Shown: positions 1 to 64,000 of the stretch, one piece after another
How positions within the stretch are numbered: the first letter of the stretch is position 1
How the letters are laid out: each line of letters starts with the position of its first letter
NCBI GenBank assembly: GCA_963664395.2
Contig: OY761159.2
Coordinates: forward strand, 800,001-864,000
Origin: Candidatus Binatia bacterium
Lineage (GTDB): Bacteria > Desulfobacterota > Binatia > Bin18
Reading direction: 5' to 3'
Length of the DNA: 64,000 bases
The notes under the pieces: generated by a model
What the model saw: only the letters and a program-made list of their open reading frames with translations
Database searches by the model: none
Told to the model about the DNA's origin: nothing
Position numbers and translations under genes: made by a program

Positions 1-419
1 AAATTGGAGATGAATTGCCCATGCCTAATAACCGTATCAATAAAGTGTTCATTCGTTGGGAATAAGTACTCAAGATTCTTCTTGATTTCTCCCGCCCCAC
101 CCCATCGAAGTCGCAATTTTTCTTTTTCTGAGGCCGGACGCCCGAAAGTACGCATCGCGTCTCGGGCACGCTCAAAGCTCCGTGTCGGGTTGGGTCTCTG
201 TAGCAGAGGAGAGGAGCCATCACAGTACTTCGCCCCACAAATTAATCGGCAGGCTGAGTCCTCAATAATTGCTTCAAATAGGGAGTAGAGACGAACAGCT
301 ATCATTTCAGCAACATACAGACGTGGAAGATCATCAACGGACTGGAGACCTGACACCAAGGTTAGCGCTGTTGCTGTGGTACGGTGAATTTGATCGGCCT
401 GCGGAAGCAATGTCGACAT
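1..419 (-). CDS. HEPN-like protein, 3' end runs off the window (not in ORF track)
   Basis: Manual translation from ATG 419, 2 nt after the DUF262 stop: MSTLLPQADQ...AEMIAVRLYSLFEAIIEDSACRLICGA...RHGQFISN, 139 open codons. Helical pattern resembles HEPN N-terminal helices; an RxxxxH motif is not visible in the window. Confidence 0.6.
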   Translation of the reverse strand, partial: MSTLLPQADQIHRTTATALTLVSGLQSVDDLPRLYVAEMIAVRLYSLFEAIIEDSACRLICGAKYCDGSSPLLQRPNPTRSFERARDAMRTFGRPASEKEKLRLRWGGAGEIKKNLEYLFPTNEHFIDTVIRHGQFISN

Positions 420-421
420 CG

Positions 422-1426
422 CTAGTTCAGAAACTTGCTAATATAGCGCCTACGTATTTTCCGATTGGCAATACGCTGCGTGCTTGCACGACATGCTTCG
501 TAGAATTCACTATCCGTTCTAGGGCGTTCATTCGGAGGCTTGTCAGAATTGAACCGCTCGTCAACCTCACGAAGCGCGTCTTCGAGTTTCCTTCCACTAA
601 CATGAGGATTCTCGTCAAGAACAAGCACCAAGGAGAAAAACACTGGACTCCTGGAGAAAATCGTTTCACGGATTGTTTCTGCCGATAGCGATGCGATACG
701 AGAAAGTACGGAATCAAGCCTCTTCTTGATGTCCGACGCTTCCTGAAAACTTTCTTCGTTATCGGCATAAATTTTATTAAGCCTTGAGCTTGAGAAGTCC
801 GATAATCCCTTCAGCATGTTCAAGACAATATCGGAGATAAATTCGATTTCTTGCATTCTGGCAATATCGTTTGCAGTGAATATCTTTAGATCTCTCCACA
901 ACGAGACACGGGAAGCAGCCTCACGGAGGCAGAACTGTTTAAATTCTCCACTGAAAGCCGCGTTACGCTTCTCTTGAGAGTTGAGTGTTTTCGCAACTGA
1001 ATTCAAGCGTCCGAAAACTTCGATCACATCCTCATCTGTTGCCCCCAGAAGCCAACCACCAGAAAGTTTTGTTTCGCGAAAACTTCGCTTCTGGGCTGAG
1101 GAAAGTTGATTGTATGTCACTTTTCTCCCGTAAACCGGGTGGAAGGCGGAAAAGCCCTCTTTGGCATATTCAAGGATTGCTCGGATTCGTTGCTGCCCAT
1201 CGACAACCTCTCTAAGACTCTTATCTTGCTCAAGATCGACGTTGTGGCGAAAGTAAAGCGTTGGTACAGGGTTTTGCTCGAACAGAGTGTTGAGAAGGTA
1301 TGATTTCTGTGGTTGAGTCCATACGGAGCGGCGCTGGTACCAGGGATTTAACTTGAGTTCTTGATGTTTTTCCCAGTTAATTAAGTCTTGGACGATAAGA
1401 GATTCATAGTCGACACGGTCCATCAT
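422..1426 (-). CDS. DUF262 (GmrSD/ParB-like) domain protein
   Basis: Motifs YQRRSVW, VVDGQQR, FGRLNS; lower GC than flanks. Confidence 0.88.
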   Translation of the reverse strand: MMDRVDYESLIVQDLINWEKHQELKLNPWYQRRSVWTQPQKSYLLNTLFEQNPVPTLYFRHNVDLEQDKSLREVVDGQQRIRAILEYAKEGFSAFHPVYGRKVTYNQLSSAQKRSFRETKLSGGWLLGATDEDVIEVFGRLNSVAKTLNSQEKRNAAFSGEFKQFCLREAASRVSLWRDLKIFTANDIARMQEIEFISDIVLNMLKGLSDFSSSRLNKIYADNEESFQEASDIKKRLDSVLSRIASLSAETIRETIFSRSPVFFSLVLVLDENPHVSGRKLEDALREVDERFNSDKPPNERPRTDSEFYEACRASTQRIANRKIRRRYISKFLN

Positions 1427-1581
1427 CTACTCCCTTCGACACTCACCAGCGAAGTTGGAGAGAAGTCGGTCTCTACTTTGCTTCAGTCAATTTACAGGTG
1501 GGGAAGCTCAATATCCTCGTGAGCCTTTAGATTCAAGTATAAAAACTTATTCCTCATCTCCACCTCTATTTTACGCCTGCC

Positions 1582-1680
1582 CTACACCTCTCCCCGCGGT
1601 ACCGGGACACCCGGAATCTTCACCCGCATCCTACCCATCTCACCAAACGTGGTGATAAACAAAGTCTTCCAGTCATCGCC
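1582..1680 (-). pseudogene. C-terminal relic of an SMP-30/gluconolactonase family gene
   Basis: Manual translation GDDWKTLFITTFGEMGRMRVKIPGVPVPRGEV* resembles the family C-terminus; no upstream part present. Confidence 0.55.
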
Positions 1681-1715
1681 CCGCCCAGCGGTGGGGGCGT
1701 CATAGCTCAGCCCTA

Positions 1716-2516
1716 TTACCGGCCGTTCGCAGCATGAAGCGCACTGCGGATTATCACCCCCTCACGGGTCAGGGCCTCTCGAAGTGTCTGCAGTATCTCC
1801 GGAGCCTGCATCAACTCGCCCGATATGGCAATGCTTTCTGCGTCAAGCGCGAGCTCTTTGCCACCCGTGGTCGTGACCTTCCCCTCGGTGACAACTCTCA
1901 TGACGAGTCGTACTGCTTCTTCCACACTGTCCTCGCCGTGCCCGTACGTCAGGTCTCCGTCGTCCTTGTATCCTAACCCTGGGTAGAACTCTTTGACGAC
2001 CCGCATCCCCAGTTGCTCGGCGACTTCCAGGACGGGATAGCGCGGAAGCGCTGGGAGGTAGGCCACGATGTCCGAGTTCACCGCTTGAAATCCCTCAAGC
2101 ATCGCTCGGGTATTCTCCTCGCTGAGCTGCGCCCACACGTAAAACGCACTATGTGGCTTGGCCGCCTCAAGCCGCAATCCTGCTGCTTCGGCAAAGGCTT
2201 TCAGCGCCCCGAGTTGATACACAACATAATCCTTGCCCTCTTGGGGAGTGATGTGCATGAGTCTCCGGCCGAAACCCAGCATGTCGGGAAAGCCCGGATG
2301 GCCCCCGACTGTCACACCGTACTTCTTGGCACTCTCGACAGAGCGACGGACCCAGCTGGGATCACCTGCGTGAAAGCCACACGCGATGTTGGCGTGACTA
2401 ATCCCTCGCATCACCTCCTCAGGCCGCCCCAGCACATAGTTACCAAAGGATTCACCCACATCGCTGTTGAGATCAATCCAAGTTCTGGTGGTTCTGGTGG
2501 TTCTCGTGGTTCTCAT
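1716..2516 (-). CDS. LamB/YcsF (PxpA-like 5-oxoprolinase subunit A) family protein, divergent
   Basis: IDLNSDVGE, ANIACGFHAGD, GHPGFPD..GFGRR; GAGGAGG RBS 7 nt before ATG 2516. Confidence 0.85.
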   Translation of the reverse strand: MRTTRTTRTTRTWIDLNSDVGESFGNYVLGRPEEVMRGISHANIACGFHAGDPSWVRRSVESAKKYGVTVGGHPGFPDMLGFGRRLMHITPQEGKDYVVYQLGALKAFAEAAGLRLEAAKPHSAFYVWAQLSEENTRAMLEGFQAVNSDIVAYLPALPRYPVLEVAEQLGMRVVKEFYPGLGYKDDGDLTYGHGEDSVEEAVRLVMRVVTEGKVTTTGGKELALDAESIAISGELMQAPEILQTLREALTREGVIIRSALHAANGR

Positions 2517-2517
2517 G
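2482..2517. repeat. 4 x 9-bp tandem repeat encoding RTT repeats at the PxpA-like N-terminus
   Basis: gttctggtg gttctggtg gttctcgtg gttctcatg. Confidence 0.9.
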
Positions 2518-2602
2518 CTCAAACCTCCTCACCCGTCTGAGAAAAATCGGACGTTCCGTTTTGTCACGCCTGCCCACACTCGCTACGCCGCCCGGCCAGA
2601 AG

Positions 2603-3004
2603 TCACTCGAACTCCGAAGCTCCGGTTGCGGGTGGATATTCGTTCCACCACTCCCGGAATACGCGACACTGGCCACTCTCGGTCAGGGTGATCAAAAAGA
2701 TCCCTTCCATTTTGACGGCTTGGCCCGTCTGCACGGATTCCATCGATGCCCACCAGCGCGCGAGGTAGCGCCCGTCTTCGGTCATCGCCAGGGGTTCATA
2801 ACCGAACGTAATCCCGGCCTGGTTCCCCTGGGTAGCCGTCTCCCAGGCGCGTCGGATCGCCGGCTGACCTGTGATCGGCTCGGCAAACGGACCCCAGACG
2901 TAGGTCCCGTCCTCGGTGAAGAGTGCTGCCGCGGCGGACGGGTCCTGGTTCTCCCAGGCCCTGCCGTAGGCATCCAGCCAGACGTTGAGCGCCTCGAAAC
3001 CCAT
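2603..3004 (-). CDS. SnoaL/NTF2-like family protein
   Basis: WLDAYGRAWE..D....LFTEDGTY, G..AIRRAW, FREWW; ATG 3004. Confidence 0.8.
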   Translation of the reverse strand: MGFEALNVWLDAYGRAWENQDPSAAAALFTEDGTYVWGPFAEPITGQPAIRRAWETATQGNQAGITFGYEPLAMTEDGRYLARWWASMESVQTGQAVKMEGIFLITLTESGQCRVFREWWNEYPPATGASEFE

Positions 3005-3185
3005 AGGAAGCTCCTTTCCTCGTTTTGTACGGTTGAAGCCCATACATAGCGCCCAACGGCGGATTGTCCAGAGGCGGCACTGCCTGTTCGTCTGCGTGGC
3101 TTGACAGCGGCATGATAAGCATTCCACAGTTGGGGCTACGCCCTGCGGGGCGTGTATTCGGAGCAGAGAGTGGGGAGGGCTGGCC

Positions 3186-3998
3186 ATGCGAGATTTCGCA
3201 ACCCTGGGCAAACGCAAAGCCGTGTTGGGCATGATTCACCTGCAACCGCTGCCCGGCACCGTGTTTTACGCGGACGGCAGTTTCAACCAAACCCTTGAGA
3301 CGGCGGTCGAGTCGGCCCGGGCGCTCCACCACGGCGGGGCGGACGGGTGTCTGGTGCAGACCGTCGATCGTATTTATAGCGTAAAAGACGAATCCGACCC
3401 GGCGCGTACGGCCGCCATGGGCCTCATTGTGCATGCCATTGTCCAGGCCACAGGCGCAGACTTCCAGGTCGGGGTGCAGTTGATGCGGAATGCGCTCAAA
3501 GCCTCGTTGGCAGTGGCAAAGGTGGCAGGGGGAAGTTTTATTCGGGCCGGCGCGCTGGTGGGCACGACGCTGACCGCGCACGGCATGGTCGAAGCGAATC
3601 CGCTCGACGTGATGGAATATCGCAAAAAGATCAACGCCTGGGATGTCAAAGTCATTGCCGAAGTCGACTCCATGCAATTCAAGTGGTTTGGCGAGCCTAA
3701 GCCGACCGCAGAGATCGCCCGGGGCGCAAAATATGTTGGGGCGGACGCGGTGTCGTTGGGCGCACCCGACGAAAACAGAACGCTGGAGATGATCGCCTCG
3801 GTACGGAAAGCCGTGCCGGGCCTGCCCATCATTTTGGCGGGCTACACCAACCACGATAACGCGGCACGGTTGCTGGCCGCAGCGGACGGAGCGTTTGTCG
3901 GCACCTGTCTGGAACGCGGCGGCTGGGGCGGGCAGATTGATGTCGAGCGGGTGAAGACCTATGTCGACATCGTGCGGGGACTGGAAGGAAAGGGATAG
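3186..3998 (+). CDS. BtpA/SgcQ family TIM-barrel protein
   Basis: GMIHLQPLPG, GGADG, FIRA, ADGAFVGT motifs. Confidence 0.85.
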   Translation: MRDFATLGKRKAVLGMIHLQPLPGTVFYADGSFNQTLETAVESARALHHGGADGCLVQTVDRIYSVKDESDPARTAAMGLIVHAIVQATGADFQVGVQLMRNALKASLAVAKVAGGSFIRAGALVGTTLTAHGMVEANPLDVMEYRKKINAWDVKVIAEVDSMQFKWFGEPKPTAEIARGAKYVGADAVSLGAPDENRTLEMIASVRKAVPGLPIILAGYTNHDNAARLLAAADGAFVGTCLERGGWGGQIDVERVKTYVDIVRGLEGKG

Positions 3999-4002
3999 AA
4001 CC

Positions 4003-5142
4003 ATGGAGCCACTCAAACCGGAGGTGATGTTCGGGCAGGTCGCAGGCTTAGCAGACGATTTACGCCAGTTGACCCGCCCGTTTGAGCAGCAAGTGCGGGC
4101 GGTTCTCACGCCATCGGAATGGCAGGCGGTGAAAAAAGTCTACCTCACCGGAGACGGGGATTCCTACCATGCCTCATGTGCCGCTGAGATGGCCTTTCAG
4201 GTCATTGCCGACGTGGCCTGCGAACCGCTGAGCGCGCAGCGTTTTCTGGATTATGGGGCGGCCTGGATGCGCCCCGCTGCGCCGCCGCACACCCTGGTGA
4301 TTGCAACCTCGGCCTCAGGCGGTACCGAGCGCGTCGTGCAGGCGATTGAACGTGCCAAAGAGTACGGCGCACTCACCGTGGCCTTAACCGGAACACCCAA
4401 CAGTGCAGTCACCCAAGTGGCGGACCGGAGCGTCGTGGTCGAACTGCCCCATAAAGAACGCTCTCCAGGGATTCGCACCTACCAGGCCAGCCTGGTGGGC
4501 ATGCTGTTAGTTGCGATACAGTTGGCTGAACGGCAAGGCAGGTACGCGCAAGAAGAAACAGACCGTCTGCGCCAAGAGCTCATTGCGCTCGCCGATGTCG
4601 TGGACGCGACCACGAACGCGATTCAGGCAGGCTGTCGAGAGGTGGCGGACCTGATTGCCGCCAGCCCCATTGTGGTCATGCTGGGCAGTGGGCCGAGTTA
4701 TGGCACCGCCCTCTACAGCGCGGCAAAGCTGGTCGAAGCCGCGGGTGTTTTTACGCTGGGGCAGGACTTGGAAGAGTGGTGGCATGTTGAACGATTTGCC
4801 TACCCGCTGGACATGCCGGTTTTTGTGATCGCCCCGCCGGGTCGCTCGCACTGGCGGGCGCAGAGCGTGGCAGCAACGGCGCACGGCTTGGGCCGCCGGG
4901 TCATTGCCGTGACGCACACAGACGATACCGAGGTCACCCGCCATGCTCACATGGTGTTACCCGTCCAGGGCGAGGTGCGCGAGGAGTTTTCGCCTCTGCT
5001 CTACCCTCTCTTTGCCGGCTATGTGGCGGCCCATGTCGCCGAGCGTTTAGGCCGCTGTCCCTTCCAAAGCGACCGGCCCGAATTACTCCGGTCGGTAAAC
5101 GAATACTTCGCCAGCCAGCGACAGGATGCGGGGAGGGATTAG
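4003..5142 (+). CDS. Double SIS-domain sugar-phosphate isomerase/deglycase (GlmS C-terminal/FrlB-like)
   Basis: LTGDGDSY, ATSASGGT, LGSGPSYG; no glutaminase domain; 4 nt after btpA-like stop. Confidence 0.8.
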   Translation: MEPLKPEVMFGQVAGLADDLRQLTRPFEQQVRAVLTPSEWQAVKKVYLTGDGDSYHASCAAEMAFQVIADVACEPLSAQRFLDYGAAWMRPAAPPHTLVIATSASGGTERVVQAIERAKEYGALTVALTGTPNSAVTQVADRSVVVELPHKERSPGIRTYQASLVGMLLVAIQLAERQGRYAQEETDRLRQELIALADVVDATTNAIQAGCREVADLIAASPIVVMLGSGPSYGTALYSAAKLVEAAGVFTLGQDLEEWWHVERFAYPLDMPVFVIAPPGRSHWRAQSVAATAHGLGRRVIAVTHTDDTEVTRHAHMVLPVQGEVREEFSPLLYPLFAGYVAAHVAERLGRCPFQSDRPELLRSVNEYFASQRQDAGRD

Positions 5143-5150
5143 ACGAATCT

Positions 5151-5412
5151 TTAGCTACTCTTATAGACGTGACGGCGATGACCTATTTTGACGACCGTGA
5201 TGATGAGCTCGGTGTCCCTGATTTCATAAATGATGCGGTACACCTTGGCGAACTCGGAATCTTTCCTGGCCTGATAGTTTCTCGCACCCCTCGGGTCGAG
5301 GGTTCCCGGCCAGTGCTTCAATGCGCTTGAGAATGCGGGCAACATCCCGCTTTGGGATTGAACGTAAATCCTTGGCAACAGACTTCCTGAAAATCAGCCT
5401 ATAGTTTGCCAT
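5151..5412 (-). pseudogene. RelE/ParE family toxin, frameshifted
   Basis: MANYRLIFRKSVAKDL...FRVRQG in one frame, YRIIYEIRDTELIITVVKIGHRRHVY in another; break near 5241-5244. Confidence 0.85.
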
Positions 5413-5632
5413 GCGCCTGTAAGTCGTTCAGGAGTTCTTCGTAGCTCAGGGTGGGCTCGGTTGCGCGCTGCTGGAACGCAGCCAGGTCTTCTTGATCTTC
5501 CGCAAGTGCTGCGCGAACCGCCTCATTGACAATGGCGGATACCGAACATTGCGAGTGGGCCGCCTTGAGTCGTAACGCTGCATGAAGCTGAGGATCAAAA
5601 TAGATCGTAGAACGTTTGGATGCTTCACCCAT
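5399..5632 (-). CDS. Ribbon-helix-helix (CopG-like) antitoxin
   Basis: KRSTIYFDPQLHAALRLKAA..SVSAIVNEAVR; acidic C-terminus; overlaps toxin start. Confidence 0.8.
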   Translation of the reverse strand: MGEASKRSTIYFDPQLHAALRLKAAHSQCSVSAIVNEAVRAALAEDQEDLAAFQQRATEPTLSYEELLNDLQAHGKL

Positions 5633-5650
5633 GACACAAAACCTCCTTGT

Positions 5651-5691
5651 GTGACGGTAGCGTCACAGCGTCACGGCGTCACGGCATCACG
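5651..5691. promoter_or_regulatory. Probable antitoxin operator: GTGACG-4-CGTCAC palindrome plus four 8-bp GC(G/A)TCAC direct repeats
   Basis: gtgacg gta gcgtcaca gcgtcacg gcgtcacg gcatcacg just upstream of the antitoxin RBS. Confidence 0.6.
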
Positions 5692-5756
5692 GCAGCTGTG
5701 GCGTTGGAGTATAAATCCGCAGGACAGGTCAGCGGAGCGTTATCGGGTCTGCATCT

Positions 5757-6959
5757 TCACTCCGCCGCACTCGCAGCGGCCAGACTCGACAGGGCCACCC
5801 GCCGGCGGGCTTCACGGATGTCGTGCCGGTCGAACCCGTTGGTCAGAAAGCCGAGCGAGATACCCGTGGCCGGATCGGCCCAGCCGCTCTGGCCGCCAAA
5901 GCCCGGATGGCCGAACGACTCCGCGGAATTGGTGCGCCCGAAGCCGCGCATATTGGCCTTGCCGTCTCCGCCGGCAACAGCAATCCCCAAGGCCCGATTG
6001 GCCCGGTGGCCGAGAAAGGGATCGCGCAGCTCTCCGGTGCGAATACGCCGCGCCTCTTGCAGCATGTCGGGCTGCCAGACCGGCGTCCCGTCGTGGGCGC
6101 GGCCGTCGTTCAGCAGGGCTTGATAGAACAACGCGATATCACCAGCCGTGGTAATGCAGCCGGCCGACGGCGAGCCGGCTTCTCGGGTGACCGTTTCGTT
6201 CAGCTCCAAGACTCCGTCTTCATTGATGGCGTTGGTCGTGGCGTTAAAGCCTTTGACCCCCATTTTTTCGTACTCTGCGGCGGTCGGGGCGGCGCCCACC
6301 CACTCCACATCGGCGACATCGGCGTTCCCGGCAGGCGGCAGCCCGAAGCGCAAATCGGGCAGCCCCAGCGGCTCGGCAATCCGCGTCCGCACAAAATCGC
6401 TCAGGCGCTGACCGCTGAGGTGTTCGACAATAGCGGCGACCGGCCAGAAATTCGCCGACACATGATAGACAAACTTCTCGCCTGGCGTATGGTCTGGCTT
6501 CCACTGGGCAAAGCGGTTTAAGCGCTTGTCGTGATCGGCCCATTCTTTTTGCCAGTGCGGGGCATAGGGGATAGCCGACGTGTGAATGAGCAACTGCTCA
6601 ACCGTCACCACGTCTTTGCCGTTCGTCCCAAACTCGGGGATATACTCGACCACACGATCTTCGGGGCGGAGTTGGCCCTCTTGCATCAGAATCCAGGCCG
6701 CGGCTGAGGTGAACGCCTTGGTCGAAGACATAATGACAAACCGGGTGTCATCCGTCGCCGGTTTTTCCGTCCCGCCCTGGACCGCCTTGCCAAAGGTCTG
6801 CATGGCACCGATTTTTCCATTGCGTGCAATCGCAATCTGGCTGGCCGGCAGCAGGCCGGATTTGACCTCTCGCTCGGCCCGCTCAAACAGGGCCTGGACT
6901 TTTTCCGGGTCGAGACCGACCTCTTCAAGATTCTGGGCAAAAAAATGTGCGGCTGGCAT
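5757..6959 (-). CDS. Serine hydrolase, beta-lactamase class C/esterase family
   Basis: SSTK (SxxK), LLIHTSA, PGEKFVYH, FGHPGFGG. Confidence 0.85.
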   Translation of the reverse strand: MPAAHFFAQNLEEVGLDPEKVQALFERAEREVKSGLLPASQIAIARNGKIGAMQTFGKAVQGGTEKPATDDTRFVIMSSTKAFTSAAAWILMQEGQLRPEDRVVEYIPEFGTNGKDVVTVEQLLIHTSAIPYAPHWQKEWADHDKRLNRFAQWKPDHTPGEKFVYHVSANFWPVAAIVEHLSGQRLSDFVRTRIAEPLGLPDLRFGLPPAGNADVADVEWVGAAPTAAEYEKMGVKGFNATTNAINEDGVLELNETVTREAGSPSAGCITTAGDIALFYQALLNDGRAHDGTPVWQPDMLQEARRIRTGELRDPFLGHRANRALGIAVAGGDGKANMRGFGRTNSAESFGHPGFGGQSGWADPATGISLGFLTNGFDRHDIREARRRVALSSLAAASAAE

Positions 6960-7117
6960 ACGGCTTCCCCTCCTGATTCTCGATTTGCGGCTCCCTCTCT
7001 TGAATTCCCCTCCACTCCTTGCCACTTTATGGGGTTCGGATCAAGGTAAATGAAAGTGTATCCACCCTCGGTCCGATTCTCGCCCGCCAACGGGCGAGGA
7101 AGAAAATAAGGAAACCC

Positions 7118-8062
7118 ATGCCCTCGGGACTCATTCTGCATCATTACGATTTCTCCAATTACTCTGAAAAAGTCCGGCTCGTCCTGGGTCTCAAGGGCCT
7201 GACTTGGCGCTCGGTCGAGATTCCCCCTACCCTGCCCAAGCCCGACTATATCCCCCTCACAGGCGGATACCGCCGTGCGCCGGCCCTCCAGATTGGCGCC
7301 GACGTTTTTTGTGATACCGCGCGGATTATCGAAGAACTTGAACGTCGTTTTCCAGAACCCACTATTTATCCAGGACCGGATTCGGTCGCCCAACGGGCAT
7401 TCACTGCCGGCCTGGAGCGCTGGACGGACGCGACCCTGACACGCAATACGATCAATTACATTTCCTGCGAGCATTCCGACGCCGATCGTTTCACACCGGA
7501 ATTTCTGGCCGACCGCGCCGCTTTACTCGGCAAACCCGAACCGGGGCTCGCCCACCGGAAGGCCGCGGCAATCAAAAACCTCACCCAGTTGCGTCCGCAG
7601 TTGAGCTGGATCAGCGACATCCTGCACGACGGACGGACGTATATCTATGGCGAAGCACCATCCCTGGCCGACTGCGTGATCTACCATCCGCTGTGGGTCA
7701 TGGATCAGCTTGCCGGCGAGCGCGCGGCCGTTATTCCAGCCGTCATCCGTCAATGGATGGAGCGCGTGGCCGCGCACGGCCATGGCAATCCGACCTCGAT
7801 GACCGCGCACCAAGCGCTCGATATCGCGGCTACCAGCGACCCGTTGCCGCCCCTCCCAAGTCAGACGCTGGACGGAGACCCGGCTCTTGGCGATACCGTC
7901 TCCATTACGCCCACTGACTATGGCCGGGCTAATCCCAGCGTCGGCACGCTCGTTTTCATCGACGCCCAGCGCCTGGCGCTTCAGCACCGAAACGAGCGCA
8001 CCGGACGCGTCACGGTGCATTTCCCCCGCTTTGGTTATAGCGTCCGTACTCTTGACGGTTAG
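7118..8062 (+). CDS. Glutathione S-transferase family protein
   Basis: LHHYDFSNYSEKVR, LTGGYRRAPALQIGAD..CDT, SLAD, VHFPRFGY. Confidence 0.88.
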   Translation: MPSGLILHHYDFSNYSEKVRLVLGLKGLTWRSVEIPPTLPKPDYIPLTGGYRRAPALQIGADVFCDTARIIEELERRFPEPTIYPGPDSVAQRAFTAGLERWTDATLTRNTINYISCEHSDADRFTPEFLADRAALLGKPEPGLAHRKAAAIKNLTQLRPQLSWISDILHDGRTYIYGEAPSLADCVIYHPLWVMDQLAGERAAVIPAVIRQWMERVAAHGHGNPTSMTAHQALDIAATSDPLPPLPSQTLDGDPALGDTVSITPTDYGRANPSVGTLVFIDAQRLALQHRNERTGRVTVHFPRFGYSVRTLDG

Positions 8063-8086
8063 AAGACGCGTGGAGGCATCCGGATC

Positions 8087-11000
8087 ATGAATGCGCAGGC
8101 TACAACTCCGCACGACCACAAGTGGCAGATTTGGATCGACCGTGGCGGAACTTTTACCGATCTGGTGGCGCGTCGTCCTGACAGCAGCCTGGTAACGCAT
8201 AAATTGCTGTCGGCCAATCCTGAACGCTATCAGGATGCGGCGGTCCAGGGCATTCGCGATTTACTCGGAGTGGCTGGTGACGCGGCCATTCCGCCCGATA
8301 CGATTGCTCTGGTGAAGATGGGCACCACGGTCGCGACCAATGCCCTGCTGGAACGCACGGGCGACCGGACCGTGTTCGTGACCACCCAGGGGTTTGGGGA
8401 CGCCTTACGGATCGGCTATCAGAACCGCCCCGACCTGTTTGCCCGGCATATTGTCCTGCCGGAAATGCTGTACGAACGAGTGATCGAAGTCAGAGAGCGG
8501 ATTGACGCCCAGGGCGCGCTCGTCACCCCCCTGGATGAAGACGGCGCGCGGCGCAGCCTTCAGGCCGCCTATGCTGCCGGCATTCGCGCCGTGGCCATTG
8601 CCTTTGTGCATGGCTATCGGTACGCGGCGCATGAGGCCCGAGTCGCCGCCATTGCCACTGAGATCGGCTTTCAGCAAGTCTCGGTCTCACACGTGGTCAG
8701 CCCGTTGATGAAGCTGGTCTCACGCGGCGACACCACGGTGGTCGATGCCTATCTGTCACCGCTGCTGCGGCGCTATGTCGATCAGGTCGCGGGAGAACTG
8801 GAGGCGGAGCGCCAGTCCGGTCCCAGGCTGATGTTCATGCAGTCGAACGGCGGCCTGACCGATGCCCACCTGTTTCAGGGCAAGGACAGTATTTTATCCG
8901 GACCGGCCGGTGGGGTGATCGGCATGGTCCGGACCGCGTCGATGGCGGATTTTCGCAAAGTTATCGGCTTCGATATGGGCGGCACCTCGACCGATGTGTC
9001 GCACTATGACGGCGAATATGAGCGGACATTTGAGACCCTGGTCGCTGGCGTCCGCATGCGCGCCCCGATGATGCATATCCACACCGTCGCCGCGGGCGGA
9101 GGGTCTATCCTGCACTTTGATGGCGCCCGTTTTCGGGTTGGCCCGGACTCAGCCGGTGCAGACCCCGGGCCCGCGTGCTATCAGCGCGGCGGCCCACTCA
9201 CCGTGACCGACTGCAACGTCATGCTGGGCAAGCTGCAAGCGGCCTTCTTTCCCGCAGTGTTTGGCCCGAACGCGGATCAAGCTTTGGATGCGCAAATCGT
9301 TCGAGAACAGTTTGTGTCCTTGGCAGCAGAAATCGCCAGTGCCACGGACAATGCGGTCCAGTCGCCTGAGGCTGTAGCCGCCGGTTTTCTGCGCATCGCG
9401 GTGGAAAATATGGCGAATGCCATCAAGAAAATTTCCGTTCAGCGCGGCTACGATGTGACGGAATATACCCTGAACTGCTTTGGTGGGGCCGCCGGCCAGC
9501 ACGCCTGTCTGGTCGCAGACGCGCTGGGCATGAAGACCGTCTTTCTGCATCCCTTTGCCGGGGTGTTGTCGGCCTATGGGATGGGTCTGGCAGACGTGCG
9601 GGCGCTGCGCGAGCGGCAGATCGAACAGCCGCTCGCGGCCACCGCCATACCCGTATTGGAAACGGCCTGTGCGGAACTCGGCGACGAGGCCGGCGACGAG
9701 ATTCTGGCGCAAGGGATATCTGCCGATCGACTCAGCCTGCATAAACGAGTCCATCTGCGCTACCAGGGAACTGACACCGCCCTCCAGGTGGACTTGGCTG
9801 ACCTCGGCGGCATGCGGGCCGCGTTTGAGGCCACCCACAAGCAGCGCTTTGGCTTTATCGTCACAGCACGACAACTGGTCGCCGAGGCGGTCTCGGTCGA
9901 AGCGGTCGGCACAACGGAGCCTGTTGACGACGCCGAGCTGCCGGCGGCTGAGGGCCAGGCCGCGCAGCCGCTGCAGCAGGTCCGGGCGTATATGGACGAC
10001 GCCTGGCGGGACACGCCGGTATTCCGGCGCGCGCAGCTCCAACCGGGCCAGCGTATTCCCGGCCCGGCCATTATTTGTGAGCCCACGGCAACGACAGTGG
10101 TTGAACCGGAGTGGCAAGCCGAGCTGAACCGCTATGGCCATCTGCTCCTCACCCGTCTGAAACCGCCATCACACCGGGTGGCGATTGGCACTAAGCCTGC
10201 CCTGAGCACGGGCGAAGGGGCCGACCCGGTCATGCTGGAGGTGTTCAACAACCTCTTTATGTCGATCGCCGAGCAGATGGGCGCGACGCTGGCCAATACC
10301 GCCTACTCGGTGAATATCAAGGAACGGCTGGATTTCTCGTGCGCCATTTTCGCACCGGACGGGAGCCTGGTCGCCAATGCCCCCCACGTGCCTGTCCATC
10401 TTGGTTCCATGGGCGAGTCGATTAAAACCGTCATCAAGGCCAACCAGGGCACAATGCGGTCAGGCGATGTCTATGTCCTCAACGCGCCCTATAACGGCGG
10501 TACGCATTTGCCTGATGTCACGGTCATTACGCCCGTATTTGACACCGGTGCAGACCGAATTTTGTTTTATGTTGGCGCACGTGGGCATCATGCCGATATC
10601 GGCGGACGCACCCCCGGCTCAGCCCCACCGGATAGTACAACCATTCACCAAGAGGGCGTACTGATCGACAACTTCCTCTTCGTCCGCCAGGGCCGCCTGC
10701 GCGAACAGGAGATGCGGCAACTGCTGGGTTCCGGCAGGTATCCTTGCCGGAATGTTGACCAGAACATGGCCGACCTGCGCGCCCAGCTCGCGGCCAACGA
10801 AACCGGGGTGCAGGAACTCAGGAAAATGGTCAAGCACTTTGGCATCGAGGTCGTGCACGCCTATATGCAGCACGTCCAGGACAACGCCGAAGAGTCCGTG
10901 CGCCGCGTGCTCGACGTCCTGACCGATGGCGCGTTCACTTACCCCATGGACAACGGCTGTCAGATTCGGGTCAGTATTCGGGTGGACAAAGCGGCCCGCC

Positions 11001-11761
11001 GGGCAACTATAGATTTCAGCGGCACCTCTTCCCAACACAGTGGCAACTACAATGCACCCGCAGCCGTGTGTAAAGCCGCCGCCCTGTATGTTTTTCGGAC
11101 ATTAGTGGATGACGCCATTCCGCTGAATGAAGGCTGTCTGAAACCGCTCGATATCATCATTCCGCCGCGCTCCATCATCAGCCCGGAATACCCGGCCGCG
11201 GTGATCGCCGGCAATACGGAGGTCTCGCAAGGGGTCACGGACGCCCTGTATGGCGCGCTCGGGGTGCTCGCCTCGTCACAGGGCACGGTCAACAATTTTG
11301 TGTATGGCAACGAGCAGTACCAAAACTACGAAACCATCTGCGGCGGCACCGGGGCCGGCCCTGACCATCCGGGCTGCGACGCGGTCCACAGCCATATGAC
11401 CAACACGCGCATGACCGACCCCGAGGTATTGGAGTGGCGCTTTCCGGTCCGGGTTGAGAGTTTTGCCATCCGCCCCGGTTCAGGCGGCGCAGGTCGGCAG
11501 CCGGGCGGCGCGGGGATTACCCGGCGGCTGCGGTTTTTAGAATCCATGATCGTCACCACCTTATGCAGCCACCGCCTGACCGAACCGTATGGACTGGCCG
11601 GCGGGCAGGCCGGGGAGCGGGGTCGCGATACGGTCGAGCGTGCAGATGGAAGCATTGAAGAACTCGCCGGCAACGCGGAAACGCTGATGCAGCCGGACGA
11701 CGTATTTGTCATGCATACGCCGGGCGGGGGCGGTTTTGGGCCGCCGGATGAAGCCGAGTAG
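8087..11761 (+). CDS. oplA: 5-oxoprolinase (fused hydantoinase A/B)
   Basis: IDRGGTFTD, MGTTVATNALLER, DMGGTSTD, NIKERLDFSCA, HLGSM, TPGGGGFG; 1224 aa. Confidence 0.92.
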   Translation: MNAQATTPHDHKWQIWIDRGGTFTDLVARRPDSSLVTHKLLSANPERYQDAAVQGIRDLLGVAGDAAIPPDTIALVKMGTTVATNALLERTGDRTVFVTTQGFGDALRIGYQNRPDLFARHIVLPEMLYERVIEVRERIDAQGALVTPLDEDGARRSLQAAYAAGIRAVAIAFVHGYRYAAHEARVAAIATEIGFQQVSVSHVVSPLMKLVSRGDTTVVDAYLSPLLRRYVDQVAGELEAERQSGPRLMFMQSNGGLTDAHLFQGKDSILSGPAGGVIGMVRTASMADFRKVIGFDMGGTSTDVSHYDGEYERTFETLVAGVRMRAPMMHIHTVAAGGGSILHFDGARFRVGPDSAGADPGPACYQRGGPLTVTDCNVMLGKLQAAFFPAVFGPNADQALDAQIVREQFVSLAAEIASATDNAVQSPEAVAAGFLRIAVENMANAIKKISVQRGYDVTEYTLNCFGGAAGQHACLVADALGMKTVFLHPFAGVLSAYGMGLADVRALRERQIEQPLAATAIPVLETACAELGDEAGDEILAQGISADRLSLHKRVHLRYQGTDTALQVDLADLGGMRAAFEATHKQRFGFIVTARQLVAEAVSVEAVGTTEPVDDAELPAAEGQAAQPLQQVRAYMDDAWRDTPVFRRAQLQPGQRIPGPAIICEPTATTVVEPEWQAELNRYGHLLLTRLKPPSHRVAIGTKPALSTGEGADPVMLEVFNNLFMSIAEQMGATLANTAYSVNIKERLDFSCAIFAPDGSLVANAPHVPVHLGSMGESIKTVIKANQGTMRSGDVYVLNAPYNGGTHLPDVTVITPVFDTGADRILFYVGARGHHADIGGRTPGSAPPDSTTIHQEGVLIDNFLFVRQGRLREQEMRQLLGSGRYPCRNVDQNMADLRAQLAANETGVQELRKMVKHFGIEVVHAYMQHVQDNAEESVRRVLDVLTDGAFTYPMDNGCQIRVSIRVDKAARRATIDFSGTSSQHSGNYNAPAAVCKAAALYVFRTLVDDAIPLNEGCLKPLDIIIPPRSIISPEYPAAVIAGNTEVSQGVTDALYGALGVLASSQGTVNNFVYGNEQYQNYETICGGTGAGPDHPGCDAVHSHMTNTRMTDPEVLEWRFPVRVESFAIRPGSGGAGRQPGGAGITRRLRFLESMIVTTLCSHRLTEPYGLAGGQAGERGRDTVERADGSIEELAGNAETLMQPDDVFVMHTPGGGGFGPPDEAE

Positions 11762-11814
11762 CTATTCCAAGGCCAGTGTGGTTGGCGTACGAGGCAGAGA
11801 CGCGGTACGGTGCG

Positions 11815-12246
11815 TCAGGACGGATTGTCTCCCTCTGGGACCTCGGCGACGGTGAGGGCAACTTCTTGTCCATGGGCGATTTCAAGGGTGTGCCCGTCCG
11901 GGTCGGCCAGAAAGGCCCAATAGCCGATCGGATAGCCTGAATCTGTCGGCCCCGAGCGCAAACAGCCGGCCTGCCGGGCGTGTTCACATAGAGCATCGAC
12001 TTCCTGGCGGGTAGCACAGCCCACCCCGAGATGGGCCAGGGGCAGCAAGGGAGCATCCACCCGAGGCGACTGGATGAGGACGATCACAAAGGGACGGGTG
12101 CGGTCACTCAGCCACACGACCTGTGTTCCATCCGGATCGGTCCGGCGGTGGACGACCTGCATATGGGCATATGTCGCATAGAAGGCAAGACTCTCCTCCA
12201 TGTTGGTGACTGGAAGTGCGATATGAGTCAGTCCGATATCAGACAT
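11815..12246 (-). CDS. VOC/glyoxalase family protein
   Basis: LTHIALPV..MEESLAFY, HLGVG, ADPDGHTLEI. Confidence 0.88.
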   Translation of the reverse strand: MSDIGLTHIALPVTNMEESLAFYATYAHMQVVHRRTDPDGTQVVWLSDRTRPFVIVLIQSPRVDAPLLPLAHLGVGCATRQEVDALCEHARQAGCLRSGPTDSGYPIGYWAFLADPDGHTLEIAHGQEVALTVAEVPEGDNPS

Positions 12247-12358
12247 AGTGATACTCCTTCTTGAGTCACCCTCCTGCATGAGAAAAGATTGTACGCCAGT
12301 TGGAGGAAGGGGAGCGAGCTGCTAATAATTCCGTACCATCAAGAGAGAGGAGATTTCT

Positions 12359-13543
12359 ATGAGAGAAGCTGTCATCGTATCGACTGCCCGGACGCCAATT
12401 GGGAAAGCCTATCGTGGCGCATTCAATGACACCACGACCCCGACCATGGCCGCGCCGGTGATTCAGGAAGCAATTCATCGTGCTCAGGTAGAGGTCGGTG
12501 AGATTGACGACCTGATTATGGGCGCCGCGCTCCAGGAAGGCACCCAGGGGTATAACGTAGCTCGGCAGTGCGGCATCGCTGCGGGGTTGCCGATGAGCGT
12601 CTCCGGCCAAACCATTGATCGTCAATGCTCTTCAGGGCTGATGAGCATTTCCATGGCGGCTAAACAGATTATTGCCGATGGCATGCAGACCGTTGTGGCC
12701 GGCGGCTTGGAGTCCATCAGCCTGGTCCAGAACGACCATCAGAACGAATACCGGAATGAAGATTCTGTGGCCCTGGAGAAGGCCCCGGACCTGTATATGG
12801 CCATGATAGACACCGCCGAGGTGGTCTCAAAGCGCTACAATATCTCCCGTGAAGCGCAGGATGAGTACGCACTCCAGAGTCAGCAGCGCACGGCCGACGC
12901 GCAGCAGGCCGGACGGTTCGACGACGAGATCATTCCGAGCACTGTTACCAAGCTGTTCACGGATAAAGAGACGGGCGAGACCACGCGCCAGGAAATGACC
13001 CTTGCGCGGGACGAATGCAACCGTCCGGGTACTAATGCGGCCGGTTTGGCCGCGCTGCGGCCGGTCATGGGAGAAGGCGGCTTCATTACTGCCGGTAATG
13101 CCAGCCAGTTGTCGGACGGCGTATCGGTCTGCGTCCTTATGGAACGCAAGCAGGCTGAACAACGTGGCCTCCAGCCCTTGGGCGTGTATCGTGGCATGGC
13201 CGTTGCCGGTTGCGAGCCGGACGAGATGGGCATTGGTCCGGTCTTTGCCGTGCCCAAGCTGCTCGAACGCAACGGCTTGACCATGGACGATATCGACCTG
13301 TGGGAACTGAACGAAGCCTTCGCCTGCCAAGTGCTCTATTGCCGTGACCAACTCGGCATTCCCAACGAACGGCTGAACGTGAACGGCGGGGCGATCTCGA
13401 TTGGCCATCCCTATGGCATGAGCGGCTCACGCATGGTCGGCCATGCGCTCATAGAGGGCAAACGGCGCGGCGTGAAGAACGTCGTCATCACCATGTGTGT
13501 CGGTGGCGGTATGGGTGCGGCAGGACTGTTTGAGGTCGCGTGA
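12359..13543 (+). CDS. Acetyl-CoA C-acyltransferase (thiolase)
   Basis: [27 protein letters not shown]. Confidence 0.95.
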
Positions 13544-13564
13544 GCCCCGATTCAGACTCTTCCT

Positions 13565-13584
13565 ATCCCCTCCTTGGAGGGGAT
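13565..13584. repeat. REP-like palindrome ATCCCCTCC-TT-GGAGGGGAT
   Basis: Perfect inverted repeat; related copy at 25231-25247. Confidence 0.6.
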
Positions 13585-13612
13585 TTTACTCTACTCAGCC
13601 AAGGAGGAAGTT

Positions 13613-13939
13613 ATGGCACAAGAACCAGTCGCAACCATGCGCGAAAAAGCCCGGAAAGTGGCGCCCAAGCTGATTGACCTGACCGAGAAAGTCTTATTTG
13701 GCGACGTGTGGGAACGCTCGGGTTTATCCAAACGCGACCGCAGCCTCATCACCGTGGCGGCGCTCATGTCCACCTACCGTCCCGAGCAACTCCGTCCGCA
13801 TCTTCAGCGCGCCTTGGACAACGGCGTCACCCAGGAAGAAATCGGAGAACTCATTACACACTTGGCGTTTTACTCCGGCTGGCCAACCGCCATGACGGCC
13901 GCCGGCATTGCCAATGATGTTTTTGAGCAGCAGGAATAG
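13613..13939 (+). CDS. Carboxymuconolactone decarboxylase family protein
   Basis: LFGDVWER..LSKRDRSLITVAAL, HLAFYSGWP; AGGAGG RBS. Confidence 0.9.
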   Translation: MAQEPVATMREKARKVAPKLIDLTEKVLFGDVWERSGLSKRDRSLITVAALMSTYRPEQLRPHLQRALDNGVTQEEIGELITHLAFYSGWPTAMTAAGIANDVFEQQE

Positions 13940-13946
13940 TCCGGCT

Positions 13947-14972
13947 TCATCGCGGTCGCGGCCAGATGCCTGGGACCGCGGTCGCAAGCCATTTCACTAA
14001 AGCGGCGTTGACTTCCGTCGGTTTTTCCTGGGCCATCCAGTGGCCGGAGCGGATCGTCTCTTCAGACAGCTTCCGGCAGTAGGTGCGCATGGGCTCGGCC
14101 AGGCGCGAGTGGACGCACTCACACACGAAGTCGTATTGGGCGGTCAGGAACAACACCGGCATATCGAGATAGCCGTCGTTATGGGCGGTCTCGACGTAGG
14201 CCGTATTGACCGGGTGATTCATATACCACGAAGAGGGACCGAAGAAGCCGTTGCGTTCGAGCGCAGAGGCATAGATGCGCAGGTCTTCTTCAGTGACCAC
14301 ATCGACATCACGCGGCAAATCGGGGATCTCGGCCATACCAAGCATACTATGATCGCGACGTGCGGTTGAGGTGATGGCCGGCTGGCCCTCGCCTTCGGGG
14401 TTGCCTTTCCGAAACAGTAGTTTGACGAATCGATAGGCCTGGGCATCCATCGGGGCGATGGCCTCGGGAAAACTCTCTTCGTAGTAGCGCATATAATCCC
14501 ACTGGCCGGCAGGATAGGTATCCTCAGGATAGAGGTCGCGGTCCACCAGGGCCAGCGTATGCTCAAGCCCGCGCTCAAGGGTGTAGTAGGGGACACACAG
14601 ATTTGCGACCGCATGACACCGGTCCGGATGATGACTGGCCATGTTCCACACCACCGGACTGCCCCAATCATGACCGACCCAGACGGCTTTCTCCCGCCCC
14701 AACGAGTCTAACAATTCCAGCATGTCACATATGATATGCTCTTGCGCATAATCGCTGTGTTGCGCATACACAGACGAACGGCCATAGCCGCGCATGTCCG
14801 GTGCTATGGCCCGAAAACCCAGCGCAGCCAAAGCCGGCAGTTGGTGGCGCCAGCTTATGGACAGCTCAGGCCAGCCGTGAGCGAAGATGACAAGCGGCCC
14901 CTCTTCGGGACCGGCGGCGAGATAAAAAGTCGTATGTCTGTCAGTTTTGACGGTATGTTCGGTAATGGTCAT
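13947..14972 (-). CDS. Alpha/beta hydrolase, epoxide hydrolase-like
   Basis: HGWPE, PDMRGYGRS, GHDWG, GHWMAQEKP. Confidence 0.9.
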   Translation of the reverse strand: MTITEHTVKTDRHTTFYLAAGPEEGPLVIFAHGWPELSISWRHQLPALAALGFRAIAPDMRGYGRSSVYAQHSDYAQEHIICDMLELLDSLGREKAVWVGHDWGSPVVWNMASHHPDRCHAVANLCVPYYTLERGLEHTLALVDRDLYPEDTYPAGQWDYMRYYEESFPEAIAPMDAQAYRFVKLLFRKGNPEGEGQPAITSTARRDHSMLGMAEIPDLPRDVDVVTEEDLRIYASALERNGFFGPSSWYMNHPVNTAYVETAHNDGYLDMPVLFLTAQYDFVCECVHSRLAEPMRTYCRKLSEETIRSGHWMAQEKPTEVNAALVKWLATAVPGIWPRPR

Positions 14973-15188
14973 ATATGCTCTCCTTTATGCTCTCCTTGAT
15001 ACTTCGATACTTCGCTGTGCATCCCACGGTTGAAAAGATAAACGAAGAATTGATAATGACCAAGCCTTCTACAGGCAGCAGTAAACGAGGAGCGAATCGT
15101 AGCGTATGATTCTACCCTTGAGATGAGTGGAGAGTAGATTCATCAGTATTCAATCACAGCACAAAACACGAGCCAGATTGGAGAAGAC

Positions 15189-16196
15189 ATGGAGTACGCA
15201 AAGCTTGGCAATACGGGGATGACTATTTCGCGCATCTGTATGGGATGTATGAGCTATGGGGATGGCAAATGGCGTGAGTGGACCATTGGGGAAGACGAGG
15301 CGCGTGAACACTTCGCTCTCGCCCTTGAATCGGGCATTACCTTTTTCGATACCGCGGATGTCTATTCGATTGGCGTGAGCGAAGAGATTACCGGCAAATG
15401 GCTGGGTGAGATGGCCTCGCGCGACGATATTGTCTTGGCGACCAAGGTCAACGGGCCCATGGGCGATGGCCCGAACCGACGGGGGCTGAGCCGTAAACAT
15501 ATCATCGAGGCCTGCGAGTATTCCCTGCGCCGACTCAAAATGGACTATATCGACCTGTATCAGATTCACCGCTGGGACTTTTCCACGCCGATTGAAGAAA
15601 CGCTGGAAGCGCTTGATAGCCTCGTCCGCACCGGCAAAGTACGCTACCTCGGAGCCAGCAGCATGGCCGCCTGGCAGTTCTCCAAGGCGCTCTACGCGGC
15701 CAAAGAGCATGGCTGGCATCGTTTTGTCTCGATGCAGAACCACTACAACCTGATCTACCGCGAAGAAGAACGCGAAATGAATCCGCTGTGTATCGACCAG
15801 GGCGTTGCGCTCATTCCGTGGAGCCCGCTCGCACGTGGCTATTTTGCCGGTAACCGCACAAAAGTAGAGGGAGAAGGCCCGACAAAGCGGGCGCAAACCG
15901 ACCTGATGACACGCCGGATGTACTTCAACGACAGCGACGAAGAAGTGGCCGCCGCCGTGCAAAAAGTCGCCCAAGAGCGGGGCGTGTCACCGACTCAGAT
16001 TGCCTGCGCCTGGGTGCTTCAGTCACCGGGGGTGGCAGCCCCTATCATCGGTGCAACCAAGGCGCATCACCTCAAGGAAATCTTTGAGACGGTTGATATC
16101 AAACTCAGCCCTGAGGAAGTGGCGGCCATGGAAGAGCCCTACCGGCCGCATCCGATTCTGGGCCATACGCAACCCGACCCCAAGCGGATGGGGTAG
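15189..16196 (+). CDS. Aldo/keto reductase
   Basis: FDTADVYS, ATKV, DYIDLYQIHRWD, PWSPLARG, PIIGATK. Confidence 0.93.
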   Translation: MEYAKLGNTGMTISRICMGCMSYGDGKWREWTIGEDEAREHFALALESGITFFDTADVYSIGVSEEITGKWLGEMASRDDIVLATKVNGPMGDGPNRRGLSRKHIIEACEYSLRRLKMDYIDLYQIHRWDFSTPIEETLEALDSLVRTGKVRYLGASSMAAWQFSKALYAAKEHGWHRFVSMQNHYNLIYREEEREMNPLCIDQGVALIPWSPLARGYFAGNRTKVEGEGPTKRAQTDLMTRRMYFNDSDEEVAAAVQKVAQERGVSPTQIACAWVLQSPGVAAPIIGATKAHHLKEIFETVDIKLSPEEVAAMEEPYRPHPILGHTQPDPKRMG

Positions 16197-16211
16197 GAGC
16201 GATCAGTACGG

Positions 16212-17801
16212 TCAGGCCCCTCCTTCCTTCTCAAACCCACACCCCAAGCCCGTTCTGCCAACTTTGCGTCGGACTTCGTCGAGCGAGAGACGGAAATACA
16301 CAGGACGGTTGTGGGCGCAGGCGTGGGGGTTGGTCGTTTGGGTCCAGGCGTTGAGGAGACGGCCTTGCGCTTCGCGGTCGAGGAGCTGGCCGGCTTTGAT
16401 TGCCCCCAGACACGACAGCGATTGATGCATGTCTTCTTTTTGATTGCGCACGCGCGTGACAAGTCGTGAGAAGGTCAGCCCGGACGTTCTGGGATCAAGA
16501 AAGTCGGGGATCGCACGCAGAGCCAGTACGTGCGGGCCAAAGAGTTCGGCGCTAAAGCCGCCCGCTGCAAACGCTTCAGCCTGGTCGTCAAAGAACGCAT
16601 GTTCTTCGGCTGAGAGCTGGACGACTTGAGGCGAGATGAGGGATCGACTCTGAACCTGTCCGTTTTGAAGCCGTTCGTACAGCACGCGCTCTTCGGCGGC
16701 GTGCTGGTCCAGCAGATACAAATGTCCTTCAGACAAGGTCAGTAAAAACGTGTCTTCTATTTGACCAACGAGAGAGAAGCCGTTGTTCTGGTCTTCTCCA
16801 TATGACACCCCATCTTCGGCAACATATGGCGTCGAGAGCCAGCTTGGGACGGATCGACGTTGGAGGCCACCTCGGACCAGATCATACACACTTGGATCGT
16901 CTCGAAAACGCACTTCAGCCTTGGCGGGATGGATATTCACATTAAGTTGGGACGGGTGCAATTCGACAAACAGACACACCATGCCGCCGTCGTTCCCCGA
17001 GGTATCCCGCACAACGCGATAGAGCGTAGCATTGCGCACTGAACGTCGATTGACAAAAAAGTAGTAGCGACGGCGCCAGGCTTCCTCTTGCGTCACAAGA
17101 AATCCCCACGCGCGTCCATTCAGACCCGTGTTCTCAAACTCCTCCATGCGGGAGGCTGTTTCGTGGCCAAAGCAAGCAGCCACACGCTCCTGGAGCGAGA
17201 CAGACGGGAAGTTGTAGACCTCGCGGCCATCAAAGGAGAGCGAGAGGGTTTTTTCGGGAAACGCCAGGGCAAAGCGCGTGAACACCCCCATGATGTGGCC
17301 GTACTCAGTCCGCAAACTGCGCATGAACTGGAGCCGGACGGGCGTATTGTAAAACAGGTCATAGACCTCGACACTGGTCCCAACTGGTGCTCCGGCCTCT
17401 TGAACGGGACTGAGTTCGCCGCCTTCACTCTTTACCTCAGCTCCCAACGTCGCATTGTGTGGACGACTCAGAATCCGTACCCGCGAGATCGCGGCAATGC
17501 TGGGTAACGCCTCCCCACGAAAGCCAAAGGTCTGTACGCGCGCAAGGTCTTGGTCATGCTGAATCTTACTTGTGGCAAACCGCTCACACGCCAGTGCCAC
17601 TTCGTCTGCCGCCAAGCCGGCACCATTATCAATCACCCGAATCAGCCGCCGCCCGGCCTCCTCAACCTCCACCCTGACGGTGCTTGCCCCCGCATCAAGG
17701 GCATTCTCCATGAGTTCTTTAACAACACTGGCGGGCCGCTCAATAACCTCACCAGCGGCGATCTTTTGCTGTACATCAGGGGGAAGGATACGGATAGGCA
17801 T
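16212..17801 (-). CDS. mutL: DNA mismatch repair endonuclease MutL (compact, 529 aa)
   Basis: IAAGEVIERPASVVKELMENALDAG, GFRGEAL, VNIHPAKAEV, DQHAAEERVLYE. Confidence 0.95.
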   Translation of the reverse strand: MPIRILPPDVQQKIAAGEVIERPASVVKELMENALDAGASTVRVEVEEAGRRLIRVIDNGAGLAADEVALACERFATSKIQHDQDLARVQTFGFRGEALPSIAAISRVRILSRPHNATLGAEVKSEGGELSPVQEAGAPVGTSVEVYDLFYNTPVRLQFMRSLRTEYGHIMGVFTRFALAFPEKTLSLSFDGREVYNFPSVSLQERVAACFGHETASRMEEFENTGLNGRAWGFLVTQEEAWRRRYYFFVNRRSVRNATLYRVVRDTSGNDGGMVCLFVELHPSQLNVNIHPAKAEVRFRDDPSVYDLVRGGLQRRSVPSWLSTPYVAEDGVSYGEDQNNGFSLVGQIEDTFLLTLSEGHLYLLDQHAAEERVLYERLQNGQVQSRSLISPQVVQLSAEEHAFFDDQAEAFAAGGFSAELFGPHVLALRAIPDFLDPRTSGLTFSRLVTRVRNQKEDMHQSLSCLGAIKAGQLLDREAQGRLLNAWTQTTNPHACAHNRPVYFRLSLDEVRRKVGRTGLGCGFEKEGGA

Positions 17802-17868
17802 GATTATGGTTCTACAAATTGAGGCATGGGATACACCCGATAAAAGAGCCGGAGCGGGTATGGAACGC

Positions 17869-20490
17869 CTACTCTTTGTCCTCTCCCCCCTCAGCCACCC
17901 GCTGTAATTCGGCCACCAACAGCAGCGCATCAATTGGGGTTGTCCGCAGTGGGTCAACCTGGGCCAGACGATCTAATACGGCCTGGCCGAGTTGCGGCCG
18001 GGGCCGTCGTATGTGTTCCGATATCTGTTGCTGGCCACTGGAAGGGGGCTGCTGCGCTTCAAGCCCGGCGACTGCTTCAAACTCAGCTACCAGGGTCTTG
18101 GCCCGCTCAACAACATTGGGCGGCAGACCTGCGAGCTTTGCCACATAGAGGCCATAGCTCTTTTGGGCTGCTCCGGGCACGACCTTGTACAGAAAGGTGA
18201 CCTCGTCCTGCTTCTCACGCACGTCAAGCCGCGCGTTGGCCACTCCGGGCAAAGCGTCTGCAATCGGCGCCAGCTCATGATAATGGGTTGTGAACAGGGT
18301 CTTGGCTTGGAGGCGCGTGGCGAGTTCTTCCGCCACAGCCTGTGCAATGGCACGGCCATCCGTTGTCCCGGTCCCCCGGCCGACTTCATCAAGAATCACC
18401 AGACTCCGCTCGGTTGCATGTTTGAGGATATTCGCGGTCTCCATCATTTCGACCATAAAGGTGGATAACCCCTGGGCCAGAAAATCCGCCGCCCCGACAC
18501 GGGTAAAGATGCGGTCCACGACCCCAATGGTGGCAGCCTGAGCGGGAATGAAGCTGCCCATCTGGGCCAACAGGACAAGCAGGGCGGCCTGGCGCGCATA
18601 GGTACTTTTTCCGGCGGCATTCGGGCCAGTCAGGATCAGGACGTGCCGGCTTGCATCTAATCGCAGATCATTCGGCACGAATTGCGCGTCGCGCATGTCA
18701 AGGACCGGGTGGCGGCCCTCTTCTATGATCAGCGCGTACTCGTCGTTGACGGCAGGGCGAATCCAGCCGTTCTTCGCGGCCAGCTCCGCCAGGGAAACCA
18801 GCGCGTCGATTGTGCCCATAATGGTCGCTGTGAGCCGGAGCCGCTCAGCCTGGGCGGCCACGTGCTGTCTGAGTTGAGCGAAGAGTTCATACTCTAATTG
18901 ATTGCCACGGTCTGTCGCGGACAACACCTTGGATTCAAAGGCGCGCAGTTCATCCGTGACAAAGCGTTCGGCATTGACTAAGGTTTGGCGGCGGATGTAG
19001 TTTTCGGGAACACGACTGAGCACAGCCTTGGTCACTTCCACGTAATACCCAAAAACTTTATTAAAACCGACCTTGAGGTTGGGAATCTGAGAGCGTGCCC
19101 GCTCTCGTTGTTCATACTCGGCCAGCCAGTCTGTTCCATCGGCCTGAATTGCCCGCAGTTCATCCAGCTCGGCGGAGACGCCGGCCCGAATAAGCCCGCC
19201 CTCTTTGGCAATTGGTTTTGGCTCGTCGACAAGGGTGTGAGTAATCTCAGCGGTCACATCATCCAGCAGGTCGATTTCTTCACAGTACGTCGTCAGCAGA
19301 CGGCTCCCGGTCACAGTCAGTGCAGCGTGGAGTTCCGGTACGCGCACCAGGGCGGATTTCAGCCCTGCCAGGTCTCGCGGGTTGGCAATCGCAGACGTAA
19401 TCCGCGAGGTCAGACGTTCGAGGTCCGGGAGGCCGGAGAGTACACGCCGTAGCTCTGCCCGCACGCCATGCCGGCGGCTCAGTTCGGCAATCGCATCCTG
19501 GCGGGTGTGAATTTCATTGACCGCGCGCAAAGGATGCAGGACCCAGCGCCGCAAGCGCCGCTTGCCCATACGGGTTGTGGTGTGATCCAGCACGGCCAGT
19601 ACGGTTCCATTGGGAGTGCCCTCGAACACATTCTCCACCAGTTCGAGGTTGCGCTGCGTCTGCGGGTCGAGCACGACAAAGGCATCGTGCCGGTACGGCT
19701 CGGGCGCACGTATATGGGGCAGAAACGCGCGCTGCGTTTCCCGCGCATAGGCAAATAACGCTCCGGCCGCGCACAGGGCATGCCGATGGGAGAAAACGAG
19801 ATCGTCAATGCGCTTGCGACTGAATTGCTTGCTGAGTACGGTACGCGCCTGCTCAAAACGAAAAGACGCGGCCGGACGTTCGGTGCGACAGACGTTACGA
19901 CTCCAGCCGTTGTCAGAAGACTCGCCGGCCACACAGACCAATTCTTGCGGTTGGAGCTTCTCCAGCAGGCTGGGCAAATCAGAGACATTCGTTTCGGCAA
20001 CCAGAAACTCAGCCGTCGCCAGGTCCAGACTGGCGACGCCGACGGCATCTTTCTCGGACAACAGGGCAACCAGTGTGCGTTCCTGGCTCTCGGATTCAAA
20101 CAACGTCCCCGGCGTGACAATGCGAACAACATCGCGCGGAATAATACCCTTTCCCTTTTGGGACTCCTCGAGCTGTTCACACACCGCAACCTTATAGCCT
20201 TTCTCGACCAGCCTGGTGAGATACGGCTCCAGGCGATAATGCGGCACCCCGCACATGGGGACCTTTTCGCTCCCTTTCCCATGCGGGCGGGCGGTCAGGA
20301 CAATGTCCAATTCACGTGCCGCCACTGCCGCGTCGTCAAAAAACATCTCGTAGAAGTCACCGAAACGGTAGAACAGGAGTTCATCTTTGTACTGTTCCTT
20401 GACCTGCCAATACTGCTCCATCATGTCGGTTTCTCGTGCTGCCGCTCGTGGGGTAGATGGAGAAGGGTGAGAGGTATTCTTTTTTGCCAT
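17869..20490 (-). CDS. mutS: DNA mismatch repair protein MutS
   Basis: GDFYEMF, TGPNAAGKST, STFMVEM, DEVGRGT, THYHEL. Confidence 0.96.
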   Translation of the reverse strand: MAKKNTSHPSPSTPRAAARETDMMEQYWQVKEQYKDELLFYRFGDFYEMFFDDAAVAARELDIVLTARPHGKGSEKVPMCGVPHYRLEPYLTRLVEKGYKVAVCEQLEESQKGKGIIPRDVVRIVTPGTLFESESQERTLVALLSEKDAVGVASLDLATAEFLVAETNVSDLPSLLEKLQPQELVCVAGESSDNGWSRNVCRTERPAASFRFEQARTVLSKQFSRKRIDDLVFSHRHALCAAGALFAYARETQRAFLPHIRAPEPYRHDAFVVLDPQTQRNLELVENVFEGTPNGTVLAVLDHTTTRMGKRRLRRWVLHPLRAVNEIHTRQDAIAELSRRHGVRAELRRVLSGLPDLERLTSRITSAIANPRDLAGLKSALVRVPELHAALTVTGSRLLTTYCEEIDLLDDVTAEITHTLVDEPKPIAKEGGLIRAGVSAELDELRAIQADGTDWLAEYEQRERARSQIPNLKVGFNKVFGYYVEVTKAVLSRVPENYIRRQTLVNAERFVTDELRAFESKVLSATDRGNQLEYELFAQLRQHVAAQAERLRLTATIMGTIDALVSLAELAAKNGWIRPAVNDEYALIIEEGRHPVLDMRDAQFVPNDLRLDASRHVLILTGPNAAGKSTYARQAALLVLLAQMGSFIPAQAATIGVVDRIFTRVGAADFLAQGLSTFMVEMMETANILKHATERSLVILDEVGRGTGTTDGRAIAQAVAEELATRLQAKTLFTTHYHELAPIADALPGVANARLDVREKQDEVTFLYKVVPGAAQKSYGLYVAKLAGLPPNVVERAKTLVAEFEAVAGLEAQQPPSSGQQQISEHIRRPRPQLGQAVLDRLAQVDPLRTTPIDALLLVAELQRVAEGGEDKE

Positions 20491-20803
20491 TGTGTCCGCC
20501 GGTTCCTCCTTCGAAAGCAGGCCCTCGACTCTACCACAGGTTTCTGCACCCGTCGTCTGCACGTCGTTGCTCCCCCGACCTTCCCGAGCGTCAGGTAAAG
20601 TGTGGAGTGGATGAACATTCAGCTTCTGTATGAAACAAAAAACCGGATTGTTTTGGAAAAACAACGCTTTCCGTCACCTATGTGACACCCGTCATCTTGT
20701 ACATCCTTGTCACGCCTCCTATCGTGACCGCTGGAATCGATACTCACCTACACTTCTCTTTCCCCACCCTGTCGGGACCAGCTCATAGAAGGAGGGCGTT
20801 CGC

Positions 20804-21205
20804 ATGGACAAAACTGAAGGGACACAGAATTTTGATCCGCTCCGGACCTGGCGCGAATGGTACCAAAAGTCGGAGAAGCAATGGAGCGACGCGTTGTCGG
20901 GTATCCTGGGCAATGATCAGTTTGCCCAAACCACGGGCAAGTATGTCCAAGAAGCCATGCACCTGCATCGCATGTTCACCGAATCCATGGCCCAATACTT
21001 GGCCGCCCTCAACCTCCCATCCCGCACAGATATCACCGCGTTGAGCGACCGGGTCGGCGAACTCGAAGATACCGTGGCCGGACTCCAAGTTGAGGTCCGG
21101 CATGTACGCCGCTCGCTAGCGGAGCACGATGGCGCGGTTCAAGCTGACGGCGCGCCCGTCCGTCCGAAACGCACCAAGCAGCCCCACACGTGCGAAACCA
21201 ACTAG
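20804..21205 (+). CDS. PHA synthase small subunit (PhaR/PhaE-like)
   Basis: FDPLRTWREWY..., LNLPSRTDITALSDRVGELE coiled coil; directly upstream of phaC. Confidence 0.7.
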   Translation: MDKTEGTQNFDPLRTWREWYQKSEKQWSDALSGILGNDQFAQTTGKYVQEAMHLHRMFTESMAQYLAALNLPSRTDITALSDRVGELEDTVAGLQVEVRHVRRSLAEHDGAVQADGAPVRPKRTKQPHTCETN

Positions 21206-21222
21206 GCAAAAGGACTCAGCCC

Positions 21223-22305
21223 ATGCAACAGGCACAGCAGCTGTCACGCGAAGAGGTTGCAGCAAAGGCGCGGGAAACGGTTGCCCGCGCCATTCAGCGT
21301 AATATCCCCGACCTGCCGTCTCCGGTCGAACTCGACCGTGAGGTCGGCCCTACCCCAAAGGACGTCGTGCACTCAAGGGGCACGATGAAGCTGTATCGCT
21401 ATCGTCCCCTCAGCGATGAGGTGTACCGCGTGCCGGTATTGGTCGTCATGTCCCTGGTCAGCCGGTCGTATATTCTCGATTTGGCCAAGGGCCAGAGCTT
21501 TATCGAATATCTGCTCCTGCAGGGCTTTGACGTCTATCAGATCGACTGGGGTGTGCCGCGGCGTGAACATAAAAATCTCAAGCTGGACGATTATGTGGCC
21601 ACTTCCATCCCTGAGTGTGTCGATGTCGTACGCGAGGATTCAGGTGAGCCCGATGTCTCCATGATTGGCTATTGCTTGGGTGGATTTCTTGCGGTGCTAT
21701 ACGCGGCCCTCTACCCTGACGGTCCACTCAAAAATCTGGTCTGCTTTACCACGCCCATTAATTCAGACGGTATGCCACTCTACCGCACGTGGACCGACCC
21801 GGCCCACTTTGATATCGACCAGATGATCGATAGTCTGGGCAATATCCCCTCCGAACTCATGGATGCCTCGATTCAGATGCTGCGTCCGTTTCAGAAAAGC
21901 GCCGGGCAGATGAAGCTGCTCAACAACGTTGAGAATGAAGCCTTTGTCACTGCCCATTTGCGTTTCGACCGCTGGGCGGCGGATCATATTCCGTTTCCTG
22001 GAGAGACTGCTCGTCAGTTGGTCAACGACTTCATGCGTGGGAATAAAATTGTCCGCAAGGAGCTCGAACTTGATGGCCGCACGGTTGATTTGGCTCAAGT
22101 CAAAATCCCGTTCCTTCATGTTACAGCCCAATTTGACCATATTGTTCCTGCGGCTGCCTCACAGGATCTCGTGAAGTTAGTCGGCAGTGAAGATAAGTCC
22201 GAAATTATTATCAAAGGTGGCCATGTGAGCCTCGTCGCAGGCGGGAATGCGGTCTATCGCTTGTGGCCAAAGCTGGATACCTGGCTGTCGGAGCGTTCAG
22301 TCTGA
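21223..22305 (+). CDS. phaC: Poly(3-hydroxyalkanoate) synthase catalytic subunit, class III/IV size
   Basis: TPKDVV, YILDL, IDWG, lipase box GYCLGG, DHIVP, GGH. Confidence 0.85.
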   Translation: MQQAQQLSREEVAAKARETVARAIQRNIPDLPSPVELDREVGPTPKDVVHSRGTMKLYRYRPLSDEVYRVPVLVVMSLVSRSYILDLAKGQSFIEYLLLQGFDVYQIDWGVPRREHKNLKLDDYVATSIPECVDVVREDSGEPDVSMIGYCLGGFLAVLYAALYPDGPLKNLVCFTTPINSDGMPLYRTWTDPAHFDIDQMIDSLGNIPSELMDASIQMLRPFQKSAGQMKLLNNVENEAFVTAHLRFDRWAADHIPFPGETARQLVNDFMRGNKIVRKELELDGRTVDLAQVKIPFLHVTAQFDHIVPAAASQDLVKLVGSEDKSEIIIKGGHVSLVAGGNAVYRLWPKLDTWLSERSV

Positions 22306-22344
22306 AATCCGGATACACCCCAAAGCCGCACAGAGGAGGAGAGC

Positions 22345-22917
22345 GTGGAAGGTTTTCCCAAAACGGTTACCGTCAGAGATACATCTCTCACCCTGCGTAT
22401 GATGGGCGCGGACGATGGTCCGCTGATGCTCGATTTTGCCCAACAGCTTCCCTACCACGATCTCATGTTTTTACGCCGGGACATCACCAAACAATCATCC
22501 GTAGACCGCTGGCTCAATGATATCGCAAGCGAAAAAATGTATACCCTGCTCGCAGAGAGCGAGACCCAACTCCTGGGCTATGCCACCCTGTATCGGAATG
22601 ACTTTGACTGGTCGCGCCATGTGGCTGAAATCCGTGTGCTGATTTCCCCAAACGCGCGAAAGATGGGGCTGGGCCGACTGCTGACCCGAGAAGCCTTCAA
22701 CGTTGCTCTCTCTTCGGGTATTCAAAAAGTCGCTGCCCGTATGACACTGGATCAAACCGGAGCGCGTACCGTGTTTGAAGAGCTGGGCTTCCGCGCTGAG
22801 GCGATTCTACGCGACGAGGTCAAGGACCGGGCCGGCAAGACGCACGATATTCTGCTCATGGCCAATGATGTTGCTGAATTCCTGGCCCGTGGCGAGGCAT
22901 ACGGATTGCCTCGATAA
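22345..22917 (+). CDS. GNAT family N-acetyltransferase
   Basis: ARKMGLGRLL acetyl-CoA motif, FEELGF. Confidence 0.85.
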   Translation: MEGFPKTVTVRDTSLTLRMMGADDGPLMLDFAQQLPYHDLMFLRRDITKQSSVDRWLNDIASEKMYTLLAESETQLLGYATLYRNDFDWSRHVAEIRVLISPNARKMGLGRLLTREAFNVALSSGIQKVAARMTLDQTGARTVFEELGFRAEAILRDEVKDRAGKTHDILLMANDVAEFLARGEAYGLPR

Positions 22918-23065
22918 GGCCCGAGCCAGTTCTCAAAGAACTCCATACTCCTGACCCAGCACAATTCCGATGCACTGTTTTTTATTATCAAAACCGACTG
23001 TACAAGAGTAGCCAGATCGCTATACTGCTGGGGAGTAATACCGAGTGACAGGGAAGGAGGACAGC

Positions 23066-23899
23066 GTGAAATCAGCATCACACGTAGACGCCCCAATGAA
23101 TTATCTGGATATCGACAGCATGCAGGAAAAGCCGGCCTATTACCTCTATACCCCGCCTACCGGTGTCCCCCAGCGCACTACCAAACAGATTAAACACACC
23201 GTGGCGATTCAGAATGCCCGCGAGCATATTGACGAGATTTCTCTCGATAAGCAGGGTATTACCTTTACCCAGCATGAAACCGCGGTAAAAAACTTCTACG
23301 ACGCTGAAGAAGTCAAGGCTGTCTATTACCCGGAAGTTGTCGAGCTGGTTCAAAAGATCACCGGCGCTGAGAAGGTCCACGTCTTTGATCACAACGTACG
23401 GTGCGCTCCCATGTGTGAACGTGGCGAGAATGGTGCCCGCGAGCCGGTCAAGTTCGCCCACAACGACTACACTATCAAGTCCGGCCCGCAGCGTGTGCGC
23501 GACCTGTTGCCGGAAGAAGAGGCCGAAGAGCGCCTCAAACATCGCTTCGCCGTTATCAACGTATGGCGACCCATCCAAGGTCCGGTGCAAGACACACCGC
23601 TGGCCGTATGTGATGCCGACAGCATGACGCAAGACGACTTTAATGAAACCGATCTGAAATACGAAGATCGGACCGGCGAGGTCTATTCGGTCTCTCACAA
23701 CCCGAACCACCGTTGGTTGTATTTTCCGAATATGGAGCGCGAAGAGGCCGTGCTGCTCAAGTGCTACGACTCGGCCACTGATGGCCGGGCGCGTTTCACC
23801 GCACATTCGGCGTTTGCAGACCCAACGTCTCCACCGGACGCTCCGGCTCGGGAGAGTATTGAGACGCGGACCCTGGTTTTCTTTCCACCTGAAGCCTAG
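23066..23899 (+). CDS. CmcJ/NvfI/AsaB-like oxidoreductase
   Basis: VFDHNVR, AHNDYT, INVWRPI, PLAVCDA, HSAF, RESIETR; GGAGG RBS before GTG. Confidence 0.82.
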   Translation: MKSASHVDAPMNYLDIDSMQEKPAYYLYTPPTGVPQRTTKQIKHTVAIQNAREHIDEISLDKQGITFTQHETAVKNFYDAEEVKAVYYPEVVELVQKITGAEKVHVFDHNVRCAPMCERGENGAREPVKFAHNDYTIKSGPQRVRDLLPEEEAEERLKHRFAVINVWRPIQGPVQDTPLAVCDADSMTQDDFNETDLKYEDRTGEVYSVSHNPNHRWLYFPNMEREEAVLLKCYDSATDGRARFTAHSAFADPTSPPDAPARESIETRTLVFFPPEA

Positions 23900-24016
23900 A
23901 AATCAGTTGACGAACAAAACAAGGGGATCTTCGGCCCCCCTCACTTTTTCAGCCTCCTCTTCTCAAGCTTCTCCACCGCCAGACACGACAAACCATTTTA
24001 CAGCAAGGAGGACTCT

Positions 24017-25219
24017 ATGGAATTTGGTGTTTTCTACCTTCCCGCGATTGGGAACAAGAGTGAACTGCAAGCAGGCATGGCTGGTCGGCGGACAGACCTG
24101 TACCAACGCATGCTGCGGAATCTGTCCGAACAGGCGCAGTATCTCGATGCGCACGGCTATTATGGCATTGGCTTCACCGAACACCACTTCCATATTGAAG
24201 GCGAAGAAGTTTCGACCAATCCCATCATGCTCGACATGTATCTCGGCATGCAGACCGAGAACATCCGTCTGGGACAACTCGGCCTAGTCCTCCCCTGCCA
24301 AAACCCTATTCGCGTGGCAGAAGACACCGCCATTCTCGACCAAGTGACAAAAGGCCGCGCCTTTGTCGGCTTCGCCCGTGGCTATCAGCCGCGCTGGGTC
24401 AATACCCTGGGTCAGCACTACGATATCCTGGCTGACAACAATACCGATCCGGAACGGTACGAAGAGCTCAAAAAGGAACTCTACCAAGAACATTTTGAGA
24501 TTATTATGAAGGCCTGGACCAACCCGACCTTCAGCCATTCGGGCAAGCACTGGCAGATTCCACCCAAGGATGTCTTCTGGCCGGCTCACAATGTAACCCG
24601 CGAATTTGGCCAAGGCGTAGATGACAAAGGTATTCTGACCGAGATTGGCACCGTGCCCGAACCGTATCAGAAACCGCACCCGCCCCTCTTTCAGCCTTTT
24701 AGCTTTTCAGAGTCCTCGGTTCGCTGGGCGGCCCAGCACAACGTCACTCCACTGACTATCGTCTGTGACCCGGATATCTGCGCGGGCCAGTTCCGAGCCT
24801 GTCAGGCGGGTGCGGCTGAAGTCGGCAAGAATTTAGACTTCGGTCAAGGCGTCGGCCTGGTACGTGAGGTCATCGTGGCGGACACGGACGAAGAAGCTAT
24901 AGCGCTTGGCAGAGAGAGCGGCTGTTTTATCTGGACCAAGTTCTTTGAGCCGTTCGGCTTTAACGCCGCCCTCATGCGGATCGACGAGGATTACCATACG
25001 ATCCCGAATACGTTCGAGTCCATGGTTGAGCGCGGTCTCACTATTTGTGGCAGCCCGGATACCGTGAACCGCACATTTGAGGCGCTCTTCAAAAAGTTAC
25101 CGGCCGAGTACTTCTGGCTCTACACCTATAATGAGCTCGTGCCGCACAAGAACGTCATGCGCAGCTTCGAGCTGCTGACCGACAAGGTCCTGCCGAATTT
25201 TACGGATAAAATTCAGTAG
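24017..25219 (+). CDS. LLM-class flavin-dependent oxidoreductase
   Basis: FTEHHF, PIRVAED.AILD, GFARGYQ, PYQKPHPP. Confidence 0.9.
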   Translation: MEFGVFYLPAIGNKSELQAGMAGRRTDLYQRMLRNLSEQAQYLDAHGYYGIGFTEHHFHIEGEEVSTNPIMLDMYLGMQTENIRLGQLGLVLPCQNPIRVAEDTAILDQVTKGRAFVGFARGYQPRWVNTLGQHYDILADNNTDPERYEELKKELYQEHFEIIMKAWTNPTFSHSGKHWQIPPKDVFWPAHNVTREFGQGVDDKGILTEIGTVPEPYQKPHPPLFQPFSFSESSVRWAAQHNVTPLTIVCDPDICAGQFRACQAGAAEVGKNLDFGQGVGLVREVIVADTDEEAIALGRESGCFIWTKFFEPFGFNAALMRIDEDYHTIPNTFESMVERGLTICGSPDTVNRTFEALFKKLPAEYFWLYTYNELVPHKNVMRSFELLTDKVLPNFTDKIQ

Positions 25220-25341
25220 GCAACGCCTGCCCCCTCCTTTGGAGGGGACAGCATATCGGATACCTCCCTACCCCCTCCACGCCTCCATCCCATTGACTGT
25301 ACCGTTCCGCGCCAGTAGTAAGGTTGCGGCGAGGAACAGTG

Positions 25342-25971
25342 ATGGCGCGCATCAATTGTCGGCATTCGTTACACCAGACTTCACACAAAAGGGACTTCCG
25401 GGGCCTCACTCGTCGAGCCCTGCTGACCTGCCTGTTTGGTCTGGGTCTGGGCTTGCCGATTTTTGATCGAGGGACGAACGCGGCGAGAAAAAAAGACCCG
25501 CGCCGTTCGCGGCTAACGCCCGGAGATCAACTGGTGTTTGCCTTTGGTGAGCGGGCCGGGCAGGCAATCACCCCACAAGACATCTCATTCGGCGAGCGCC
25601 CGGAGTTCGCCTATCCCAAGGACCCGGCAACCGACACCGTGCGCAGCCGGTTTCGGCTCAATCAGGTTCTCTTGATCCGGTTGAAGCCAGAAGAGCTGAG
25701 TGAAAAGACGCGCGAGCGCTCGCTGGATGGACTCGTGTGCTATTCGGCAGTGTGTACCCACACGGGTTGTGATGTGTCCGAATGGATCGGACCAACGCAG
25801 CAACTTGTCTGTCCGTGTCATGCCTCGTTCTTTGACCCGAAAAACCAGGGCCGCGTGGTCGGAGGCCCGGCCCCACGGCCATTGGCGACCCTTCCCCTGG
25901 AAGTGAGAGACGGGCTCCTGACTGTCAAAGGACCGTTTATCGGCAAAGTTGGCTTTAAGAAAAAGAAATAA
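25342..25971 (+). CDS. Rieske [2Fe-2S] protein with Tat-like signal
   Basis: CTHTGC and CPCHAS boxes, GPAPRPL, N-terminal TRRALL plus hydrophobic segment. Confidence 0.9.
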   Translation: MARINCRHSLHQTSHKRDFRGLTRRALLTCLFGLGLGLPIFDRGTNAARKKDPRRSRLTPGDQLVFAFGERAGQAITPQDISFGERPEFAYPKDPATDTVRSRFRLNQVLLIRLKPEELSEKTRERSLDGLVCYSAVCTHTGCDVSEWIGPTQQLVCPCHASFFDPKNQGRVVGGPAPRPLATLPLEVRDGLLTVKGPFIGKVGFKKKK

Positions 25972-25973
25972 GG

Positions 25974-27713
25974 ATGCGTCAGATGCGATACAGCACGTTT
26001 AGCTTCCTCACGAGTCTCCTCGTCAGTCTCTTCGGGTTTGCGCCCGTTCTAGTGGGTGCAGAGCAGCAGGACTATGCACCCGTGACCGCACAACGACTGC
26101 TACATCCCGAGCCTGAAAACTGGCTCATGTATCGCGGGACGTATAATAGCTGGGGCTATAGTCCCCTGGATCAGATTACTCCGGCCAATGTCGGCAAGCT
26201 CGTTCCGGTCTGGACCTTTTCGACCGGCGTGACGGAAGGCCACCAAGCCCCACCGATTGTGAACAACGGCGTCATGTTCGTCACCTCCCCCGAAAACCAG
26301 GTCTTTGCCTTTAATGCCAAGACGGGCGACCTGTTGTGGCGCTATGAGCGGGAGTTACCCGAAGACCTGTTCCAGTTACATCCGACCAATCGTGGCGTCG
26401 CCCTGTACGGTGACAAAGTCTATTTCGGGACGGTCGATACCTATGTGGTCGCCCTGGATGCGAAAACGGGCGCAGTGGTGTGGGAGGAAGAGCTTGAGGA
26501 CTATTTGTCCGGCTATTATATGACCCTGGCTCCCTTGGCGGTGAATGGCAAAATCATTGTCGGCATGTCGGGTGGAGAGTTTGGTATCCGTGGTTTTATC
26601 CAGGCCCTGGATGCCGAGAGCGGAAAATCCATCTGGAAAACCCATACCATTCCCGGTCCGGGAGAGCCCGGCCACGACAGTTGGGCGGGCGAGAGCTGGA
26701 AGACCGGCGGGGTGTCGATTTGGGTGACCGGTAGTTACGACCCAGACCTCAACCTCACCTTCTGGGGCACCGGGAATGCCGGCCCGTTTATGGGTGAGGC
26801 TCGACCGGGGAATAATCTCTACTCGACTTCGGTCATCGCCCTGGACGCAGACAGCGGGGAGCTGAAAGCTCACCATCAATACCACTGGAACGGTTCATGG
26901 GACTGGGATGAAGTATCCGCGCCACTGTTGATTGATGTCAAAAAGGGCGACCGGACCTTTAAGGGCTTAGTGCATCCTGCGCGTAACGGTTATCTGTGGA
27001 CGCTGGAGCGCAGTGCGGACACGATCACTTTTGTTGAAGCCCAGCCTTTTGTCCGCCAGAATGTCTTCAAAAGTGTTGATCCTAAAACGGGCCGGCCTGC
27101 ATACGACGCCACGAAAATTCCCGGTATCGGCCGTCGTGCTGAGTACTGCCCTTCCTCGTGGGGCGGCAAGGACTGGCCGCCGGCAGCGTATAATCCACAG
27201 ACCGGCCTACTCTATGTCCCAGCCAACGAGAACCTGTGCGGTGCACTGACCGGCCGAAAAGAGACCTATCGACCCGGCCAGCTCTACATGGGCGTCGCGT
27301 TTCCGGACGATTTTGAACTGCTGCCCCAGCCGGAGGCCAAAGACCATATTGGCGAGCTCCAGGCCTGGGATTTGAATGCGGGCAAGAAAGTCTGGACTTC
27401 AACGTTCAAGAGCCACAATTGGGGGCCGGTGCTCACCACCGGCGGCGGTCTTGTTTTTATGGGTGGTACTAATGATCGCTACTTTCGCGCCTTCGATGCC
27501 AAGACCGGCAAGGTCTTGTGGAAACAACGGACAAATTCCGGGGTGACAGGCGTCCCCACGACGTATCAAGTTGATGGAGTTCAGTACGTTGCCGTGCTGT
27601 CAGGCTGGGGTGTAGATGCAGAACGTAAACAAGAGATGCTGAATACCTTCTATGGGACAAAGACGCATGTCCCACAGGGTGGAGTGCTGTGGGTGTTCGC
27701 GGTTCGGGAGTAG
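25974..27713 (+). CDS. PQQ-dependent dehydrogenase, methanol/ethanol family
   Basis: Signal peptide, YSPLDQI, W-docking repeats, SGGE, WGTGN, WDWDE. Confidence 0.92.
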   Translation: MRQMRYSTFSFLTSLLVSLFGFAPVLVGAEQQDYAPVTAQRLLHPEPENWLMYRGTYNSWGYSPLDQITPANVGKLVPVWTFSTGVTEGHQAPPIVNNGVMFVTSPENQVFAFNAKTGDLLWRYERELPEDLFQLHPTNRGVALYGDKVYFGTVDTYVVALDAKTGAVVWEEELEDYLSGYYMTLAPLAVNGKIIVGMSGGEFGIRGFIQALDAESGKSIWKTHTIPGPGEPGHDSWAGESWKTGGVSIWVTGSYDPDLNLTFWGTGNAGPFMGEARPGNNLYSTSVIALDADSGELKAHHQYHWNGSWDWDEVSAPLLIDVKKGDRTFKGLVHPARNGYLWTLERSADTITFVEAQPFVRQNVFKSVDPKTGRPAYDATKIPGIGRRAEYCPSSWGGKDWPPAAYNPQTGLLYVPANENLCGALTGRKETYRPGQLYMGVAFPDDFELLPQPEAKDHIGELQAWDLNAGKKVWTSTFKSHNWGPVLTTGGGLVFMGGTNDRYFRAFDAKTGKVLWKQRTNSGVTGVPTTYQVDGVQYVAVLSGWGVDAERKQEMLNTFYGTKTHVPQGGVLWVFAVRE

Positions 27714-27716
27714 CTC

Positions 27717-28559
27717 TCAACTGCTCGCATCAAAAAGCCGCTCACCGTTCCGCCAACGCAGGGTTGCGTCCGGCAGGTCAAGCGCGCGGAGTAAGGCCGC
27801 GTTGAGTTCATACGCTTCGCCATCAAGCTCGGCGTGCTGCGTGGCGTCACCCAGACCGTTCAACACCGCATTTCCCATAACAAAAGCGAAGGTATCAACC
27901 GGCACTTTCGTTATGGTCTCACTTTGCCCATAGGCATGTTCACACGCTTCAAGGCGAACGGAGTTCCAGCCTCGACACTTAAACGGGCGCGCTTCGTACG
28001 CCATGCATGTATTGTCCTGTAATAATGCACAGGGGAGTCGCTTCCGGTCTGGCGAGCCGGTCGCGCTCTGCTCGCACCGCGCTTTCAGCCGTTTCCGCAC
28101 GGCCGCCAACTCATCAGGCGTACAGTTAGCCCTCAGCCAGTCCGCCAGATAGACCACCTCGGCGGCGCTGGCCAACACAACCGGCAAATAACAACAAAAG
28201 GCGCAGCCCGCTTGGCAGGCACGCCGGTCACGCTCGGGCGCCTGGGCGATCCGGTCGTCCGCCCAGGCGTGCGCAGAGTTCACCAGGAGTGCTACGGACG
28301 CCGCCTTATCATCACTGTTCAGAGCAGCGAGCGCCTCATGATACTGCGCAGCATAGGCAATCAACTCTTCGCCGCCGGCCGGCGGCAGTCCGTGTTCGAG
28401 AAGTTGTCCGATAAACTGTTGCACTTCCTGAGGCGAAGCGGCCTGCTGGAGTTGGCTCTTAATCTGGGCAATATCCAACCGTGGAGCGGAGGTCTTCTCT
28501 TCTCCGACCGGATTCTTCTTTGTGGCTTTGGCTTGTCGTCGGCGTTCGGCGCGATTCAT
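27717..28559 (-). CDS. YkgJ/CxxCxxCC cysteine-cluster protein
   Basis: CQAGCAFCC, CALL...CMAYEARPFKCR. Confidence 0.8.
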   Translation of the reverse strand: MNRAERRRQAKATKKNPVGEEKTSAPRLDIAQIKSQLQQAASPQEVQQFIGQLLEHGLPPAGGEELIAYAAQYHEALAALNSDDKAASVALLVNSAHAWADDRIAQAPERDRRACQAGCAFCCYLPVVLASAAEVVYLADWLRANCTPDELAAVRKRLKARCEQSATGSPDRKRLPCALLQDNTCMAYEARPFKCRGWNSVRLEACEHAYGQSETITKVPVDTFAFVMGNAVLNGLGDATQHAELDGEAYELNAALLRALDLPDATLRWRNGERLFDASS

Positions 28560-28694
28560 GCAGTCTCCTACAGGCCTCTTGTCTTCTCGCCACCGTGATC
28601 TGTCGAAAATTGACTTATCCGGCTTCATCATAGCGTACTTATGATATATGAGGAGCCATCCAGGGAAAGAAGGACTTCTTACATAGGATGAAAT

Positions 28695-29612
28695 GTGAAA
28701 TACCGTGTCAACGTTGACTTGGCGAACCAAACAAAAGCGGAGTTCTCTGAGGTCATTGATGGTAAAGACGTGCGTCTGCTCAACACAGTTGGCGCCTTTT
28801 CCTCTCTGTTTTTACTGGACCTCAGCACCTACACCAATCCCGTCCTTGTGCTGAAAACAGAAGAGCCCGGCAGTAAACAGGTCCTCGCATTTGTGCATAA
28901 TCGCGTGGAGTCTGTCTGCCATGACATGATTAACCACCTCATCAATGACTGCATTGTCATGGGTGCGGAGCCGCTCGCCGTTCAAGACCTGATTGTATGT
29001 GGCAAACTCGACGGAGCTACAGCCAAGCGTATTGTTGCCGCCTGTGCTGCTGCCTGCGAAGCGCAAGGTTGCGTACTGACAGGTAGGGAAACGTCAGAAC
29101 AGCCGGGGATATTGGACGCAGACAAGTATATTCTCGGATCGAATATTGTTGGTATTGTCGAACGGGATCAGATTATTGACGGCTCTCACATGACTGTTGG
29201 TGACGTCGTTGTTGCCGTTCAATCGTCCGGTCCGCATACCAATGGCTATACCCTTATCCGGGATCTGATAGCCCAAAATCCTGAGCTCCTGACTCAACGG
29301 AGAGGAGGAATACAAGAGAATCTTAATCGCATCCTGCCGTCCGACTGTGACGCAGCAATTGATCTCTCCACCTATCAAGTCAATCCGGTATTTGGTGTGC
29401 TCAAACAGCACGGAGCGGTCCCTGATGAACATATGCTTCGGACGTTTAACCTGGGAGTGGGGATCGCTGTCGTGTGTCAGCAATCCCACGTCGCCGAGGT
29501 CGTAGCGCATATCCAGGGTTGCGGCGAGTATTCCTACCTTATTGAAGAGATCGTTCCAGGCCATGGCCAGGTCGTGTGTACGGGAGAGCTGCGGTATAGC
29601 ACGTGGGACTGA
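28695..29612 (+). pseudogene. purM: PurM (AIR synthetase)-like gene with an apparent in-frame internal deletion
   Basis: INDCIVMGAEP, ETSEQPG, SSGPHTNGY, MLRTFNLGVG; the segment ending in HITGGG is missing before IQENLNRILP. Confidence 0.7.
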
Positions 29613-29703
29613 TGCCCTCGGCTGACACCCATATCCATATCGATCTGCTGAAAAGTAAGTTACAAGGCTTGAGGTTCGTAATAGATATTTAAGGAGAGAT
29701 GCT

Positions 29704-30150
29704 GTGAACGATACGTTTCAGGGCGGCTGTTACTGTGGCGATGTCCGGTTTGAAGTCTCAGACATTTTTGATGCGGGGTATTGTCATTGCTCGGTGTGTC
29801 GCCAGCTTAGCGGGGCACCGGCCATCGTTTGGGCGAGCGCCCCTACTCGCTCCTTTCGTCTTACTCAGGGCTCACCGTCAATGTTTCGTTCATCTGAGAA
29901 CTGGGAACGCTATTTCTGCTCAACCTGCGGCTGTGGCCTGTTCGGTCGTTATCGCCTTTCTCTAACGGACCAGCAGGACTTCGTCTCTTTTAACCCTTAT
30001 ATTCTTGACAATTCTGAGGCCGTTCGGCCAACAGTCCACATTTGGTACGACTCCAAGGCCTCGTATTTTGACGTAACAGATGACTTACCGCGTTTCCCCG
30101 AAGGAACGATAAGGCATCCCAGCAAACGCCCGTCGTGGCGTGCTCCGTGA
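29704..30150 (+). CDS. GFA (CENP-V) family protein
   Basis: GGCYCGDVRF, CHCSVCR, RYFCSTCG. Confidence 0.9.
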   Translation: MNDTFQGGCYCGDVRFEVSDIFDAGYCHCSVCRQLSGAPAIVWASAPTRSFRLTQGSPSMFRSSENWERYFCSTCGCGLFGRYRLSLTDQQDFVSFNPYILDNSEAVRPTVHIWYDSKASYFDVTDDLPRFPEGTIRHPSKRPSWRAP

Positions 30151-30160
30151 CGATGTACAA

Positions 30161-30662
30161 GTGAAACAGACCGACCCTGGCGACACTATTCGCCTCGCGA
30201 CGAATCGCGATCTGCCCCTCTTCAGGGAAATGTTATTCGAGGCGGCATATTGGAATCCTCATCGCGAGCACCCGACTCTGGAAGCAGGCCTTGCCCCACC
30301 AGAGTTGGCAAAGCTCCTGCACAACTGGGGGCGCAAGGGGGATACTGCTATTGTCACCGTCAACAGGGCAAAAGGAATCTATTAGAGCGGTCTGGTATCG
30401 GCTCTGGACCCCGGAAGACCACTCGTATGAATTTGTTGATGGTGAAACGCCAGAGCTTGGGGTCGGAGTTTGCCCAGAGCAACGAGGTCGGGGGATTGGC
30501 ACAAGGCTGTTGAAAGCCTTGCTTAAAGAAGCCCAACGCCAGCAGCTTCAGCACGTAAGTCTGAGTATGGAGTTTGAAAACCCAGCCCTACGCCTGTACG
30601 AGCGTTTGAGTTTTCAAAAAATTGGTATCGTCGACACAGCTTGGACCATGGTCGTTGACCTA
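30161..30662 (+). pseudogene. GNAT acetyltransferase, frameshifted and hit by IS at its 3' end
   Basis: FREMLFEAAYW in one frame, VWYRL..PELGVGV..QRGRGIG..NPALRLYER in another; IS begins at the TA in codon CTA. Confidence 0.75.
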
Positions 30663-31502
30663 GGTTGTGTACTCATAAGTCCGTAGCCACAGGCGGACGG
30701 TAGCGAGTTTAATAAACGCCAAGAAGTTGGAGGCGGTTTTTTCATAGCGGGTGGCGATCCGGCGATAGTGTTTGAGTTTGTTGAAGAACCGCTCAATGAG
30801 GTTGCGCTGTTTGTACAGGACGGGGTCGAAGGGCGGGCGCTGGCGCCGATGGGCCTTGGGCGGGATATTGGCGGTTGCCCCCGCCTTGGCAATCTGGGCT
30901 CTGACCGCATTACTATCGTCAGCCTTGTCGGCCAACACCGTACAGCCCGCGCCGAGGAGACTGAGCAGTTCCGCCGCGGCCTGCACGTCGTGCGTTTGCC
31001 CAGGCGACAATACAAACGCCAGGGCACGGCCGCGCCCATCCACGTGGGCGTTGATCTTGGTCGTTAGTCCGCCGCGCCCTCGGCCCATACACCGCTCTCC
31101 CGTGTTTTTTTGAAGTGGTGGCATGTTGATGGACTCGTATGATCGAACTGTCAATCATTTGCACCTCGCCCGCCAAGGTTTCGGCCACGGCTGCCATCAG
31201 CCGATCCCACACGCCCGCCTTACGCCAGGGATTGAACCGGTTGTAGCAAGTGGTGTACGGCCCGTAGCGGGGGGCAGGTCCCGCCACGGCGCCCCCGTGC
31301 GCAATACCCAGAAAATCCCGCTCAAAACCCGCCGGTCATCCACCTGCGGGACGCCGCGCGGCTTGTGCGGCAACACCGGCGCAATCACCCTCCATTCCTC
31401 CTCCGTTAGATCGTAGCGCCCGCGCATCAGCTACCTCCCTTCGGCCAGACGCTTGAATCACACTCCTGCCCCGATAGGTAGCCCGTTTATGAGTACACGC
31501 CC
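30663..31502 (-). mobile_element. IS5 family (IS427-like) element IS-A, transposase frameshifted
   Basis: Imperfect IR GG(TT/GC)GTGTACTCATAA, TA flanks; DSS, ADKADD, NLIERFFNKLK..RRIATRYEK; A7 slip site plus an extra break in a C6 run near 31270. Confidence 0.9.
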
Positions 31503-31504
31503 TA

Positions 31505-32237
31505 GGGTCAGGACTCATAAACGGGATTTTCTTGGCCAGGGAGTTATGATTCTCTCTCCGCCGTGGAGGGAAGAGGCGATGAGCAATCAGTTCTGGCTTT
31601 CCGAAGCGCAATTCGCCCGGCTCCAGCCGCTGTTGCCGCCGGACACGCGCGGGGTGCCGCGGGTGGACGACCGGCGGGTGATCTCGGGGATCGTCCAGAT
31701 GTTGCAGAGCGGCTGTCGGTGGCGCGATGCGCCGCGTGTCTATGGGCCGTCCAAGACCCTGTACAACCGGTTCGTCCGCTGGGCGCGGAAGGGGGTCTGG
31801 GAGCAAGTGTTCACGGAGCTTGCGGAGGCCAGCGGCCCGCCCGGGACGCTGATGCTGGATGCGACTCCGGTCAAGGCGCATCGGTCGGCGGCGGGCGGAA
31901 AAGGGGGGCGCAGCAGCAGGCGATTGGGCGGTCCCGTGGGGGGCGGACCACGAAAATCCATGCCGCGGTCGATGAAGCCGGCCGCCTACGACAGCGATGC
32001 GCTCCGCGCTTGGCTGCGGCGCCGCGGCTGCCACGGTCATCCCTAACAACCCGCCCCGCAAGCGCAAACATCCCTTTGACAAAATCGCTTATCGGACCCG
32101 GAATGTCATCGAACGCACTTTCTGCCGCCTTAAGGACTGGCGCCGCGTCGCCACCCGCTACGATAAACTCGCCCACAACTACCTTGCCTCTGTCGCGCTC
32201 GCCGCCCTCGTCATCTATTGGTTATGAGTCCTGACCC
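31505..32237 (+). mobile_element. IS5 family element IS-B, internally deleted (copy 1)
   Basis: Perfect 16-bp IR GGGTCAGGACTCATAA, TA flanks, 733 bp; DEAGR joined directly to AYDSD. Confidence 0.92.
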
Positions 32238-32331
32238 TAGCGCATTGACCGCCTTTCGCTAGCTCCCCTGGTGTTACAGCAAACCGCCACTGACCGTATT
32301 CCCGCTGTCAGCCACGGGCAAGATAATGGTA

Positions 32332-33426
32332 CTACCACGACAAACACCGCCGTACGGCACGGGGAATTTCCTCTAGCTCGCGTACCCGAACGACGGTTCC
32401 CCGACCGACTTGCGCCATGCGGGTGCACAGCGCTGGATCACCGCCAGGAAGCTCAATAACGTGTAAACAAGTGAATTGTCGGGCAAGGGAGAGAGGGTCG
32501 GGGCCAGTGTTCAGCCAGCCATCAGTGACCAGAATACCAATGTGGTTATGGACCTGTGTTCTGGTAAGCTCTTCCAGTCCTGTTTCTAGCCCGCAGGCCA
32601 CATCAGTACATCCTTCTGATTGCATGCCCAAGATTTCCTGGATGATTTCCTCTTGAACCATCCGCGTACCAACTGCCCGGATCACATACCCCTCATCCGA
32701 AAAAGCAACCGCCCCCCATTCATCTTCAGGCAGAAGATTCAGCAACAATGTGGCTGTCACCAGCGCTGCCGATACGGCTTTGGAGCCACGCATTGAGCGG
32801 CTCTTGTCCAGCATCACCATATAAGCCCGACGGCGAAGGGTGCGTTCCTTGACTACCAGATCTGCATAATTTGCCGGTCCTGAGTGGTGTAAGGCGAATG
32901 GCGAGGAGAGCATCCGATCCAAAGAGGCCTCAAGGTCAAGTTCATCGGAGTGAAATCGATACTGAGCAGATTCAAACTTCCCATCGCGGCGGAACCTCCT
33001 GGGGACTGACACACGCGCCATTTTTAAAAGGAGGCGGACTATACGGTCCAGGTGTTGCTCCCGGGTCTCTGCATCGAGATTATCCCAGGTCAGGGTGAAC
33101 AGTTTTTCATAGGAGTGATGATGTGAAAGACGATCGAGGACAAGACGATGCCGGCCCATGATCTGCGCAACGCGGGTGGGGGCCACCTCAGCCAGGGAAA
33201 CGACGTCATCAAGCGCACCCTGGCTGAGCAGCTCGTCCGCCTCACGATCAAGCGGGGCATCGAGGTAGTGGTGGTGATCCTCGGGAGTGCCCGGATGATG
33301 GGCAAGCAGCCTGTGCTCGCTCTCGCTCAGAATGCGTCGGGGGGCCGGCCGCTGGGCTACCCCCTCCTCGACTTCATCTTCCAGATGTAACGGTCCCGGA
33401 GCTATGAGGCCGATTGAGCTGTAGGC
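32332..33426 (-). CDS. vWA (MIDAS) domain protein, CoxE-like; reading frame opens at the MoxR A9 run
   Basis: DKSRS, GCTD, LVTDG MIDAS residues; frame open 80 codons upstream of the first GTG (33186), which has no SD. Confidence 0.82.
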   Translation of the reverse strand, partial: AYSSIGLIAPGPLHLEDEVEEGVAQRPAPRRILSESEHRLLAHHPGTPEDHHHYLDAPLDREADELLSQGALDDVVSLAEVAPTRVAQIMGRHRLVLDRLSHHHSYEKLFTLTWDNLDAETREQHLDRIVRLLLKMARVSVPRRFRRDGKFESAQYRFHSDELDLEASLDRMLSSPFALHHSGPANYADLVVKERTLRRRAYMVMLDKSRSMRGSKAVSAALVTATLLLNLLPEDEWGAVAFSDEGYVIRAVGTRMVQEEIIQEILGMQSEGCTDVACGLETGLEELTRTQVHNHIGILVTDGWLNTGPDPLSLARQFTCLHVIELPGGDPALCTRMAQVGRGTVVRVRELEEIPRAVRRCLSW

Positions 33427-34337
33427 TTTTTTTTTAACTCGTTGGGGTCACCTAATTCCCAAAACTCACCATCCGGAGTATGCCATTCTTCGGCCAGACT
33501 CTGCCATATCTCCTGAATAATTTCCTCTGGCGTGCGGCTTGTGGTTTCATTCAGCCAAATTTTGTCCCGGAGCGCCATTAATGCAGAAGAGAAAACCAGG
33601 TGGGTGCGTTCCGTCCCTGCTCCGTCCTGAGAGTCGAGCAGCTGGCAGGCAATAAGAACCAGATCAATGGCTCCTCGAACCGACGCACCCAGCCGAATAT
33701 CCTTGTGGGCTCTTGTGCGTCGGGTCATTTCCATTGCCGTCGCCACCAGGCCCAGGTTACCCTGGTCTGTGTGCCGTTTGACAATATCGACCTCTTCGTC
33801 TCGGTTCTGATAGTCCATCCGGATCGAGCAGAAACGATCTCTGAGCGCCCGGCTCACCCTGGCTGTACCCGCATCGTCATAGGGGTTTAACGCGGCAACC
33901 ACACGGAACTCGGGTTTCGCCACCACACAGCCAAGATAGGGGAGGGTCAGCTCACGCTCTGAGGTGGCAGTAATAAAGGCATTGGTGGTATCGTCCGGCA
34001 GCCGGTTAAATTCCTCCACATACAGAATCGCCCCTTCTTGCATGGCCTGCGTCAGAGGACCATACTCAAAATGTTCCGGCTTATATCCTTTTGACAGCAC
34101 TTGGGCAGGGTCGAAGTGACCGAGCAGCTTTGTCGAGGTCAAATCGCTATTCCCCGTCACCTGGATAAAAGGGATACCCATTTCCTGCACGACGCTTTTG
34201 AGGATGGTCGATTTTGAGGTACCAGGGGGGCCCTCAAGCATCACATGCCGCCCGCCTAACAAAGCCGCCACAATCATCCGCGTTTCGTGACGCCGGCCAA
34301 CGAAGTGATCTACCACACGAGAGTAAAGTTCTTGCAT
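33402..34337 (-). CDS. MoxR family AAA+ ATPase
   Basis: LEGPPGTSKS (Walker A), YVEEFNR (Walker B), AALNP, SRALRDRF, GASVRG. Confidence 0.92.
   Translation of the reverse strand: MQELYSRVVDHFVGRRHETRMIVAALLGGRHVMLEGPPGTSKSTILKSVVQEMGIPFIQVTGNSDLTSTKLLGHFDPAQVLSKGYKPEHFEYGPLTQAMQEGAILYVEEFNRLPDDTTNAFITATSERELTLPYLGCVVAKPEFRVVAALNPYDDAGTARVSRALRDRFCSIRMDYQNRDEEVDIVKRHTDQGNLGLVATAMEMTRRTRAHKDIRLGASVRGAIDLVLIACQLLDSQDGAGTERTHLVFSSALMALRDKIWLNETTSRTPEEIIQEIWQSLAEEWHTPDGEFWELGDPNELKKKPTAQSAS
33426..33453 (-). other. Candidate -1 frameshift/slippage signal (AGGTGA-12 nt-A9G)
   Basis: A_AAA_AAG in MoxR frame; -1 frame has TGA at 33448-33450 then stays open to 32332. Confidence 0.7.
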
Positions 34338-34462
34338 AACTCAGTCCAAATCACTGTGACACGCGTTCGGCCACTGGCGGTCAGTTGTTGGAGTCTTACT
34401 CCTCACTCATTGTTACGCGAGTTTGAAGCGAGTCCCCAGCTGCTGACCGCTGACCGCCTGCC

Positions 34463-35503
34463 TTATGCATTCGCCGGAGCACTATCACCGCGCGTGGGCA
34501 CGCCGACTAAGCGCCTGTACTCATCTCCGGTCGCGACCTCACGGCCCATGAGCTCGGCAATCGACTTGAACATGCGGAAATGATCGGCATTTGATTGGAT
34601 GAGGGCGTCCTGGTGAGGGTGTCGCCAGACAGTGTCTTCCATGCCAACCCGGACGTGAAGGCCTAAGATCATGGCTTGGATAGCCAGGTAGCTCGACGCC
34701 CGGCCAGCAGCACAGACAACAATTTCCGAGTCGCGGTCAATGTCATAGATCAGGTCAGTCAGGTGCATGATACCCCTGACCATCTGTCTGGGATTGTTCA
34801 TGGGACTGCCCCCGGGCAGCGTTGGGAGAATGATCCAAAAGTAAGGCTTTTCCAGTAAGCCGGTCTTAATCAAATAACGGTCCGCATTGTCCACATCGCC
34901 ATCAGAATATACTGCTATCTGCGGCTTGACGCCGAGCTCCTGACACAGCCGAGTTTTTTCTATGATGACATGTGGGGGTTTAGCAAAGAGGGTGTCTCCA
35001 CAGAAGGAAGCGGTTGTGTTAATGGGAGTGACCTCCAGCAAGCGGTCGCTCAGCACCGAGACCATGTTATCCCACTCTCCGTCCAGAAACGGCACCATGC
35101 AACCGTCATACACCGGGTCTGGAAACTCTTTGCGAACAGGGTCAATCACGCGATGGAAGAGTTCTGAGTCGAGGACGTTATAGCCTTCCTTATCACGCAC
35201 ATGCACATGGACGGTGGTGGCCCCGGCCTCAGCGCACTCCCGGGCCGAAGTAAGGATCTCATCCGGAGTGACGGGTAAGTTGGGGTTGTTTCGCTTGCTA
35301 TAAAAGGCGCCGTTAACCGTCTGTGAGATGACGACTTTATCCGGAATTTTCCACTTGGGCTGAACCTCAATATCCCCGTACTTAGAGGTAAAGGGATCAA
35401 CGACTTCTGGGAGCCCGTAGGGGTTCCAGATGGCTTTAAATTCTCCCTTCTTTTTCCACTCCTCAATATATTCCCAGTTGACTTTATCTTTCCTTTTGGC
35501 CAT
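34463..35503 (-). CDS. 3-keto-5-aminohexanoate cleavage (BKACE/DUF849) family protein
   Basis: NPNLPVTPDEI, AGA..VHVHVR, HVRVGMEDT. Confidence 0.9.
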   Translation of the reverse strand: MAKRKDKVNWEYIEEWKKKGEFKAIWNPYGLPEVVDPFTSKYGDIEVQPKWKIPDKVVISQTVNGAFYSKRNNPNLPVTPDEILTSARECAEAGATTVHVHVRDKEGYNVLDSELFHRVIDPVRKEFPDPVYDGCMVPFLDGEWDNMVSVLSDRLLEVTPINTTASFCGDTLFAKPPHVIIEKTRLCQELGVKPQIAVYSDGDVDNADRYLIKTGLLEKPYFWIILPTLPGGSPMNNPRQMVRGIMHLTDLIYDIDRDSEIVVCAAGRASSYLAIQAMILGLHVRVGMEDTVWRHPHQDALIQSNADHFRMFKSIAELMGREVATGDEYRRLVGVPTRGDSAPANA

Positions 35504-35616
35504 AGTTCACCTCTCCTTAGTTATGCTTGTCCCATTTCGCCCTCTCTCCCTCTAGTTCTGTTCCATTATACCTACTGTGTCAAGAGTTAAATGGTATCGT
35601 ATCAGCTCGTTGCCTA

Positions 35617-36415
35617 GGGCGTGTTCACACTATATCGGTTATAGTTGGGGGATGGAGCTTACCCAACAGCAGTATGAGCACCTCAAGGACTTGCTCCCGC
35701 GTCAGCGCGGGAACGTCAAGGGAGACAATCGGCGAGTGTTGGCAGCGATTCTGTACGTGGTAGAGCAGGGCGGTAAGTGGCGGGGCCTGCCGGAGCAGGG
35801 CGGTAAGTGGCATACGATCTATACGCGCATGAATCGCTGGGCGAAGAAGGGCGTGCTGGACCGGATAGTCGTGGCTTTACAGCAGCCGCAGCTCATCTGC
35901 GTGCGGGTCGAAGTGGTCTCGCTGGATAGTCCCGTCGTGCCAGTGCATCCGGACGGGCCGGGCGCGCGAAAAAAACCGGGCCGCAAGCCATCGGGAAGTC
36001 TCGCGGCGGCTGGACGACCAAGATTCATCTGGTTGCCGCGGATGCTGGCACCGCCGTGAGCTTTTCGTTGTCGCCGGGCCAAGCTGGCGATGCGCCTGAG
36101 GGCCGAAAGTTGCTGGCCGAGACTCCGTTGGAGGCCGAGTACGTGGTGATGGACCGGGCCTATGAGGGCGAGGCGACCCGGCAATGCGTGCGCGATTTAG
36201 GGGCGACTCCGGTCGTGCCGCCGAAGAGCAATCGCAGGGTACCGTGGCCGTACGACCGAGCAAAGTATAAGAAACGCAATGAAGTGGAGCGGCTCTTTCG
36301 CAGACTGAAGGGCTTCCGCCGCATCTTTTCTCGGTTCGACAAGCTCGATGTGGTGTTCGCCTTCTTCATCCACTTCGCACTCATCATTGAGGCGCTCAGA
36401 AGTGTGAACACGCCC
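35617..36415 (+). mobile_element. IS5 family (IS427-like) element IS-C
   Basis: Perfect 15-bp IR GGGCGTGTTCACACT, TA flanks in CTAG; transposase from ATG 35652 with -1 site at A7, DRAYE, NEVERLFRRLK; stop TAG formed by target. Confidence 0.92.
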
Positions 36416-36597
36416 TAGATGTTCGGCCCCGAGCATCCAGTCTTTGTGGGAAGTATTGACACGATCGACGGGGTTGGCGCTGGACGGGCCATAGGTTATA
36501 GTTTTTATTTCTCGATGCATCTGGGCCGCTATATAACTTGCGCCAGTAGGGCTAAAGCGTAGCCAACGGCATGAGTCTCACCGATAAGGAGGACGTC

Positions 36598-37113
36598 ATG
36601 AAGCACGTAGCTCAGTTTGTCGTAGTTGTGTTGCTCTGTTTCACTTTTTCTTTCGATATTGAAGCTCAACAGCAGAAGGTAGAACCAAGTGGATCTCATA
36701 CCGTCTCTGGGGCACTCACTGGGCCGGAGGGCCCCATCGCAGACGCAGAAGTCTTTTTCACGTTTTACAAGGATGCGGAATGCGTGAGATTTGCAAAAAA
36801 TGAAATGCAACTGAATTCAACTGAAAAAGGACAATACGCAGAATGTGCCCAGGATCTGTCGCCTCTCAAATCGGACGAAGAAGGTCGGTTTACGTTCTCC
36901 CCAAACAAGACTGGTTGGTATCGGTTTATGATCAGATGGGGGCAAAGCTCCCTGCCGGAATATAAGGACCCATTCATGGGTGACTTTTTTATAGAACACT
37001 ATCTGTATCAGAACAAATATATGGTGATGTCGATAAGCGACTTTTTTATCTTTTCGGGGGACAAAGATCTTATTTGGGACTTCAACTGGCAGACCCAGAA
37101 ACCTCAGCGATGA
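36598..37113 (+). CDS. Hypothetical exported protein (possible prealbumin-like fold)
   Basis: AGGAGG RBS, signal peptide, VSGALTGPEGPIADAEV...SDEEGRFTF. Confidence 0.65.
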   Translation: MKHVAQFVVVVLLCFTFSFDIEAQQQKVEPSGSHTVSGALTGPEGPIADAEVFFTFYKDAECVRFAKNEMQLNSTEKGQYAECAQDLSPLKSDEEGRFTFSPNKTGWYRFMIRWGQSSLPEYKDPFMGDFFIEHYLYQNKYMVMSISDFFIFSGDKDLIWDFNWQTQKPQR

Positions 37114-37155
37114 TGGAAGATAGGGAAATTGTAAAAAGAAAAACAGGAAAGCGCC

Positions 37156-37452
37156 GTGAAACTTCTGCTTCTTTGTCTCGTCCTGATTGGGCTGACTGGT
37201 TGTCGGACGCCATACCACGAAGCGACTCGAGCAAAGATGCGATCAGTGTTGGGGTCGACGTTTGCCGCGAAAGAAGCCAAAGTCCAACTCGATGAGCTCC
37301 AGTTACGACATGCGCAAGGGCTGATTACCGCAGAGGAGTATGAGCAAAAAAAAGCCGAAATTCTGCACAGTGTCAACCAGTCAAGCCCGACTTGGACCGA
37401 GAGACCCCGAAAGAGACCCAACCCGCCAGTGGACGACCTACGTCACCCCTGA
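37156..37452 (+). CDS. SHOCT-domain lipoprotein
   Basis: Lipobox LTGC; L..L...GLITAEEYEQKKAEIL. Confidence 0.75.
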   Translation: MKLLLLCLVLIGLTGCRTPYHEATRAKMRSVLGSTFAAKEAKVQLDELQLRHAQGLITAEEYEQKKAEILHSVNQSSPTWTERPRKRPNPPVDDLRHP

Positions 37453-37926
37453 TAGGGCGATTTCCCTTACTGTCTCGGGGTCCGTGCTCTCTCCCAGATT
37501 CGGCCCGTGTCGGCGAGAAAAGAAAACGCCTCAGCGTGGGTTCATGGTCAGATAGGTAGTTGCTGATAAAAGACTTCCTTTCATCGTGACTGGTTTGAGC
37601 AGATACCATGCACACAGCCACACCCCAGCAGACTACAAGAGCCAGCAGCCTATAAAGTTTTTTACTCGTAGGGAGCAGCGTCATCCGGCTCATTGCTTGG
37701 GGTGTGGGACGGCTGTGAGAATATCATTTCTGGTTGATAGTTATCCATTAAGGGGCCAGGATGGGGGGATATGAATAAGGCACTCCCTGTGATTACCGAA
37801 AGCCGGCAGCAGCTCCAAAGGCGGCTGAGAGCGGAGCCCGAGGCCCAAAGGCGACTGCGCTTGGGATAACGGCGTTACTCGGCGACTCGAAGTCTTCACA
37901 TGTACACCTGCTTGAGCACGTTGACC

Positions 37927-40344
37927 TCAGGCACCGGCAGGTTGTGGAGCCGCTACTCCCGCTGTGGCCTCCGCCGCGATCCGCTTGCCTAAAGTAACCA
38001 CAAAACGCGGCTTTATGAGCCGTACCAAAGCCGGAATGAAGATCAACGATCCAATAACGTGGAAAACCAGAACGGTACCAAGGAGGAAGGCCATCTCGGC
38101 CTGAAACTTCATGGGAAAGAGAATCCACAGCACAACACTCCCAATCAACGTGAACCCGGTAAAGAAGACTGCCCGCCCAGTCGTCGCGAGCGCCCGTCGG
38201 TTGGCCTCGTCAAAATCCTCGCACTTGCCATACTCCTCCACAATGCGGCTGAGCACGTAGTAGGCATAGTCGATGCCGATCCCAATCCCCACCGCCGCCA
38301 CGGGGAGAGAGTTAATATTCATATCGATGCCAGAGAAGTACATGATCGTCTCGATGATCGGCTGGGCAACAATAGGCGGCTGCATCACAATGAGTGCGCC
38401 GATAATCGACCGATACGTCAGAAGGCTGAGGGCGAAGATAGCGACAAGGATCAGCATGAGGTTGGTCTTATAAGAGGCTGCTATCTCCTCGTTCATTGCC
38501 GCCAGGACGCCGATCAGGCCGCCTGCCAGGCGAAAGTCGACCTTCTCCTGGGGGTTGGCGTCAATAAAATCCTTTGCGGAAGACAAGGCGTGTTTGGCCA
38601 TTCTGTTGGAATAGTCCTGGTAGTAGAGGGTCACAATGGCATTCTGATAGTCATGGCTATAGAGCCGTCCCACCTCATTGGACGCCATGAAGGTTGTGAC
38701 AACGAAAAACGTCGAGCCGATGTCCGAGCGGTTCAGGGGGAGCACCTCCCAGTTCGGATCGCCCTCATGAAACATACGGAACACCCGCTTGAGGAGTGAC
38801 GTAGAACTGTCCGAGCCGGTCGCTCCGCCTTCTTGCTCCATGTGCCACTGGAACTCTTCCATCGCCCGCAATACGTCCTTATTCTTGATCGCTTCCTTGA
38901 CCTTCCCCTCTACCACCACCATCATCTGACTGGCGCCCAAGAAATTGTCGTTAACCTTGCGCGAAGCCACGTTGTACGGATGGTCCGGGTACATCAGCGC
39001 ATCCTCAATCGAAACGGTACTCACCTGCAGCTGCCGGGAGAAATAAATTCCCAGCGTCAGTAACAGCACCATCACAGTCACGCTCACGTAACGCCTCCCG
39101 GAATCCTGGCTCATCCACACCATGAAGCGAGTCACGCTCATATAAAAGCGATCGCTAAGATAGCTGCCGGCCTTAGGATCTTGGCGGGGCGGCGGAATAT
39201 AGGAGAGCAGAACCGGGTGCAGGGTGATCACACTGACCACAATGGTAACGATCCAAAAGCTCGCCACAAAGGCGATGTTTTGAATAACGGGGATCCGGGC
39301 CACCGCCAGCGTGAAAATGGCCAGGGCGTCTGAAGCGATGGACACCATGGCCGGGTCAAACAGGCTCACGTAAGAGGCAATAATGGCCTGGTCTTTATTG
39401 CCCAAGCGGGCATATTCTTCATGATAGCGCTCCATGGACTGCACCGAGTGCGAGAGCGCTCGGGCCGTAATCAGCACGAATACCACCATCACCAGCGGAT
39501 CGAGCTTAAAGCCAGCCACACCCGCAAAGCCAATCGCCCACAGCGCGCTCAAGAGCCCAGAAAAGAGGGGCACCAGGACGCCTATCAGCGTGTGGAAATA
39601 CGTGTACAAAAGCACGCACATGACGACGACAGTGACGCTAATAACGAGCAGGAGGTGAGGGCGATAGTGGTGCACCCAGGTATACAGCATGGGATAGCCG
39701 GTGATGTGAAGACGGGTATTGTCGTCCTCGTATGTCTCTCGCAGTTCATTGGTCCGCGCCCAGAGATAATCGAAATTCGTGCCCTCTTCCCACAGCCCGG
39801 CTGTGATGAGGACTGCCTTGTCGTCCATGGACACAAGCGATCCCCGCATGCCGCTGGACGTGTAGACCTTCTCGCGGAGGAATTGCAAATCCTCTTCCGA
39901 ATCGGGCAACTCCATGACAATGGGCAGGGTGGAAATGCCGCCAGCAGTGACGGTGATGTTCTTGACACTCGGGTGTGTCAGTGACGAGACCTGAAAAGGA
40001 TTGACGCCTTTGGTATCCATGATGGCTCGGGTAATGCCGTCGATTTTCTTGACCGTTTCGATCGTATAGATATCCCCTTCCTTCACCTCTAGAACGATCA
40101 TCATCACGTTGGCTGTGCCGAACATGTGGCGATACTCTTGATACAGCTGAATATAGGGATGGTTGGGGGGATAGAGCTCGAAAAAGTCCGTGTGGATGCG
40201 AGTATACTTGACCGCCAGATACCCGAACAGCGTAGTGCTCAGCAGGATGAATACGAGTGTCCCGATCCGGTGACGAAGGAGAAAATAGAGGTATTGTTGC
40301 GTCAGGTAGCGGCGGTCAAATTTTGCCCACACAGTCGAGAGCAT
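37927..40344 (-). CDS. MMPL/RND family transporter
   Basis: 805 aa, two repeats of large loop plus TM bundle, GIGIGIDY. Confidence 0.9.
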   Translation of the reverse strand: MLSTVWAKFDRRYLTQQYLYFLLRHRIGTLVFILLSTTLFGYLAVKYTRIHTDFFELYPPNHPYIQLYQEYRHMFGTANVMMIVLEVKEGDIYTIETVKKIDGITRAIMDTKGVNPFQVSSLTHPSVKNITVTAGGISTLPIVMELPDSEEDLQFLREKVYTSSGMRGSLVSMDDKAVLITAGLWEEGTNFDYLWARTNELRETYEDDNTRLHITGYPMLYTWVHHYRPHLLLVISVTVVVMCVLLYTYFHTLIGVLVPLFSGLLSALWAIGFAGVAGFKLDPLVMVVFVLITARALSHSVQSMERYHEEYARLGNKDQAIIASYVSLFDPAMVSIASDALAIFTLAVARIPVIQNIAFVASFWIVTIVVSVITLHPVLLSYIPPPRQDPKAGSYLSDRFYMSVTRFMVWMSQDSGRRYVSVTVMVLLLTLGIYFSRQLQVSTVSIEDALMYPDHPYNVASRKVNDNFLGASQMMVVVEGKVKEAIKNKDVLRAMEEFQWHMEQEGGATGSDSSTSLLKRVFRMFHEGDPNWEVLPLNRSDIGSTFFVVTTFMASNEVGRLYSHDYQNAIVTLYYQDYSNRMAKHALSSAKDFIDANPQEKVDFRLAGGLIGVLAAMNEEIAASYKTNLMLILVAIFALSLLTYRSIIGALIVMQPPIVAQPIIETIMYFSGIDMNINSLPVAAVGIGIGIDYAYYVLSRIVEEYGKCEDFDEANRRALATTGRAVFFTGFTLIGSVVLWILFPMKFQAEMAFLLGTVLVFHVIGSLIFIPALVRLIKPRFVVTLGKRIAAEATAGVAAPQPAGA

Positions 40345-40356
40345 GCTTCCTCCCTC

Positions 40357-41697
40357 TTAACGTTCGTCAGGCCTCCGGATCCAAACGCCCTCATCCGGCG
40401 AGCTGCCACTGACAAGGAAAAGCCCATAGGCACCAACCAGAAAAGAGTGATTTCCAGGGACCACGGATAGCCGTCTTATCCAGGACAGGCGGTACTCCGG
40501 ATCCAGCTCTACCTGTTCCCATCCCATTCCGCCATCCGTAGAGACCAACACGGTGCCTCGATCTCCCACAATCCATCCCCGGTCTCCTATAACATGCACC
40601 CCATACAGGGCTCGCTGAACATCGATGGGTTGAAACTCCCACTGGCGCCCCCCATCCTGGGTATACGCAATGGTCCCATCCTGACCGACCGCCCAGCCTC
40701 GGAGCGGAGAAACAAAGCAAAGACCGTACACGCTGGGCGAGGGAACCTCAACACCAAACGCCTCGAGTTCTTCTGCGCTGAACTCTGCGTCTACGGTTTC
40801 CTGTTCATGCATGGGATGGCGAGGAAGTACCGCCCTCTCCCAGGTCTTGCCTGCATCTTGGGTGCGCAGCACCAACCCGTGCTCTCCGCCGATCCAGCCA
40901 TGCGCCTGGTCGAGAAAAAAGACGGCGTTCAGCACCGTGTCTTCCCGGACCCGCACGTCTCTCACACCACTCTGGCGGATCTCCGCGATGAGCAAATCGT
41001 CCAGCAGTTGTCCCGCCCTGGCTACGATCTCCCCAGTCCTAGGATCAACCACATCCTGCAGGGCCACCGCCTGGATGACCCGTCCCCGTTCCTCCAGCCG
41101 CAGTGACAACGACCGATCAACCCAATGCCTTCCCCCGTCTTGGGTGAAAAGGATAGCGCCCAAATGCCCAACCACCCAGCCCGTATTCCGGTCGATAAAT
41201 GCGACGTCGAAGAGTGGCAGGTTGCCAAGATGCGACGTCACGACCCCTTTCTTCAATCGGGGCCCGATTGTCTCAGTGGCGGTAGAGAGGTCTGCTCGCG
41301 CTTCAAAGCCACTCTGTTGCTGTTTCCAGGTTGATCCGCCGTCTTGGGTGTGGAGGATCACGCCTCCTTCCCCAACCACCCAGCCGTGCGTGCTATCGGC
41401 AAAATTGACCGCGGTCAATAAGGTGCTGACTCCGCTCTGCTGCGCTTCCCAACCCTTTCCCCTGTCAGTGGTATGGAAAATGCCCCCTAGACGACCGACT
41501 GCCCAGCCCTCGTCTTTATCGAGAAAGAACACCCCGTGCAGATTAAGCGCTGGAAGGCGGGCCAGTTGCTCTTGAGCCGTGGCTGGGGAGAGCAGCAATC
41601 CCTCGCTCCCGCCGAAGAGGAAAAAAAATGCAATAAAAACTAAGAGTATTGACTTTCTTTGACGAGACAAAGCAGTACCTCTCCCAAAGGTCACCAC
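40357..41697 (-). CDS. YCF48-related beta-propeller protein with inserted module
   Basis: Repeated GWxVGxxGxIxxTxDGGxxW blades; signal-like N-terminus. Confidence 0.88.
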   Translation of the reverse strand: MVTFGRGTALSRQRKSILLVFIAFFFLFGGSEGLLLSPATAQEQLARLPALNLHGVFFLDKDEGWAVGRLGGIFHTTDRGKGWEAQQSGVSTLLTAVNFADSTHGWVVGEGGVILHTQDGGSTWKQQQSGFEARADLSTATETIGPRLKKGVVTSHLGNLPLFDVAFIDRNTGWVVGHLGAILFTQDGGRHWVDRSLSLRLEERGRVIQAVALQDVVDPRTGEIVARAGQLLDDLLIAEIRQSGVRDVRVREDTVLNAVFFLDQAHGWIGGEHGLVLRTQDAGKTWERAVLPRHPMHEQETVDAEFSAEELEAFGVEVPSPSVYGLCFVSPLRGWAVGQDGTIAYTQDGGRQWEFQPIDVQRALYGVHVIGDRGWIVGDRGTVLVSTDGGMGWEQVELDPEYRLSWIRRLSVVPGNHSFLVGAYGLFLVSGSSPDEGVWIRRPDER

Positions 41698-41732
41698 AAC
41701 GGACTCCTTATGGATTGCAGCAAAAGGGAGTA

Positions 41733-41761
41733 TGTAGGAGCGAGATCACCTCGCCCCTACA
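41733..41761. repeat. GTAG-type REP-like palindrome
   Basis: TGTAGGAGCGAG-ATCAC-CTCGCCCCTACA; second copy 51856-51884. Confidence 0.7.
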
Positions 41762-41769
41762 GCACCGTC

Positions 41770-43281
41770 CTATCTCCCAAGCTCCAGAAATCTCGCTAGG
41801 TCAAACTGTTGAGCGGGAACGAGGCCGACTGGAACGTAGTGCGTGTCCAGGTGTTGGCCCTTGCCTGCGGCCAGGCCGCCGTCGGCCATAATCACCGTCC
41901 CTCGATTAACCTTGTCATCAACAGCAATGGCTGCCCGGGCGTCACTACAGACGTTCAGCACCCCCTCCCGCATGAAGCGGGTGTATTCGATCCACAGCAG
42001 GATCGTCCGCCAGTACTCACCAGCCCGGTTGTACGCCTGCTTCCAGCCCGGGATAAACAGGTGCGGCTCAAACTCATAGATTTGCTTCCCGTAGTTGTAA
42101 TAGGGGTCCTTCGGAGTGGCCTCGAGAACGTACATGGGGACAGGAACCCACAGCATGTTCACCGTCCACCACGCTGCATATTTTTTTGAATCATCCTGAT
42201 AGCCAAAATGCAGGTCCTGGTACGGCGGCATAAAGGAACCGGGGACTTTTTTGTACGTATAGTGCGTCGACGGCAGGCCCTGATTGGTAATACGGGCCAC
42301 ATAGTCGTCGGGCGCTTGGCCTACCTTGCGAGACACGGGCAGCAGCGACGTTTTGACACCCAAAAACTTCCAATCCATCATCTCGACCTTGCCGGCGTAA
42401 ATGGGCTCAGCATCGTCTAAGGCGAACTCGGTGCCCAATATCCCTTCAGAACGGTTTGCAGCTGTGAGCCGCCGCATCCGTCGGACAGCCGGGGAGTATA
42501 TCCACACGCTGTCGTTCTTTGTGGGGTCGGCCCAGCGCCAGCTGAGCTGGGCCACGCCAAAGACGTCGGACGGGGCCAGGAAGTAGAAGATTTCCTGAAA
42601 AATGACCGGCCGTTTGATCTGAATGGGTGCGCGGCGAAACTCGATGAGTTGCCGGATCACATGCAGGTCCAAAAGACGCTCATAACCGCCGTCGCGCGGA
42701 CCGGTAAACAGCTTGGCCCCAGGGTCATCGACCTCGTTACACGTTGAGTTGGCTGAAGCCTGGGCATTCCAGATGATCTTGGCCGCTATCTTGCTATTTT
42801 CCTCTGTGAAGTCGAGCTCAGGATACGGGTAGCCCAGAGGCATGGGAAAAGGCCGCTCCCCAGAGGCATCGACGATGCCATTAATATCATCTATGCGGTA
42901 CTTGCCGATGTTATTTTTGGTGGACTCGAAGAACGTCGGGTCCCAAATCCTATTCATGAGGTCGGGCGGATCGAACTGCCCGATCGTAAAGATGTAATCG
43001 CCGTTCTTGGTCCGCTGGTACACCGACTCGGGCACCAGATCCTTAATCAGGTCGGCGTTCTCCGCGGTGATCTGTAGGCCCGGGCTCAGGCTGTGCTTTT
43101 CCATCATCTCCGCCTGGTTCGGTAGCCTCGGCGCATCCGTTGTGCCCCAGCCGAACTCATACGAGGGTGGACAACAGCTGCCCTTTTCATGTTGAACGGC
43201 ATACTCCTCGGCACTGGCCCAGCCGAACAGCAGACTGCTCAGCAGAGCACCTCTCAAGCAATGTTGCATCCATGCGTACAT
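41770..43281 (-). CDS. DUF1329 family periplasmic (LolA-like) protein
   Basis: VWIYSPAVRRMRRL, GTEFALDD, YVLEATPKDPYYNYGK, YNRAGEYWR; AAGGAG RBS. Confidence 0.88.
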   Translation of the reverse strand: MYAWMQHCLRGALLSSLLFGWASAEEYAVQHEKGSCCPPSYEFGWGTTDAPRLPNQAEMMEKHSLSPGLQITAENADLIKDLVPESVYQRTKNGDYIFTIGQFDPPDLMNRIWDPTFFESTKNNIGKYRIDDINGIVDASGERPFPMPLGYPYPELDFTEENSKIAAKIIWNAQASANSTCNEVDDPGAKLFTGPRDGGYERLLDLHVIRQLIEFRRAPIQIKRPVIFQEIFYFLAPSDVFGVAQLSWRWADPTKNDSVWIYSPAVRRMRRLTAANRSEGILGTEFALDDAEPIYAGKVEMMDWKFLGVKTSLLPVSRKVGQAPDDYVARITNQGLPSTHYTYKKVPGSFMPPYQDLHFGYQDDSKKYAAWWTVNMLWVPVPMYVLEATPKDPYYNYGKQIYEFEPHLFIPGWKQAYNRAGEYWRTILLWIEYTRFMREGVLNVCSDARAAIAVDDKVNRGTVIMADGGLAAGKGQHLDTHYVPVGLVPAQQFDLARFLELGR

Positions 43282-43320
43282 ACAATTCTCCTTTCTCAAT
43301 CAGATCAGATTTCAATCAGA

Positions 43321-44961
43321 TCAGAAGAGTAAATAGTCAATCCGAAAGGCGATATTATCCCAGTCCTTTGTCAGGCCAACACCGGTGGGACCGTCAAAAC
43401 GCCCTTCGATATAATTATATTCTATGCGGAAACGCCACGGGTCATTGATAAAGGTGAGCTGAGGCTGTATGAGCCACGACCCGCTCCAGTCGTAGATCAC
43501 GACGAACTGGGGCATCACCTGAGCCAAACCAAAGAAGAATGAGGCATTATACAGCGTATTGGCTATGAAGGTGCTATAATGAGCGTTTCTGTACAGGTTA
43601 GCGAAGCGATTTTTGTTTCCCCCATTATGCTTGCTCAGAGAAAGCGGAATTCTGAGCCCGCTCACGCTTCCCTGGATGCTGCGGTGGAAGTGTTGCGCCG
43701 AAAGAAAGAAGGTGTTGGCAGGATTCAGAGACCGGAACCACTGGGTATGGTCAAGGCCGAACGCCCATTGGATCACGTCCCGCTTGGGGATCCGATCTCC
43801 CACGGCGAGGTTCTCGTTCTCCTTGAAGAATGCCCGGCCAAAAGAGCCCGCTATTTCCGCACGAAAGACGCTGTAGGTGAGGTTCTTTAAGATGGGCACC
43901 TGAAACTGGGAAACAGGGGCAGAGGCCGTAGCACCGACAAGCTGGTAGTTATTGTTATTCTTGATTTTGAGGACCAGGTCTTCTCGATTACTCGTCTCTT
44001 CGAGATTGATTGTCGTCCCAATGTCCTCGGCATTATAGGTTGTGAGCCAATTCAGGGTAACGGTGGTATCTCCTATGGTTGACAGCAACCGTACCCCTGC
44101 CCGGCTGTCTCCCAGGTTTCTGTCTGGACGAGGATTCTGGGTACCGATGAAGTCACAGCCGGCCCTATCGGCACACGCGTCAAGAGACGCATTAAACGTC
44201 GGCGCGATGGTTGTATTGAGGGCTCCAGGCGTGACATCCCATGGCTGGCCCCCGACCCCTTCTAGGGGGTTGCGGTTATCGGGCGCAATGAAAGCTTGGA
44301 GGGTGAGGTTGTAGATGTTCCAGTCGGGAAATTCCGCTAACCCCAGCGAGAATCGGACCATAGTGAGTGGCCGGCGTCGCTCGTCCAGGGGAAGCAGAAA
44401 TCCGCCAAAGCCATTATCGAGGGGGTTAATCTGGTCGATCACGCGAAAGATGTCGGTTTCTCCCCAGGAAAGGTTTTGTCGCCCGGCCCGAATGTTGAAC
44501 CGGCCGCCGAGGTGCGACGTCTCCCCGTATAATTCGAAAATCTGAAAGCGGCTTGCGTTCTGCAGATCATAAGGTCTGAGATTGCGGTAACCGGCTGGTC
44601 CGTAATCGTAGACAGCGTCGTATTCAAAGCGAGGATTGAACAAGAACCGCGCCTCATGGATACTGAGCGCTTCCTGAATGAGGCTGCCGCCCGGGACACG
44701 GTCGAACCACGGAGTCACCGTAACCCGGATCGTGGGATCTAAGAAGAAGCGGTGCTGGAACATATTCCCGGCTGATGCTTTCGTGTTGGCTCCCCGCGAG
44801 TCGTTGAGACGCATCCTATATTGGGTATAAAACGTCGACGTGAAAATCATCGTTTGGGCATCGTCAAGATAGAGCGCACTCGCAGGCCGGACACCGAGGA
44901 AACCTACGACAAGCCACCCCACAAGACCGAGCAACGCATACCATTTTCTCCCTCTACGCAT
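43321..44961 (-). CDS. DUF1302 family outer-membrane protein
   Basis: Signal peptide, RAGRQNLSWGETD.FR..DQINPLD, C-terminal beta-strand ending in F. Confidence 0.82.
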   Translation of the reverse strand: MRRGRKWYALLGLVGWLVVGFLGVRPASALYLDDAQTMIFTSTFYTQYRMRLNDSRGANTKASAGNMFQHRFFLDPTIRVTVTPWFDRVPGGSLIQEALSIHEARFLFNPRFEYDAVYDYGPAGYRNLRPYDLQNASRFQIFELYGETSHLGGRFNIRAGRQNLSWGETDIFRVIDQINPLDNGFGGFLLPLDERRRPLTMVRFSLGLAEFPDWNIYNLTLQAFIAPDNRNPLEGVGGQPWDVTPGALNTTIAPTFNASLDACADRAGCDFIGTQNPRPDRNLGDSRAGVRLLSTIGDTTVTLNWLTTYNAEDIGTTINLEETSNREDLVLKIKNNNNYQLVGATASAPVSQFQVPILKNLTYSVFRAEIAGSFGRAFFKENENLAVGDRIPKRDVIQWAFGLDHTQWFRSLNPANTFFLSAQHFHRSIQGSVSGLRIPLSLSKHNGGNKNRFANLYRNAHYSTFIANTLYNASFFFGLAQVMPQFVVIYDWSGSWLIQPQLTFINDPWRFRIEYNYIEGRFDGPTGVGLTKDWDNIAFRIDYLLF

Positions 44962-44992
44962 TTTTCTCCCTCCTTCCTGAGAAATCCTTCGA

Positions 44993-46756
44993 TTAACTAG
45001 GCTGACCGTGACGCAGCAGTTTGCCTGGAGTGGCCCCAGTACACTTCCCATCCTCAAAGATCGTCTGCCCGTTGACCAAGATGTGCCGATACCCCTCAGC
45101 CCGCTGGACCCGCCGCCACTCGCCAGCCGGCAGATCGTAGACAACCTCGTCGGGTAAGGCCTCCAGCTTGTCCAGATCGTAGATGATAATATCGGCCGCC
45201 AACCCCTCACGTAGCGTGCCCCGATCCTTAAAACCTCCTGCCCAGGCCATCAGCCCGCTCAAGCGAAAATGGGCCTCCTCCAGGGAGAGGAGTCCTCCAT
45301 CCCGCGCCATCCAGGCCAGCACCTCCGTGGGGTAGATGCCCGCAGTGAGGAATTTGACGTGCGCGCCCCCATCCGACAGCCCAGTCAGAATATAGGGCGA
45401 ATTCATCATCTGCCGGTAGTTCTCCACCTCGGCGCCGACCGCTGGTCCGGTCCATTCCGTCCTCAGATTATCGGCCACCGACAGATCCAGCATGGCATCA
45501 ATAATGTGTTTGTTCTCCTGCTCGGCAATCTGCCCGACCGATAACCCCTCATACTGTGCCTTGAGATCTTCCTGACGCACTTTTCTGGCGATGTACCGAG
45601 GAAGGTCCCCAAAGATAAAATCGCTGGCTTTGGTACTCGTCTCGTATTCCTCCCGCATCGCCTGGCGGATTTTGGGGTCAGACATCTTAGCCTTTTTCTC
45701 CTCCAGGGTGCCCACGGTGGCTGCCCGCCAGGCCGGACTATCGTCAAACAGGTTCCAGTCCTCCAACGTCATCCGCGCCGGCATGCGTGCCGTCAAACCA
45801 TGTCCGAGCACCTGAATCCCCCTGGCATTGAACTCGGTGATCTGCTGCAGCTGTGCCTGTTGGACTTCAAGCAGACGGTCATTGACCACGACGGAAGCGA
45901 ATACCACCGGCCGGCCACTCAGCTCAGCCAGCTGCGCACAGAAGTCGAGGTCGCGCGATGTTCCAAACTTGCCACCACCCTCTTCCGCCGCAGCGGTGGC
46001 GTGCATCAGCTCGATGAAGCCGCCTTCAGTCCTCTCCCCTAACGCCCGCGCCATCGTCAAATAGAACTCATCGGGCAGGAGATCCGTAATCATCGGGGTG
46101 CCATCATAATCCCGCTGGAACGAGCCTCTGCCCTCAGGGCTTTCGGGAATCAGGCGTTGGGTTGACCAGCCCACGGCGCCCGCATCCATCGCGCCATGGA
46201 AGTGCTGCAAAATCTCTCCCATCTCCTGCTCGTTTGGAAAGCGCTCCTTCGCCTCGTCAAACCCGCCCATCACATAGGCCACGGCTGGCCCAATCGGAAA
46301 CATATGCGAGATGTTGATCCCCAGCGGCAGGCGCTCCAGACGATCCATGTATTGCGGGAAGGTCTCCCAGTCGACCTTCATAGATGCCCGCATCGACTCC
46401 ACGGGGATCGCCTCGTTGCGTGCCAAGGACAGCATAGCCCGCTCCACATCCTTGGCACGCACCGGGGCAAACCCAAATCCACAGTTGCCGATAGTCACCG
46501 AGGTCACGCCATGCCAGCTGCCCATGGTACAGTAGGGATCCCAGTGCACCTGGGCATCATAGTGGGTATGTAGGTCAATGACGCCTGGGGCCACAATGAG
46601 TCCCGTGGCATCGATCACCTGGGCCGCGTCACTGGTCTTCAGCCGACCGGTTTTGGCGACCTTGCCGTTCTTGATGCCGAGGTCGGCGCGGTAACGCGGT
46701 ACCCGGGTTCCATCGATTATGGTGCCGCCTTTGATCAGCGTATCGAACTCTGTCAT
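44993..46756 (-). CDS. Amidohydrolase, N-acyl-D-amino acid deacylase-like
   Basis: APGVIDLHTHYDAQ, GNCGFG, SDGGAH, DRGTLREG.AAD. Confidence 0.9.
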   Translation of the reverse strand: MTEFDTLIKGGTIIDGTRVPRYRADLGIKNGKVAKTGRLKTSDAAQVIDATGLIVAPGVIDLHTHYDAQVHWDPYCTMGSWHGVTSVTIGNCGFGFAPVRAKDVERAMLSLARNEAIPVESMRASMKVDWETFPQYMDRLERLPLGINISHMFPIGPAVAYVMGGFDEAKERFPNEQEMGEILQHFHGAMDAGAVGWSTQRLIPESPEGRGSFQRDYDGTPMITDLLPDEFYLTMARALGERTEGGFIELMHATAAAEEGGGKFGTSRDLDFCAQLAELSGRPVVFASVVVNDRLLEVQQAQLQQITEFNARGIQVLGHGLTARMPARMTLEDWNLFDDSPAWRAATVGTLEEKKAKMSDPKIRQAMREEYETSTKASDFIFGDLPRYIARKVRQEDLKAQYEGLSVGQIAEQENKHIIDAMLDLSVADNLRTEWTGPAVGAEVENYRQMMNSPYILTGLSDGGAHVKFLTAGIYPTEVLAWMARDGGLLSLEEAHFRLSGLMAWAGGFKDRGTLREGLAADIIIYDLDKLEALPDEVVYDLPAGEWRRVQRAEGYRHILVNGQTIFEDGKCTGATPGKLLRHGQPS

Positions 46757-46806
46757 AAGCCCCTCCTGTTGGTTACAGAGTTAACTGATTACCCTATCTT
46801 AATAGT

Positions 46807-46838
46807 ACCTGAGTAAAAAATTGAACGTTCACTCAGGT
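46807..46838. promoter_or_regulatory. Candidate operator upstream of the amidohydrolase-DUF1302 operon
   Basis: ACCTGAGT...ACTCAGGT inverted repeat enclosing the palindrome TGAACGTTCA. Confidence 0.4.
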
Positions 46839-47077
46839 GATCTCCTTGACTTTGCCATAAACGAACTATCTATGTCAACACTGAGTCCGCCAGAGCGCAT
46901 TGCGCTCGTCGTGGCGAGAGGAACAAAAAAGTAGCGTGCGCTGTGCGCACGACAAATTCCGCAAATTGCGTTGCGATTCCAAGGGTTTACAGTTTATTGG
47001 GAGTAAATCCGAAAATTTTGTTCATGAGCAGCGGGAACGTAGCGGAAGCGAAGAATCTCATACCAAGGCTGCTCTCT

Positions 47078-47608
47078 TTAGCTCCTTGCCGCGAAAAACA
47101 GCTTGCGCACCTCCCAGCGGATCACCGATCCCACTAGGACAACCCGTGGACCATCGTCCACCTGGGCATACACACTGGTACGGCCTGGATTGTGACTACC
47201 AAGTGCCAGGGTACGTGAGTTCCCCTCCTCAGAGAGGAGTGAGATACTGGTGGCTGGACGATCGAGGCCATACTCCGGAAGCCTTGCTAATCCATCCGCA
47301 ACTTCCCCGATTTCCATAAGCCCCTCAAGGCTTTGTAGAAAATCTGTCATCCCTCCCGTACGGAGTTCCTGCATCTCGGGCTCTACTTTCCACCCCTCTG
47401 GCGTGCGTTGGCAAACAAGACTCTCTCCCTCGTACACAACTTCTACTCTCACCACCTCCCGCGGGTTAAACTTCAGCACCCGGCGCTGGCGGGCCTCTTG
47501 TCTGGCAGCCTCGTTAGTCCCAAGAGTGGTGAGATAGGTATAGCTCCCAAGGACCAGCACTCCTGCCGCAAGCAGGATAACACGACGCGCTTCGGCCGAA
47601 AGCGTCAT
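47078..47608 (-). CDS. DUF4340 domain protein
   Basis: N-terminal TM, EYGLDRP, TLALGSHNP...VYA; ATGA overlap with GldG-like gene. Confidence 0.8.
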   Translation of the reverse strand: MTLSAEARRVILLAAGVLVLGSYTYLTTLGTNEAARQEARQRRVLKFNPREVVRVEVVYEGESLVCQRTPEGWKVEPEMQELRTGGMTDFLQSLEGLMEIGEVADGLARLPEYGLDRPATSISLLSEEGNSRTLALGSHNPGRTSVYAQVDDGPRVVLVGSVIRWEVRKLFFAARS

Positions 47609-49008
47609 CCCCACCGCCTCCGATACAAGAACACACTCGTTCCCACCACAAAGATCAGACCAGGCTCTAGGACAACCATGATCCAAAAGAACATCCGCGC
47701 CTGGGCCTGCGTAATATACAGGCTCTGCACTGCGGTCCGCCCTGCGGCGGGCACATCCTCTGCGCGCCCAGTCGCCACCAGTTCCTCCCTGCCTACAAGC
47801 CACCCCACCGTAGTCATAAAAAAATCCATGTTGCCCGGTATCCGAGCATAGAAGTTCGTCACAAAGTCCGAATCTCCTAAAACAACCACTTTCCCCTCTC
47901 CCTCCTCCGCGCCACCAACTGTAGCCACGGCCGCCACGGGCACCGGTCCGCGTGTATCTTCTCCAGCCCGATACTGGAGATCCCCCTGCCTTATCCGCTC
48001 CCGACTGCGCTGGGTCCAGCTGTCCGGGCTGGAAAAGGCAAAGGCTTGAGCCTTTCCCCCCTGTACCTCTACCGGCCGCACCAGCGGCATCAGTACTGGC
48101 CCCTTAAGTTCTCTGGGGAACACCTCTTCGACAGAGTTGGGAATAACCGGCATCAACGGATCTCCCCCAGTCAGCCGGGCTTGCGTGTCCACCACTACGC
48201 CATCCTCTAACACAAAACCAAAACGGGCCAGATGCTGGCAGAGTTCTGGTACTGTGTACGGGTCGATCATAAAAATTGCTCTTCCGCCAGAAGTAAGATA
48301 GGCCGAGAAGGGTTCTAATTCATCAGGCAAGAATTCCTCTCGAGGACCGCCCACCACTACTAAGTGAGCATCCGCGGGTATCTGCGCGTTTCGGTAGAGC
48401 GACAGAGGGAGGACTCGGTAGTTCTCTGTTTCCAGCATCATTTTTAGCAACCCAAACCCCGTCCGCCCCTGTCGGTCCCTGAGGCTTCTCTCCCCATGCC
48501 CAGACACAAAGTAGACGGTTTTGACCGGCTGGCTTAAGCGCAAAAGAGCATTCAGAACCTCCGGCTGAGCAGTGTTAGAGAGAATGATCCGGTCCCCTTT
48601 GGTCTCCACAACCGCCTCCCCATAGTGGGAGACTTCATACTCCTGCGCCAGTCCCGGCGTCCGATCGAGATCAAACAGCCGGTAGCTGAAAAGAGGATTC
48701 TCTTGAGCCATCAGACTCAAAAGGTCGTCATGCTTGTCCCGCTCCCCCCGCTGGTAGAAGACCGTGATCCGCATCTCTCGGTCCAGGGCCTGCACCACCT
48801 TTTGCATCAGGGGCGAGAGACTGTATTCCTTGGTCGGGGTGAGGTCAAAGCGCAGGTTTGTACGCTCCGAAAGGGTAATTAACAAAACGGCAATAACAAG
48901 GATGAGAACGATTTCCACCCCAAGAAGGCAGGAACGCCTGACAGACTCACGGCCAAGCCCCTCGGAAAGATAGGCCAAGCCCCTCGGGTATACTCTTAGC
49001 ATAGTCAT
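47605..49008 (-). CDS. GldG-like ABC transporter auxiliary component
   Basis: RFDLTPTKEYSLS, VYFVSGHGE, VVVLGDSDF, C-terminal TM. Confidence 0.88.
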   Translation of the reverse strand: MTMLRVYPRGLAYLSEGLGRESVRRSCLLGVEIVLILVIAVLLITLSERTNLRFDLTPTKEYSLSPLMQKVVQALDREMRITVFYQRGERDKHDDLLSLMAQENPLFSYRLFDLDRTPGLAQEYEVSHYGEAVVETKGDRIILSNTAQPEVLNALLRLSQPVKTVYFVSGHGERSLRDRQGRTGFGLLKMMLETENYRVLPLSLYRNAQIPADAHLVVVGGPREEFLPDELEPFSAYLTSGGRAIFMIDPYTVPELCQHLARFGFVLEDGVVVDTQARLTGGDPLMPVIPNSVEEVFPRELKGPVLMPLVRPVEVQGGKAQAFAFSSPDSWTQRSRERIRQGDLQYRAGEDTRGPVPVAAVATVGGAEEGEGKVVVLGDSDFVTNFYARIPGNMDFFMTTVGWLVGREELVATGRAEDVPAAGRTAVQSLYITQAQARMFFWIMVVLEPGLIFVVGTSVFLYRRRWG

Positions 49009-49047
49009 CCTTAATAGCAGGTGTTTGAGTAGACCCAGCTCAACGAC

Positions 49048-49791
49048 TCACCGCATCCCCCTCCACTTCCGTGACTCAAGCGACTGCACGGTGAAATAGA
49101 GAAACACCAGCGTCATCATCACAAAGAACGTCATGTCATTGGTGTTGATCACGCCTTTGGAAAAATCCTCAAAACGGTCAAACAACGACAGGCGGCTCAC
49201 GACCGCAATCAGCTCGGGTCCGAACGCCTCCTCGTTCCAGTTGACAAACCAGAGCAAAACCAGCACACCATAGGTGGAAAAGGCGCTCACCACCTGGTTT
49301 TCTGTCAGTGAAGAGAGAAAGGTCCCACAGGCAATAAACGCCGCGCTCAAAAGCAGCACTCCCAGATATCCCACCAGTGGCGGCCCCCAGGCAAGCGGAT
49401 AGACTGAGGCCAGTAGTAGCGGATAGACGAGGGTGCAGGCAACCATTATCCCAAAGATAAAAAAGCAACTAAGAAATTTTCCAAGGATGATAGAGGAGTC
49501 CCTGAGCGGATAGGTCCCCAGCAGCTCGATGGTCCCCAGCTTCTTTTCCTCAGCAAAAAGCCGCATAGTTAGCAGCGGAATAATGAGCAGAGTCACAAAG
49601 CGTAAGTCCAGGAAATAAAACTGCCAAAGCGTCGAGGTAGTACTCGAAAAGGTGCCAAAGAGGTCAGAAAAGATCAGGTCAGTATAAAAAAAATACCCGG
49701 ACAGCACAAGAAATGCCGCCGTGAGGGCATACGCGAGAAAGGACCCAAAGTAGACAAGGAGCTCCTTTTTGAAAACACACCACCACTTCAT
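49048..49791 (-). CDS. ABC-2 permease, GldF-like
   Basis: KKELLVYFGS, PLLTMRLFAEEKKLGTIELL, SSLTENQVV. Confidence 0.9.
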   Translation of the reverse strand: MKWWCVFKKELLVYFGSFLAYALTAAFLVLSGYFFYTDLIFSDLFGTFSSTTSTLWQFYFLDLRFVTLLIIPLLTMRLFAEEKKLGTIELLGTYPLRDSSIILGKFLSCFFIFGIMVACTLVYPLLLASVYPLAWGPPLVGYLGVLLLSAAFIACGTFLSSLTENQVVSAFSTYGVLVLLWFVNWNEEAFGPELIAVVSRLSLFDRFEDFSKGVINTNDMTFFVMMTLVFLYFTVQSLESRKWRGMR

Positions 49792-49835
49792 GCCAACTCC
49801 TCCCATCGACTAGAAATTGGCCGCCTTGTCCAACT

Positions 49836-50810
49836 TCACTCTGCTCGGCCTCCGTCTGATTCATGGATTAGTTTCAGATACAGGTCCTCCAGCGTGGGCT
49901 CCAAACGGCGCATCTCGATCAGTCCCCAGCCGTGTTGCAGAACCGTCCGACTCACCTCCCGACCGATTTCCGCCCCATCATATTCCAGGACCAACGACGC
50001 CGTTTTTCGTTCTTCTTGGTCTCTGCCTCCTATCCTCTGACTTTCATCTTTCTCCACCCGTATCACGCCTGGCAGCTGGGAGAACATATTCATCGCCTCA
50101 TCCCTTGGCCCATCAACTTCCACCCGTATCCGGCGGGTACTCTCGAGCTGGGCCTGTAATGCATCCAGCGGCTCTGACGCCAGAATCCGACCGCGGTTGA
50201 TGAGGATGACACGGTCACACACCGTGCTCACCTCAGGCAAGATATGGGTGGATAGGATAACGGTTCGCTCTTCTCCCAGCTCCCGGATCAGATGACGGAT
50301 CTCGACGACTTGCTCTGGGTCCAAACCGATCGTGGGCTCGTCTAAAATCAAGACCTCAGGCTCGTGGATCAGCGTCTGGGCGATACCCACCCGCTGGCGA
50401 AAGCCCTTGGAAAGATGGCCGATAATGCGGTTTTGCACGTCTTGTAAACCACAGTTCTCAATAACCCGCTCAACTTCTTTTGTCCGTCGCCCTCGTGGGA
50501 CATCCTTGGCTTCAGCCGCAAAACGGAGAAAGGCCCGCACCGATAGGTCCAGATAGACCGACGCCTTTTCTGGGAAATACCCAAGCATCCGTCTCACCTC
50601 AAGTGAATGAGAAATGACATCATACCCTCCGACCCTGACTTTTCCAGACATGGGTGGAAAGAAGCAAGCCAGAATGCGCATCACCGTGCTCTTACCAGCG
50701 CCATTCGGGCCAAGAAAACCGACCACCTCACCCCGGGCCACCTGAAAAGAAGCCTGATCAACAGCAAGAACAGACCCGAAACGCTTGCTGACGTTATCAA
50801 CCTCAATCAT
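49836..50810 (-). CDS. ABC transporter ATP-binding protein, GldA-like
   Basis: GPNGAGKST, LSKGFRQR, LILDEPT, STHIL. Confidence 0.93.
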   Translation of the reverse strand: MIEVDNVSKRFGSVLAVDQASFQVARGEVVGFLGPNGAGKSTVMRILACFFPPMSGKVRVGGYDVISHSLEVRRMLGYFPEKASVYLDLSVRAFLRFAAEAKDVPRGRRTKEVERVIENCGLQDVQNRIIGHLSKGFRQRVGIAQTLIHEPEVLILDEPTIGLDPEQVVEIRHLIRELGEERTVILSTHILPEVSTVCDRVILINRGRILASEPLDALQAQLESTRRIRVEVDGPRDEAMNMFSQLPGVIRVEKDESQRIGGRDQEERKTASLVLEYDGAEIGREVSRTVLQHGWGLIEMRRLEPTLEDLYLKLIHESDGGRAE

Positions 50811-50947
50811 AATTCCCCTATGATGCAGCGCTAACATGCCTAATACAAGAGAGGGAGGCTTCTCTTCCTTACTCCAGGCAGAAAATGAGGGTACGTCACC
50901 CGCGTCATACTCCGTGATAGGGAAAGCGGACGGTTCACTCTATGGAC

Positions 50948-51376
50948 TTACGGCTTCTTCAGATCGTAGGGTAAGCTGTAGGAGTTGTACGCTGCTGGCA
51001 ACTCCAAAGAACGGGCGGCCTGCTGTTGCAACCGCGACAGGTATCCCTTTAACGCCGGTCCGCACTGGGAATCTTGAAGGCAATTCAGATAGATCTGAGG
51101 ATGTTCGGTCATGGTTTTTTGCCAGACCAGTACAAGCTCCTCAGATTCTGACGCAGGAATCACACTTGCCGACGAAGCCGGCGCAGGAGCAGAAGAACGC
51201 GGCCGGGCTACCTGGGCTGGCGTCGATTGGCTCTTGGTTCGTCCTCTGCCGAACGCTCTGCCAATCGTTGCATCGACGAACTCCTGTTGTTGTAGAGGCG
51301 AACAGCCGCCAAGGAGGGTGAGCAGATAAAGACCACTGAGAGAAACAATCGTCCATGCTCTGAATTGTGCTTCCAT
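50948..51376 (-). CDS. Hypothetical lipoprotein
   Basis: Hydrophobic N-terminus with LGGC, Ser/Ala/Pro linker; GGAAAG upstream. Confidence 0.55.
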   Translation of the reverse strand: MEAQFRAWTIVSLSGLYLLTLLGGCSPLQQQEFVDATIGRAFGRGRTKSQSTPAQVARPRSSAPAPASSASVIPASESEELVLVWQKTMTEHPQIYLNCLQDSQCGPALKGYLSRLQQQAARSLELPAAYNSYSLPYDLKKP

Positions 51377-51544
51377 CTTTCTTTCCTATATCAGGGAAAT
51401 GCAATAAGTATCCGAACACCCAAGCATCCATAATAAGCACGATATTGAGTCCAACCACAATAACATTGACACAGAAACTCACCTGAGAGTGTAGTTCTAC
51501 AGTTGACTGAAAGCACCGAGGAATAAGAAGGGCACCTCGTGGCG

Positions 51545-51825
51545 ATGGCCCAGACCGAAAAACCAACTCCCAGCCTCCCTATGAATGGAGCTGCATATTT
51601 GGAAAGCCTGCGGAAGGGTTGGGAGGCGATCGGTAGCGAGTTTGGTGGGTGTCACGAATTGTCCGAACGGAACTACGCCAGCCCTCTAGAAAGTATAAAG
51701 GTTGAGACCTATCTCTCGGCCCAGGTCTCTGGAGACCAGGACTATCTCGCCCAGATGGTAGTAAGGTTGTCTTAGCGACTCCGATTTGAACGGTTGGACA
51801 AAGCCAACGTTGCTGTCACCGATGT
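51545..51825 (+). pseudogene. Relic of a 4-hydroxyphenylacetate 3-monooxygenase large subunit (HpaB-like)
   Basis: N-terminal PMNGAAYLESLR fused to C-terminal GWEAIGSEFGG.HEL.ERNYA, then CLSDSDLNGWTKP in another frame. Confidence 0.75.
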
Positions 51826-51979
51826 GGCGAAATGGGGGGGAATGGGCAGAAGAGACATAGGGACGGGATCACCTCGCCCCTACAGGCTACTTTTTCATCG
51901 ATTCTTCAAATGACTTGACTTGTTTCTTAGCCACCCGGTCACGCAATCTCAACAGAACGAGCCGCATCCTCAGCCGCTA

Positions 51980-52712
51980 GGGTCAGGACTCATAACCAAT
52001 AGATGACGAGGGCGGCGAGCGCGACAGAGGCAAGGTAGTTGTGGGCGAGTTTATCGTAGCGGGTGGCGACGCGGCGCCAGTCCTTAAGGCGGCAGAAAGT
52101 GCGTTCGATGACATTCCGGGTCCGATAAGCGATTTTGTCAAAGGGATGTTTGCGCTTGCGGGGCGGGTTGTTAGGGATGACCGTGGCAGCCGCGGCGCCG
52201 CAGCCAAGCGCGGAGCGCATCGCTGTCGTAGGCGGCCGGCTTCATCGACCGCGGCATGGATTTTCGTGGTCCGCCCCCCACGGGACCGCCCAATCGCCTG
52301 CTGCTGCGCCCCCCTTTTCCGCCCGCCGCCGACCGATGCGCCTTGACCGGAGTCGCATCCAGCATCAGCGTCCCGGGCGGGCCGCTGGCCTCCGCAAGCT
52401 CCGTGAACACTTGCTCCCAGACCCCCTTCCGCGCCCAGCGGACGAACCGGTTGTACAGGGTCTTGGACGGCCCATAGACACGCGGCGCATCGCGCCACCG
52501 ACAGCCGCTCTGCAACATCTGGACGATCCCCGAGATCACCCGCCGGTCGTCCACCCGCGGCACCCCGCGCGTGTCCGGCGGCAACAGCGGCTGGAGCCGG
52601 GCGAATTGCGCTTCGGAAAGCCAGAACTGATTGCTCATCGCCTCTTCCCTCCACGGCGGAGAGAGAATCATAACTCCCTGGCCAAGAAAATCCCGTTTAT
52701 GAGTCCTGACCC
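51980..52712 (-). mobile_element. IS5 family element IS-B, internally deleted (copy 2, inverted)
   Basis: Same 16-bp IRs, same 733-bp length, identical ORF translations to copy 1. Confidence 0.92.
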
Positions 52713-52728
52713 TAGGGCGTGTACTCAT

Positions 52729-53730
52729 GGTGGTGTAGCGAGGCGATAGCCAGCGTGGCGGATGTAGTTGGTACATTCGGCGGGAGAGAAGGCTTGGAGG
52801 GTGTGGCCAATCGCGGTCCACAAGTGGGCGACCGTGCGCGGCGGGGCGGCGCGCAGGCAGGCTTTGAGCTTGGCAAAGACTTGCTCGATGGGATTGAAGT
52901 CCGGGCTGTAGGGGGGCAGATAGAGCAGACGCGCCCCGACGGCCTCGATCGCGTGCCGCACGCCCGCGACTTTAGGACAGGCGAGATTGTCCATGACGAC
53001 GCAGTCGCCGGAGTGCAAGGTGGGCGCCAGGACCTGTTCGACATAGGCGACAAAGCAGGGGCCATCGACCGGCCCATCCAAGACCGCCGGGGCGGTGAGG
53101 TGCTGGGCGCGCAGGGCGGCAATGAGGGTGGTCGGTTTCCAGTGGCCGTGGGGGACTTTGGCGCCGAGGCGCGTCCCGCGCCGACTCCGGCCATAGCGCC
53201 GGGTCAGATTCGTCCGCAGGGCCGTCTCGTCCAGGAAGACCAAGCCGTGCCCATCGAGGTGGGCCGCTTGGGCGCGCCAGCGCTGGCGGGCCGCCACGAC
53301 ATCAGGGCGGTCTTGTTCCGCGGCGTGCAGGACTTTTTTTACGGGCAGGCCTAGGCGGCGCACGGCGCGCCACACCGTGGGGACTGACCGGCACGCCCAG
53401 GGCCGCGCGGAGTTCGGCGAGGGTCGCGTCGGGCTGCGCCTCGATCACCGTTGCGAGGTGCTGGAGATACGGCTGGAGGAGCGGCGCGCGATACTGCGTC
53501 CGCTGCTTGGGCGCCACCTGCCCGGTCGCTCGGTAGCGGTGCAGGAGCCGGCGAACCCAGGCGGGACTCACTCGATACTTGCGGGCCACCTCAGCCGTGC
53601 GCAGCCCCGCCACCCGATCGTCTACCACGCGCTCCCGGAGATCCAGCGAATACGCTTGCATACGCCCCCCTTGTCGCTCGCAGCGTACCACGCCCTCCTC
53701 CTATACCCTACACGACAGTGTAAAACGCTC
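52729..53730 (-). mobile_element. IS630 family element, transposase frameshifted, right end altered
   Basis: YSLDLRERVV from ATG 53661, [22 protein letters not shown]; left end TA-GAGCGTTTTACAC; break near 53380. Confidence 0.9.
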
Positions 53731-53781
53731 TAGCCGAGCGCTTTCTGCCGCCGCTTGTGCCTGAGCGACTGCCGCCTGGGC

Positions 53782-54135
53782 CTACTCGGGCTCGACGGGC
53801 TGCATTGGAATCAGCCGGGGCGCTGCTTCGGTCAGCACCGGAGCAGGCATCTCCCGTAGCTGTTCATTAAAATCAAAGGCTGGTCGCTGGTCATGACCAA
53901 ACACGGACCTGAGCACAGGCTGCGCCATTAGCCCGTGTAACGGCCGTGCGATGAGCCACTCGAGCGCGTAGCCGACCGCGTGGACCGGGTAGGCGGCAAT
54001 GCGGAGCGGGTGCGTGTCTTCATAGTCGTCATACTCGTCATCGGCGACTGCGAGAGGAGCCGCGATAAACAGAGCGACGAGAGCGGCGACCACGTGTTTC
54101 TTCCACAGCATGAGAGGTTTCCTCCTCTTTCTCAT
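53782..54135 (-). CDS. Hypothetical exported protein
   Basis: Signal peptide, acidic stretch, HPLRIAAYPVHAVG..LEWLIARP. Confidence 0.65.
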   Translation of the reverse strand: MRKRRKPLMLWKKHVVAALVALFIAAPLAVADDEYDDYEDTHPLRIAAYPVHAVGYALEWLIARPLHGLMAQPVLRSVFGHDQRPAFDFNEQLREMPAPVLTEAAPRLIPMQPVEPE

Positions 54136-54168
54136 TGCTTCTTCCGTATTTTTTTCGTTCTTTCCACC

Positions 54169-54342
54169 CTACTCCTCCGGGATTGAGCGCTCAACCTCTT
54201 GGCGCGTCGCGCGTCGCGCAGCAGGACGACGATACTTCTTCTCGTCCTCCTGACGGCGTGCTGGGGGCGGGAGTTCTTTTCGCACCCGGCGCAGCGCGTC
54301 AAGCGTAGACACGGAAGTGGGTTTCTTTTTCTTTTGGGCCAA
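54169..54342 (-). CDS. Small basic protein, 57 aa (below ORF-track cutoff)
   Basis: AGGAG 7 nt before TTG; MAQKKKKPTSVSTLDALRRVRKELPPPARRQEDEKKYRRPAARRATRQEVERSIPEE*. Confidence 0.6.
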   Translation of the reverse strand: MAQKKKKPTSVSTLDALRRVRKELPPPARRQEDEKKYRRPAARRATRQEVERSIPEE

Positions 54343-54351
54343 CGAATGCTC

Positions 54352-55335
54352 CTAGAACTCTTTCTTCCTCACTATCCGAGCTGCATCCTTTGCAAAATAC
54401 GTCAGAATAAGGTCTGCCCCAGCTCGCTTGATACTGGTCAAAGCTTCAAGCATGACCCGCTCTTCATCCAGCCAGCCGTTCAGAGCTGCGGCTTTGAGCA
54501 TAGCGTATTCACCACTCACGTTATAGGCAGCGAGCGGGTAGTCGAAGTGCTCTTTGACTCGGCGGATCACATCTAAATACGGCAACGCGGGTTTGACCAT
54601 CACAATGTCCGCCCCTTCTTCAATATCAAGGGCCACTTCCCGGAGGGCTTCATCTCCATTGGCCGGGTCCATCTGATAGGACCGCCGGTCACCAAACTGA
54701 GGCGTGGACTCCGCCGCCTCACGAAAAGGGCCGTAGAAGCCGGACGCAAATTTAGCCGAATAGGCCATAATCGGAATATGCGGAAAGCCTTCCTGGTCGA
54801 GCGCGTGGCGAATCGCGCCAACCCGACCGTCCATCATGTCAGACGGTGCCAGCAGGTCCGCTCCGGCCCGCGCGTGCGAGAGCGACTCTTTCACCAGGAG
54901 CTCAAGTGTTGCGTCGTTATCGACATCCTGGCCTTTGATAACACCACAATGCCCATGGTCGGTGTACTCGCACAAGCAGACATCTGTGAGCAGCGTCAGT
55001 CCGGGCACTTCTTCTTTGAGTGCCCGCAAGGCGCGTTGGATGATGCCGTCATCGTTATAGGCATCAGATCCAACCGCGTCTTTTTCATCCGGGATACCAA
55101 ATAAGATCACACCGGGAATCCCAAGGTCTCGAATCTGCTTACACTCTTCTACCGCCCGATCAACCGAGAGTTGTGCAATGCCGGGCATCGACCCAATCGG
55201 GTTTTCCACCCTCGCACCGGGCACGATGAACAACGGCATAATCAGGTCATCGACCCGCAGATGCGTTTCTCTCACCATCCGACGGAAGGTCTCATTGCGT
55301 CGAAGGCGGCGTGGCCTGTGAATGGGAAAAGACAT
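54352..55335 (-). CDS. hemB: Porphobilinogen synthase (Zn-type)
   Basis: [39 protein letters not shown]. Confidence 0.97.
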
Positions 55336-55363
55336 GGCGTGAGACTCCAATCAGCTTAATAAC

Positions 55364-56908
55364 TTAAGGTGTCGTTCTATCATTCTCTTGATGAAAATAT
55401 TCAACGATGGCCTCGGCAAAGGCCGGAATCGTATAGGAATACGGCTGGACCGCCACAGTCAAGCCGTATTCCTGGGCAGTCGCGGCAGTGATCGGTCCAA
55501 TACACCCAACGTGGGTATCACCGAGTGCGGCGGCAATATCTTCTCCAGAGAAGCAATCCATAAAGTTCCGGACTGTGCTGGAACTGGTAAAAGTCAGCAG
55601 ATCGACCTGCCCGGCGCCCAGCATATCACGTAGCAGCTCGTCTCGATTCCGGGGCCAGCGGGGTCGGATTGTACGATAGGTTGCGATCTCGTCAACTTGG
55701 GCGCCGTGCGCGCGCAGTTCTTGGGGTAAAATGGCACGCGCCTCGGCCGCACGGGGCAATAAGATGCGCTGCGCCTTTTCTGCTTTGAGCATCTCTATGA
55801 GCGCTTCCGCTTTATATTCTTGCGGCATGGCATCAACCCGAAGAGAGCGGGCCTGTATCGAACGTGCGGTTTCCGGCCCAATAGCCGCAATCCGAATATC
55901 TCCCAGGCTGCGGATGTCCAGTTGCCGCGCGTGTAGGCGATCAAAGAAATAGCGTACGCCGTTCACACTCGTAAAGATGAGCCAGTCGTAGCTTGCCAAG
56001 GCATCCAGTGCGGCATCCAGTGCGGTAGAGGAATCCATCGGAACCGTTTCGATCAGAGGGAAACGAAAGACCTCCGCCCCGTGCTGTTCAAGCATGTCGG
56101 CAAAACGGCTCGCCTGCGTCCGAGGACGGGTAATCACAATGCGTTTCCCAAAGAGCGGTTTTGATTCAAACCATTGCAGGCGTTCGCGGAGTCGGACGAC
56201 GTCGCCAACGACAATCACCGCGGGGGGTTCAAAGCCTCGCTCGGCTGCCCGGTCGGTAATGCTCCCAACCGTTCCGGTGAGCACTTCCTGGTCAGCCTTC
56301 GTCCCCCACCGGATCAGCGCAATCGGGGTCCCGGCCGGCAGGCCAAAATCCATGAGGCGTTGCATATTGTTGCGCAGTTGCCGTGTGCCCATCAGGAAGA
56401 CCAGGGTTCCGCCCACTCCAGCCAAGGTTGCCCAATTCAGGTGGGGCGCGGTTTCCCACACCTCTTTATGCCCGGAAACAATCGCAACCGCAGAGGCATG
56501 ATCGCGGTGGGTCAAAGGAATGCCGGCATAGGCAGGGACAGCAATGGCCGACGTGACACCGGGAACAATTTCAAACGGAATATTGGCGGCCACCAGTTCC
56601 TCCGCTTCTTCACCGCCTCTGCCAAATAGAACAGGATCACCACCCTTGAGCCGGGTGACGACGTTGCCGTGTGAGGCATGCTCACACATGAGTTCGTTAA
56701 TGGTCTTCTGCGGAACAGCCCGGCCCCCACCCTGTTTCCCGGCATAGATCAACGTTGCGTCAGGCTGGACATAATCAAGCAGACGGACATCGACCAGATA
56801 GTCGTAGATCACGACATCAGCCTCTTCAAGGCAGCGTTTGCCTTTGAGGGTCAGCAGTCCGGGATCACCCGGCCCCGCTCCAACCAAATACACTTTCCCA
56901 GTCGGCAT
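55364..56908 (-). CDS. cobA: Uroporphyrinogen-III C-methyltransferase / synthase fusion (CobA-HemD)
   Basis: [26 protein letters not shown], then [23 protein letters not shown]. Confidence 0.95.
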
Positions 56909-56980
56909 ACTACGTACAAGCCCTTCAGTCTTCCTGAATGAGTAAACGTGCCAACATGTGCATGTCTGTTGAGGGCACGT

Positions 56981-57904
56981 TTACTCATTCTCCAACCGAG
57001 CTAATATCTCTTGCCCGCCTTGGGCCAACAAACGCTCAGCAAGCCTGACCCCGAGCTGCGCGGCAGTTTCGGGTGGACCGTATTCGTGCCCACGCAGCAC
57101 GATTTGCCCGTTGGGACTGGCAATCAGTGCCGAAAGCGTGACGTCCTCCGCTCGAACAGTGGCCTTTGCCGCGAGTGGCGTTCGACAACTGCCGCCCATC
57201 CGACATAAGAATGCTCGCTCAGCCGTGACTGCCAGCGCGGTTTCAACATGATGGAGTGGCTGGAGAAATTCTTCAATAGCGGCTTCGGCGCGCGTTTCAA
57301 TGCCGAGCGCCCCCTGTCCGATAGCCGGCAAAAAGATGTGCTCATCCAGGATATGGCTCTGCGCAGGCATGAGACCAAGTCGCTTTAAGCCAGCGGCGGC
57401 CAGAATCGTCGCATCAACCCTCCCCTCGCGCTGTTTGCGCAAACGTGTCTCCACATTGCCGCGCAGCATTTCGACGCGCAGACCGGGCCGAAGATGGAGC
57501 ACTAAGGCCTGACGGCGCAGGCTACTCGTCCCAACTCGGGTGCCCTCAGGCAGCTCATCCAGCGTTTCCCCATTGTCCGTGATCAGGACATCCCGCGGAT
57601 CTTCCCGCTGCGGAATAACACTCAGTGTGAGTCCCGGGGGCAATGCGGCCGGCATATCTTTGACCGAGTGGACCGCCAGATCAACTCGTCCTGCCAGGAG
57701 CGCCTCTTCAATTTCCTTCACAAACAGTCCTTTGCCTCCAATACGGGACAAAGAGATATGTTGGAGCGTATCACCGGACGTTTTGATTGGAACCAGCGCA
57801 ACACTGAGGGCCGGCCAATGCTGTTCCAAGCGGTCTTTCACCCACTGCGCCTGCCACAGCGCAAGGGGGCTGCTTCTCGTTCCGATGCGGATGATTGTGT
57901 GCAT
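56981..57904 (-). CDS. hemC: Hydroxymethylbilane synthase
   Basis: GTRSSPLALWQA, GKGLFVKE, VHSVKD, GTSSLRR, GGSCRTP. Confidence 0.97.
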   Translation of the reverse strand: MHTIIRIGTRSSPLALWQAQWVKDRLEQHWPALSVALVPIKTSGDTLQHISLSRIGGKGLFVKEIEEALLAGRVDLAVHSVKDMPAALPPGLTLSVIPQREDPRDVLITDNGETLDELPEGTRVGTSSLRRQALVLHLRPGLRVEMLRGNVETRLRKQREGRVDATILAAAGLKRLGLMPAQSHILDEHIFLPAIGQGALGIETRAEAAIEEFLQPLHHVETALAVTAERAFLCRMGGSCRTPLAAKATVRAEDVTLSALIASPNGQIVLRGHEYGPPETAAQLGVRLAERLLAQGGQEILARLENE

Positions 57905-57922
57905 AGCCTGCGAGTGGGCTGC

Positions 57923-59245
57923 CTATTCTTCGTTGGTATCAAGACCGAATATTTGACGGATGACGTGAGGAGAAGCGGCCTCGTGGGCGTCTGCATCTTC
58001 ACGCTTGACGCTGTTGCGGTGACGCTGTTTGAGATACGCGAGTGGCGGGTGGAGGAGCTTGTTCGTCAGGGAGCGGGTGAGGGCTTCAATCGATTCTTTT
58101 GCCTGCGGTGAGAGATCGGCAAGGCTGGCCAGCGTCTTCTCGACTTCACGCGAGCGGATCAGCTCGGCCTGTTCTCGGAGCGCCACAATCGTGGGAGTCA
58201 CTTCTTGGTTGACAAACCAGCGCCAAAAACTTTCCACTTCTTCGGCCACAATGGCTTCGGCTTTGACGGCCTCAACTTGGCGCTCGCCTTTATGATCTTC
58301 AACCACCTGCTCCAGATCATCAATGTCATACAAAAAGACATTATCAAGATTGTTCAGACGCGGATCGAAGTTGCGCGGCACGCCCAGGTCGATCAGAAAC
58401 ATGGGGCTGCGTTTGCGCTCTTCTAGCGCCTCTTCGACCATGCCGGAATGCAGCACATAGTGTGGGCTGCCGGCAGAACCTATCACCACGTCGGTGAGGT
58501 GGAGATGTTTATCCAGTTGATCAAACGGCACGACTGTTCCATTGCAGGTCCGGGCGAGTTCAACCGCGCGGCGAAAGGTGCGATTGGTCACCATGATGGT
58601 GCCGATCCCTCGTCCGCGCAGATGACGAACGGCTTGTTCGCCCATCTCGCCCACACCAATGACCATGGCAGTCTTGTCTTCCAGATGGTCGAAAATCGTA
58701 CAGGCCAGATCAACCGCCGCAGAGCTCACCGACACCGCTTTGGCCGCAATGCTGGTCTCGGTTCGCACCCGCTTGGCAACCGAGAACGACTTGTGGAAAC
58801 AGCGGTGCAACACCGTTCCCAAGGTACCGAGCGCGGAAGACGCGTTATAGGCGTCTTTCACCTGACCCAAGATCTGGGGCTCACCGACCACCAGAGAATC
58901 GAGACTCGAGGCAACCCGAAACAGATGGCTGACCGCATCCTGATTGATATGGGTGTAGAGGTAGGGCGCAAAGCGGGGCAGCGCCACGCGCTGTTCTTCG
59001 GCTAAAAACGCACGAATCTTCTCATTCGCCGCATCCAGATTTGGGGTATGGGCGACCACCTCAACGCGGTTACACGTTGAGAGAATAGCGCCCTCCCGGA
59101 TGGTCTCGGTATCCACCAGCCGAGGTAAAGACGCATCCAAAGCACCATCGTTGAAAGCTAGCTGCTCCCGGAGTTCGACCGGCGTGGCATGGTGGTTGAG
59201 ACCAACCACCATGAGAGAGGAGGCCGGCTGGACAAGACTAGCCAA
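57923..59245 (-). CDS. hemA: Glutamyl-tRNA reductase
   Basis: GLNH, LSTCNRVE, SLDSLVVGEPQILGQ, DLGVPRN; start uncertain (TTG 59245 with GGAGG, or ATG 59212). Confidence 0.96.
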   Translation of the reverse strand: MASLVQPASSLMVVGLNHHATPVELREQLAFNDGALDASLPRLVDTETIREGAILSTCNRVEVVAHTPNLDAANEKIRAFLAEEQRVALPRFAPYLYTHINQDAVSHLFRVASSLDSLVVGEPQILGQVKDAYNASSALGTLGTVLHRCFHKSFSVAKRVRTETSIAAKAVSVSSAAVDLACTIFDHLEDKTAMVIGVGEMGEQAVRHLRGRGIGTIMVTNRTFRRAVELARTCNGTVVPFDQLDKHLHLTDVVIGSAGSPHYVLHSGMVEEALEERKRSPMFLIDLGVPRNFDPRLNNLDNVFLYDIDDLEQVVEDHKGERQVEAVKAEAIVAEEVESFWRWFVNQEVTPTIVALREQAELIRSREVEKTLASLADLSPQAKESIEALTRSLTNKLLHPPLAYLKQRHRNSVKREDADAHEAASPHVIRQIFGLDTNEE

Positions 59246-60053
59246 ATTGACCTCCGTGTCGTCCGGGAAAAAACTGGACCCCCACAAATGAAACCACGAG
59301 CACAGCAAAACACACAATCGTCAGCGTTGCCGCCCGCCGGCCACGCCAGCCGACACTCCGGTAGTGGAGCAGCAACGCGTAGAGAATCCAGGTCAGTACG
59401 GACAGGATGAGCCGCGGCTCCCAGATCCAGAAGTGTCCCCAGGCATACTCGGCCCAGACCGCACCGCTTAACAGCCCGAGGGTCAAGAGGAGAAAACCCC
59501 AGGCCAGGGAGCGGTAGTTCAAATGATCCAGGGTTTCCAGCGAGGGCAAACGGCGGAGAAATGAAGAGGCTTTTTTCTGTTTGAGGTACTTTTCCTGGAC
59601 CAGGTAGACCAGACTGGCACTACAGGCGACGACAAAGACGGCATACCCAAGAAAGGCAGCAGTGACATGAATGGGCAGCCAGGCGCTTTGCAGCGTCGGC
59701 GGCAGCGCCCGCGCCTGGGCGTAAAAGACGTACACGCCCAGGGTCAGGATAAACCCGATGGGACTCACAATAGCGCCGAGAATGGAAACCGGCAGCCGCC
59801 ACTGGACCAGTAGCCCGATGCCCGCCGTGAGACAGGCAAAAAAGGAGAGGGCTTCATGCACCTCTGTGACCGCAAAATAGCCGACCGTGAGCGACCGGAC
59901 CGCAATAGCACCGGCATGGCACAGGCAGGCGGCCAGCAAGCAACTCGGGGCTATCGTCCGCACGACGGGCCGAGCGGAAAGCAGCCCGACAACAAAGCTC
60001 GCCGTGCTGAGCAGATAAAGCAGCAGTGTCAGTGTCAGCAGCCAGACTTCCAT
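59238..60053 (-). CDS. ccsA: Cytochrome c biogenesis CcsA/HemX family membrane protein
   Basis: WLPIHV, LPSLETLD, GAVWAEYAWG..W.WEPR, GWRGRR. Confidence 0.85.
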   Translation of the reverse strand: MEVWLLTLTLLLYLLSTASFVVGLLSARPVVRTIAPSCLLAACLCHAGAIAVRSLTVGYFAVTEVHEALSFFACLTAGIGLLVQWRLPVSILGAIVSPIGFILTLGVYVFYAQARALPPTLQSAWLPIHVTAAFLGYAVFVVACSASLVYLVQEKYLKQKKASSFLRRLPSLETLDHLNYRSLAWGFLLLTLGLLSGAVWAEYAWGHFWIWEPRLILSVLTWILYALLLHYRSVGWRGRRAATLTIVCFAVLVVSFVGVQFFPGRHGGQFG

Positions 60054-60061
60054 ACGGTCAC

Positions 60062-60724
60062 TCACCACGAAAAGGCGAGACGCTCCAGGGTATATGCCTC
60101 CCCCAGCGTCTGCTGTAAAAGCGTGTTTAATTTATCGGTTTGGCGGTCTCGAAGATAGTCCAGCAGGGGGGATTCGACTAGACTCGTAAATATGCGCTGG
60201 CGGTCTTTCGCGCTGCGCTGTTCGTGTATCAGGCGTTCACGAATCCGGCGCAACAGCCGGAGCGCCAACGCATATTCCGGCCCGAATTGTTCAGCCAGGT
60301 CTTGCCGAATCTTTTTTGCCAGAGCAGGACTTGCCCCATTGGTGGAAACCGCAATTGTCAGGTCGCCCTGTTGTAGCACTGCCGGTACAATAAACGAGCA
60401 TAAGGCGGGCTGATCGACGATATTACACAAGATATTGGCCTGTTGGGCATCCGCGGCAATCTGCCGCTGCAAGACTGGATTATCCGTGGCCGCGATCACC
60501 AGCGCAACAGTGTCAAGGTCTCCCCGTTGATAGGAGCGTTGCCGAACCGTCAGCCGACCGGCGGCTTCAAGGTCGGATAGAGCAGCTGTCAGCTCAGGGC
60601 TGATAAGCGTCACCTCCCCGCCGGCCGCCAGCACCGCCTCCACCTTACGCTCGGCAATCGTCCCCCCGCCAACGACCAGACAGTGCATCTTGTCCAAATC
60701 GAGAAAAACAGGGTAATAGCCCAC
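60062..60724 (-). CDS. Precorrin-2 dehydrogenase/sirohydrochlorin ferrochelatase (SirC/Met8-like)
   Basis: YYPVFLDL, VVGGGTIAERK, NIVDQP..C.FIVP, STNGASP. Confidence 0.92.
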   Translation of the reverse strand: MGYYPVFLDLDKMHCLVVGGGTIAERKVEAVLAAGGEVTLISPELTAALSDLEAAGRLTVRQRSYQRGDLDTVALVIAATDNPVLQRQIAADAQQANILCNIVDQPALCSFIVPAVLQQGDLTIAVSTNGASPALAKKIRQDLAEQFGPEYALALRLLRRIRERLIHEQRSAKDRQRIFTSLVESPLLDYLRDRQTDKLNTLLQQTLGEAYTLERLAFSW

Positions 60725-60934
60725 ACGGCCCTCCCTTTCGTACGCGGCTCACATCGTAGCATCCTGGTGAGGAGTGGGGAAATCGGAGTACCGGCGGCGA
60801 ACTTGACGGGTAAGAAACGTTTCTACAGACGCTCGCTCCACTCGATCGGATTGACAAAACTTTCTAGGCTATGACGGTTACACTGGATACAAATGTTTAT
60901 TCTGAAGCGGTCATCAGGACGGCAGTACCGCTCT

Positions 60935-62713
60935 TCAGCCGGTTGGAATGCGCAACACTTGGCCGATTTGCAGGCGTTTGACGTTCTTCACGCCATTCAG
61001 ACGCTTGAGGACTGACACCTTTGTGCCGTAGCGCCGGGCGATGCTGCCGAGCGTTTGTCCCTGGCGGACTGTGTGTTTGACGTACTGTGCTTTGGCTTTG
61101 CTACGCGAGTTTTGTGAGTTTTCCGAGACGCTCAGTTTTTTGCCAACCGGTATCAACGAGGCGTTTGTTATGCCGTTGAGCTGTTGGAGCGAAGCGATAG
61201 TCGTCTTGTAGCGTCGAGCGATCCTGTCCAGCGATTCTCCCGGACGAACGGTATGCGTTACTTCCCGCGAGGCATCTTGCGCCAGGTGTACGGGCCGGAC
61301 CACCCGCTGCCGGCCCTTCCCCTTCAGAGGGACGCGCAGACGTTGGCCGACGCGGATGAAATGTGCGCTTCTGAGTCCGTTCAGGCGTTGCAGGGTCCGA
61401 ACGCTCGTCCCATAGCGCTGCGCAATGCCGCCTAGCGTCTGCCCGCGCCGGACCCTATGAAAATCAAAGGCAGCGACCTGTTGGTCAGCCTTGGCATTGG
61501 GTTTGAGTGCGGCGTAACGCCGGGTAAAGTCTTTCCGCGCGCCGGCCGGGATACGCAAACGGTGGCCGCGTGGGACGTGGAGTTTCCCGTTCCGAATCAG
61601 TCGTCTAAAGGACGGGTTGAGCGCCAATAGCCGCTCAGTACTGGTGTTGGCAGCCCTGGCCAGATTTTCGAGCGAGACAAAATGCTGGAGATCGACCTCA
61701 TCATACCGGAGGAGGGGGTCGTGTTTGAAGGGACCGAAGTATTTAGCGCTGTTTTTCTCAACCTCAACGGCCGCCAGCAACTCGACATAAAAATTCCGCG
61801 AGGCAAACCCGAACGTCCGGCTTTTGTAGCGGCGGATAATGGTGGCAATATCGCGCGTGCCGACTTTCCGAACGGCGCGTGCCATCCCGGCCGGACCATG
61901 GTTATAGGCCGTGACCGCCAGCGGCCAGGTTTGCAGCTTGGCATAATTTGACTTGAGCAAGTCGGCGGCCGCCCGAGTGGCAATGAGGGGGTCAAGGCGC
62001 TCGTCAACCACATGGTTAATGGTCAGAAACAAGCGCCCAGTCGCGGGCATGAATTGCCAGATGCCGGCCGCACCGACTTTTGAATAGGCCTCAATATTGA
62101 AAGAAGACTCGATCAGCGGCAGGCGGGTCAGGACAACCGGGAGTCCTTTTTGACGGAATATCTTTTCCATCCTGGGCAGATAGCGGCCAGACAGGCGCAG
62201 GCTCTCTTGAAAGCGCTCCCGTATCCCGGACTGTGCCCGCAGTCGCCCTTTGGCCGCGGCCTTGCGGAACTTGTGGCGTTCTTTGACATCTCTGAAGAGG
62301 GAGCGGATTTTTCTCTCACGGCTACTCAGCGTCCGCCCTTTGGCGCCGTGTTTATGGAGTTTACGCAGGGCGGCCCGGATTTTTTTGAGTTCCTGCTTGG
62401 TCCGCTTGGCTTTCAGCCTACGGGCCTTGGCCTCGCCATGCTTGTCTAAGAGCGGCCGAAAATCGAGGACGGCATACACCTTGTCCAAATGGACCGCGTC
62501 GTGAATGACGACCTGGTATTCCGAGTAGGTGCCGAAAATCCTGGTCCAGAACTCGACCTGGGGTCGGAGGGCTTGTGGATAGGGAAGCGGAGAAGACGCT
62601 GAGCTCGCCTGCTTATCAACCGTCCCAAGCGCAGACCCGGCCCCGACTCCGACGAACACAACGACGCACAGGAGCACTGCGCGCCATCTCGAACATTTTG
62701 CCTGCATCACCAC
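60935..62713 (-). CDS. Lytic transglycosylase with three LysM domains (MltD-like)
   Basis: LIESSF, GAAGIWQFM, AYNHG; three HxVxxGxxLxxIAxRY repeats. Confidence 0.92.
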   Translation of the reverse strand: MVMQAKCSRWRAVLLCVVVFVGVGAGSALGTVDKQASSASSPLPYPQALRPQVEFWTRIFGTYSEYQVVIHDAVHLDKVYAVLDFRPLLDKHGEAKARRLKAKRTKQELKKIRAALRKLHKHGAKGRTLSSRERKIRSLFRDVKERHKFRKAAAKGRLRAQSGIRERFQESLRLSGRYLPRMEKIFRQKGLPVVLTRLPLIESSFNIEAYSKVGAAGIWQFMPATGRLFLTINHVVDERLDPLIATRAAADLLKSNYAKLQTWPLAVTAYNHGPAGMARAVRKVGTRDIATIIRRYKSRTFGFASRNFYVELLAAVEVEKNSAKYFGPFKHDPLLRYDEVDLQHFVSLENLARAANTSTERLLALNPSFRRLIRNGKLHVPRGHRLRIPAGARKDFTRRYAALKPNAKADQQVAAFDFHRVRRGQTLGGIAQRYGTSVRTLQRLNGLRSAHFIRVGQRLRVPLKGKGRQRVVRPVHLAQDASREVTHTVRPGESLDRIARRYKTTIASLQQLNGITNASLIPVGKKLSVSENSQNSRSKAKAQYVKHTVRQGQTLGSIARRYGTKVSVLKRLNGVKNVKRLQIGQVLRIPTG

Positions 62714-62896
62714 CCTCTCTTGCTATAACACCGACCGGCTCTTATGCAGATCTGCGCTTTTTTCCATATATAGTAAATGAGTTTCCCAACTAGCAAACAC
62801 ACGCGTTCAGTTCAACGTACCCCCGGACAGATTCCGCTTCTCCCGCCTTCTTTCCGGGGTGAAAGTCGGCTATGAAAAGGGAAAATAGGAGGCGAT

Positions 62897-63943
62897 ATGC
62901 GCATCTCACTCTTTCATTTGCCCAGCTTTTTTCCGGAATTTCACGCCAGCGATGAGCAATTCTACCTTGACATGCTCAGCGAGACCGATCAGGCCGAGGC
63001 CCTCGGCTTTCACTCCGTCTGGTTTGCGGAGCACCATTTTTATCATTACGGCGGCCATCTGCCCTCCGTTCCCGTGATTGGGGCCGCGGTTGCCCAACGC
63101 ACGAAGAATATCCGTATTGGCTCCGGGATTGCCCTCCTGCCCCTCCAGGACCCGATTCGGCTGGCAGAAGAGTATGCCATGCTCGACTGCTTATCGGGCG
63201 GACGCTTGGAGTTCGGGATTGGACGGGGATTCCAAAAAGGCGAGTACGACGCCTTTGAGCGCGATATGGGTGACAGCCGGGCGCTGTTTGAAGAAGCTCA
63301 CGACATCATTATGAAGGCCTGGACCGAAAAACGCGTCTCCCACGACGGCAAATTCCGCACGGTGCGTAATCTCCAGGTCATTCCGCAACCCATCCAGAAA
63401 CCGCCGCCCGTCTATGTTGCCTGTATTTTTACGCGGGAATCGTTCGAATGGACCGGCAAGATGGGCTATCATCTGATGGTCGTCCCCTATGCCCAGCCCA
63501 ATCCGGAAGCCCTGGTGGGCCGCATCCAACTCTTCAGTCAGACCCGGCAGGCGCATGGCTACACTGACGCGCCGGAAGTCCTCGGTGTGTACCATTTTTA
63601 TTGCGGCGAGACCGCACAAAAGGCAAAAGAAGAGCCACGCGAGGCCATGCTGCGCTATCTGAACGCCGTAGTAGCTTCCAACTCGGAAGACGCCTATTCC
63701 GATCAGTATAAGTCGTACAAGGGTCTCAAGGACGCCTTCAAAACCTTCGACTATGAAGGATATATGTACCCGCACAAAGTCATATTTGGTGATCCGGACC
63801 AGTGTGTCGAGCGCATTCAGGAAATCCAGGCCATGGGGATCACAAACGTGAGTTTGCTGGCGAATTTTGGCGGGTTAGAGCATGGCAAAATTATGGACTC
63901 GCTCGATCGGTTTGGGAAAGAGGTATTGCCAAGAGTATCGTAA
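62897..63943 (+). CDS. LLM-class flavin-dependent oxidoreductase
   Basis: WFAEHHF, DPIRLAEEYAMLD.LSGGRLEFGIGRG; AGGAGG RBS. Confidence 0.92.
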   Translation: MRISLFHLPSFFPEFHASDEQFYLDMLSETDQAEALGFHSVWFAEHHFYHYGGHLPSVPVIGAAVAQRTKNIRIGSGIALLPLQDPIRLAEEYAMLDCLSGGRLEFGIGRGFQKGEYDAFERDMGDSRALFEEAHDIIMKAWTEKRVSHDGKFRTVRNLQVIPQPIQKPPPVYVACIFTRESFEWTGKMGYHLMVVPYAQPNPEALVGRIQLFSQTRQAHGYTDAPEVLGVYHFYCGETAQKAKEEPREAMLRYLNAVVASNSEDAYSDQYKSYKGLKDAFKTFDYEGYMYPHKVIFGDPDQCVERIQEIQAMGITNVSLLANFGGLEHGKIMDSLDRFGKEVLPRVS

Positions 63944-64000
63944 CCGGAGTCACGCCTCACGCTCAAATGGCCTATACGGAATACCTAGCCCGAGACTCAG

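What the first reader, a model, noticed from the sequence alone, without database searches (positions are those of the whole stretch)
32332..34337. Candidate programmed -1 frameshift making both MoxR and a MoxR-vWA fusion from one locus
Seen: MoxR ends GAG TTA AAA AAA AAG CCT...TAG, with A9 at 33427-33435 and the stop eight codons later. The -1 frame has a TGA just before the run, then is open through an 80-codon acidic/His-rich linker (KAYSSIGLI...EDEVEEG...EDHHHYLD...) into the MIDAS vWA domain, which has no SD-supported start of its own. An SD-like AGGTGA lies 12 nt upstream. Products would be 311 aa and 668 aa. Known: A_AAA_AAG plus an upstream SD drives -1 shifting in dnaX and IS3-family elements, A9 runs permit transcriptional slippage, and chlD-like chelatase genes use frameshifting to make AAA and AAA-vWA subunits. 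Inferred: the same stoichiometry trick in a MoxR/CoxD-CoxE chaperone, giving rings with a minority vWA-bearing subunit. I know of no description of this for MoxR proper. Only a weak downstream hairpin is visible.
Basis: partly seen in the sequence, partly recalled or inferred. Interest (0 to 1): 0.9.

Follow-up and report, generated by a model that had tools for sequence, protein, structure and literature searches.

The report
Poly-A slip site joining MoxR and vWA
A run of nine A's lets one gene of a sponge-associated Binatia bacterium make both a short ATPase and a long ATPase-plus-adaptor protein; the run is kept in related genes of many bacteria and archaea, and the same trick is already published for chlD chelatase genes.

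Summary
On the minus strand a 311-aa MoxR-type AAA+ ORF (34337..33402) ends just after an A9 run (33427-33435). A vWA/MIDAS reading frame in the -1 frame is open from 33447 to 32332. It has no canonical start for 80 codons after the run.

- **A9 is real.** Contigs of four public runs from four studies, one an Illumina metatranscriptome, cover it without indels. The assembly is not riddled with homopolymer frame breaks.
- **The start-less linker is translated.** Its pN/pS is 0.15 in the vWA frame against 1.8 and 1.65 in the other two frames.
- **The site is conserved.** Of 104 homologous loci, 45 have shifted, overlapping MoxR and vWA frames. Of these, 43 carry A8-A13 in the overlap and 2 carry A_AAT_TTT plus a stop. 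The offset is -1 in 42 of 45. Bacteria and archaea are both represented.
- **Other layouts exist.** Some homologues are in-frame fusions. Actinomycetota have a MoxR gene followed by a MoxR-vWA gene.

Verdict: a programmed one-base slip gives MoxR (311 aa) and MoxR-vWA (668 aa). Whether the ribosome or RNA polymerase slips is unresolved. The proposed SD and hairpin are not supported. The protein is of the NorQ/NorD-CbbQ/CbbO-midasin type, not chlD. I rate it a new member of a known kind. This scan has noted the same thing before in other genomes.

The parts
33402..34337 (-). MoxR-type AAA+ ATPase ORF, zero frame, 311 aa (P0001). The short product.
   Evidence: Pfam AAA_5 scores 88.5 bits against a cutoff of 22. 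Closest solved sequences are midasin AAA, CbbQ and NorQ.
33427..33435 (-). A9 run (TTA AAA AAA AAG), the proposed slip site.
   Evidence: No indel in contigs of 4 runs. A8-A13 at the same place in 43 of 45 shifted homologous loci.
33448..33450 (-). TGA in the -1 (vWA) frame. It is the upstream limit of the window in which the shift must occur.
   Evidence: In some relatives this stop abuts the run itself (L039, L050).
33402..33447 (-). 46-nt overlap of the two open frames. It runs from the first sense codon of the vWA frame to the MoxR stop.
33448..33453 (-). Present, but not supported as a stimulator.
   Evidence: Conserved only in the 4 species of the genus. Relatives at 64-68% identity have other sequences there.
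33187..33426 (-). Acidic/His-rich linker in the vWA frame with no ATG/GTG/TTG. Translated only after the slip.
   Evidence: pN/pS is 0.15 in this frame against 1.80 and 1.65 in the other two. pLDDT is below 50 for residues 1-29 and 52-62 up to about residue 60 of P0002.
33013..33285 (-). Helical domain preceding the vWA fold (P0002 residues about 54-144).
   Evidence: AlphaFold2 model, mean pLDDT 85.8.
32341..32976 (-). vWA domain with a complete MIDAS motif (DKSRS at 32794-32808, T280, D308 of P0002).
   Evidence: Pfam VWA_2, VWA and VWA_CoxE. Invariant D213, S215, S217, T280 and D308 in alignments A1-A3. The best fold matches are NorD chains of NorQD complexes.
32332..33447 (-). Whole vWA-frame open stretch, 371 codons plus stop. 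It forms the C-terminal 364 aa of the 668-aa long product.
34463..35503 (-). BKACE (beta-keto acid cleavage enzyme family) gene immediately upstream on the same strand. A conserved neighbour and possible client.
   Evidence: Pfam BKACE for the orthologues in L023, L024 and L030. A BKACE homologue is next to the locus in 19 of 104 loci, or 14 of 65 clusters.

Best explanation
This is one gene with a programmed recoding site. Standard decoding gives a 311-aa MoxR-type (NorQ/CbbQ-like, AAA_5) ATPase that stops seven sense codons after the A9 run. In a fraction of expression events a one-base slip on the run moves reading into the -1 frame. The slip could be RNA polymerase adding one A to the transcript, ribosomes slipping back one base on A_AAA_AAG, or both. 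Reading then continues through a disordered acidic/His-rich linker and a helical domain into a NorD-like vWA/MIDAS domain, giving a 668-aa MoxR-vWA fusion.

Shown here: A9 is real; the linker has no start codon yet is under purifying selection in the vWA frame; the run is conserved at this junction across bacteria and archaea; fused and two-gene homologues exist.

Inferred: both products are made. By analogy with chlD reporter data the long form may be a large minority. The two forms co-assemble so that a MoxR ring carries few vWA adaptors, as in the NorQ6-NorD1 complexes. The client may be the BKACE enzyme encoded next door.

I lean slightly (about 55:45) to polymerase slippage as the main route on the A-run.
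For: **The run is real.**
- A9 sits in contigs of 4 runs from 4 studies with 0 gaps, including a 2372-nt contig from an Illumina metatranscriptome.
- Only 15 of 1006 homopolymers of 7 or more in the genome lie at apparent frame junctions, and 0 of 125 A/T8 runs do.

**The linker is translated.**
- Four species of the genus keep the split. pN/pS in the vWA frame is 0.15 for the start-less linker, 0.13 for MoxR and 0.22 for vWA. The other frames give 1.5-3.3.
- In relatives at 64-68% identity the stretch between the MoxR stop and the first Met has pN/pS 0.32 against 1.45 and 1.67. A conserved G-x-L-[LIV]-A-P-x-x-x-H peptide lies there.

**The site is conserved.**
- Of 104 loci, 45 have shifted and overlapping frames. 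Of these, 43 have A8-A13 in the overlap (A9 x11, A10 x28, A13 x3, A8 x1) and 2 have GAA AAT TTT plus a stop. The offset is -1 in 42 of 45.
- By cluster at 90% nt identity or more, 29 of 31 shifted clusters carry the run.
- Taxa named in record titles include Binatia, Syntrophaceae, Thermodesulfobacteriota, Spirochaetota, Proteobacteria, Aerophobetes, Bathyarchaeota and Hydrothermarchaeota.
- At least 46 of the 60 A/T runs of 9 or more in 488,045 nt of these loci are the junction runs themselves.
- In L039 and L050 the overlap is only 13 nt (TGA-A10-G-TAA), which pins the shift to the run.

**Other layouts point the same way.**
- Single-ORF fusions exist, for example a 659-aa ORF in L006 with an in-frame A10.
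- Actinomycetota encode MoxR plus MoxR-vWA as two genes without a run.
- G000 has no close MoxR paralogue; the next best is 31% identical.

**A-runs are otherwise avoided in this genome.** Of 117 KKK tripeptides in long ORFs, 1 is AAA-AAA-AAA, although AAA makes up 52% of Lys codons.

**Published precedent.** The chlD 'magnesium chelatase' cluster shows 63%, 40% and 10% shifting for 11, 9 and 7 A's in E. coli reporters (PMC3711429, passages read).
Against: No product has been observed. All read data available were contigs, which cannot show minority RNA lengths.

Three shifted loci have a +1 offset (G015 with A8, L029 with A9, L120 with A10). A strict -1 ribosomal shift cannot explain these.

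Four relatives have the run in frame (L006, L053 and L054 with A10; L028 with A11). L028 is at least 90% identical to L060, which has A10 and is shifted. That could instead mean DNA-level length instability or assembly error in some records.

Twenty-seven single-MoxR fused loci have no long run, so the family does not always need two products from one gene.

Most relatives at 64-68% identity, and G015, have an in-frame ATG preceded by GAAGAGGGG 22 codons after the run. A separately initiated vWA protein is therefore possible in those genomes, though not in this one, which has GTA there.

No conserved stimulatory RNA structure or SD was found.
Confidence: 0.85

Rival explanations
1. DNA-level phase variation. 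The A-run is a hypermutable tract. Cells switch between A9 (MoxR only) and A10 (fusion) by replication slippage, so the two proteins come from different cells rather than from one template.
For: Run length differs between close relatives. The genus shows A9, A9, A10 (by substitution) and A8. L028 (A11, in frame) and L060 (A10, shifted) are at least 90% identical. L053 and L054 carry an in-frame A10 within the 64-68% identity clade.
Against: Contigs from four studies of this species or close strains all show A9. Of the 45 shifted loci, 42 are fixed in the same -1 offset, and in-frame run-bearing forms are rare at 4 loci. A random on/off switch would show more in-frame states. The product is cytoplasmic chaperone-like, not a surface antigen; that point is inference.
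Confidence: 0.06
2. Two ordinary genes. MoxR and a separately initiated vWA adaptor, as in NorQ/NorD or CbbQ/CbbO, with the A-run acting only as an A-rich translation-initiation enhancer or arising by chance.
For: Many MoxR systems encode the vWA partner separately (NorQD structures). Of the best 150 representatives found with the vWA half, 113 are under 500 aa. Relatives and G015 have an SD-like GAAGAGGGG plus ATG 22 codons after the run.
Against: In this genome, G006 and G021 that codon is GTA. No ATG/GTG/TTG occurs for 65-80 codons after the run, yet the stretch evolves under purifying selection in the vWA frame (pN/pS 0.15). In relatives the peptide upstream of the ATG is also conserved (pN/pS 0.32). 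tblastn homology starts at residues 1-4 of the open frame, at the KKK.
Confidence: 0.04
3. A recently broken fusion gene (pseudogene) or a homopolymer sequencing error.
For: One extra A would give a plain 668-aa fusion. Some related records come from long-read MAG assemblies, judged only from record titles.
Against: A9 appears in four independent runs, one of them Illumina. The same split occurs in 4 species with purifying selection on both halves. It also occurs in many contigs whose names mark short-read assemblers (NODE_, k141_) and in other metagenome contigs. Genome-wide, only 15 of 1006 homopolymers lie at frame junctions.
Confidence: 0.03

Closest known systems
Frameshifted chlD ('magnesium chelatase', fs-chlD) genes: Antonov et al. 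2013 (PMC3711429, passages read); Kuznetsov, Milenkin and Antonov 2022 (PMC9227772, abstract, introduction and passages read); Atkins et al. 2016 review (PMC5009743, passages read); Antonov 2020 MBE (not held; known only from citations)
   Same: One gene yields an AAA+ subunit and an AAA+-linker-vWA subunit. The shift is -1 at A_AAA_AAR or longer poly-A. It is found in bacteria and archaea. Fused and two-gene (chlI plus chlD) layouts exist in other lineages. Some fs-chlD genes sit in genomes without chlorophyll or B12 pathways and have unknown function.
   Different: The ATPase here is AAA_5 (midasin/CbbQ/NorQ-like), not the ChlI/BchI type. PF01078 scores 17.9 against a cutoff of 20.3. TIGR02031 scores 23.6 against 499.55 and TIGR02442 scores 27 against 779.45. 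No ChlI or BchI is among the 60 listed of 71 PDB sequence hits. The neighbour is a BKACE gene, not cobN or chlH. Whether the tBLASTn-defined 'chlD' set of those authors reaches this family could not be checked, because supplements and their database were not available.
NorQ-NorD and CbbQ-CbbO MoxR/vWA activase pairs (PDB 9qh4-9qhg NorQ and NorQD; 6l1q and 5c3c CbbQ)
   Same: The ATPase half is most like CbbQ and NorQ by sequence (E 4e-15 and 3e-14). The vWA half is most like NorD by fold (Foldseek E 4e-10). The MIDAS motif is complete. In the listed NorQD entries the NorD chain is labelled G; the reading that chains A-F are six NorQ copies is my inference from that label, not seen in a call, and it fits a ring with a minority adaptor.
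   Different: There the adaptor is a separate gene without its own AAA+ module. Here the adaptor is fused to a full copy of the ATPase and reached only by recoding.
dnaX tau/gamma (E. coli -1 PRF at A_AAA_AAG; Thermus thermophilus transcriptional slippage at A9), as described in PMC3711429 (passages) and PMC5009743
   Same: An AAA+ protein is made in long and short forms from one gene on a poly-A site. Homologous genes use ribosomal or polymerase slippage interchangeably. Both two-ORF and in-frame layouts exist.
   Different: In dnaX the zero frame usually gives the long form and the slip gives the short one. Here, and in 42 of 45 shifted relatives, the zero frame gives the short form.
Midasin (Rea1/Mdn1)
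   Same: AAA_5 modules, an acidic linker and a C-terminal MIDAS domain lie in one polypeptide. It is the best PDB sequence match of the ATPase half (3e-33). Rea1 and MDN1 MIDAS domains are among the fold hits.
   Different: Midasin is a eukaryotic giant of about 4700-4900 residues (chain lengths), which by recall carries six tandem AAA modules in one chain, and no recoding is known for it.

Membership tests
MoxR-type AAA+ ATPase, AAA_5 (CbbQ/NorQ/GvpN/midasin) group | Pfam AAA_5 above the gathering score | tested here: met
   88.5 bits against a cutoff of 22, residues 31-169.
MoxR-type AAA+ ATPase, AAA_5 (CbbQ/NorQ/GvpN/midasin) group | Walker A, Walker B, sensor 1 and Arg-finger-like motifs | tested here: met
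   GPPGTSKS, ILYVEEFN, AALNPYD and ALRDRF are visible in P0001. The motif names and consensus are recalled, not taken from a tool.
MoxR-type AAA+ ATPase, AAA_5 (CbbQ/NorQ/GvpN/midasin) group | Equivalog-level membership of a named subfamily (GvpN, CobS, MadB) | tested here: not met
   GvpN scores 86.6 against 266.8, CobS 32.5 against 558.55 and MadB 40.1 against 475. It is an unnamed subfamily.
vWA / MIDAS adaptor (NorD/CbbO-like) | vWA domain model above the cutoff | tested here: met
   VWA_2 scores 33.7 against 27 and VWA 27.9 against 23.8. VWA_CoxE scores 25.8 against 26.4, just below.
vWA / MIDAS adaptor (NorD/CbbO-like) | MIDAS residues DxSxS...T...D | tested here: met
   D213, S215, S217, T280 and D308 are invariant in A1, A2 and A3.
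vWA / MIDAS adaptor (NorD/CbbO-like) | Fold resembles the adaptor of a solved MoxR complex | tested here: met
   The model has pLDDT 85.8. The top Foldseek hits are NorD chains 9qhd_G, 9qhe_G and 9qh6_G, with E 4e-10 to 2.5e-09 and TMt 0.52-0.61. There is no sequence-level PDB hit.
chlD/bchD medium chelatase subunit (fs-chlD) | ChlI/BchD-type AAA+ module (PF01078, TIGR02031, TIGR02442) | tested here: not met
   PF01078 scores 17.9 against 20.3, over residues 12-49 only. TIGR02031 scores 23.6 against 499.55 and TIGR02442 27 against 779.45.
chlD/bchD medium chelatase subunit (fs-chlD) | Works with a large subunit (cobN/chlH) | not tested
   None is adjacent in the window, where the neighbours are BKACE and IS elements. 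The genome was not searched for cobN or chlH.
Programmed recoding site (PRF/PTR) | Two overlapping frames whose parts are one ORF in homologues | tested here: met
   Fused homologues exist in L006, L028, L033, L036 and others. Of the 150 representatives, 37 are 509-711 aa.
Programmed recoding site (PRF/PTR) | Slip-prone motif conserved at the junction in divergent homologues | tested here: met
   43 of 45 shifted loci carry A8-A13 and 2 of 45 carry A_AAT_TTT. By cluster, 29 of 31 carry the run.
Programmed recoding site (PRF/PTR) | Downstream frame lacks its own start yet is under purifying selection | tested here: met
Programmed recoding site (PRF/PTR) | Trans-frame product or edited RNA observed | not testable with these tools
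   Only contigs of public runs were available.
Programmed recoding site (PRF/PTR) | Stimulators (upstream SD at 10-14 nt, downstream structure) | tested here: not met
   AGGTGA is not conserved outside the genus. alifold gives -4.4 kcal/mol and single-sequence z-scores range from -2.4 to +0.9.
Phase-variable contingency locus | Run-length polymorphism within a population | tested here: inconclusive
   All four runs show A9, but contigs drop rare variants.

The most novel reading that the evidence does not exclude
Poly-A recoding may be an ancient, pan-prokaryotic way to set the ring-to-adaptor ratio of NorQ/CbbQ-type MoxR machines, so that a few subunits of each hexamer carry a tethered MIDAS adaptor. 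The A-run length would act as an evolvable dial. In the Binatia/Syntrophaceae clade this machine may be a dedicated activase or metal-loading factor for the adjacent BKACE enzyme. That would be a new enzyme-activase pair comparable to CbbQO-Rubisco or NorQD-NOR.
Probability: 0.25. Interest if true: 0.7.

Novelty: new member of a known kind. Interest (0 to 1): 0.5.

Why it matters
Genome annotation splits these loci into two genes, or calls the second half a start-less fragment. Recognising the slip site corrects the gene model for a family that spans many bacterial and archaeal phyla.

The finding extends the chlD and dnaX principle, in which an AAA+ subunit with and without an appended domain comes from one gene, to NorQ/CbbQ-type MoxR chaperones. 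Their adaptor stoichiometry is of current structural interest.

The tight linkage with a highly conserved BKACE gene gives a testable candidate client. The mixture of A9-A13 sites and A_AAT_TTT sites at the same position offers a natural system for comparing polymerase slippage with ribosomal frameshifting, including in archaea, where few cellular cases are documented.

Tried and rejected
- **Sequencing or assembly error:** rejected.
- **Pseudogene:** rejected by purifying selection on both halves in four species.
- **Independent start of the vWA protein in this genome:** rejected. There is no canonical start for 80 codons and the linker is constrained. An internal ATG with an SD-like sequence exists in relatives and G015 but is GTA here.
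- **Upstream SD stimulator:** not conserved.
- **Downstream hairpin or pseudoknot:** no conserved structure.
- **KKK as a general protein motif of the linker:** only 7 of 37 fused representatives contain KKK anywhere, so the run is not explained by a conserved poly-Lys peptide.
- **RNA-level evidence for added A's:** not obtainable. All 24 listed runs are held as contigs. The RNA contig of X7 shows A9 only, and the tool warns that presence in an RNA library does not prove transcription.
- **The search for related loci with the 21-sequence alignment A2:** failed for lack of a conserved stretch. It was repeated with the 5-sequence alignment A3.
- **PDB sequence search with the vWA half:** no hit.
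- **Literature:** 'MoxR' plus 'frameshifting' gave 5 papers, none relevant. 'Transcriptional slippage' plus 'von Willebrand' gave 1 irrelevant paper. 'Transcriptional realignment', AAA, ATPase and frameshift gave nothing on MoxR among the 15 listed. 'MoxR', 'vWA' and 'Willebrand' occur 0 times in the Atkins 2016 review as held (its first 300,000 characters), and 'MoxR' and 'Willebrand' occur 0 times in Antonov 2013. The supplements of these papers, which hold the cluster lists, could not be seen and might include this family.
Full report
**What is there**

The feature lies on the minus strand. A 311-aa ORF (34337..33402, P0001) ends ...GAG TTA AAA AAA AAG CCT ACA GCT CAA TCG GCC TCA TAG. The A9 run is at 33427-33435. 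The -1 frame carries TGA at 33450-33448 and is then open for 371 codons to 32332 (P0002 is 370 of these). The first ATG/GTG/TTG in that frame is GTG at 33186, 80 codons after the run.

Pfam calls the first ORF AAA_5 (5.2e-25) and the second VWA_2, VWA and VWA_CoxE. No NCBIfam equivalog is reached. A slip on the run would give 304 + 364 = 668 aa.

**Is the A9 real?**

The assembly (5.04 Mb, 14 contigs, 57% GC) has only nine A/T runs of length 9 and none longer. I tested each of 1006 homopolymers of 7 or more for whether adding or removing one base would join two long open frames. Only 15 qualified, including 0 of 125 A/T8 runs and 1 of 9 A/T9 runs, which is this one. The assembly is not riddled with homopolymer errors.

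Public runs holding the stretch come from at least 9 studies, several labelled sponge metagenome. All are kept as contigs. I laid four runs from four studies:
- X3: a 9015-nt contig, identical, possibly the source.
- X7: an Illumina metatranscriptome, 2372-nt contig, word depth 36.9.
- X9: a related strain with 11 substitutions.
- X12.

All four cross the run with 0 gaps. Contigs cannot show minority variants, so they say nothing about RNA heterogeneity.

**The linker is translated**

Only 4 of 28 genomes of the genus hold the gene. Record titles call these genomes Candidatus Binatia. The four show:

| Genome | Run | Layout |
|---|---|---|
| G000 | A9 then G | vWA at -1 |
| G006 | A9 then G | vWA at -1 |
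| G021 | A10 then CCC (a G-to-A substitution) | same as G000 |
| G015 | A8 then G (one A fewer) | vWA at +1 |

Summed over the pairwise comparisons, pN/pS is 0.13 for MoxR. It is 0.15 for the 71 codons between the MoxR stop and the first GTG, read in the vWA frame. It is 0.22 for the rest of vWA. The two other frames of each segment give 1.5-3.3. The pairs are not independent, but the contrast between frames is plain.

Relatives at 64-68% identity align from residue 3-4 of the open frame, that is from the KKK. Between the MoxR-frame stop and the first Met, pN/pS is 0.32 in the vWA frame against 1.45 and 1.67 in the others. A peptide G-x-L-[LIV]-A-P-x-x-x-H is conserved there. That stretch has no start codon upstream in its frame, so it can only be reached from the MoxR frame.

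**Comparative survey**

I scanned genome contigs (31 loci) and metagenome contigs (70 loci) with a 5-sequence vWA alignment. I added three loci from the genome search (L001, L005, L006). Both halves were located in all 104 loci by tblastn.

| State | Loci |
|---|---|
| Shifted, overlapping frames | 45 |
| Shifted without overlap (L049, L118; probably degenerate) | 2 |
| Single-MoxR in-frame fusion, no run of 9 or more | 27 |
| In-frame fusion with A10 or A11 in the linker (L006, L053, L054, L028) | 4 |
| Two MoxR modules (free MoxR, then MoxR-vWA) | 13 |
| Incomplete at a contig end | 13 |

All 13 two-MoxR loci have 66-74% GC, and those among them that come from the genome scan carry Actinomycetota-type titles.

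Of the 45 shifted loci, 43 carry an A-run in the overlap (A8 x1, A9 x11, A10 x28, A13 x3). Two (L031, L074) carry GAA AAT TTT followed by a stop, which is an A_AAT_TTT heptamer. The vWA frame is at -1 in 42 and at +1 in 3 (G015 A8, L029 A9, L120 A10).

Collapsed at 90% nt identity or more there are 65 clusters. Of these, 31 are shifted, 29 with the run and 2 with the heptamer.

The 104 loci hold 60 A/T runs of 9 or more in 488,045 nt, and at least 46 of them are these junction runs.

In L039 and L050 the overlap is only 13 nt. The -1-frame TGA abuts the run and the zero-frame TAA follows AAG. In many other loci the zero-frame stop is 0-2 codons after the run.

The run survives in a locus of 71% GC (L026). 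In the own genome, A-runs are otherwise avoided in coding sequence. Of 117 KKK tripeptides in 2757 long ORFs only 1 is AAA-AAA-AAA, although AAA is 52% of Lys codons.

Record titles place the shifted loci in Binatia, Syntrophaceae, Thermodesulfobacteriota, Spirochaetota, Proteobacteria, Aerophobetes, Bathyarchaeota and Hydrothermarchaeota. Many contigs carry assembler-style names that mark short-read assemblies (NODE_, k141_).

**Mechanism**

The data show that both halves are under selection, that the second can only be read after a frame change, and that the change must occur on the run. That both products are made is inferred. G000 has no second close MoxR gene; the next best is 31% identical. 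Some lineages encode MoxR and MoxR-vWA separately, which argues that both forms are needed.

The sequence does not decide between ribosomal -1 shifting and polymerase slippage.

For the ribosome:
- The 42:3 bias towards -1.
- In-phase A_AAA_AAN heptamers, often followed directly by a stop.
- The A_AAT_TTT sites in two clusters.

For the polymerase:
- No shifted locus has A7 or A6G, although seven bases would suffice for a ribosomal site. Lengths are 9-13.
- The base after the run is free (G, C, T or A).
- The +1-offset and in-frame relatives keep the run.

Neither proposed stimulator holds up. AGGTGA is conserved only inside the genus, where it encodes L-G-D and supplies the -1-frame stop. An alignment of 11 Binatia-clade sequences downstream of the run gives a consensus fold of only -4.4 kcal/mol, and single-sequence z-scores range from -2.4 to +0.9.

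For scale, Antonov et al. 2013 measured 63%, 40% and 10% shifting for 11, 9 and 7 A's from chlD cassettes in E. coli (PMC3711429, passages).

**What the protein is**

The best solved-sequence matches of the ATPase half are midasin AAA modules (3e-33), CbbQ (4e-15), NorQ (3e-14), a MoxR of unknown function (2r44) and CobS (4e-08). No ChlI or BchI is among the 60 listed of 71 hits.

The vWA half has no sequence hit in the PDB. An AlphaFold2 model built on a 21-sequence alignment has mean pLDDT 85.8. It shows:
- a disordered first 30-60 residues;
- a helical domain at residues 54-144;
- a vWA fold at residues 157-368.

Its best Foldseek matches are the NorD chains of the NorQD complexes released in 2026 (E 4e-10). 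The MIDAS residues D213, S215, S217, T280 and D308 are invariant.

It therefore works like a NorQ/NorD or CbbQ/CbbO pair in which the adaptor is tethered to a copy of the ATPase. It is not a member of the chlD/bchD family, since its models score far below their cutoffs.

**Context**

A BKACE-family gene (PF05853) lies immediately upstream on the same strand (34463-35503). A BKACE homologue of 60-85% identity lies next to the locus in 19 of the 104 loci, or 14 of 65 clusters. These cover the Binatia clade and the Syntrophaceae/Thermodesulfobacteriota clade. It is more conserved than MoxR or vWA.

Other neighbours seen:
- RACo-type reductive activators (L032, L044).
- An OYE-like flavin oxidoreductase, by Pfam in L044; the ORF downstream of the gene in L006 looked similar by eye but was not scanned.
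- DUF362 (L024).
- An MFS transporter (L030).

A role as activase or maturation factor for the BKACE enzyme is a hypothesis only. In G000 and G006 the locus is flanked by IS elements.

**Known or new?**

Poly-A recoding that yields an AAA+ subunit and an AAA+-vWA subunit is published for chlD (Antonov 2013; Kuznetsov et al. 2022, PMC9227772; reviewed in PMC5009743). That work includes fs-chlD genes in genomes without chlorophyll or B12 pathways, whose function is called unclear.

My searches found no description for MoxR/AAA_5-type genes. The supplements and databases that list all clusters could not be seen.

This scan has already reported the same kind of site in other genomes, for example in Dadabacteria and Asgard archaea. 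One of those notes shares short words with P0001. I reached the present conclusions from my own calls, and the earlier notes agree with them.

I class the finding as a new member of a known kind. It is solidly supported as a conserved recoding site, with the mechanism (polymerase or ribosome) and the function still open.

Noticed in passing
window 30660-32234 and 35577-36418: IS5-family-like insertion sequences flank the locus, each split into two overlapping ORFs. The copy at 30660-31427 (minus strand) has an A7 run at 31105-31111 (CTTCAAAAAAACACGG) between its ORFs. The G006 copy has A8 there. This is probably the usual transposase frameshift site.
   Followed up: no
L031 (about 2975-2990) and L074: Two relatives, one of them a Bathyarchaeota MAG, replace the A-run by GAA AAT TTT T(GA/AG). 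This is an A_AAT_TTT heptamer followed by a zero-frame stop at the same MoxR/vWA junction. It is a purely ribosomal type of -1 site.
   Followed up: partly
L034, L035, L041, L046-L048, L051, L052, L095, L105, L106, L108, L122: These loci all have 66-74% GC; those from the genome scan (L034-L052) carry Actinomycetota-type titles, and the metagenome loci bear no organism names. They carry a free MoxR gene directly followed by a MoxR-vWA fusion gene, with no A-run. The layout resembles ChlI/ChlD.
   Followed up: partly
window 34463-35503; L022-L026, L029, L030, L053-L061, L071, L073: A highly conserved BKACE-family gene (60-85% identity) sits just upstream of the MoxR-vWA gene in 14 of 65 clusters. 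It is a possible client enzyme.
   Followed up: partly
L028 versus L060: Two sequences at least 90% identical over 500 nt or more differ in run length. A11 is an in-frame fusion and A10 is shifted by -1. This is either natural length instability or an assembly difference.
   Followed up: no
G000 C1: 204419, 221254, 524819, 1044038, 1052987, 1295397, 2050418, 2440952, 2877922, 2886221, 3064859, 3982347, 4203060, 4311454: Fourteen other homopolymers (mostly A/T7, plus one C8 and one C7) lie where a one-base change would join two long open frames. Some may be IS frameshift sites, pseudogenes or further recoding sites.
   Followed up: no
L005 (G015) about 1570-1580; L024-L026, L053, L056-L058: An in-frame ATG preceded by GAAGAGGGG lies 22 codons after the run (G-M-T-Q-R). 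It could give a third, free vWA product in those genomes. G000, G006 and G021 have GTA (Val) there.
   Followed up: partly
L032 563-2023 (minus strand), L044 1-993: RACo-type reductive activators of corrinoid proteins lie next to the MoxR-vWA gene in an archaeal and a proteobacterial relative. This matches an earlier scan note that links this helper to corrinoid methyltransferase operons.
   Followed up: no

Follow-up and report, generated by a model that had tools for sequence, protein, structure and literature searches.

A probable RNA polymerase-type BBM2 domain in a YCF48-like propeller encoded with an envelope transporter

The propeller gene and its operon

The window, that is, the whole stretch of 64,000 nucleotides that was analysed, carries a gene for a YCF48-like beta-propeller together with genes of an envelope-transport system. 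The features of this locus are as follows.

37927..40344, minus strand: MMPL/RND-type inner-membrane transporter gene (Pfam MMPL, E 5e-38), starting 12 nt past the propeller stop codon
40357..41697, minus strand: host gene for the 446-aa YCF48-like seven-bladed beta-propeller (uninterrupted ORF; Pfam, AlphaFold2 [AF2] and Foldseek)
40735..40827, minus strand: second inter-blade insertion (blades 4-5), residues 291-321 (alignment A1; short helix at residues 308-313)
40828..40938, minus strand: blade 4, residues 254-290 (AF2 strands at residues 256-261, 267-271, 275-279 and 287-290)
40939..41109, minus strand: whole inserted segment, residues 197-253 (alignment A1, slices of 43 clade members, and an insert-only HMM with a self-match at E 2.6e-23)
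40945..41067, minus strand: probable BBM2 core aligning with RNA polymerase beta'/beta, residues ~211-251 (HMM, PDB and Foldseek matches)
41110..41217, minus strand: blade 3, residues 161-196 (AF2 strands at residues 162-167, 173-177 and 182-185; repeat motif seen in A1)
41224..41310, minus strand: blade 2-3 loop, residues ~130-158 (low confidence, with pLDDT <50 at residues 133-155)
41575..41697, minus strand: probable signal peptide, residues 1-41 (basic n-region, hydrophobic core ILLVFIAFFFLFGG, A-T-A before Q42)
41770..43299, minus strand: DUF1329/LolA-like gene directly upstream of the propeller (Pfam DUF1329, E 4.4e-22; LolA_like, E 5.4e-15)
43321..45210, minus strand: DUF1302 (outer-membrane barrel family) ORF (Pfam DUF1302, E 2.4e-14)

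The 446-aa propeller scored 143.7 bits against Pfam PSII_BNR/YCF48 (PF14870; E 9.6e-42), above the gathering cut-off of 27. Its full-length AF2 model, with a pLDDT of 80.5 and a pTM of 0.79, comprised seven four-stranded repeats, and the top Foldseek matches of this model were YCF48 crystal structures (5ojr_A, E 6.5e-15; TMt 0.70-0.73). Because the score against the NCBIfam Ycf48 equivalog PRK13684 was 154.4 bits, below the cut-off of 326, the protein was classed as YCF48-like and not as the Ycf48 photosystem II assembly factor. Residues 1-41 had low pLDDT in the model; judging from the signal peptide read off the translation, the propeller is probably exported to the periplasm. The blade 2-3 loop was present in 3 of the 25 rows of alignment A1 (only P0003, P0004 and P0006), and the second insertion was modelled with a pLDDT of 58-69.

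The DUF1302, DUF1329, YCF48-like and MMPL genes lie together on the minus strand, which places the propeller within an envelope system of this composition, and the same order was found in loci L003, L004, L006, L007 and L009. The DUF1302 ORF as listed overlaps an Amidohydro_3 ORF (44993..46756) and has a signal-peptide-like stretch from ORF residue 84; its true start is probably the Met at 44961.

Sequence and predicted fold of the insert

Bacterial RNA polymerase (RNAP) contains beta-beta' module 2 (BBM2) once in beta', and at least one copy in beta as lineage-specific surface inserts; the roles of such inserts are mostly unknown. In the available text of PMC2939025, BBM2 is the name of this small RNAP module and E. 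coli beta-Si1 (= beta-i4) is made of two BBM2 modules; beta-i4 and beta-i5 are lineage-specific RNAP beta inserts with BBM2, according to the same text and to that of bioRxiv 10.1101/2022.01.17.476619.

The original prediction held that an RNAP beta/beta'-type module of about 50 aa, sitting between two regular blades, had been recruited into this exported, transport-operon propeller. The peptide in question is the exact reverse-complement translation of positions 40945-41097 (residues 201-251 of the 446-aa ORF, minus strand), and the AF2 strands place it between blade 3 and blade 4. When aligned with short relatives, the insert spans residues ~197-253, slightly more than the peptide, and occupies the loop that connects blade 3 (outer strand) with blade 4 (inner strand); its placing on the face of the propeller follows from the order of the strands and not from coordinates. 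The insert is rich in charged residues and contains no hydrophobic stretch. Its core comprises a beta-hairpin with a D-P-x-T-G-E turn, a helix and a closing V-R-V-R strand.

The insert resembled RNAP far above chance. Among 54,571 six-frame ORFs of the same genome, the insert-only HMM picked out, after the propeller itself, rpoB (E 3.2e-6) and rpoC (E 8.1e-6), with the next-best match at E 0.99. The genome's own rpoB was matched in two tandem stretches (17.8 and 10.4 bits). Its rpoC was the best-scoring relative (25.2 bits), HMM positions 14-54 aligning with ORF residues 824-864 and continuing through the final V-x-V-R strand. Direct comparison with this rpoC copy showed homology with 17 of 46 residues identical (37%), which points to an old divergence and not to a recent copy or transfer from this genome's rpoC. 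Searches with the insert alone, predicted to return RpoC and RpoB, did so. The NCBIfam rpoC model TIGR02386 was matched at model positions 803-849 (E 3.1e-4), and phmmer against the PDB gave RNAP beta' or beta in 11 of 13 rows, the E. coli beta lobe/beta-i4 chains 3lti_A and 7egs_A scoring E 0.47 each. With the insert-only profile A3, 19 of 21 PDB rows were RNAP (8i23_D, residues 849-886, E 9.9e-7; 8syi_Z, E 4.5e-6). Pfam gave no family at E<=1 when the 51-aa insert was scanned by itself, and a search of the ESM Atlas with residues 197-253 gave no usable match. Outside the insert, the host propeller had no similarity to RNAP.

Against 1.84 billion proteins, profile A3 gave 141 matches at E<=1e-3, of which 121 were RNAP (59 nearer rpoB and 62 nearer rpoC; best E 2.2e-11), 3 belonged to the YCF48 clade and 17 to neither. 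The RNAP alignments covered 38-46 residues and thus extended beyond the turn to include the helix and the final strand. Of ten of the best matches from outside the clade, one carried a source name (an Atribacteria beta' fragment), which is too little to name a donor lineage. All of the 17 matches to neither group except P0191, P0202 and P0244 were inspected (14 proteins: 10 by Pfam scan and 8 by sequence reading, 4 of them by both). Most were set aside because only the turn motif matched (proteins with 19-aa tandem repeats, one with a 25-fold repeat, and large surface proteins of Ig/RTX or DUF7507 type), and three others (P0226, P0255 and P0259) resemble diverged fragments of rpoB. Among the inspected matches, P0178 alone looks like another genuine BBM2 setting; it and three relatives are ATP-synthase-b-like membrane proteins with 2-3 tandem copies between two membrane helices. 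A possible likeness to the N-terminal regions of HD-GYP proteins was dropped, their pattern not being known to include the D-P-x-T-G-E turn.

Modelling of the insert alone gave a pLDDT of 73.9 and a pTM of 0.54, with the same order of strands and helix as in the full-length model. In Foldseek, all 50 of the PDB matches listed for this model were RNAP beta' or beta chains (TMq 0.59-0.74); superposition on 3LTI, the beta2-beta-i4 crystal structure, gave an rmsd of 1.3 A over 45 columns (TMq 0.66). No Foldseek match reached E<=1e-3 (best 2.5e-3), so the fold evidence consists of the uniform RNAP matches, the TM-scores and the rmsd. Since RNAP structures were included in the training of AlphaFold2 and the confidence was moderate, the fold match is not fully independent of the sequence match.

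Could this likeness have arisen otherwise than by common descent? The strongest conserved element is the short D-P-x-T-G-E turn, which by itself draws unrelated 19-aa tandem-repeat proteins such as P0128 and P0134; this speaks for convergence of the insert on a common small hairpin-helix motif. We consider convergence highly improbable, because the alignments described above run well past the turn, both the beta and the beta' modules were matched at their known positions, E-values in the whole library reached 2.2e-11, and the predicted fold fits 3LTI. An assembly chimera or a frame artefact as the source of the insert appears to have a negligible probability, and no support for either was found. 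Both junctions were bridged by 9,015-bp contigs (runs X2 and X4) and by a 636-bp contig from an RNA-library run (X10). As these junction-spanning contigs come from three independent studies and differ by no more than 3 letters, the insert is not a misassembly; in addition, the ORF is uninterrupted and the insert recurs in homologs and in seven loci of other genomes (see below). Runs X10 and X12 left parts of the propeller gene uncovered by contigs, to which no meaning is attached.

Taken together, residues 197-253 of the propeller very likely constitute a single BBM2 domain, and the recruitment claimed in the original prediction is supported by the sequence and by the predicted fold. The segment is related at the profile level to the BBM2 positions of both beta and beta', and its hairpin-helix-closing-strand fold is a predicted one; its host is a YCF48 propeller and not an RNAP beta or beta' subunit. 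The insert is therefore within the BBM2 fold and homology family and outside the RNAP context, and it is here that the novelty lies. A full-text literature search, whose reach did not extend to the founding description (Iyer et al. 2004), found no report of BBM2 outside RNAP.

Conservation and possible function

In accord with the proposal that YCF48 homologs be surveyed for the insert, it was found in every one of the 43 clade members aligned, whose overall identity goes as low as 48% and which include no deletion variant, in 46 of the 120 homologs listed (from several independent sources), and in 7 of 80 related loci, where the gene order was alike wherever flanks exist. Among the five paralogous propellers of this genome, only the one described here has it. 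Of the 11 rows of short relatives in A1, 10 were without the BBM2 insert, and P0109 had a short unrelated stretch. The ortholog was patchy: of 121 genomes sampled from the class, 3 have it, as does 1 of 10 further genomes from the genus. Mean pairwise identity was 0.58 for the insert, 0.66-0.71 for the blades and 0.52 for the less conserved second insertion. The copy in the window deviates at two positions that are 93-95% conserved in the clade (Pro210 to Ala and Ala211 to Val).

By analogy with the inserts of RNAP, the module may be an independently folded knob that offers a protein-contact surface, a reading that we regard as possible although somewhat short of an even chance. Because the compartment appears to be extracytoplasmic, as judged from the signal peptide, RNAP partners are irrelevant to the propeller insert; the contact would instead be a cognate envelope-transport partner, namely the periplasmic domain of the MMPL protein, DUF1329, or the membrane face. 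Such contact could help to keep this system distinct where the cell has four further paralogous propeller systems. The original prediction had suggested, tentatively, docking to the MMPL or DUF1329 partner, and the results here speak neither for nor against it. The cognate MMPL showed no clade-specific internal indel that might form a matching surface when 8 insert-associated sequences were compared with 17 others, the termini alone differing. In DUF1329, 7 insert-associated proteins had extra segments at residues 318-323 and 330-344 compared with 6 others; these are a lead only, because the groups are few and less than 33% identical. Complex prediction with the mature propeller (residues 49-446, A2) and mature DUF1329 (residues 31-509, A4), performed without controls, gave an ipSAE of 0.00 in both runs, a value that counts neither for nor against contact.

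The same domain might bind no partner and be a tolerated decoration, or a brace that merely stabilises the blade 3-4 junction. Its lower conservation than the blades, the loss of two near-invariant residues from the copy in the window, the patchiness of the ortholog and the tolerance of the propeller for two more insertions (residues 130-158 and 291-321) are all consistent with this explanation. We nevertheless hold it to be unlikely, as the insert has been kept throughout the clade with no deletion variant, is better conserved than the second insertion, and belongs to a module whose inserts in RNAP act as docking surfaces. Slightly less likely still is contact with the inner membrane or a transported hydrophobic substrate, in which the module would serve at the blade 3-4 junction as a lid or as a foot on the membrane and have no protein partner. 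The charge-rich composition argues against this, and RNAP BBM2 is not known to bind lipids. In favour of it, the insertion of eukaryotic Ycf48, at a junction that is alike by blade count only, was proposed to stabilise membrane binding in the available text of PMC10403576, and the operon family was linked to the export or uptake of lipid-like compounds in those of 10.1101/072470 and 10.1101/2020.07.04.188060.

The docking-surface reading, drawn from the RNAP inserts, can be put more broadly, although in that form it is doubtful. BBM2 may be a portable protein-contact domain that is not private to RNAP and has, on at least two occasions, entered an extracytoplasmic part of a membrane machine (the YCF48-like clade and the P0178 family). 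In the propeller, it might be a specificity determinant that pairs the protein with its own transporter set where many paralogous DUF1302/DUF1329/YCF48/MMPL systems coexist. The building of an RNAP module into a probably periplasmic propeller means that the module is reused outside transcription too. The conserved propeller copy indicates that the module folds, and is under selection, outside the transcription machinery, which supports the idea of a pool of general-purpose small domains from which the RNAP inserts were taken. Among the DUF1302/DUF1329/BNR/RND envelope systems, which are poorly understood, the insert also sets apart a subfamily that is distinct and easy to recognise, and it is a small, deletable handle on how the propeller engages its partners.

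Comparison with known systems

The protein and Ycf48 have the seven-bladed propeller fold in common. Ycf48 is a photosystem factor, whereas this propeller is encoded with an RND/MMPL transporter and not with photosystem genes. In the accessible description, the eukaryotic Ycf48 insertion is a 19-aa loop, whereas the insert here is a predicted folded domain of 57 aa. Local alignment of blades 3-4 with solved Ycf48 chains slipped out of register, which leaves the blade number unfixed, so that the correspondence of the two junctions rests on counting.

The four families of this operon also make up the DUF1302-DUF1329-BNR-RND clusters of Shewanella, Kangiella and Pseudomonas (e.g. PP_2018 with PP_2019), and the gene order of the Shewanella cluster is the same; in the part of 10.1101/072470 available, cofitness (a common mutant phenotype) of the four genes is known only for these three genera. 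AlphaFold co-folding of the P. putida proteins pointed to a trimer of DUF1329, BNR and RND and to a pair of DUF1302 with DUF1329 (PMC10866462 and PMC13499233, as available). The difference between this propeller and the COG4447 BNR/YCF48-like proteins is inferred from the short relatives aligned in A1, not from the named Shewanella, Kangiella and Pseudomonas proteins.

Among the RNAP modules, the best-scoring relative of the insert is the BBM2-like segment of beta' (~803-849 in TIGR02386; ~840-890 in 8i23_D and 6wvj_D), which is part of the conserved enzyme core, whereas the propeller copy is an accessory insertion. The BBM2 modules of E. coli beta-i4/Si1 (3LTI, two in tandem) and of Firmicute beta-i5 (two copies) have the sequence pattern and the predicted fold in common with the insert. 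Like beta-i4 and beta-i5, as they are described in the available text, the insert appears to be a small unit that folds on its own within a surface loop of a bigger domain, and it is lineage-specific in its host; unlike them, it resides in a propeller and not in an RNAP subunit, and as a single copy instead of a tandem pair.

Propeller gene, its neighbours and the assembly

The 51-aa peptide that the original prediction had taken for an RNA polymerase (RNAP) module was reproduced residue for residue by reverse-complement translation of 40945-41097, which corresponds to residues 201-251 of a YCF48-like propeller ORF. This ORF belongs to a four-gene cluster on the minus strand, with further genes upstream:

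49836-50837, minus: ABC ATPase, directly upstream of the four-gene cluster
49048-49806, minus: ABC-2 permease, upstream of the cluster
47605-49008, minus: ABC_transp_aux protein, upstream of the cluster
44993-46756, minus: Amidohydro_3 protein, upstream of the cluster
43321-45210, minus: DUF1302 ORF, propeller neighbour
41770-43299, minus: DUF1329/LolA-like ORF, propeller neighbour
40357-41697, minus: propeller ORF, 446 aa (Pfam PSII_BNR/YCF48, E 9.6e-42)
37927-40344, minus: MMPL/RND transporter, propeller neighbour

The propeller stop codon is separated from the MMPL gene start by 12 nt, and the upstream ABC and Amidohydro_3 genes (44993-50837, minus) may belong to the same long transcription unit as the cluster. 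At the N-terminus of the propeller, basic residues are followed by a hydrophobic core and, preceding residue 42, by A-T-A; this region was read as a putative signal peptide. Because the protein scored 154.4 bits against the NCBIfam equivalog (cut-off 326), it is classed by sequence as YCF48-like and not as the photosystem factor. At 44961-45210 (minus), the DUF1302 ORF and the upstream Amidohydro_3 ORF (44993..46756) overlap by 218 nt; because a signal-peptide-like stretch starts at residue 84 of the DUF1302 ORF, translation of DUF1302 probably begins instead at the Met at 44961, which lies 31 nt past the amidohydrolase stop. Downstream of the operon (32332-35503, minus) are a gene for BKACE (beta-keto acid cleavage enzyme) and then a MoxR-type AAA ATPase and a VWA-domain protein, a typical MoxR-VWA pair.

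Misassembly of the insert was excluded by contigs from three sequencing runs (X2, X4 and X10) that span both insert junctions. Those of X2 and X4 were 9,015 bp long and covered 40200-41228 with one differing letter, and a 636-bp contig of X10, a metatranscriptome, covered 40530-41165 with three; a piece from run X12 crossed the junction on the 40945 side only. Runs from several studies contained nearly the whole propeller gene (0.99 of the words sampled). The X10 contig suggests that the gene is transcribed, X10 being an RNA library that may contain DNA. At position 40376, near the 3' end of the gene, X2, X4 and X10 have T and the window C; in X10 there are further differences at 40849, 40861 and 40864, and a single letter is missing at 40480 (low-depth contig). 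All of these look like strain differences or contig errors.

Insertion site and identity of the insert

A full-length AlphaFold2 model built from an alignment of 43 members of the clade of insert-bearing propellers (pLDDT 80.5, pTM 0.79) had seven four-stranded blades, and its top Foldseek matches in the PDB were YCF48 crystal structures (5ojr_A, E 6.5e-15, TMt 0.70). Blade 3 ended at about residue 196 and blade 4 started at 254-256; between them lay a separate element (block pLDDT 70-88) composed of a strand, a short helix, three short strands, a helix (234-242) and a strand (249-251). When 14 clade members were aligned with 11 shorter YCF48-like relatives, residues ~197-253 were an insertion, present in all 14 clade members and missing from 10 of the 11 short relatives; the eleventh, P0109, had only a short unrelated stretch at the site. 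From the usual topology of propellers, in which the connection between a blade's outer strand and the inner strand of the following blade comes out on the side of the D-A and B-C loops, we infer that the insert sits on that face. Two other inter-blade segments were observed. A loop of ~25 aa between blades 2 and 3 (residues ~130-158; 41224-41310, minus; pLDDT < 50) occurred, among the 25 aligned proteins, only in the window protein, its 92% relative P0004 and, as a longer loop, P0006. An insertion between blades 4 and 5 (residues 291-321; 40735-40827, minus) contains a conserved E-E-L-x-A-F-G helix and is older or more widespread than the blade 3-4 insert, because some short relatives share parts of it.

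The blade 3-4 insert is a beta-beta' module 2 (BBM2) domain, a small module of bacterial RNAP beta and beta'; its host propeller shares a gene cluster with the DUF1302 barrel, the LolA-like DUF1329 protein and the MMPL transporter. The predicted RNAP-type identity was borne out by family, PDB, own-genome, large-library and fold searches. With NCBIfam, the 51-aa peptide alone matched rpoC-type models only (4/4 rows; best TIGR02386, E 3.1e-4, model positions 803-849); no Pfam family matched the insert alone at E<=1. Among solved structures, RNAP beta' or beta made up 11 of 13 rows for the single insert sequence (E<=10), and the whole-protein clade profile matched RNAP beta' at the insert's profile positions 170-233 (E 3.6e-4 and 5.2e-4). 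An insert-only profile, A3 (29 sequences, 61 positions), returned RNAP in 19 of 21 rows (best 8i23_D residues 849-886, E 9.9e-7; 8syi_Z, E 4.5e-6), the two non-RNAP rows being at E 0.21 and 0.64.

As a control, every stop-to-stop ORF of 50 aa or more in this genome (54,571 in total) was searched with an insert HMM of 56 positions. The propeller itself came first (E 2.6e-23), followed by the rpoB ORF (E 3.2e-6) and the rpoC ORF (E 8.1e-6, residues 824-864), and no other ORF scored better than E 0.99. The rpoB match consisted of adjacent stretches at ORF residues 300-333 and 341-383, in keeping with two tandem BBM2 copies within the beta lobe insert. In a library of 1.84 billion representative proteins, A3 had 141 matches at E<=1e-3. 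Sorted by comparison with this genome's rpoB, rpoC and propeller, 121 were RNAP or RNAP fragments (59 nearer rpoB and 62 nearer rpoC, 11 of them at least 1,000 aa long; best E 2.2e-11 and 1.1e-10), 3 belonged to the propeller clade and 17 to neither. The D-P-x-T-G-E turn alone draws unrelated repeat proteins; the insert-RNAP alignments extend over 38-46 residues, through the helix and closing strand. Five library proteins (P0128, P0134, P0142, P0171 and P0187) carry tandem 19-aa repeats, R-Q-K-V-x-D-P-E-T-G-E-x-I-S-K-x-A-L-A, whose similarity to the BBM2 profile is confined to its hairpin turn.

An insert-only AlphaFold2 model (residues 195-256, pLDDT 73.9), computed from an alignment without any RNAP sequence, had the same order of secondary structure as the full-length model. 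In the AlphaFold and Foldseek comparison proposed originally, all 50 PDB matches listed were RNAP beta' or beta (TMq 0.59-0.74), none of them at E<=1e-3 (best 2.5e-3). The rmsd was 1.3 A over 45 columns for 3LTI, the E. coli beta2-beta-i4 crystal, and 1.4 A for the lobe-domain structure 7egs_A. Because AlphaFold2 training included RNAP structures, the fold and sequence results are not fully independent of each other. E. coli beta-i4 is described as two tandem BBM2 motifs, a prediction of Iyer et al. that 3LTI confirmed (PMC2939025), and the Firmicute beta-i5 insert likewise as two BBM2 folds (bioRxiv 10.1101/2022.01.17.476619).

Distribution and divergence of the insert

In the survey of YCF48 homologs, the insert was found in 46 of the 120 listed (E<1e-5) and in none of the other 74 (best weak score E 0.44); each of the 43 clade members in the alignment, with 48-93% identity to the query, carried it. 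Among 80 loci from species-representative genomes, seven had the insert (L003-L009, E 1e-23 to 1e-30) and it was not found in 73 (best E 2.5). The seven are filed as Candidatus Binatia or 'delta-proteobacterial' MAGs, plus one contig under another name; the closest pair, at 92% and 88% identity, is from Binatia. Five (L003, L004, L006, L007 and L009) had the order DUF1302-DUF1329-propeller-MMPL, with which the short contigs L005 and L008 were consistent; Binatia loci without the insert (L028, L037, L062, L067 and L079) had the order propeller-MMPL-DUF1329. The L007 contig (CAMBFS010000060.1), filed as a Klebsiella pneumoniae MAG, holds a Binatia-type cluster, DUF1302-DUF1329-propeller (with insert)-MMPL, 51% identical to the query, and is probably mis-binned or mislabelled. 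The propeller-MMPL gap was ~2.6 kb in L006 (8242-10853) and L007 (8167-10777) versus 12 nt in the window.

Orthologs of the propeller (E<=1e-60) were patchily distributed: 3 of the 121 genomes sampled from the class had one, this genome included, as did 1 of the 10 other members of the genus. Orthologs of the DUF1329 neighbour formed a matching group with a sharp boundary (23 proteins, 42-92% identity; the next at <=33%). Of the five YCF48-like paralogs in this genome, four adjoin an MMPL gene and only the window propeller has the insert. The genome shows a large paralog expansion of this envelope system, with at least four adjacent propeller-MMPL pairs.

The insert, proposed as a recruited RNAP-type domain, was identical to the rpoC module of this genome at 17 of 46 residues and to the rpoB module at 11 of 44, and is therefore no recent copy of either. 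The beta' copy scored best with the insert HMM (25.2 bits; two rpoB copies 17.8 and 10.4 bits). Pro210 and Ala211 are present in 93% and 95% of the clade, and the window copy has Ala and Val instead. Over 903 sequence pairs, mean pairwise identity was 0.58 for the insert, 0.71 and 0.66 for the two blade sets and 0.52 for the second inter-blade insertion; the insert is constrained, though not more so than the propeller core.

Possible roles and other hosts of BBM2

The DUF1302, DUF1329, BNR and RND families are reported to show cofitness across several proteobacteria, and transport of an envelope or lipid-like component was proposed as their role (10.1101/072470; 10.1101/2020.07.04.188060). In P. 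putida, AlphaFold co-folding is described as suggesting a DUF1329-BNR-RND trimer and a DUF1302-DUF1329 pair (PMC10866462; PMC13499233). We tentatively propose that the BBM2 module gives the propeller an extra contact surface at its client-facing junction, and that this surface could keep the parts of this system paired together amid the 5 propeller, 9 MMPL, 13 DUF1329 and 9 DUF1302 homologs of this genome (ORF matches at E<=1e-5). A possible counterpart surface, as a weak lead, is offered by DUF1329 residues 318-323 and 330-344 (~42268-42348, minus), extra segments in orthologs beside insert-bearing propellers that are missing from the six non-cognate DUF1329 proteins compared (7 vs 6 sequences); no internal clade-specific indel was found in the cognate MMPL protein.

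That the module is merely structural decoration seems rather unlikely. Direct contact of the module with the membrane or the substrate we regard as improbable.

Relevant full-text literature matches for BBM2 were RNAP papers only, and non-RNAP copies may have been mentioned earlier. The library search gave one further plausible non-RNAP context, P0178 and three relatives (A3 against P0178: whole-library E 5.4e-5, 3 stretches). P0178 (377 aa), P0344, P0345 and P0346 form a small membrane-protein family with an N-terminal hydrophobic helix, tandem full-length BBM2-like modules (three; probably two in the 314-aa forms), another hydrophobic helix and a PF00430 domain (ATP-synthase B/B', residues 225-354). 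If the b-type helix is oriented as usual, these modules would be extracytoplasmic. In the propeller, a known module is found in a new host and compartment, where it defines a subfamily within a transport system that is known but uncharacterised.
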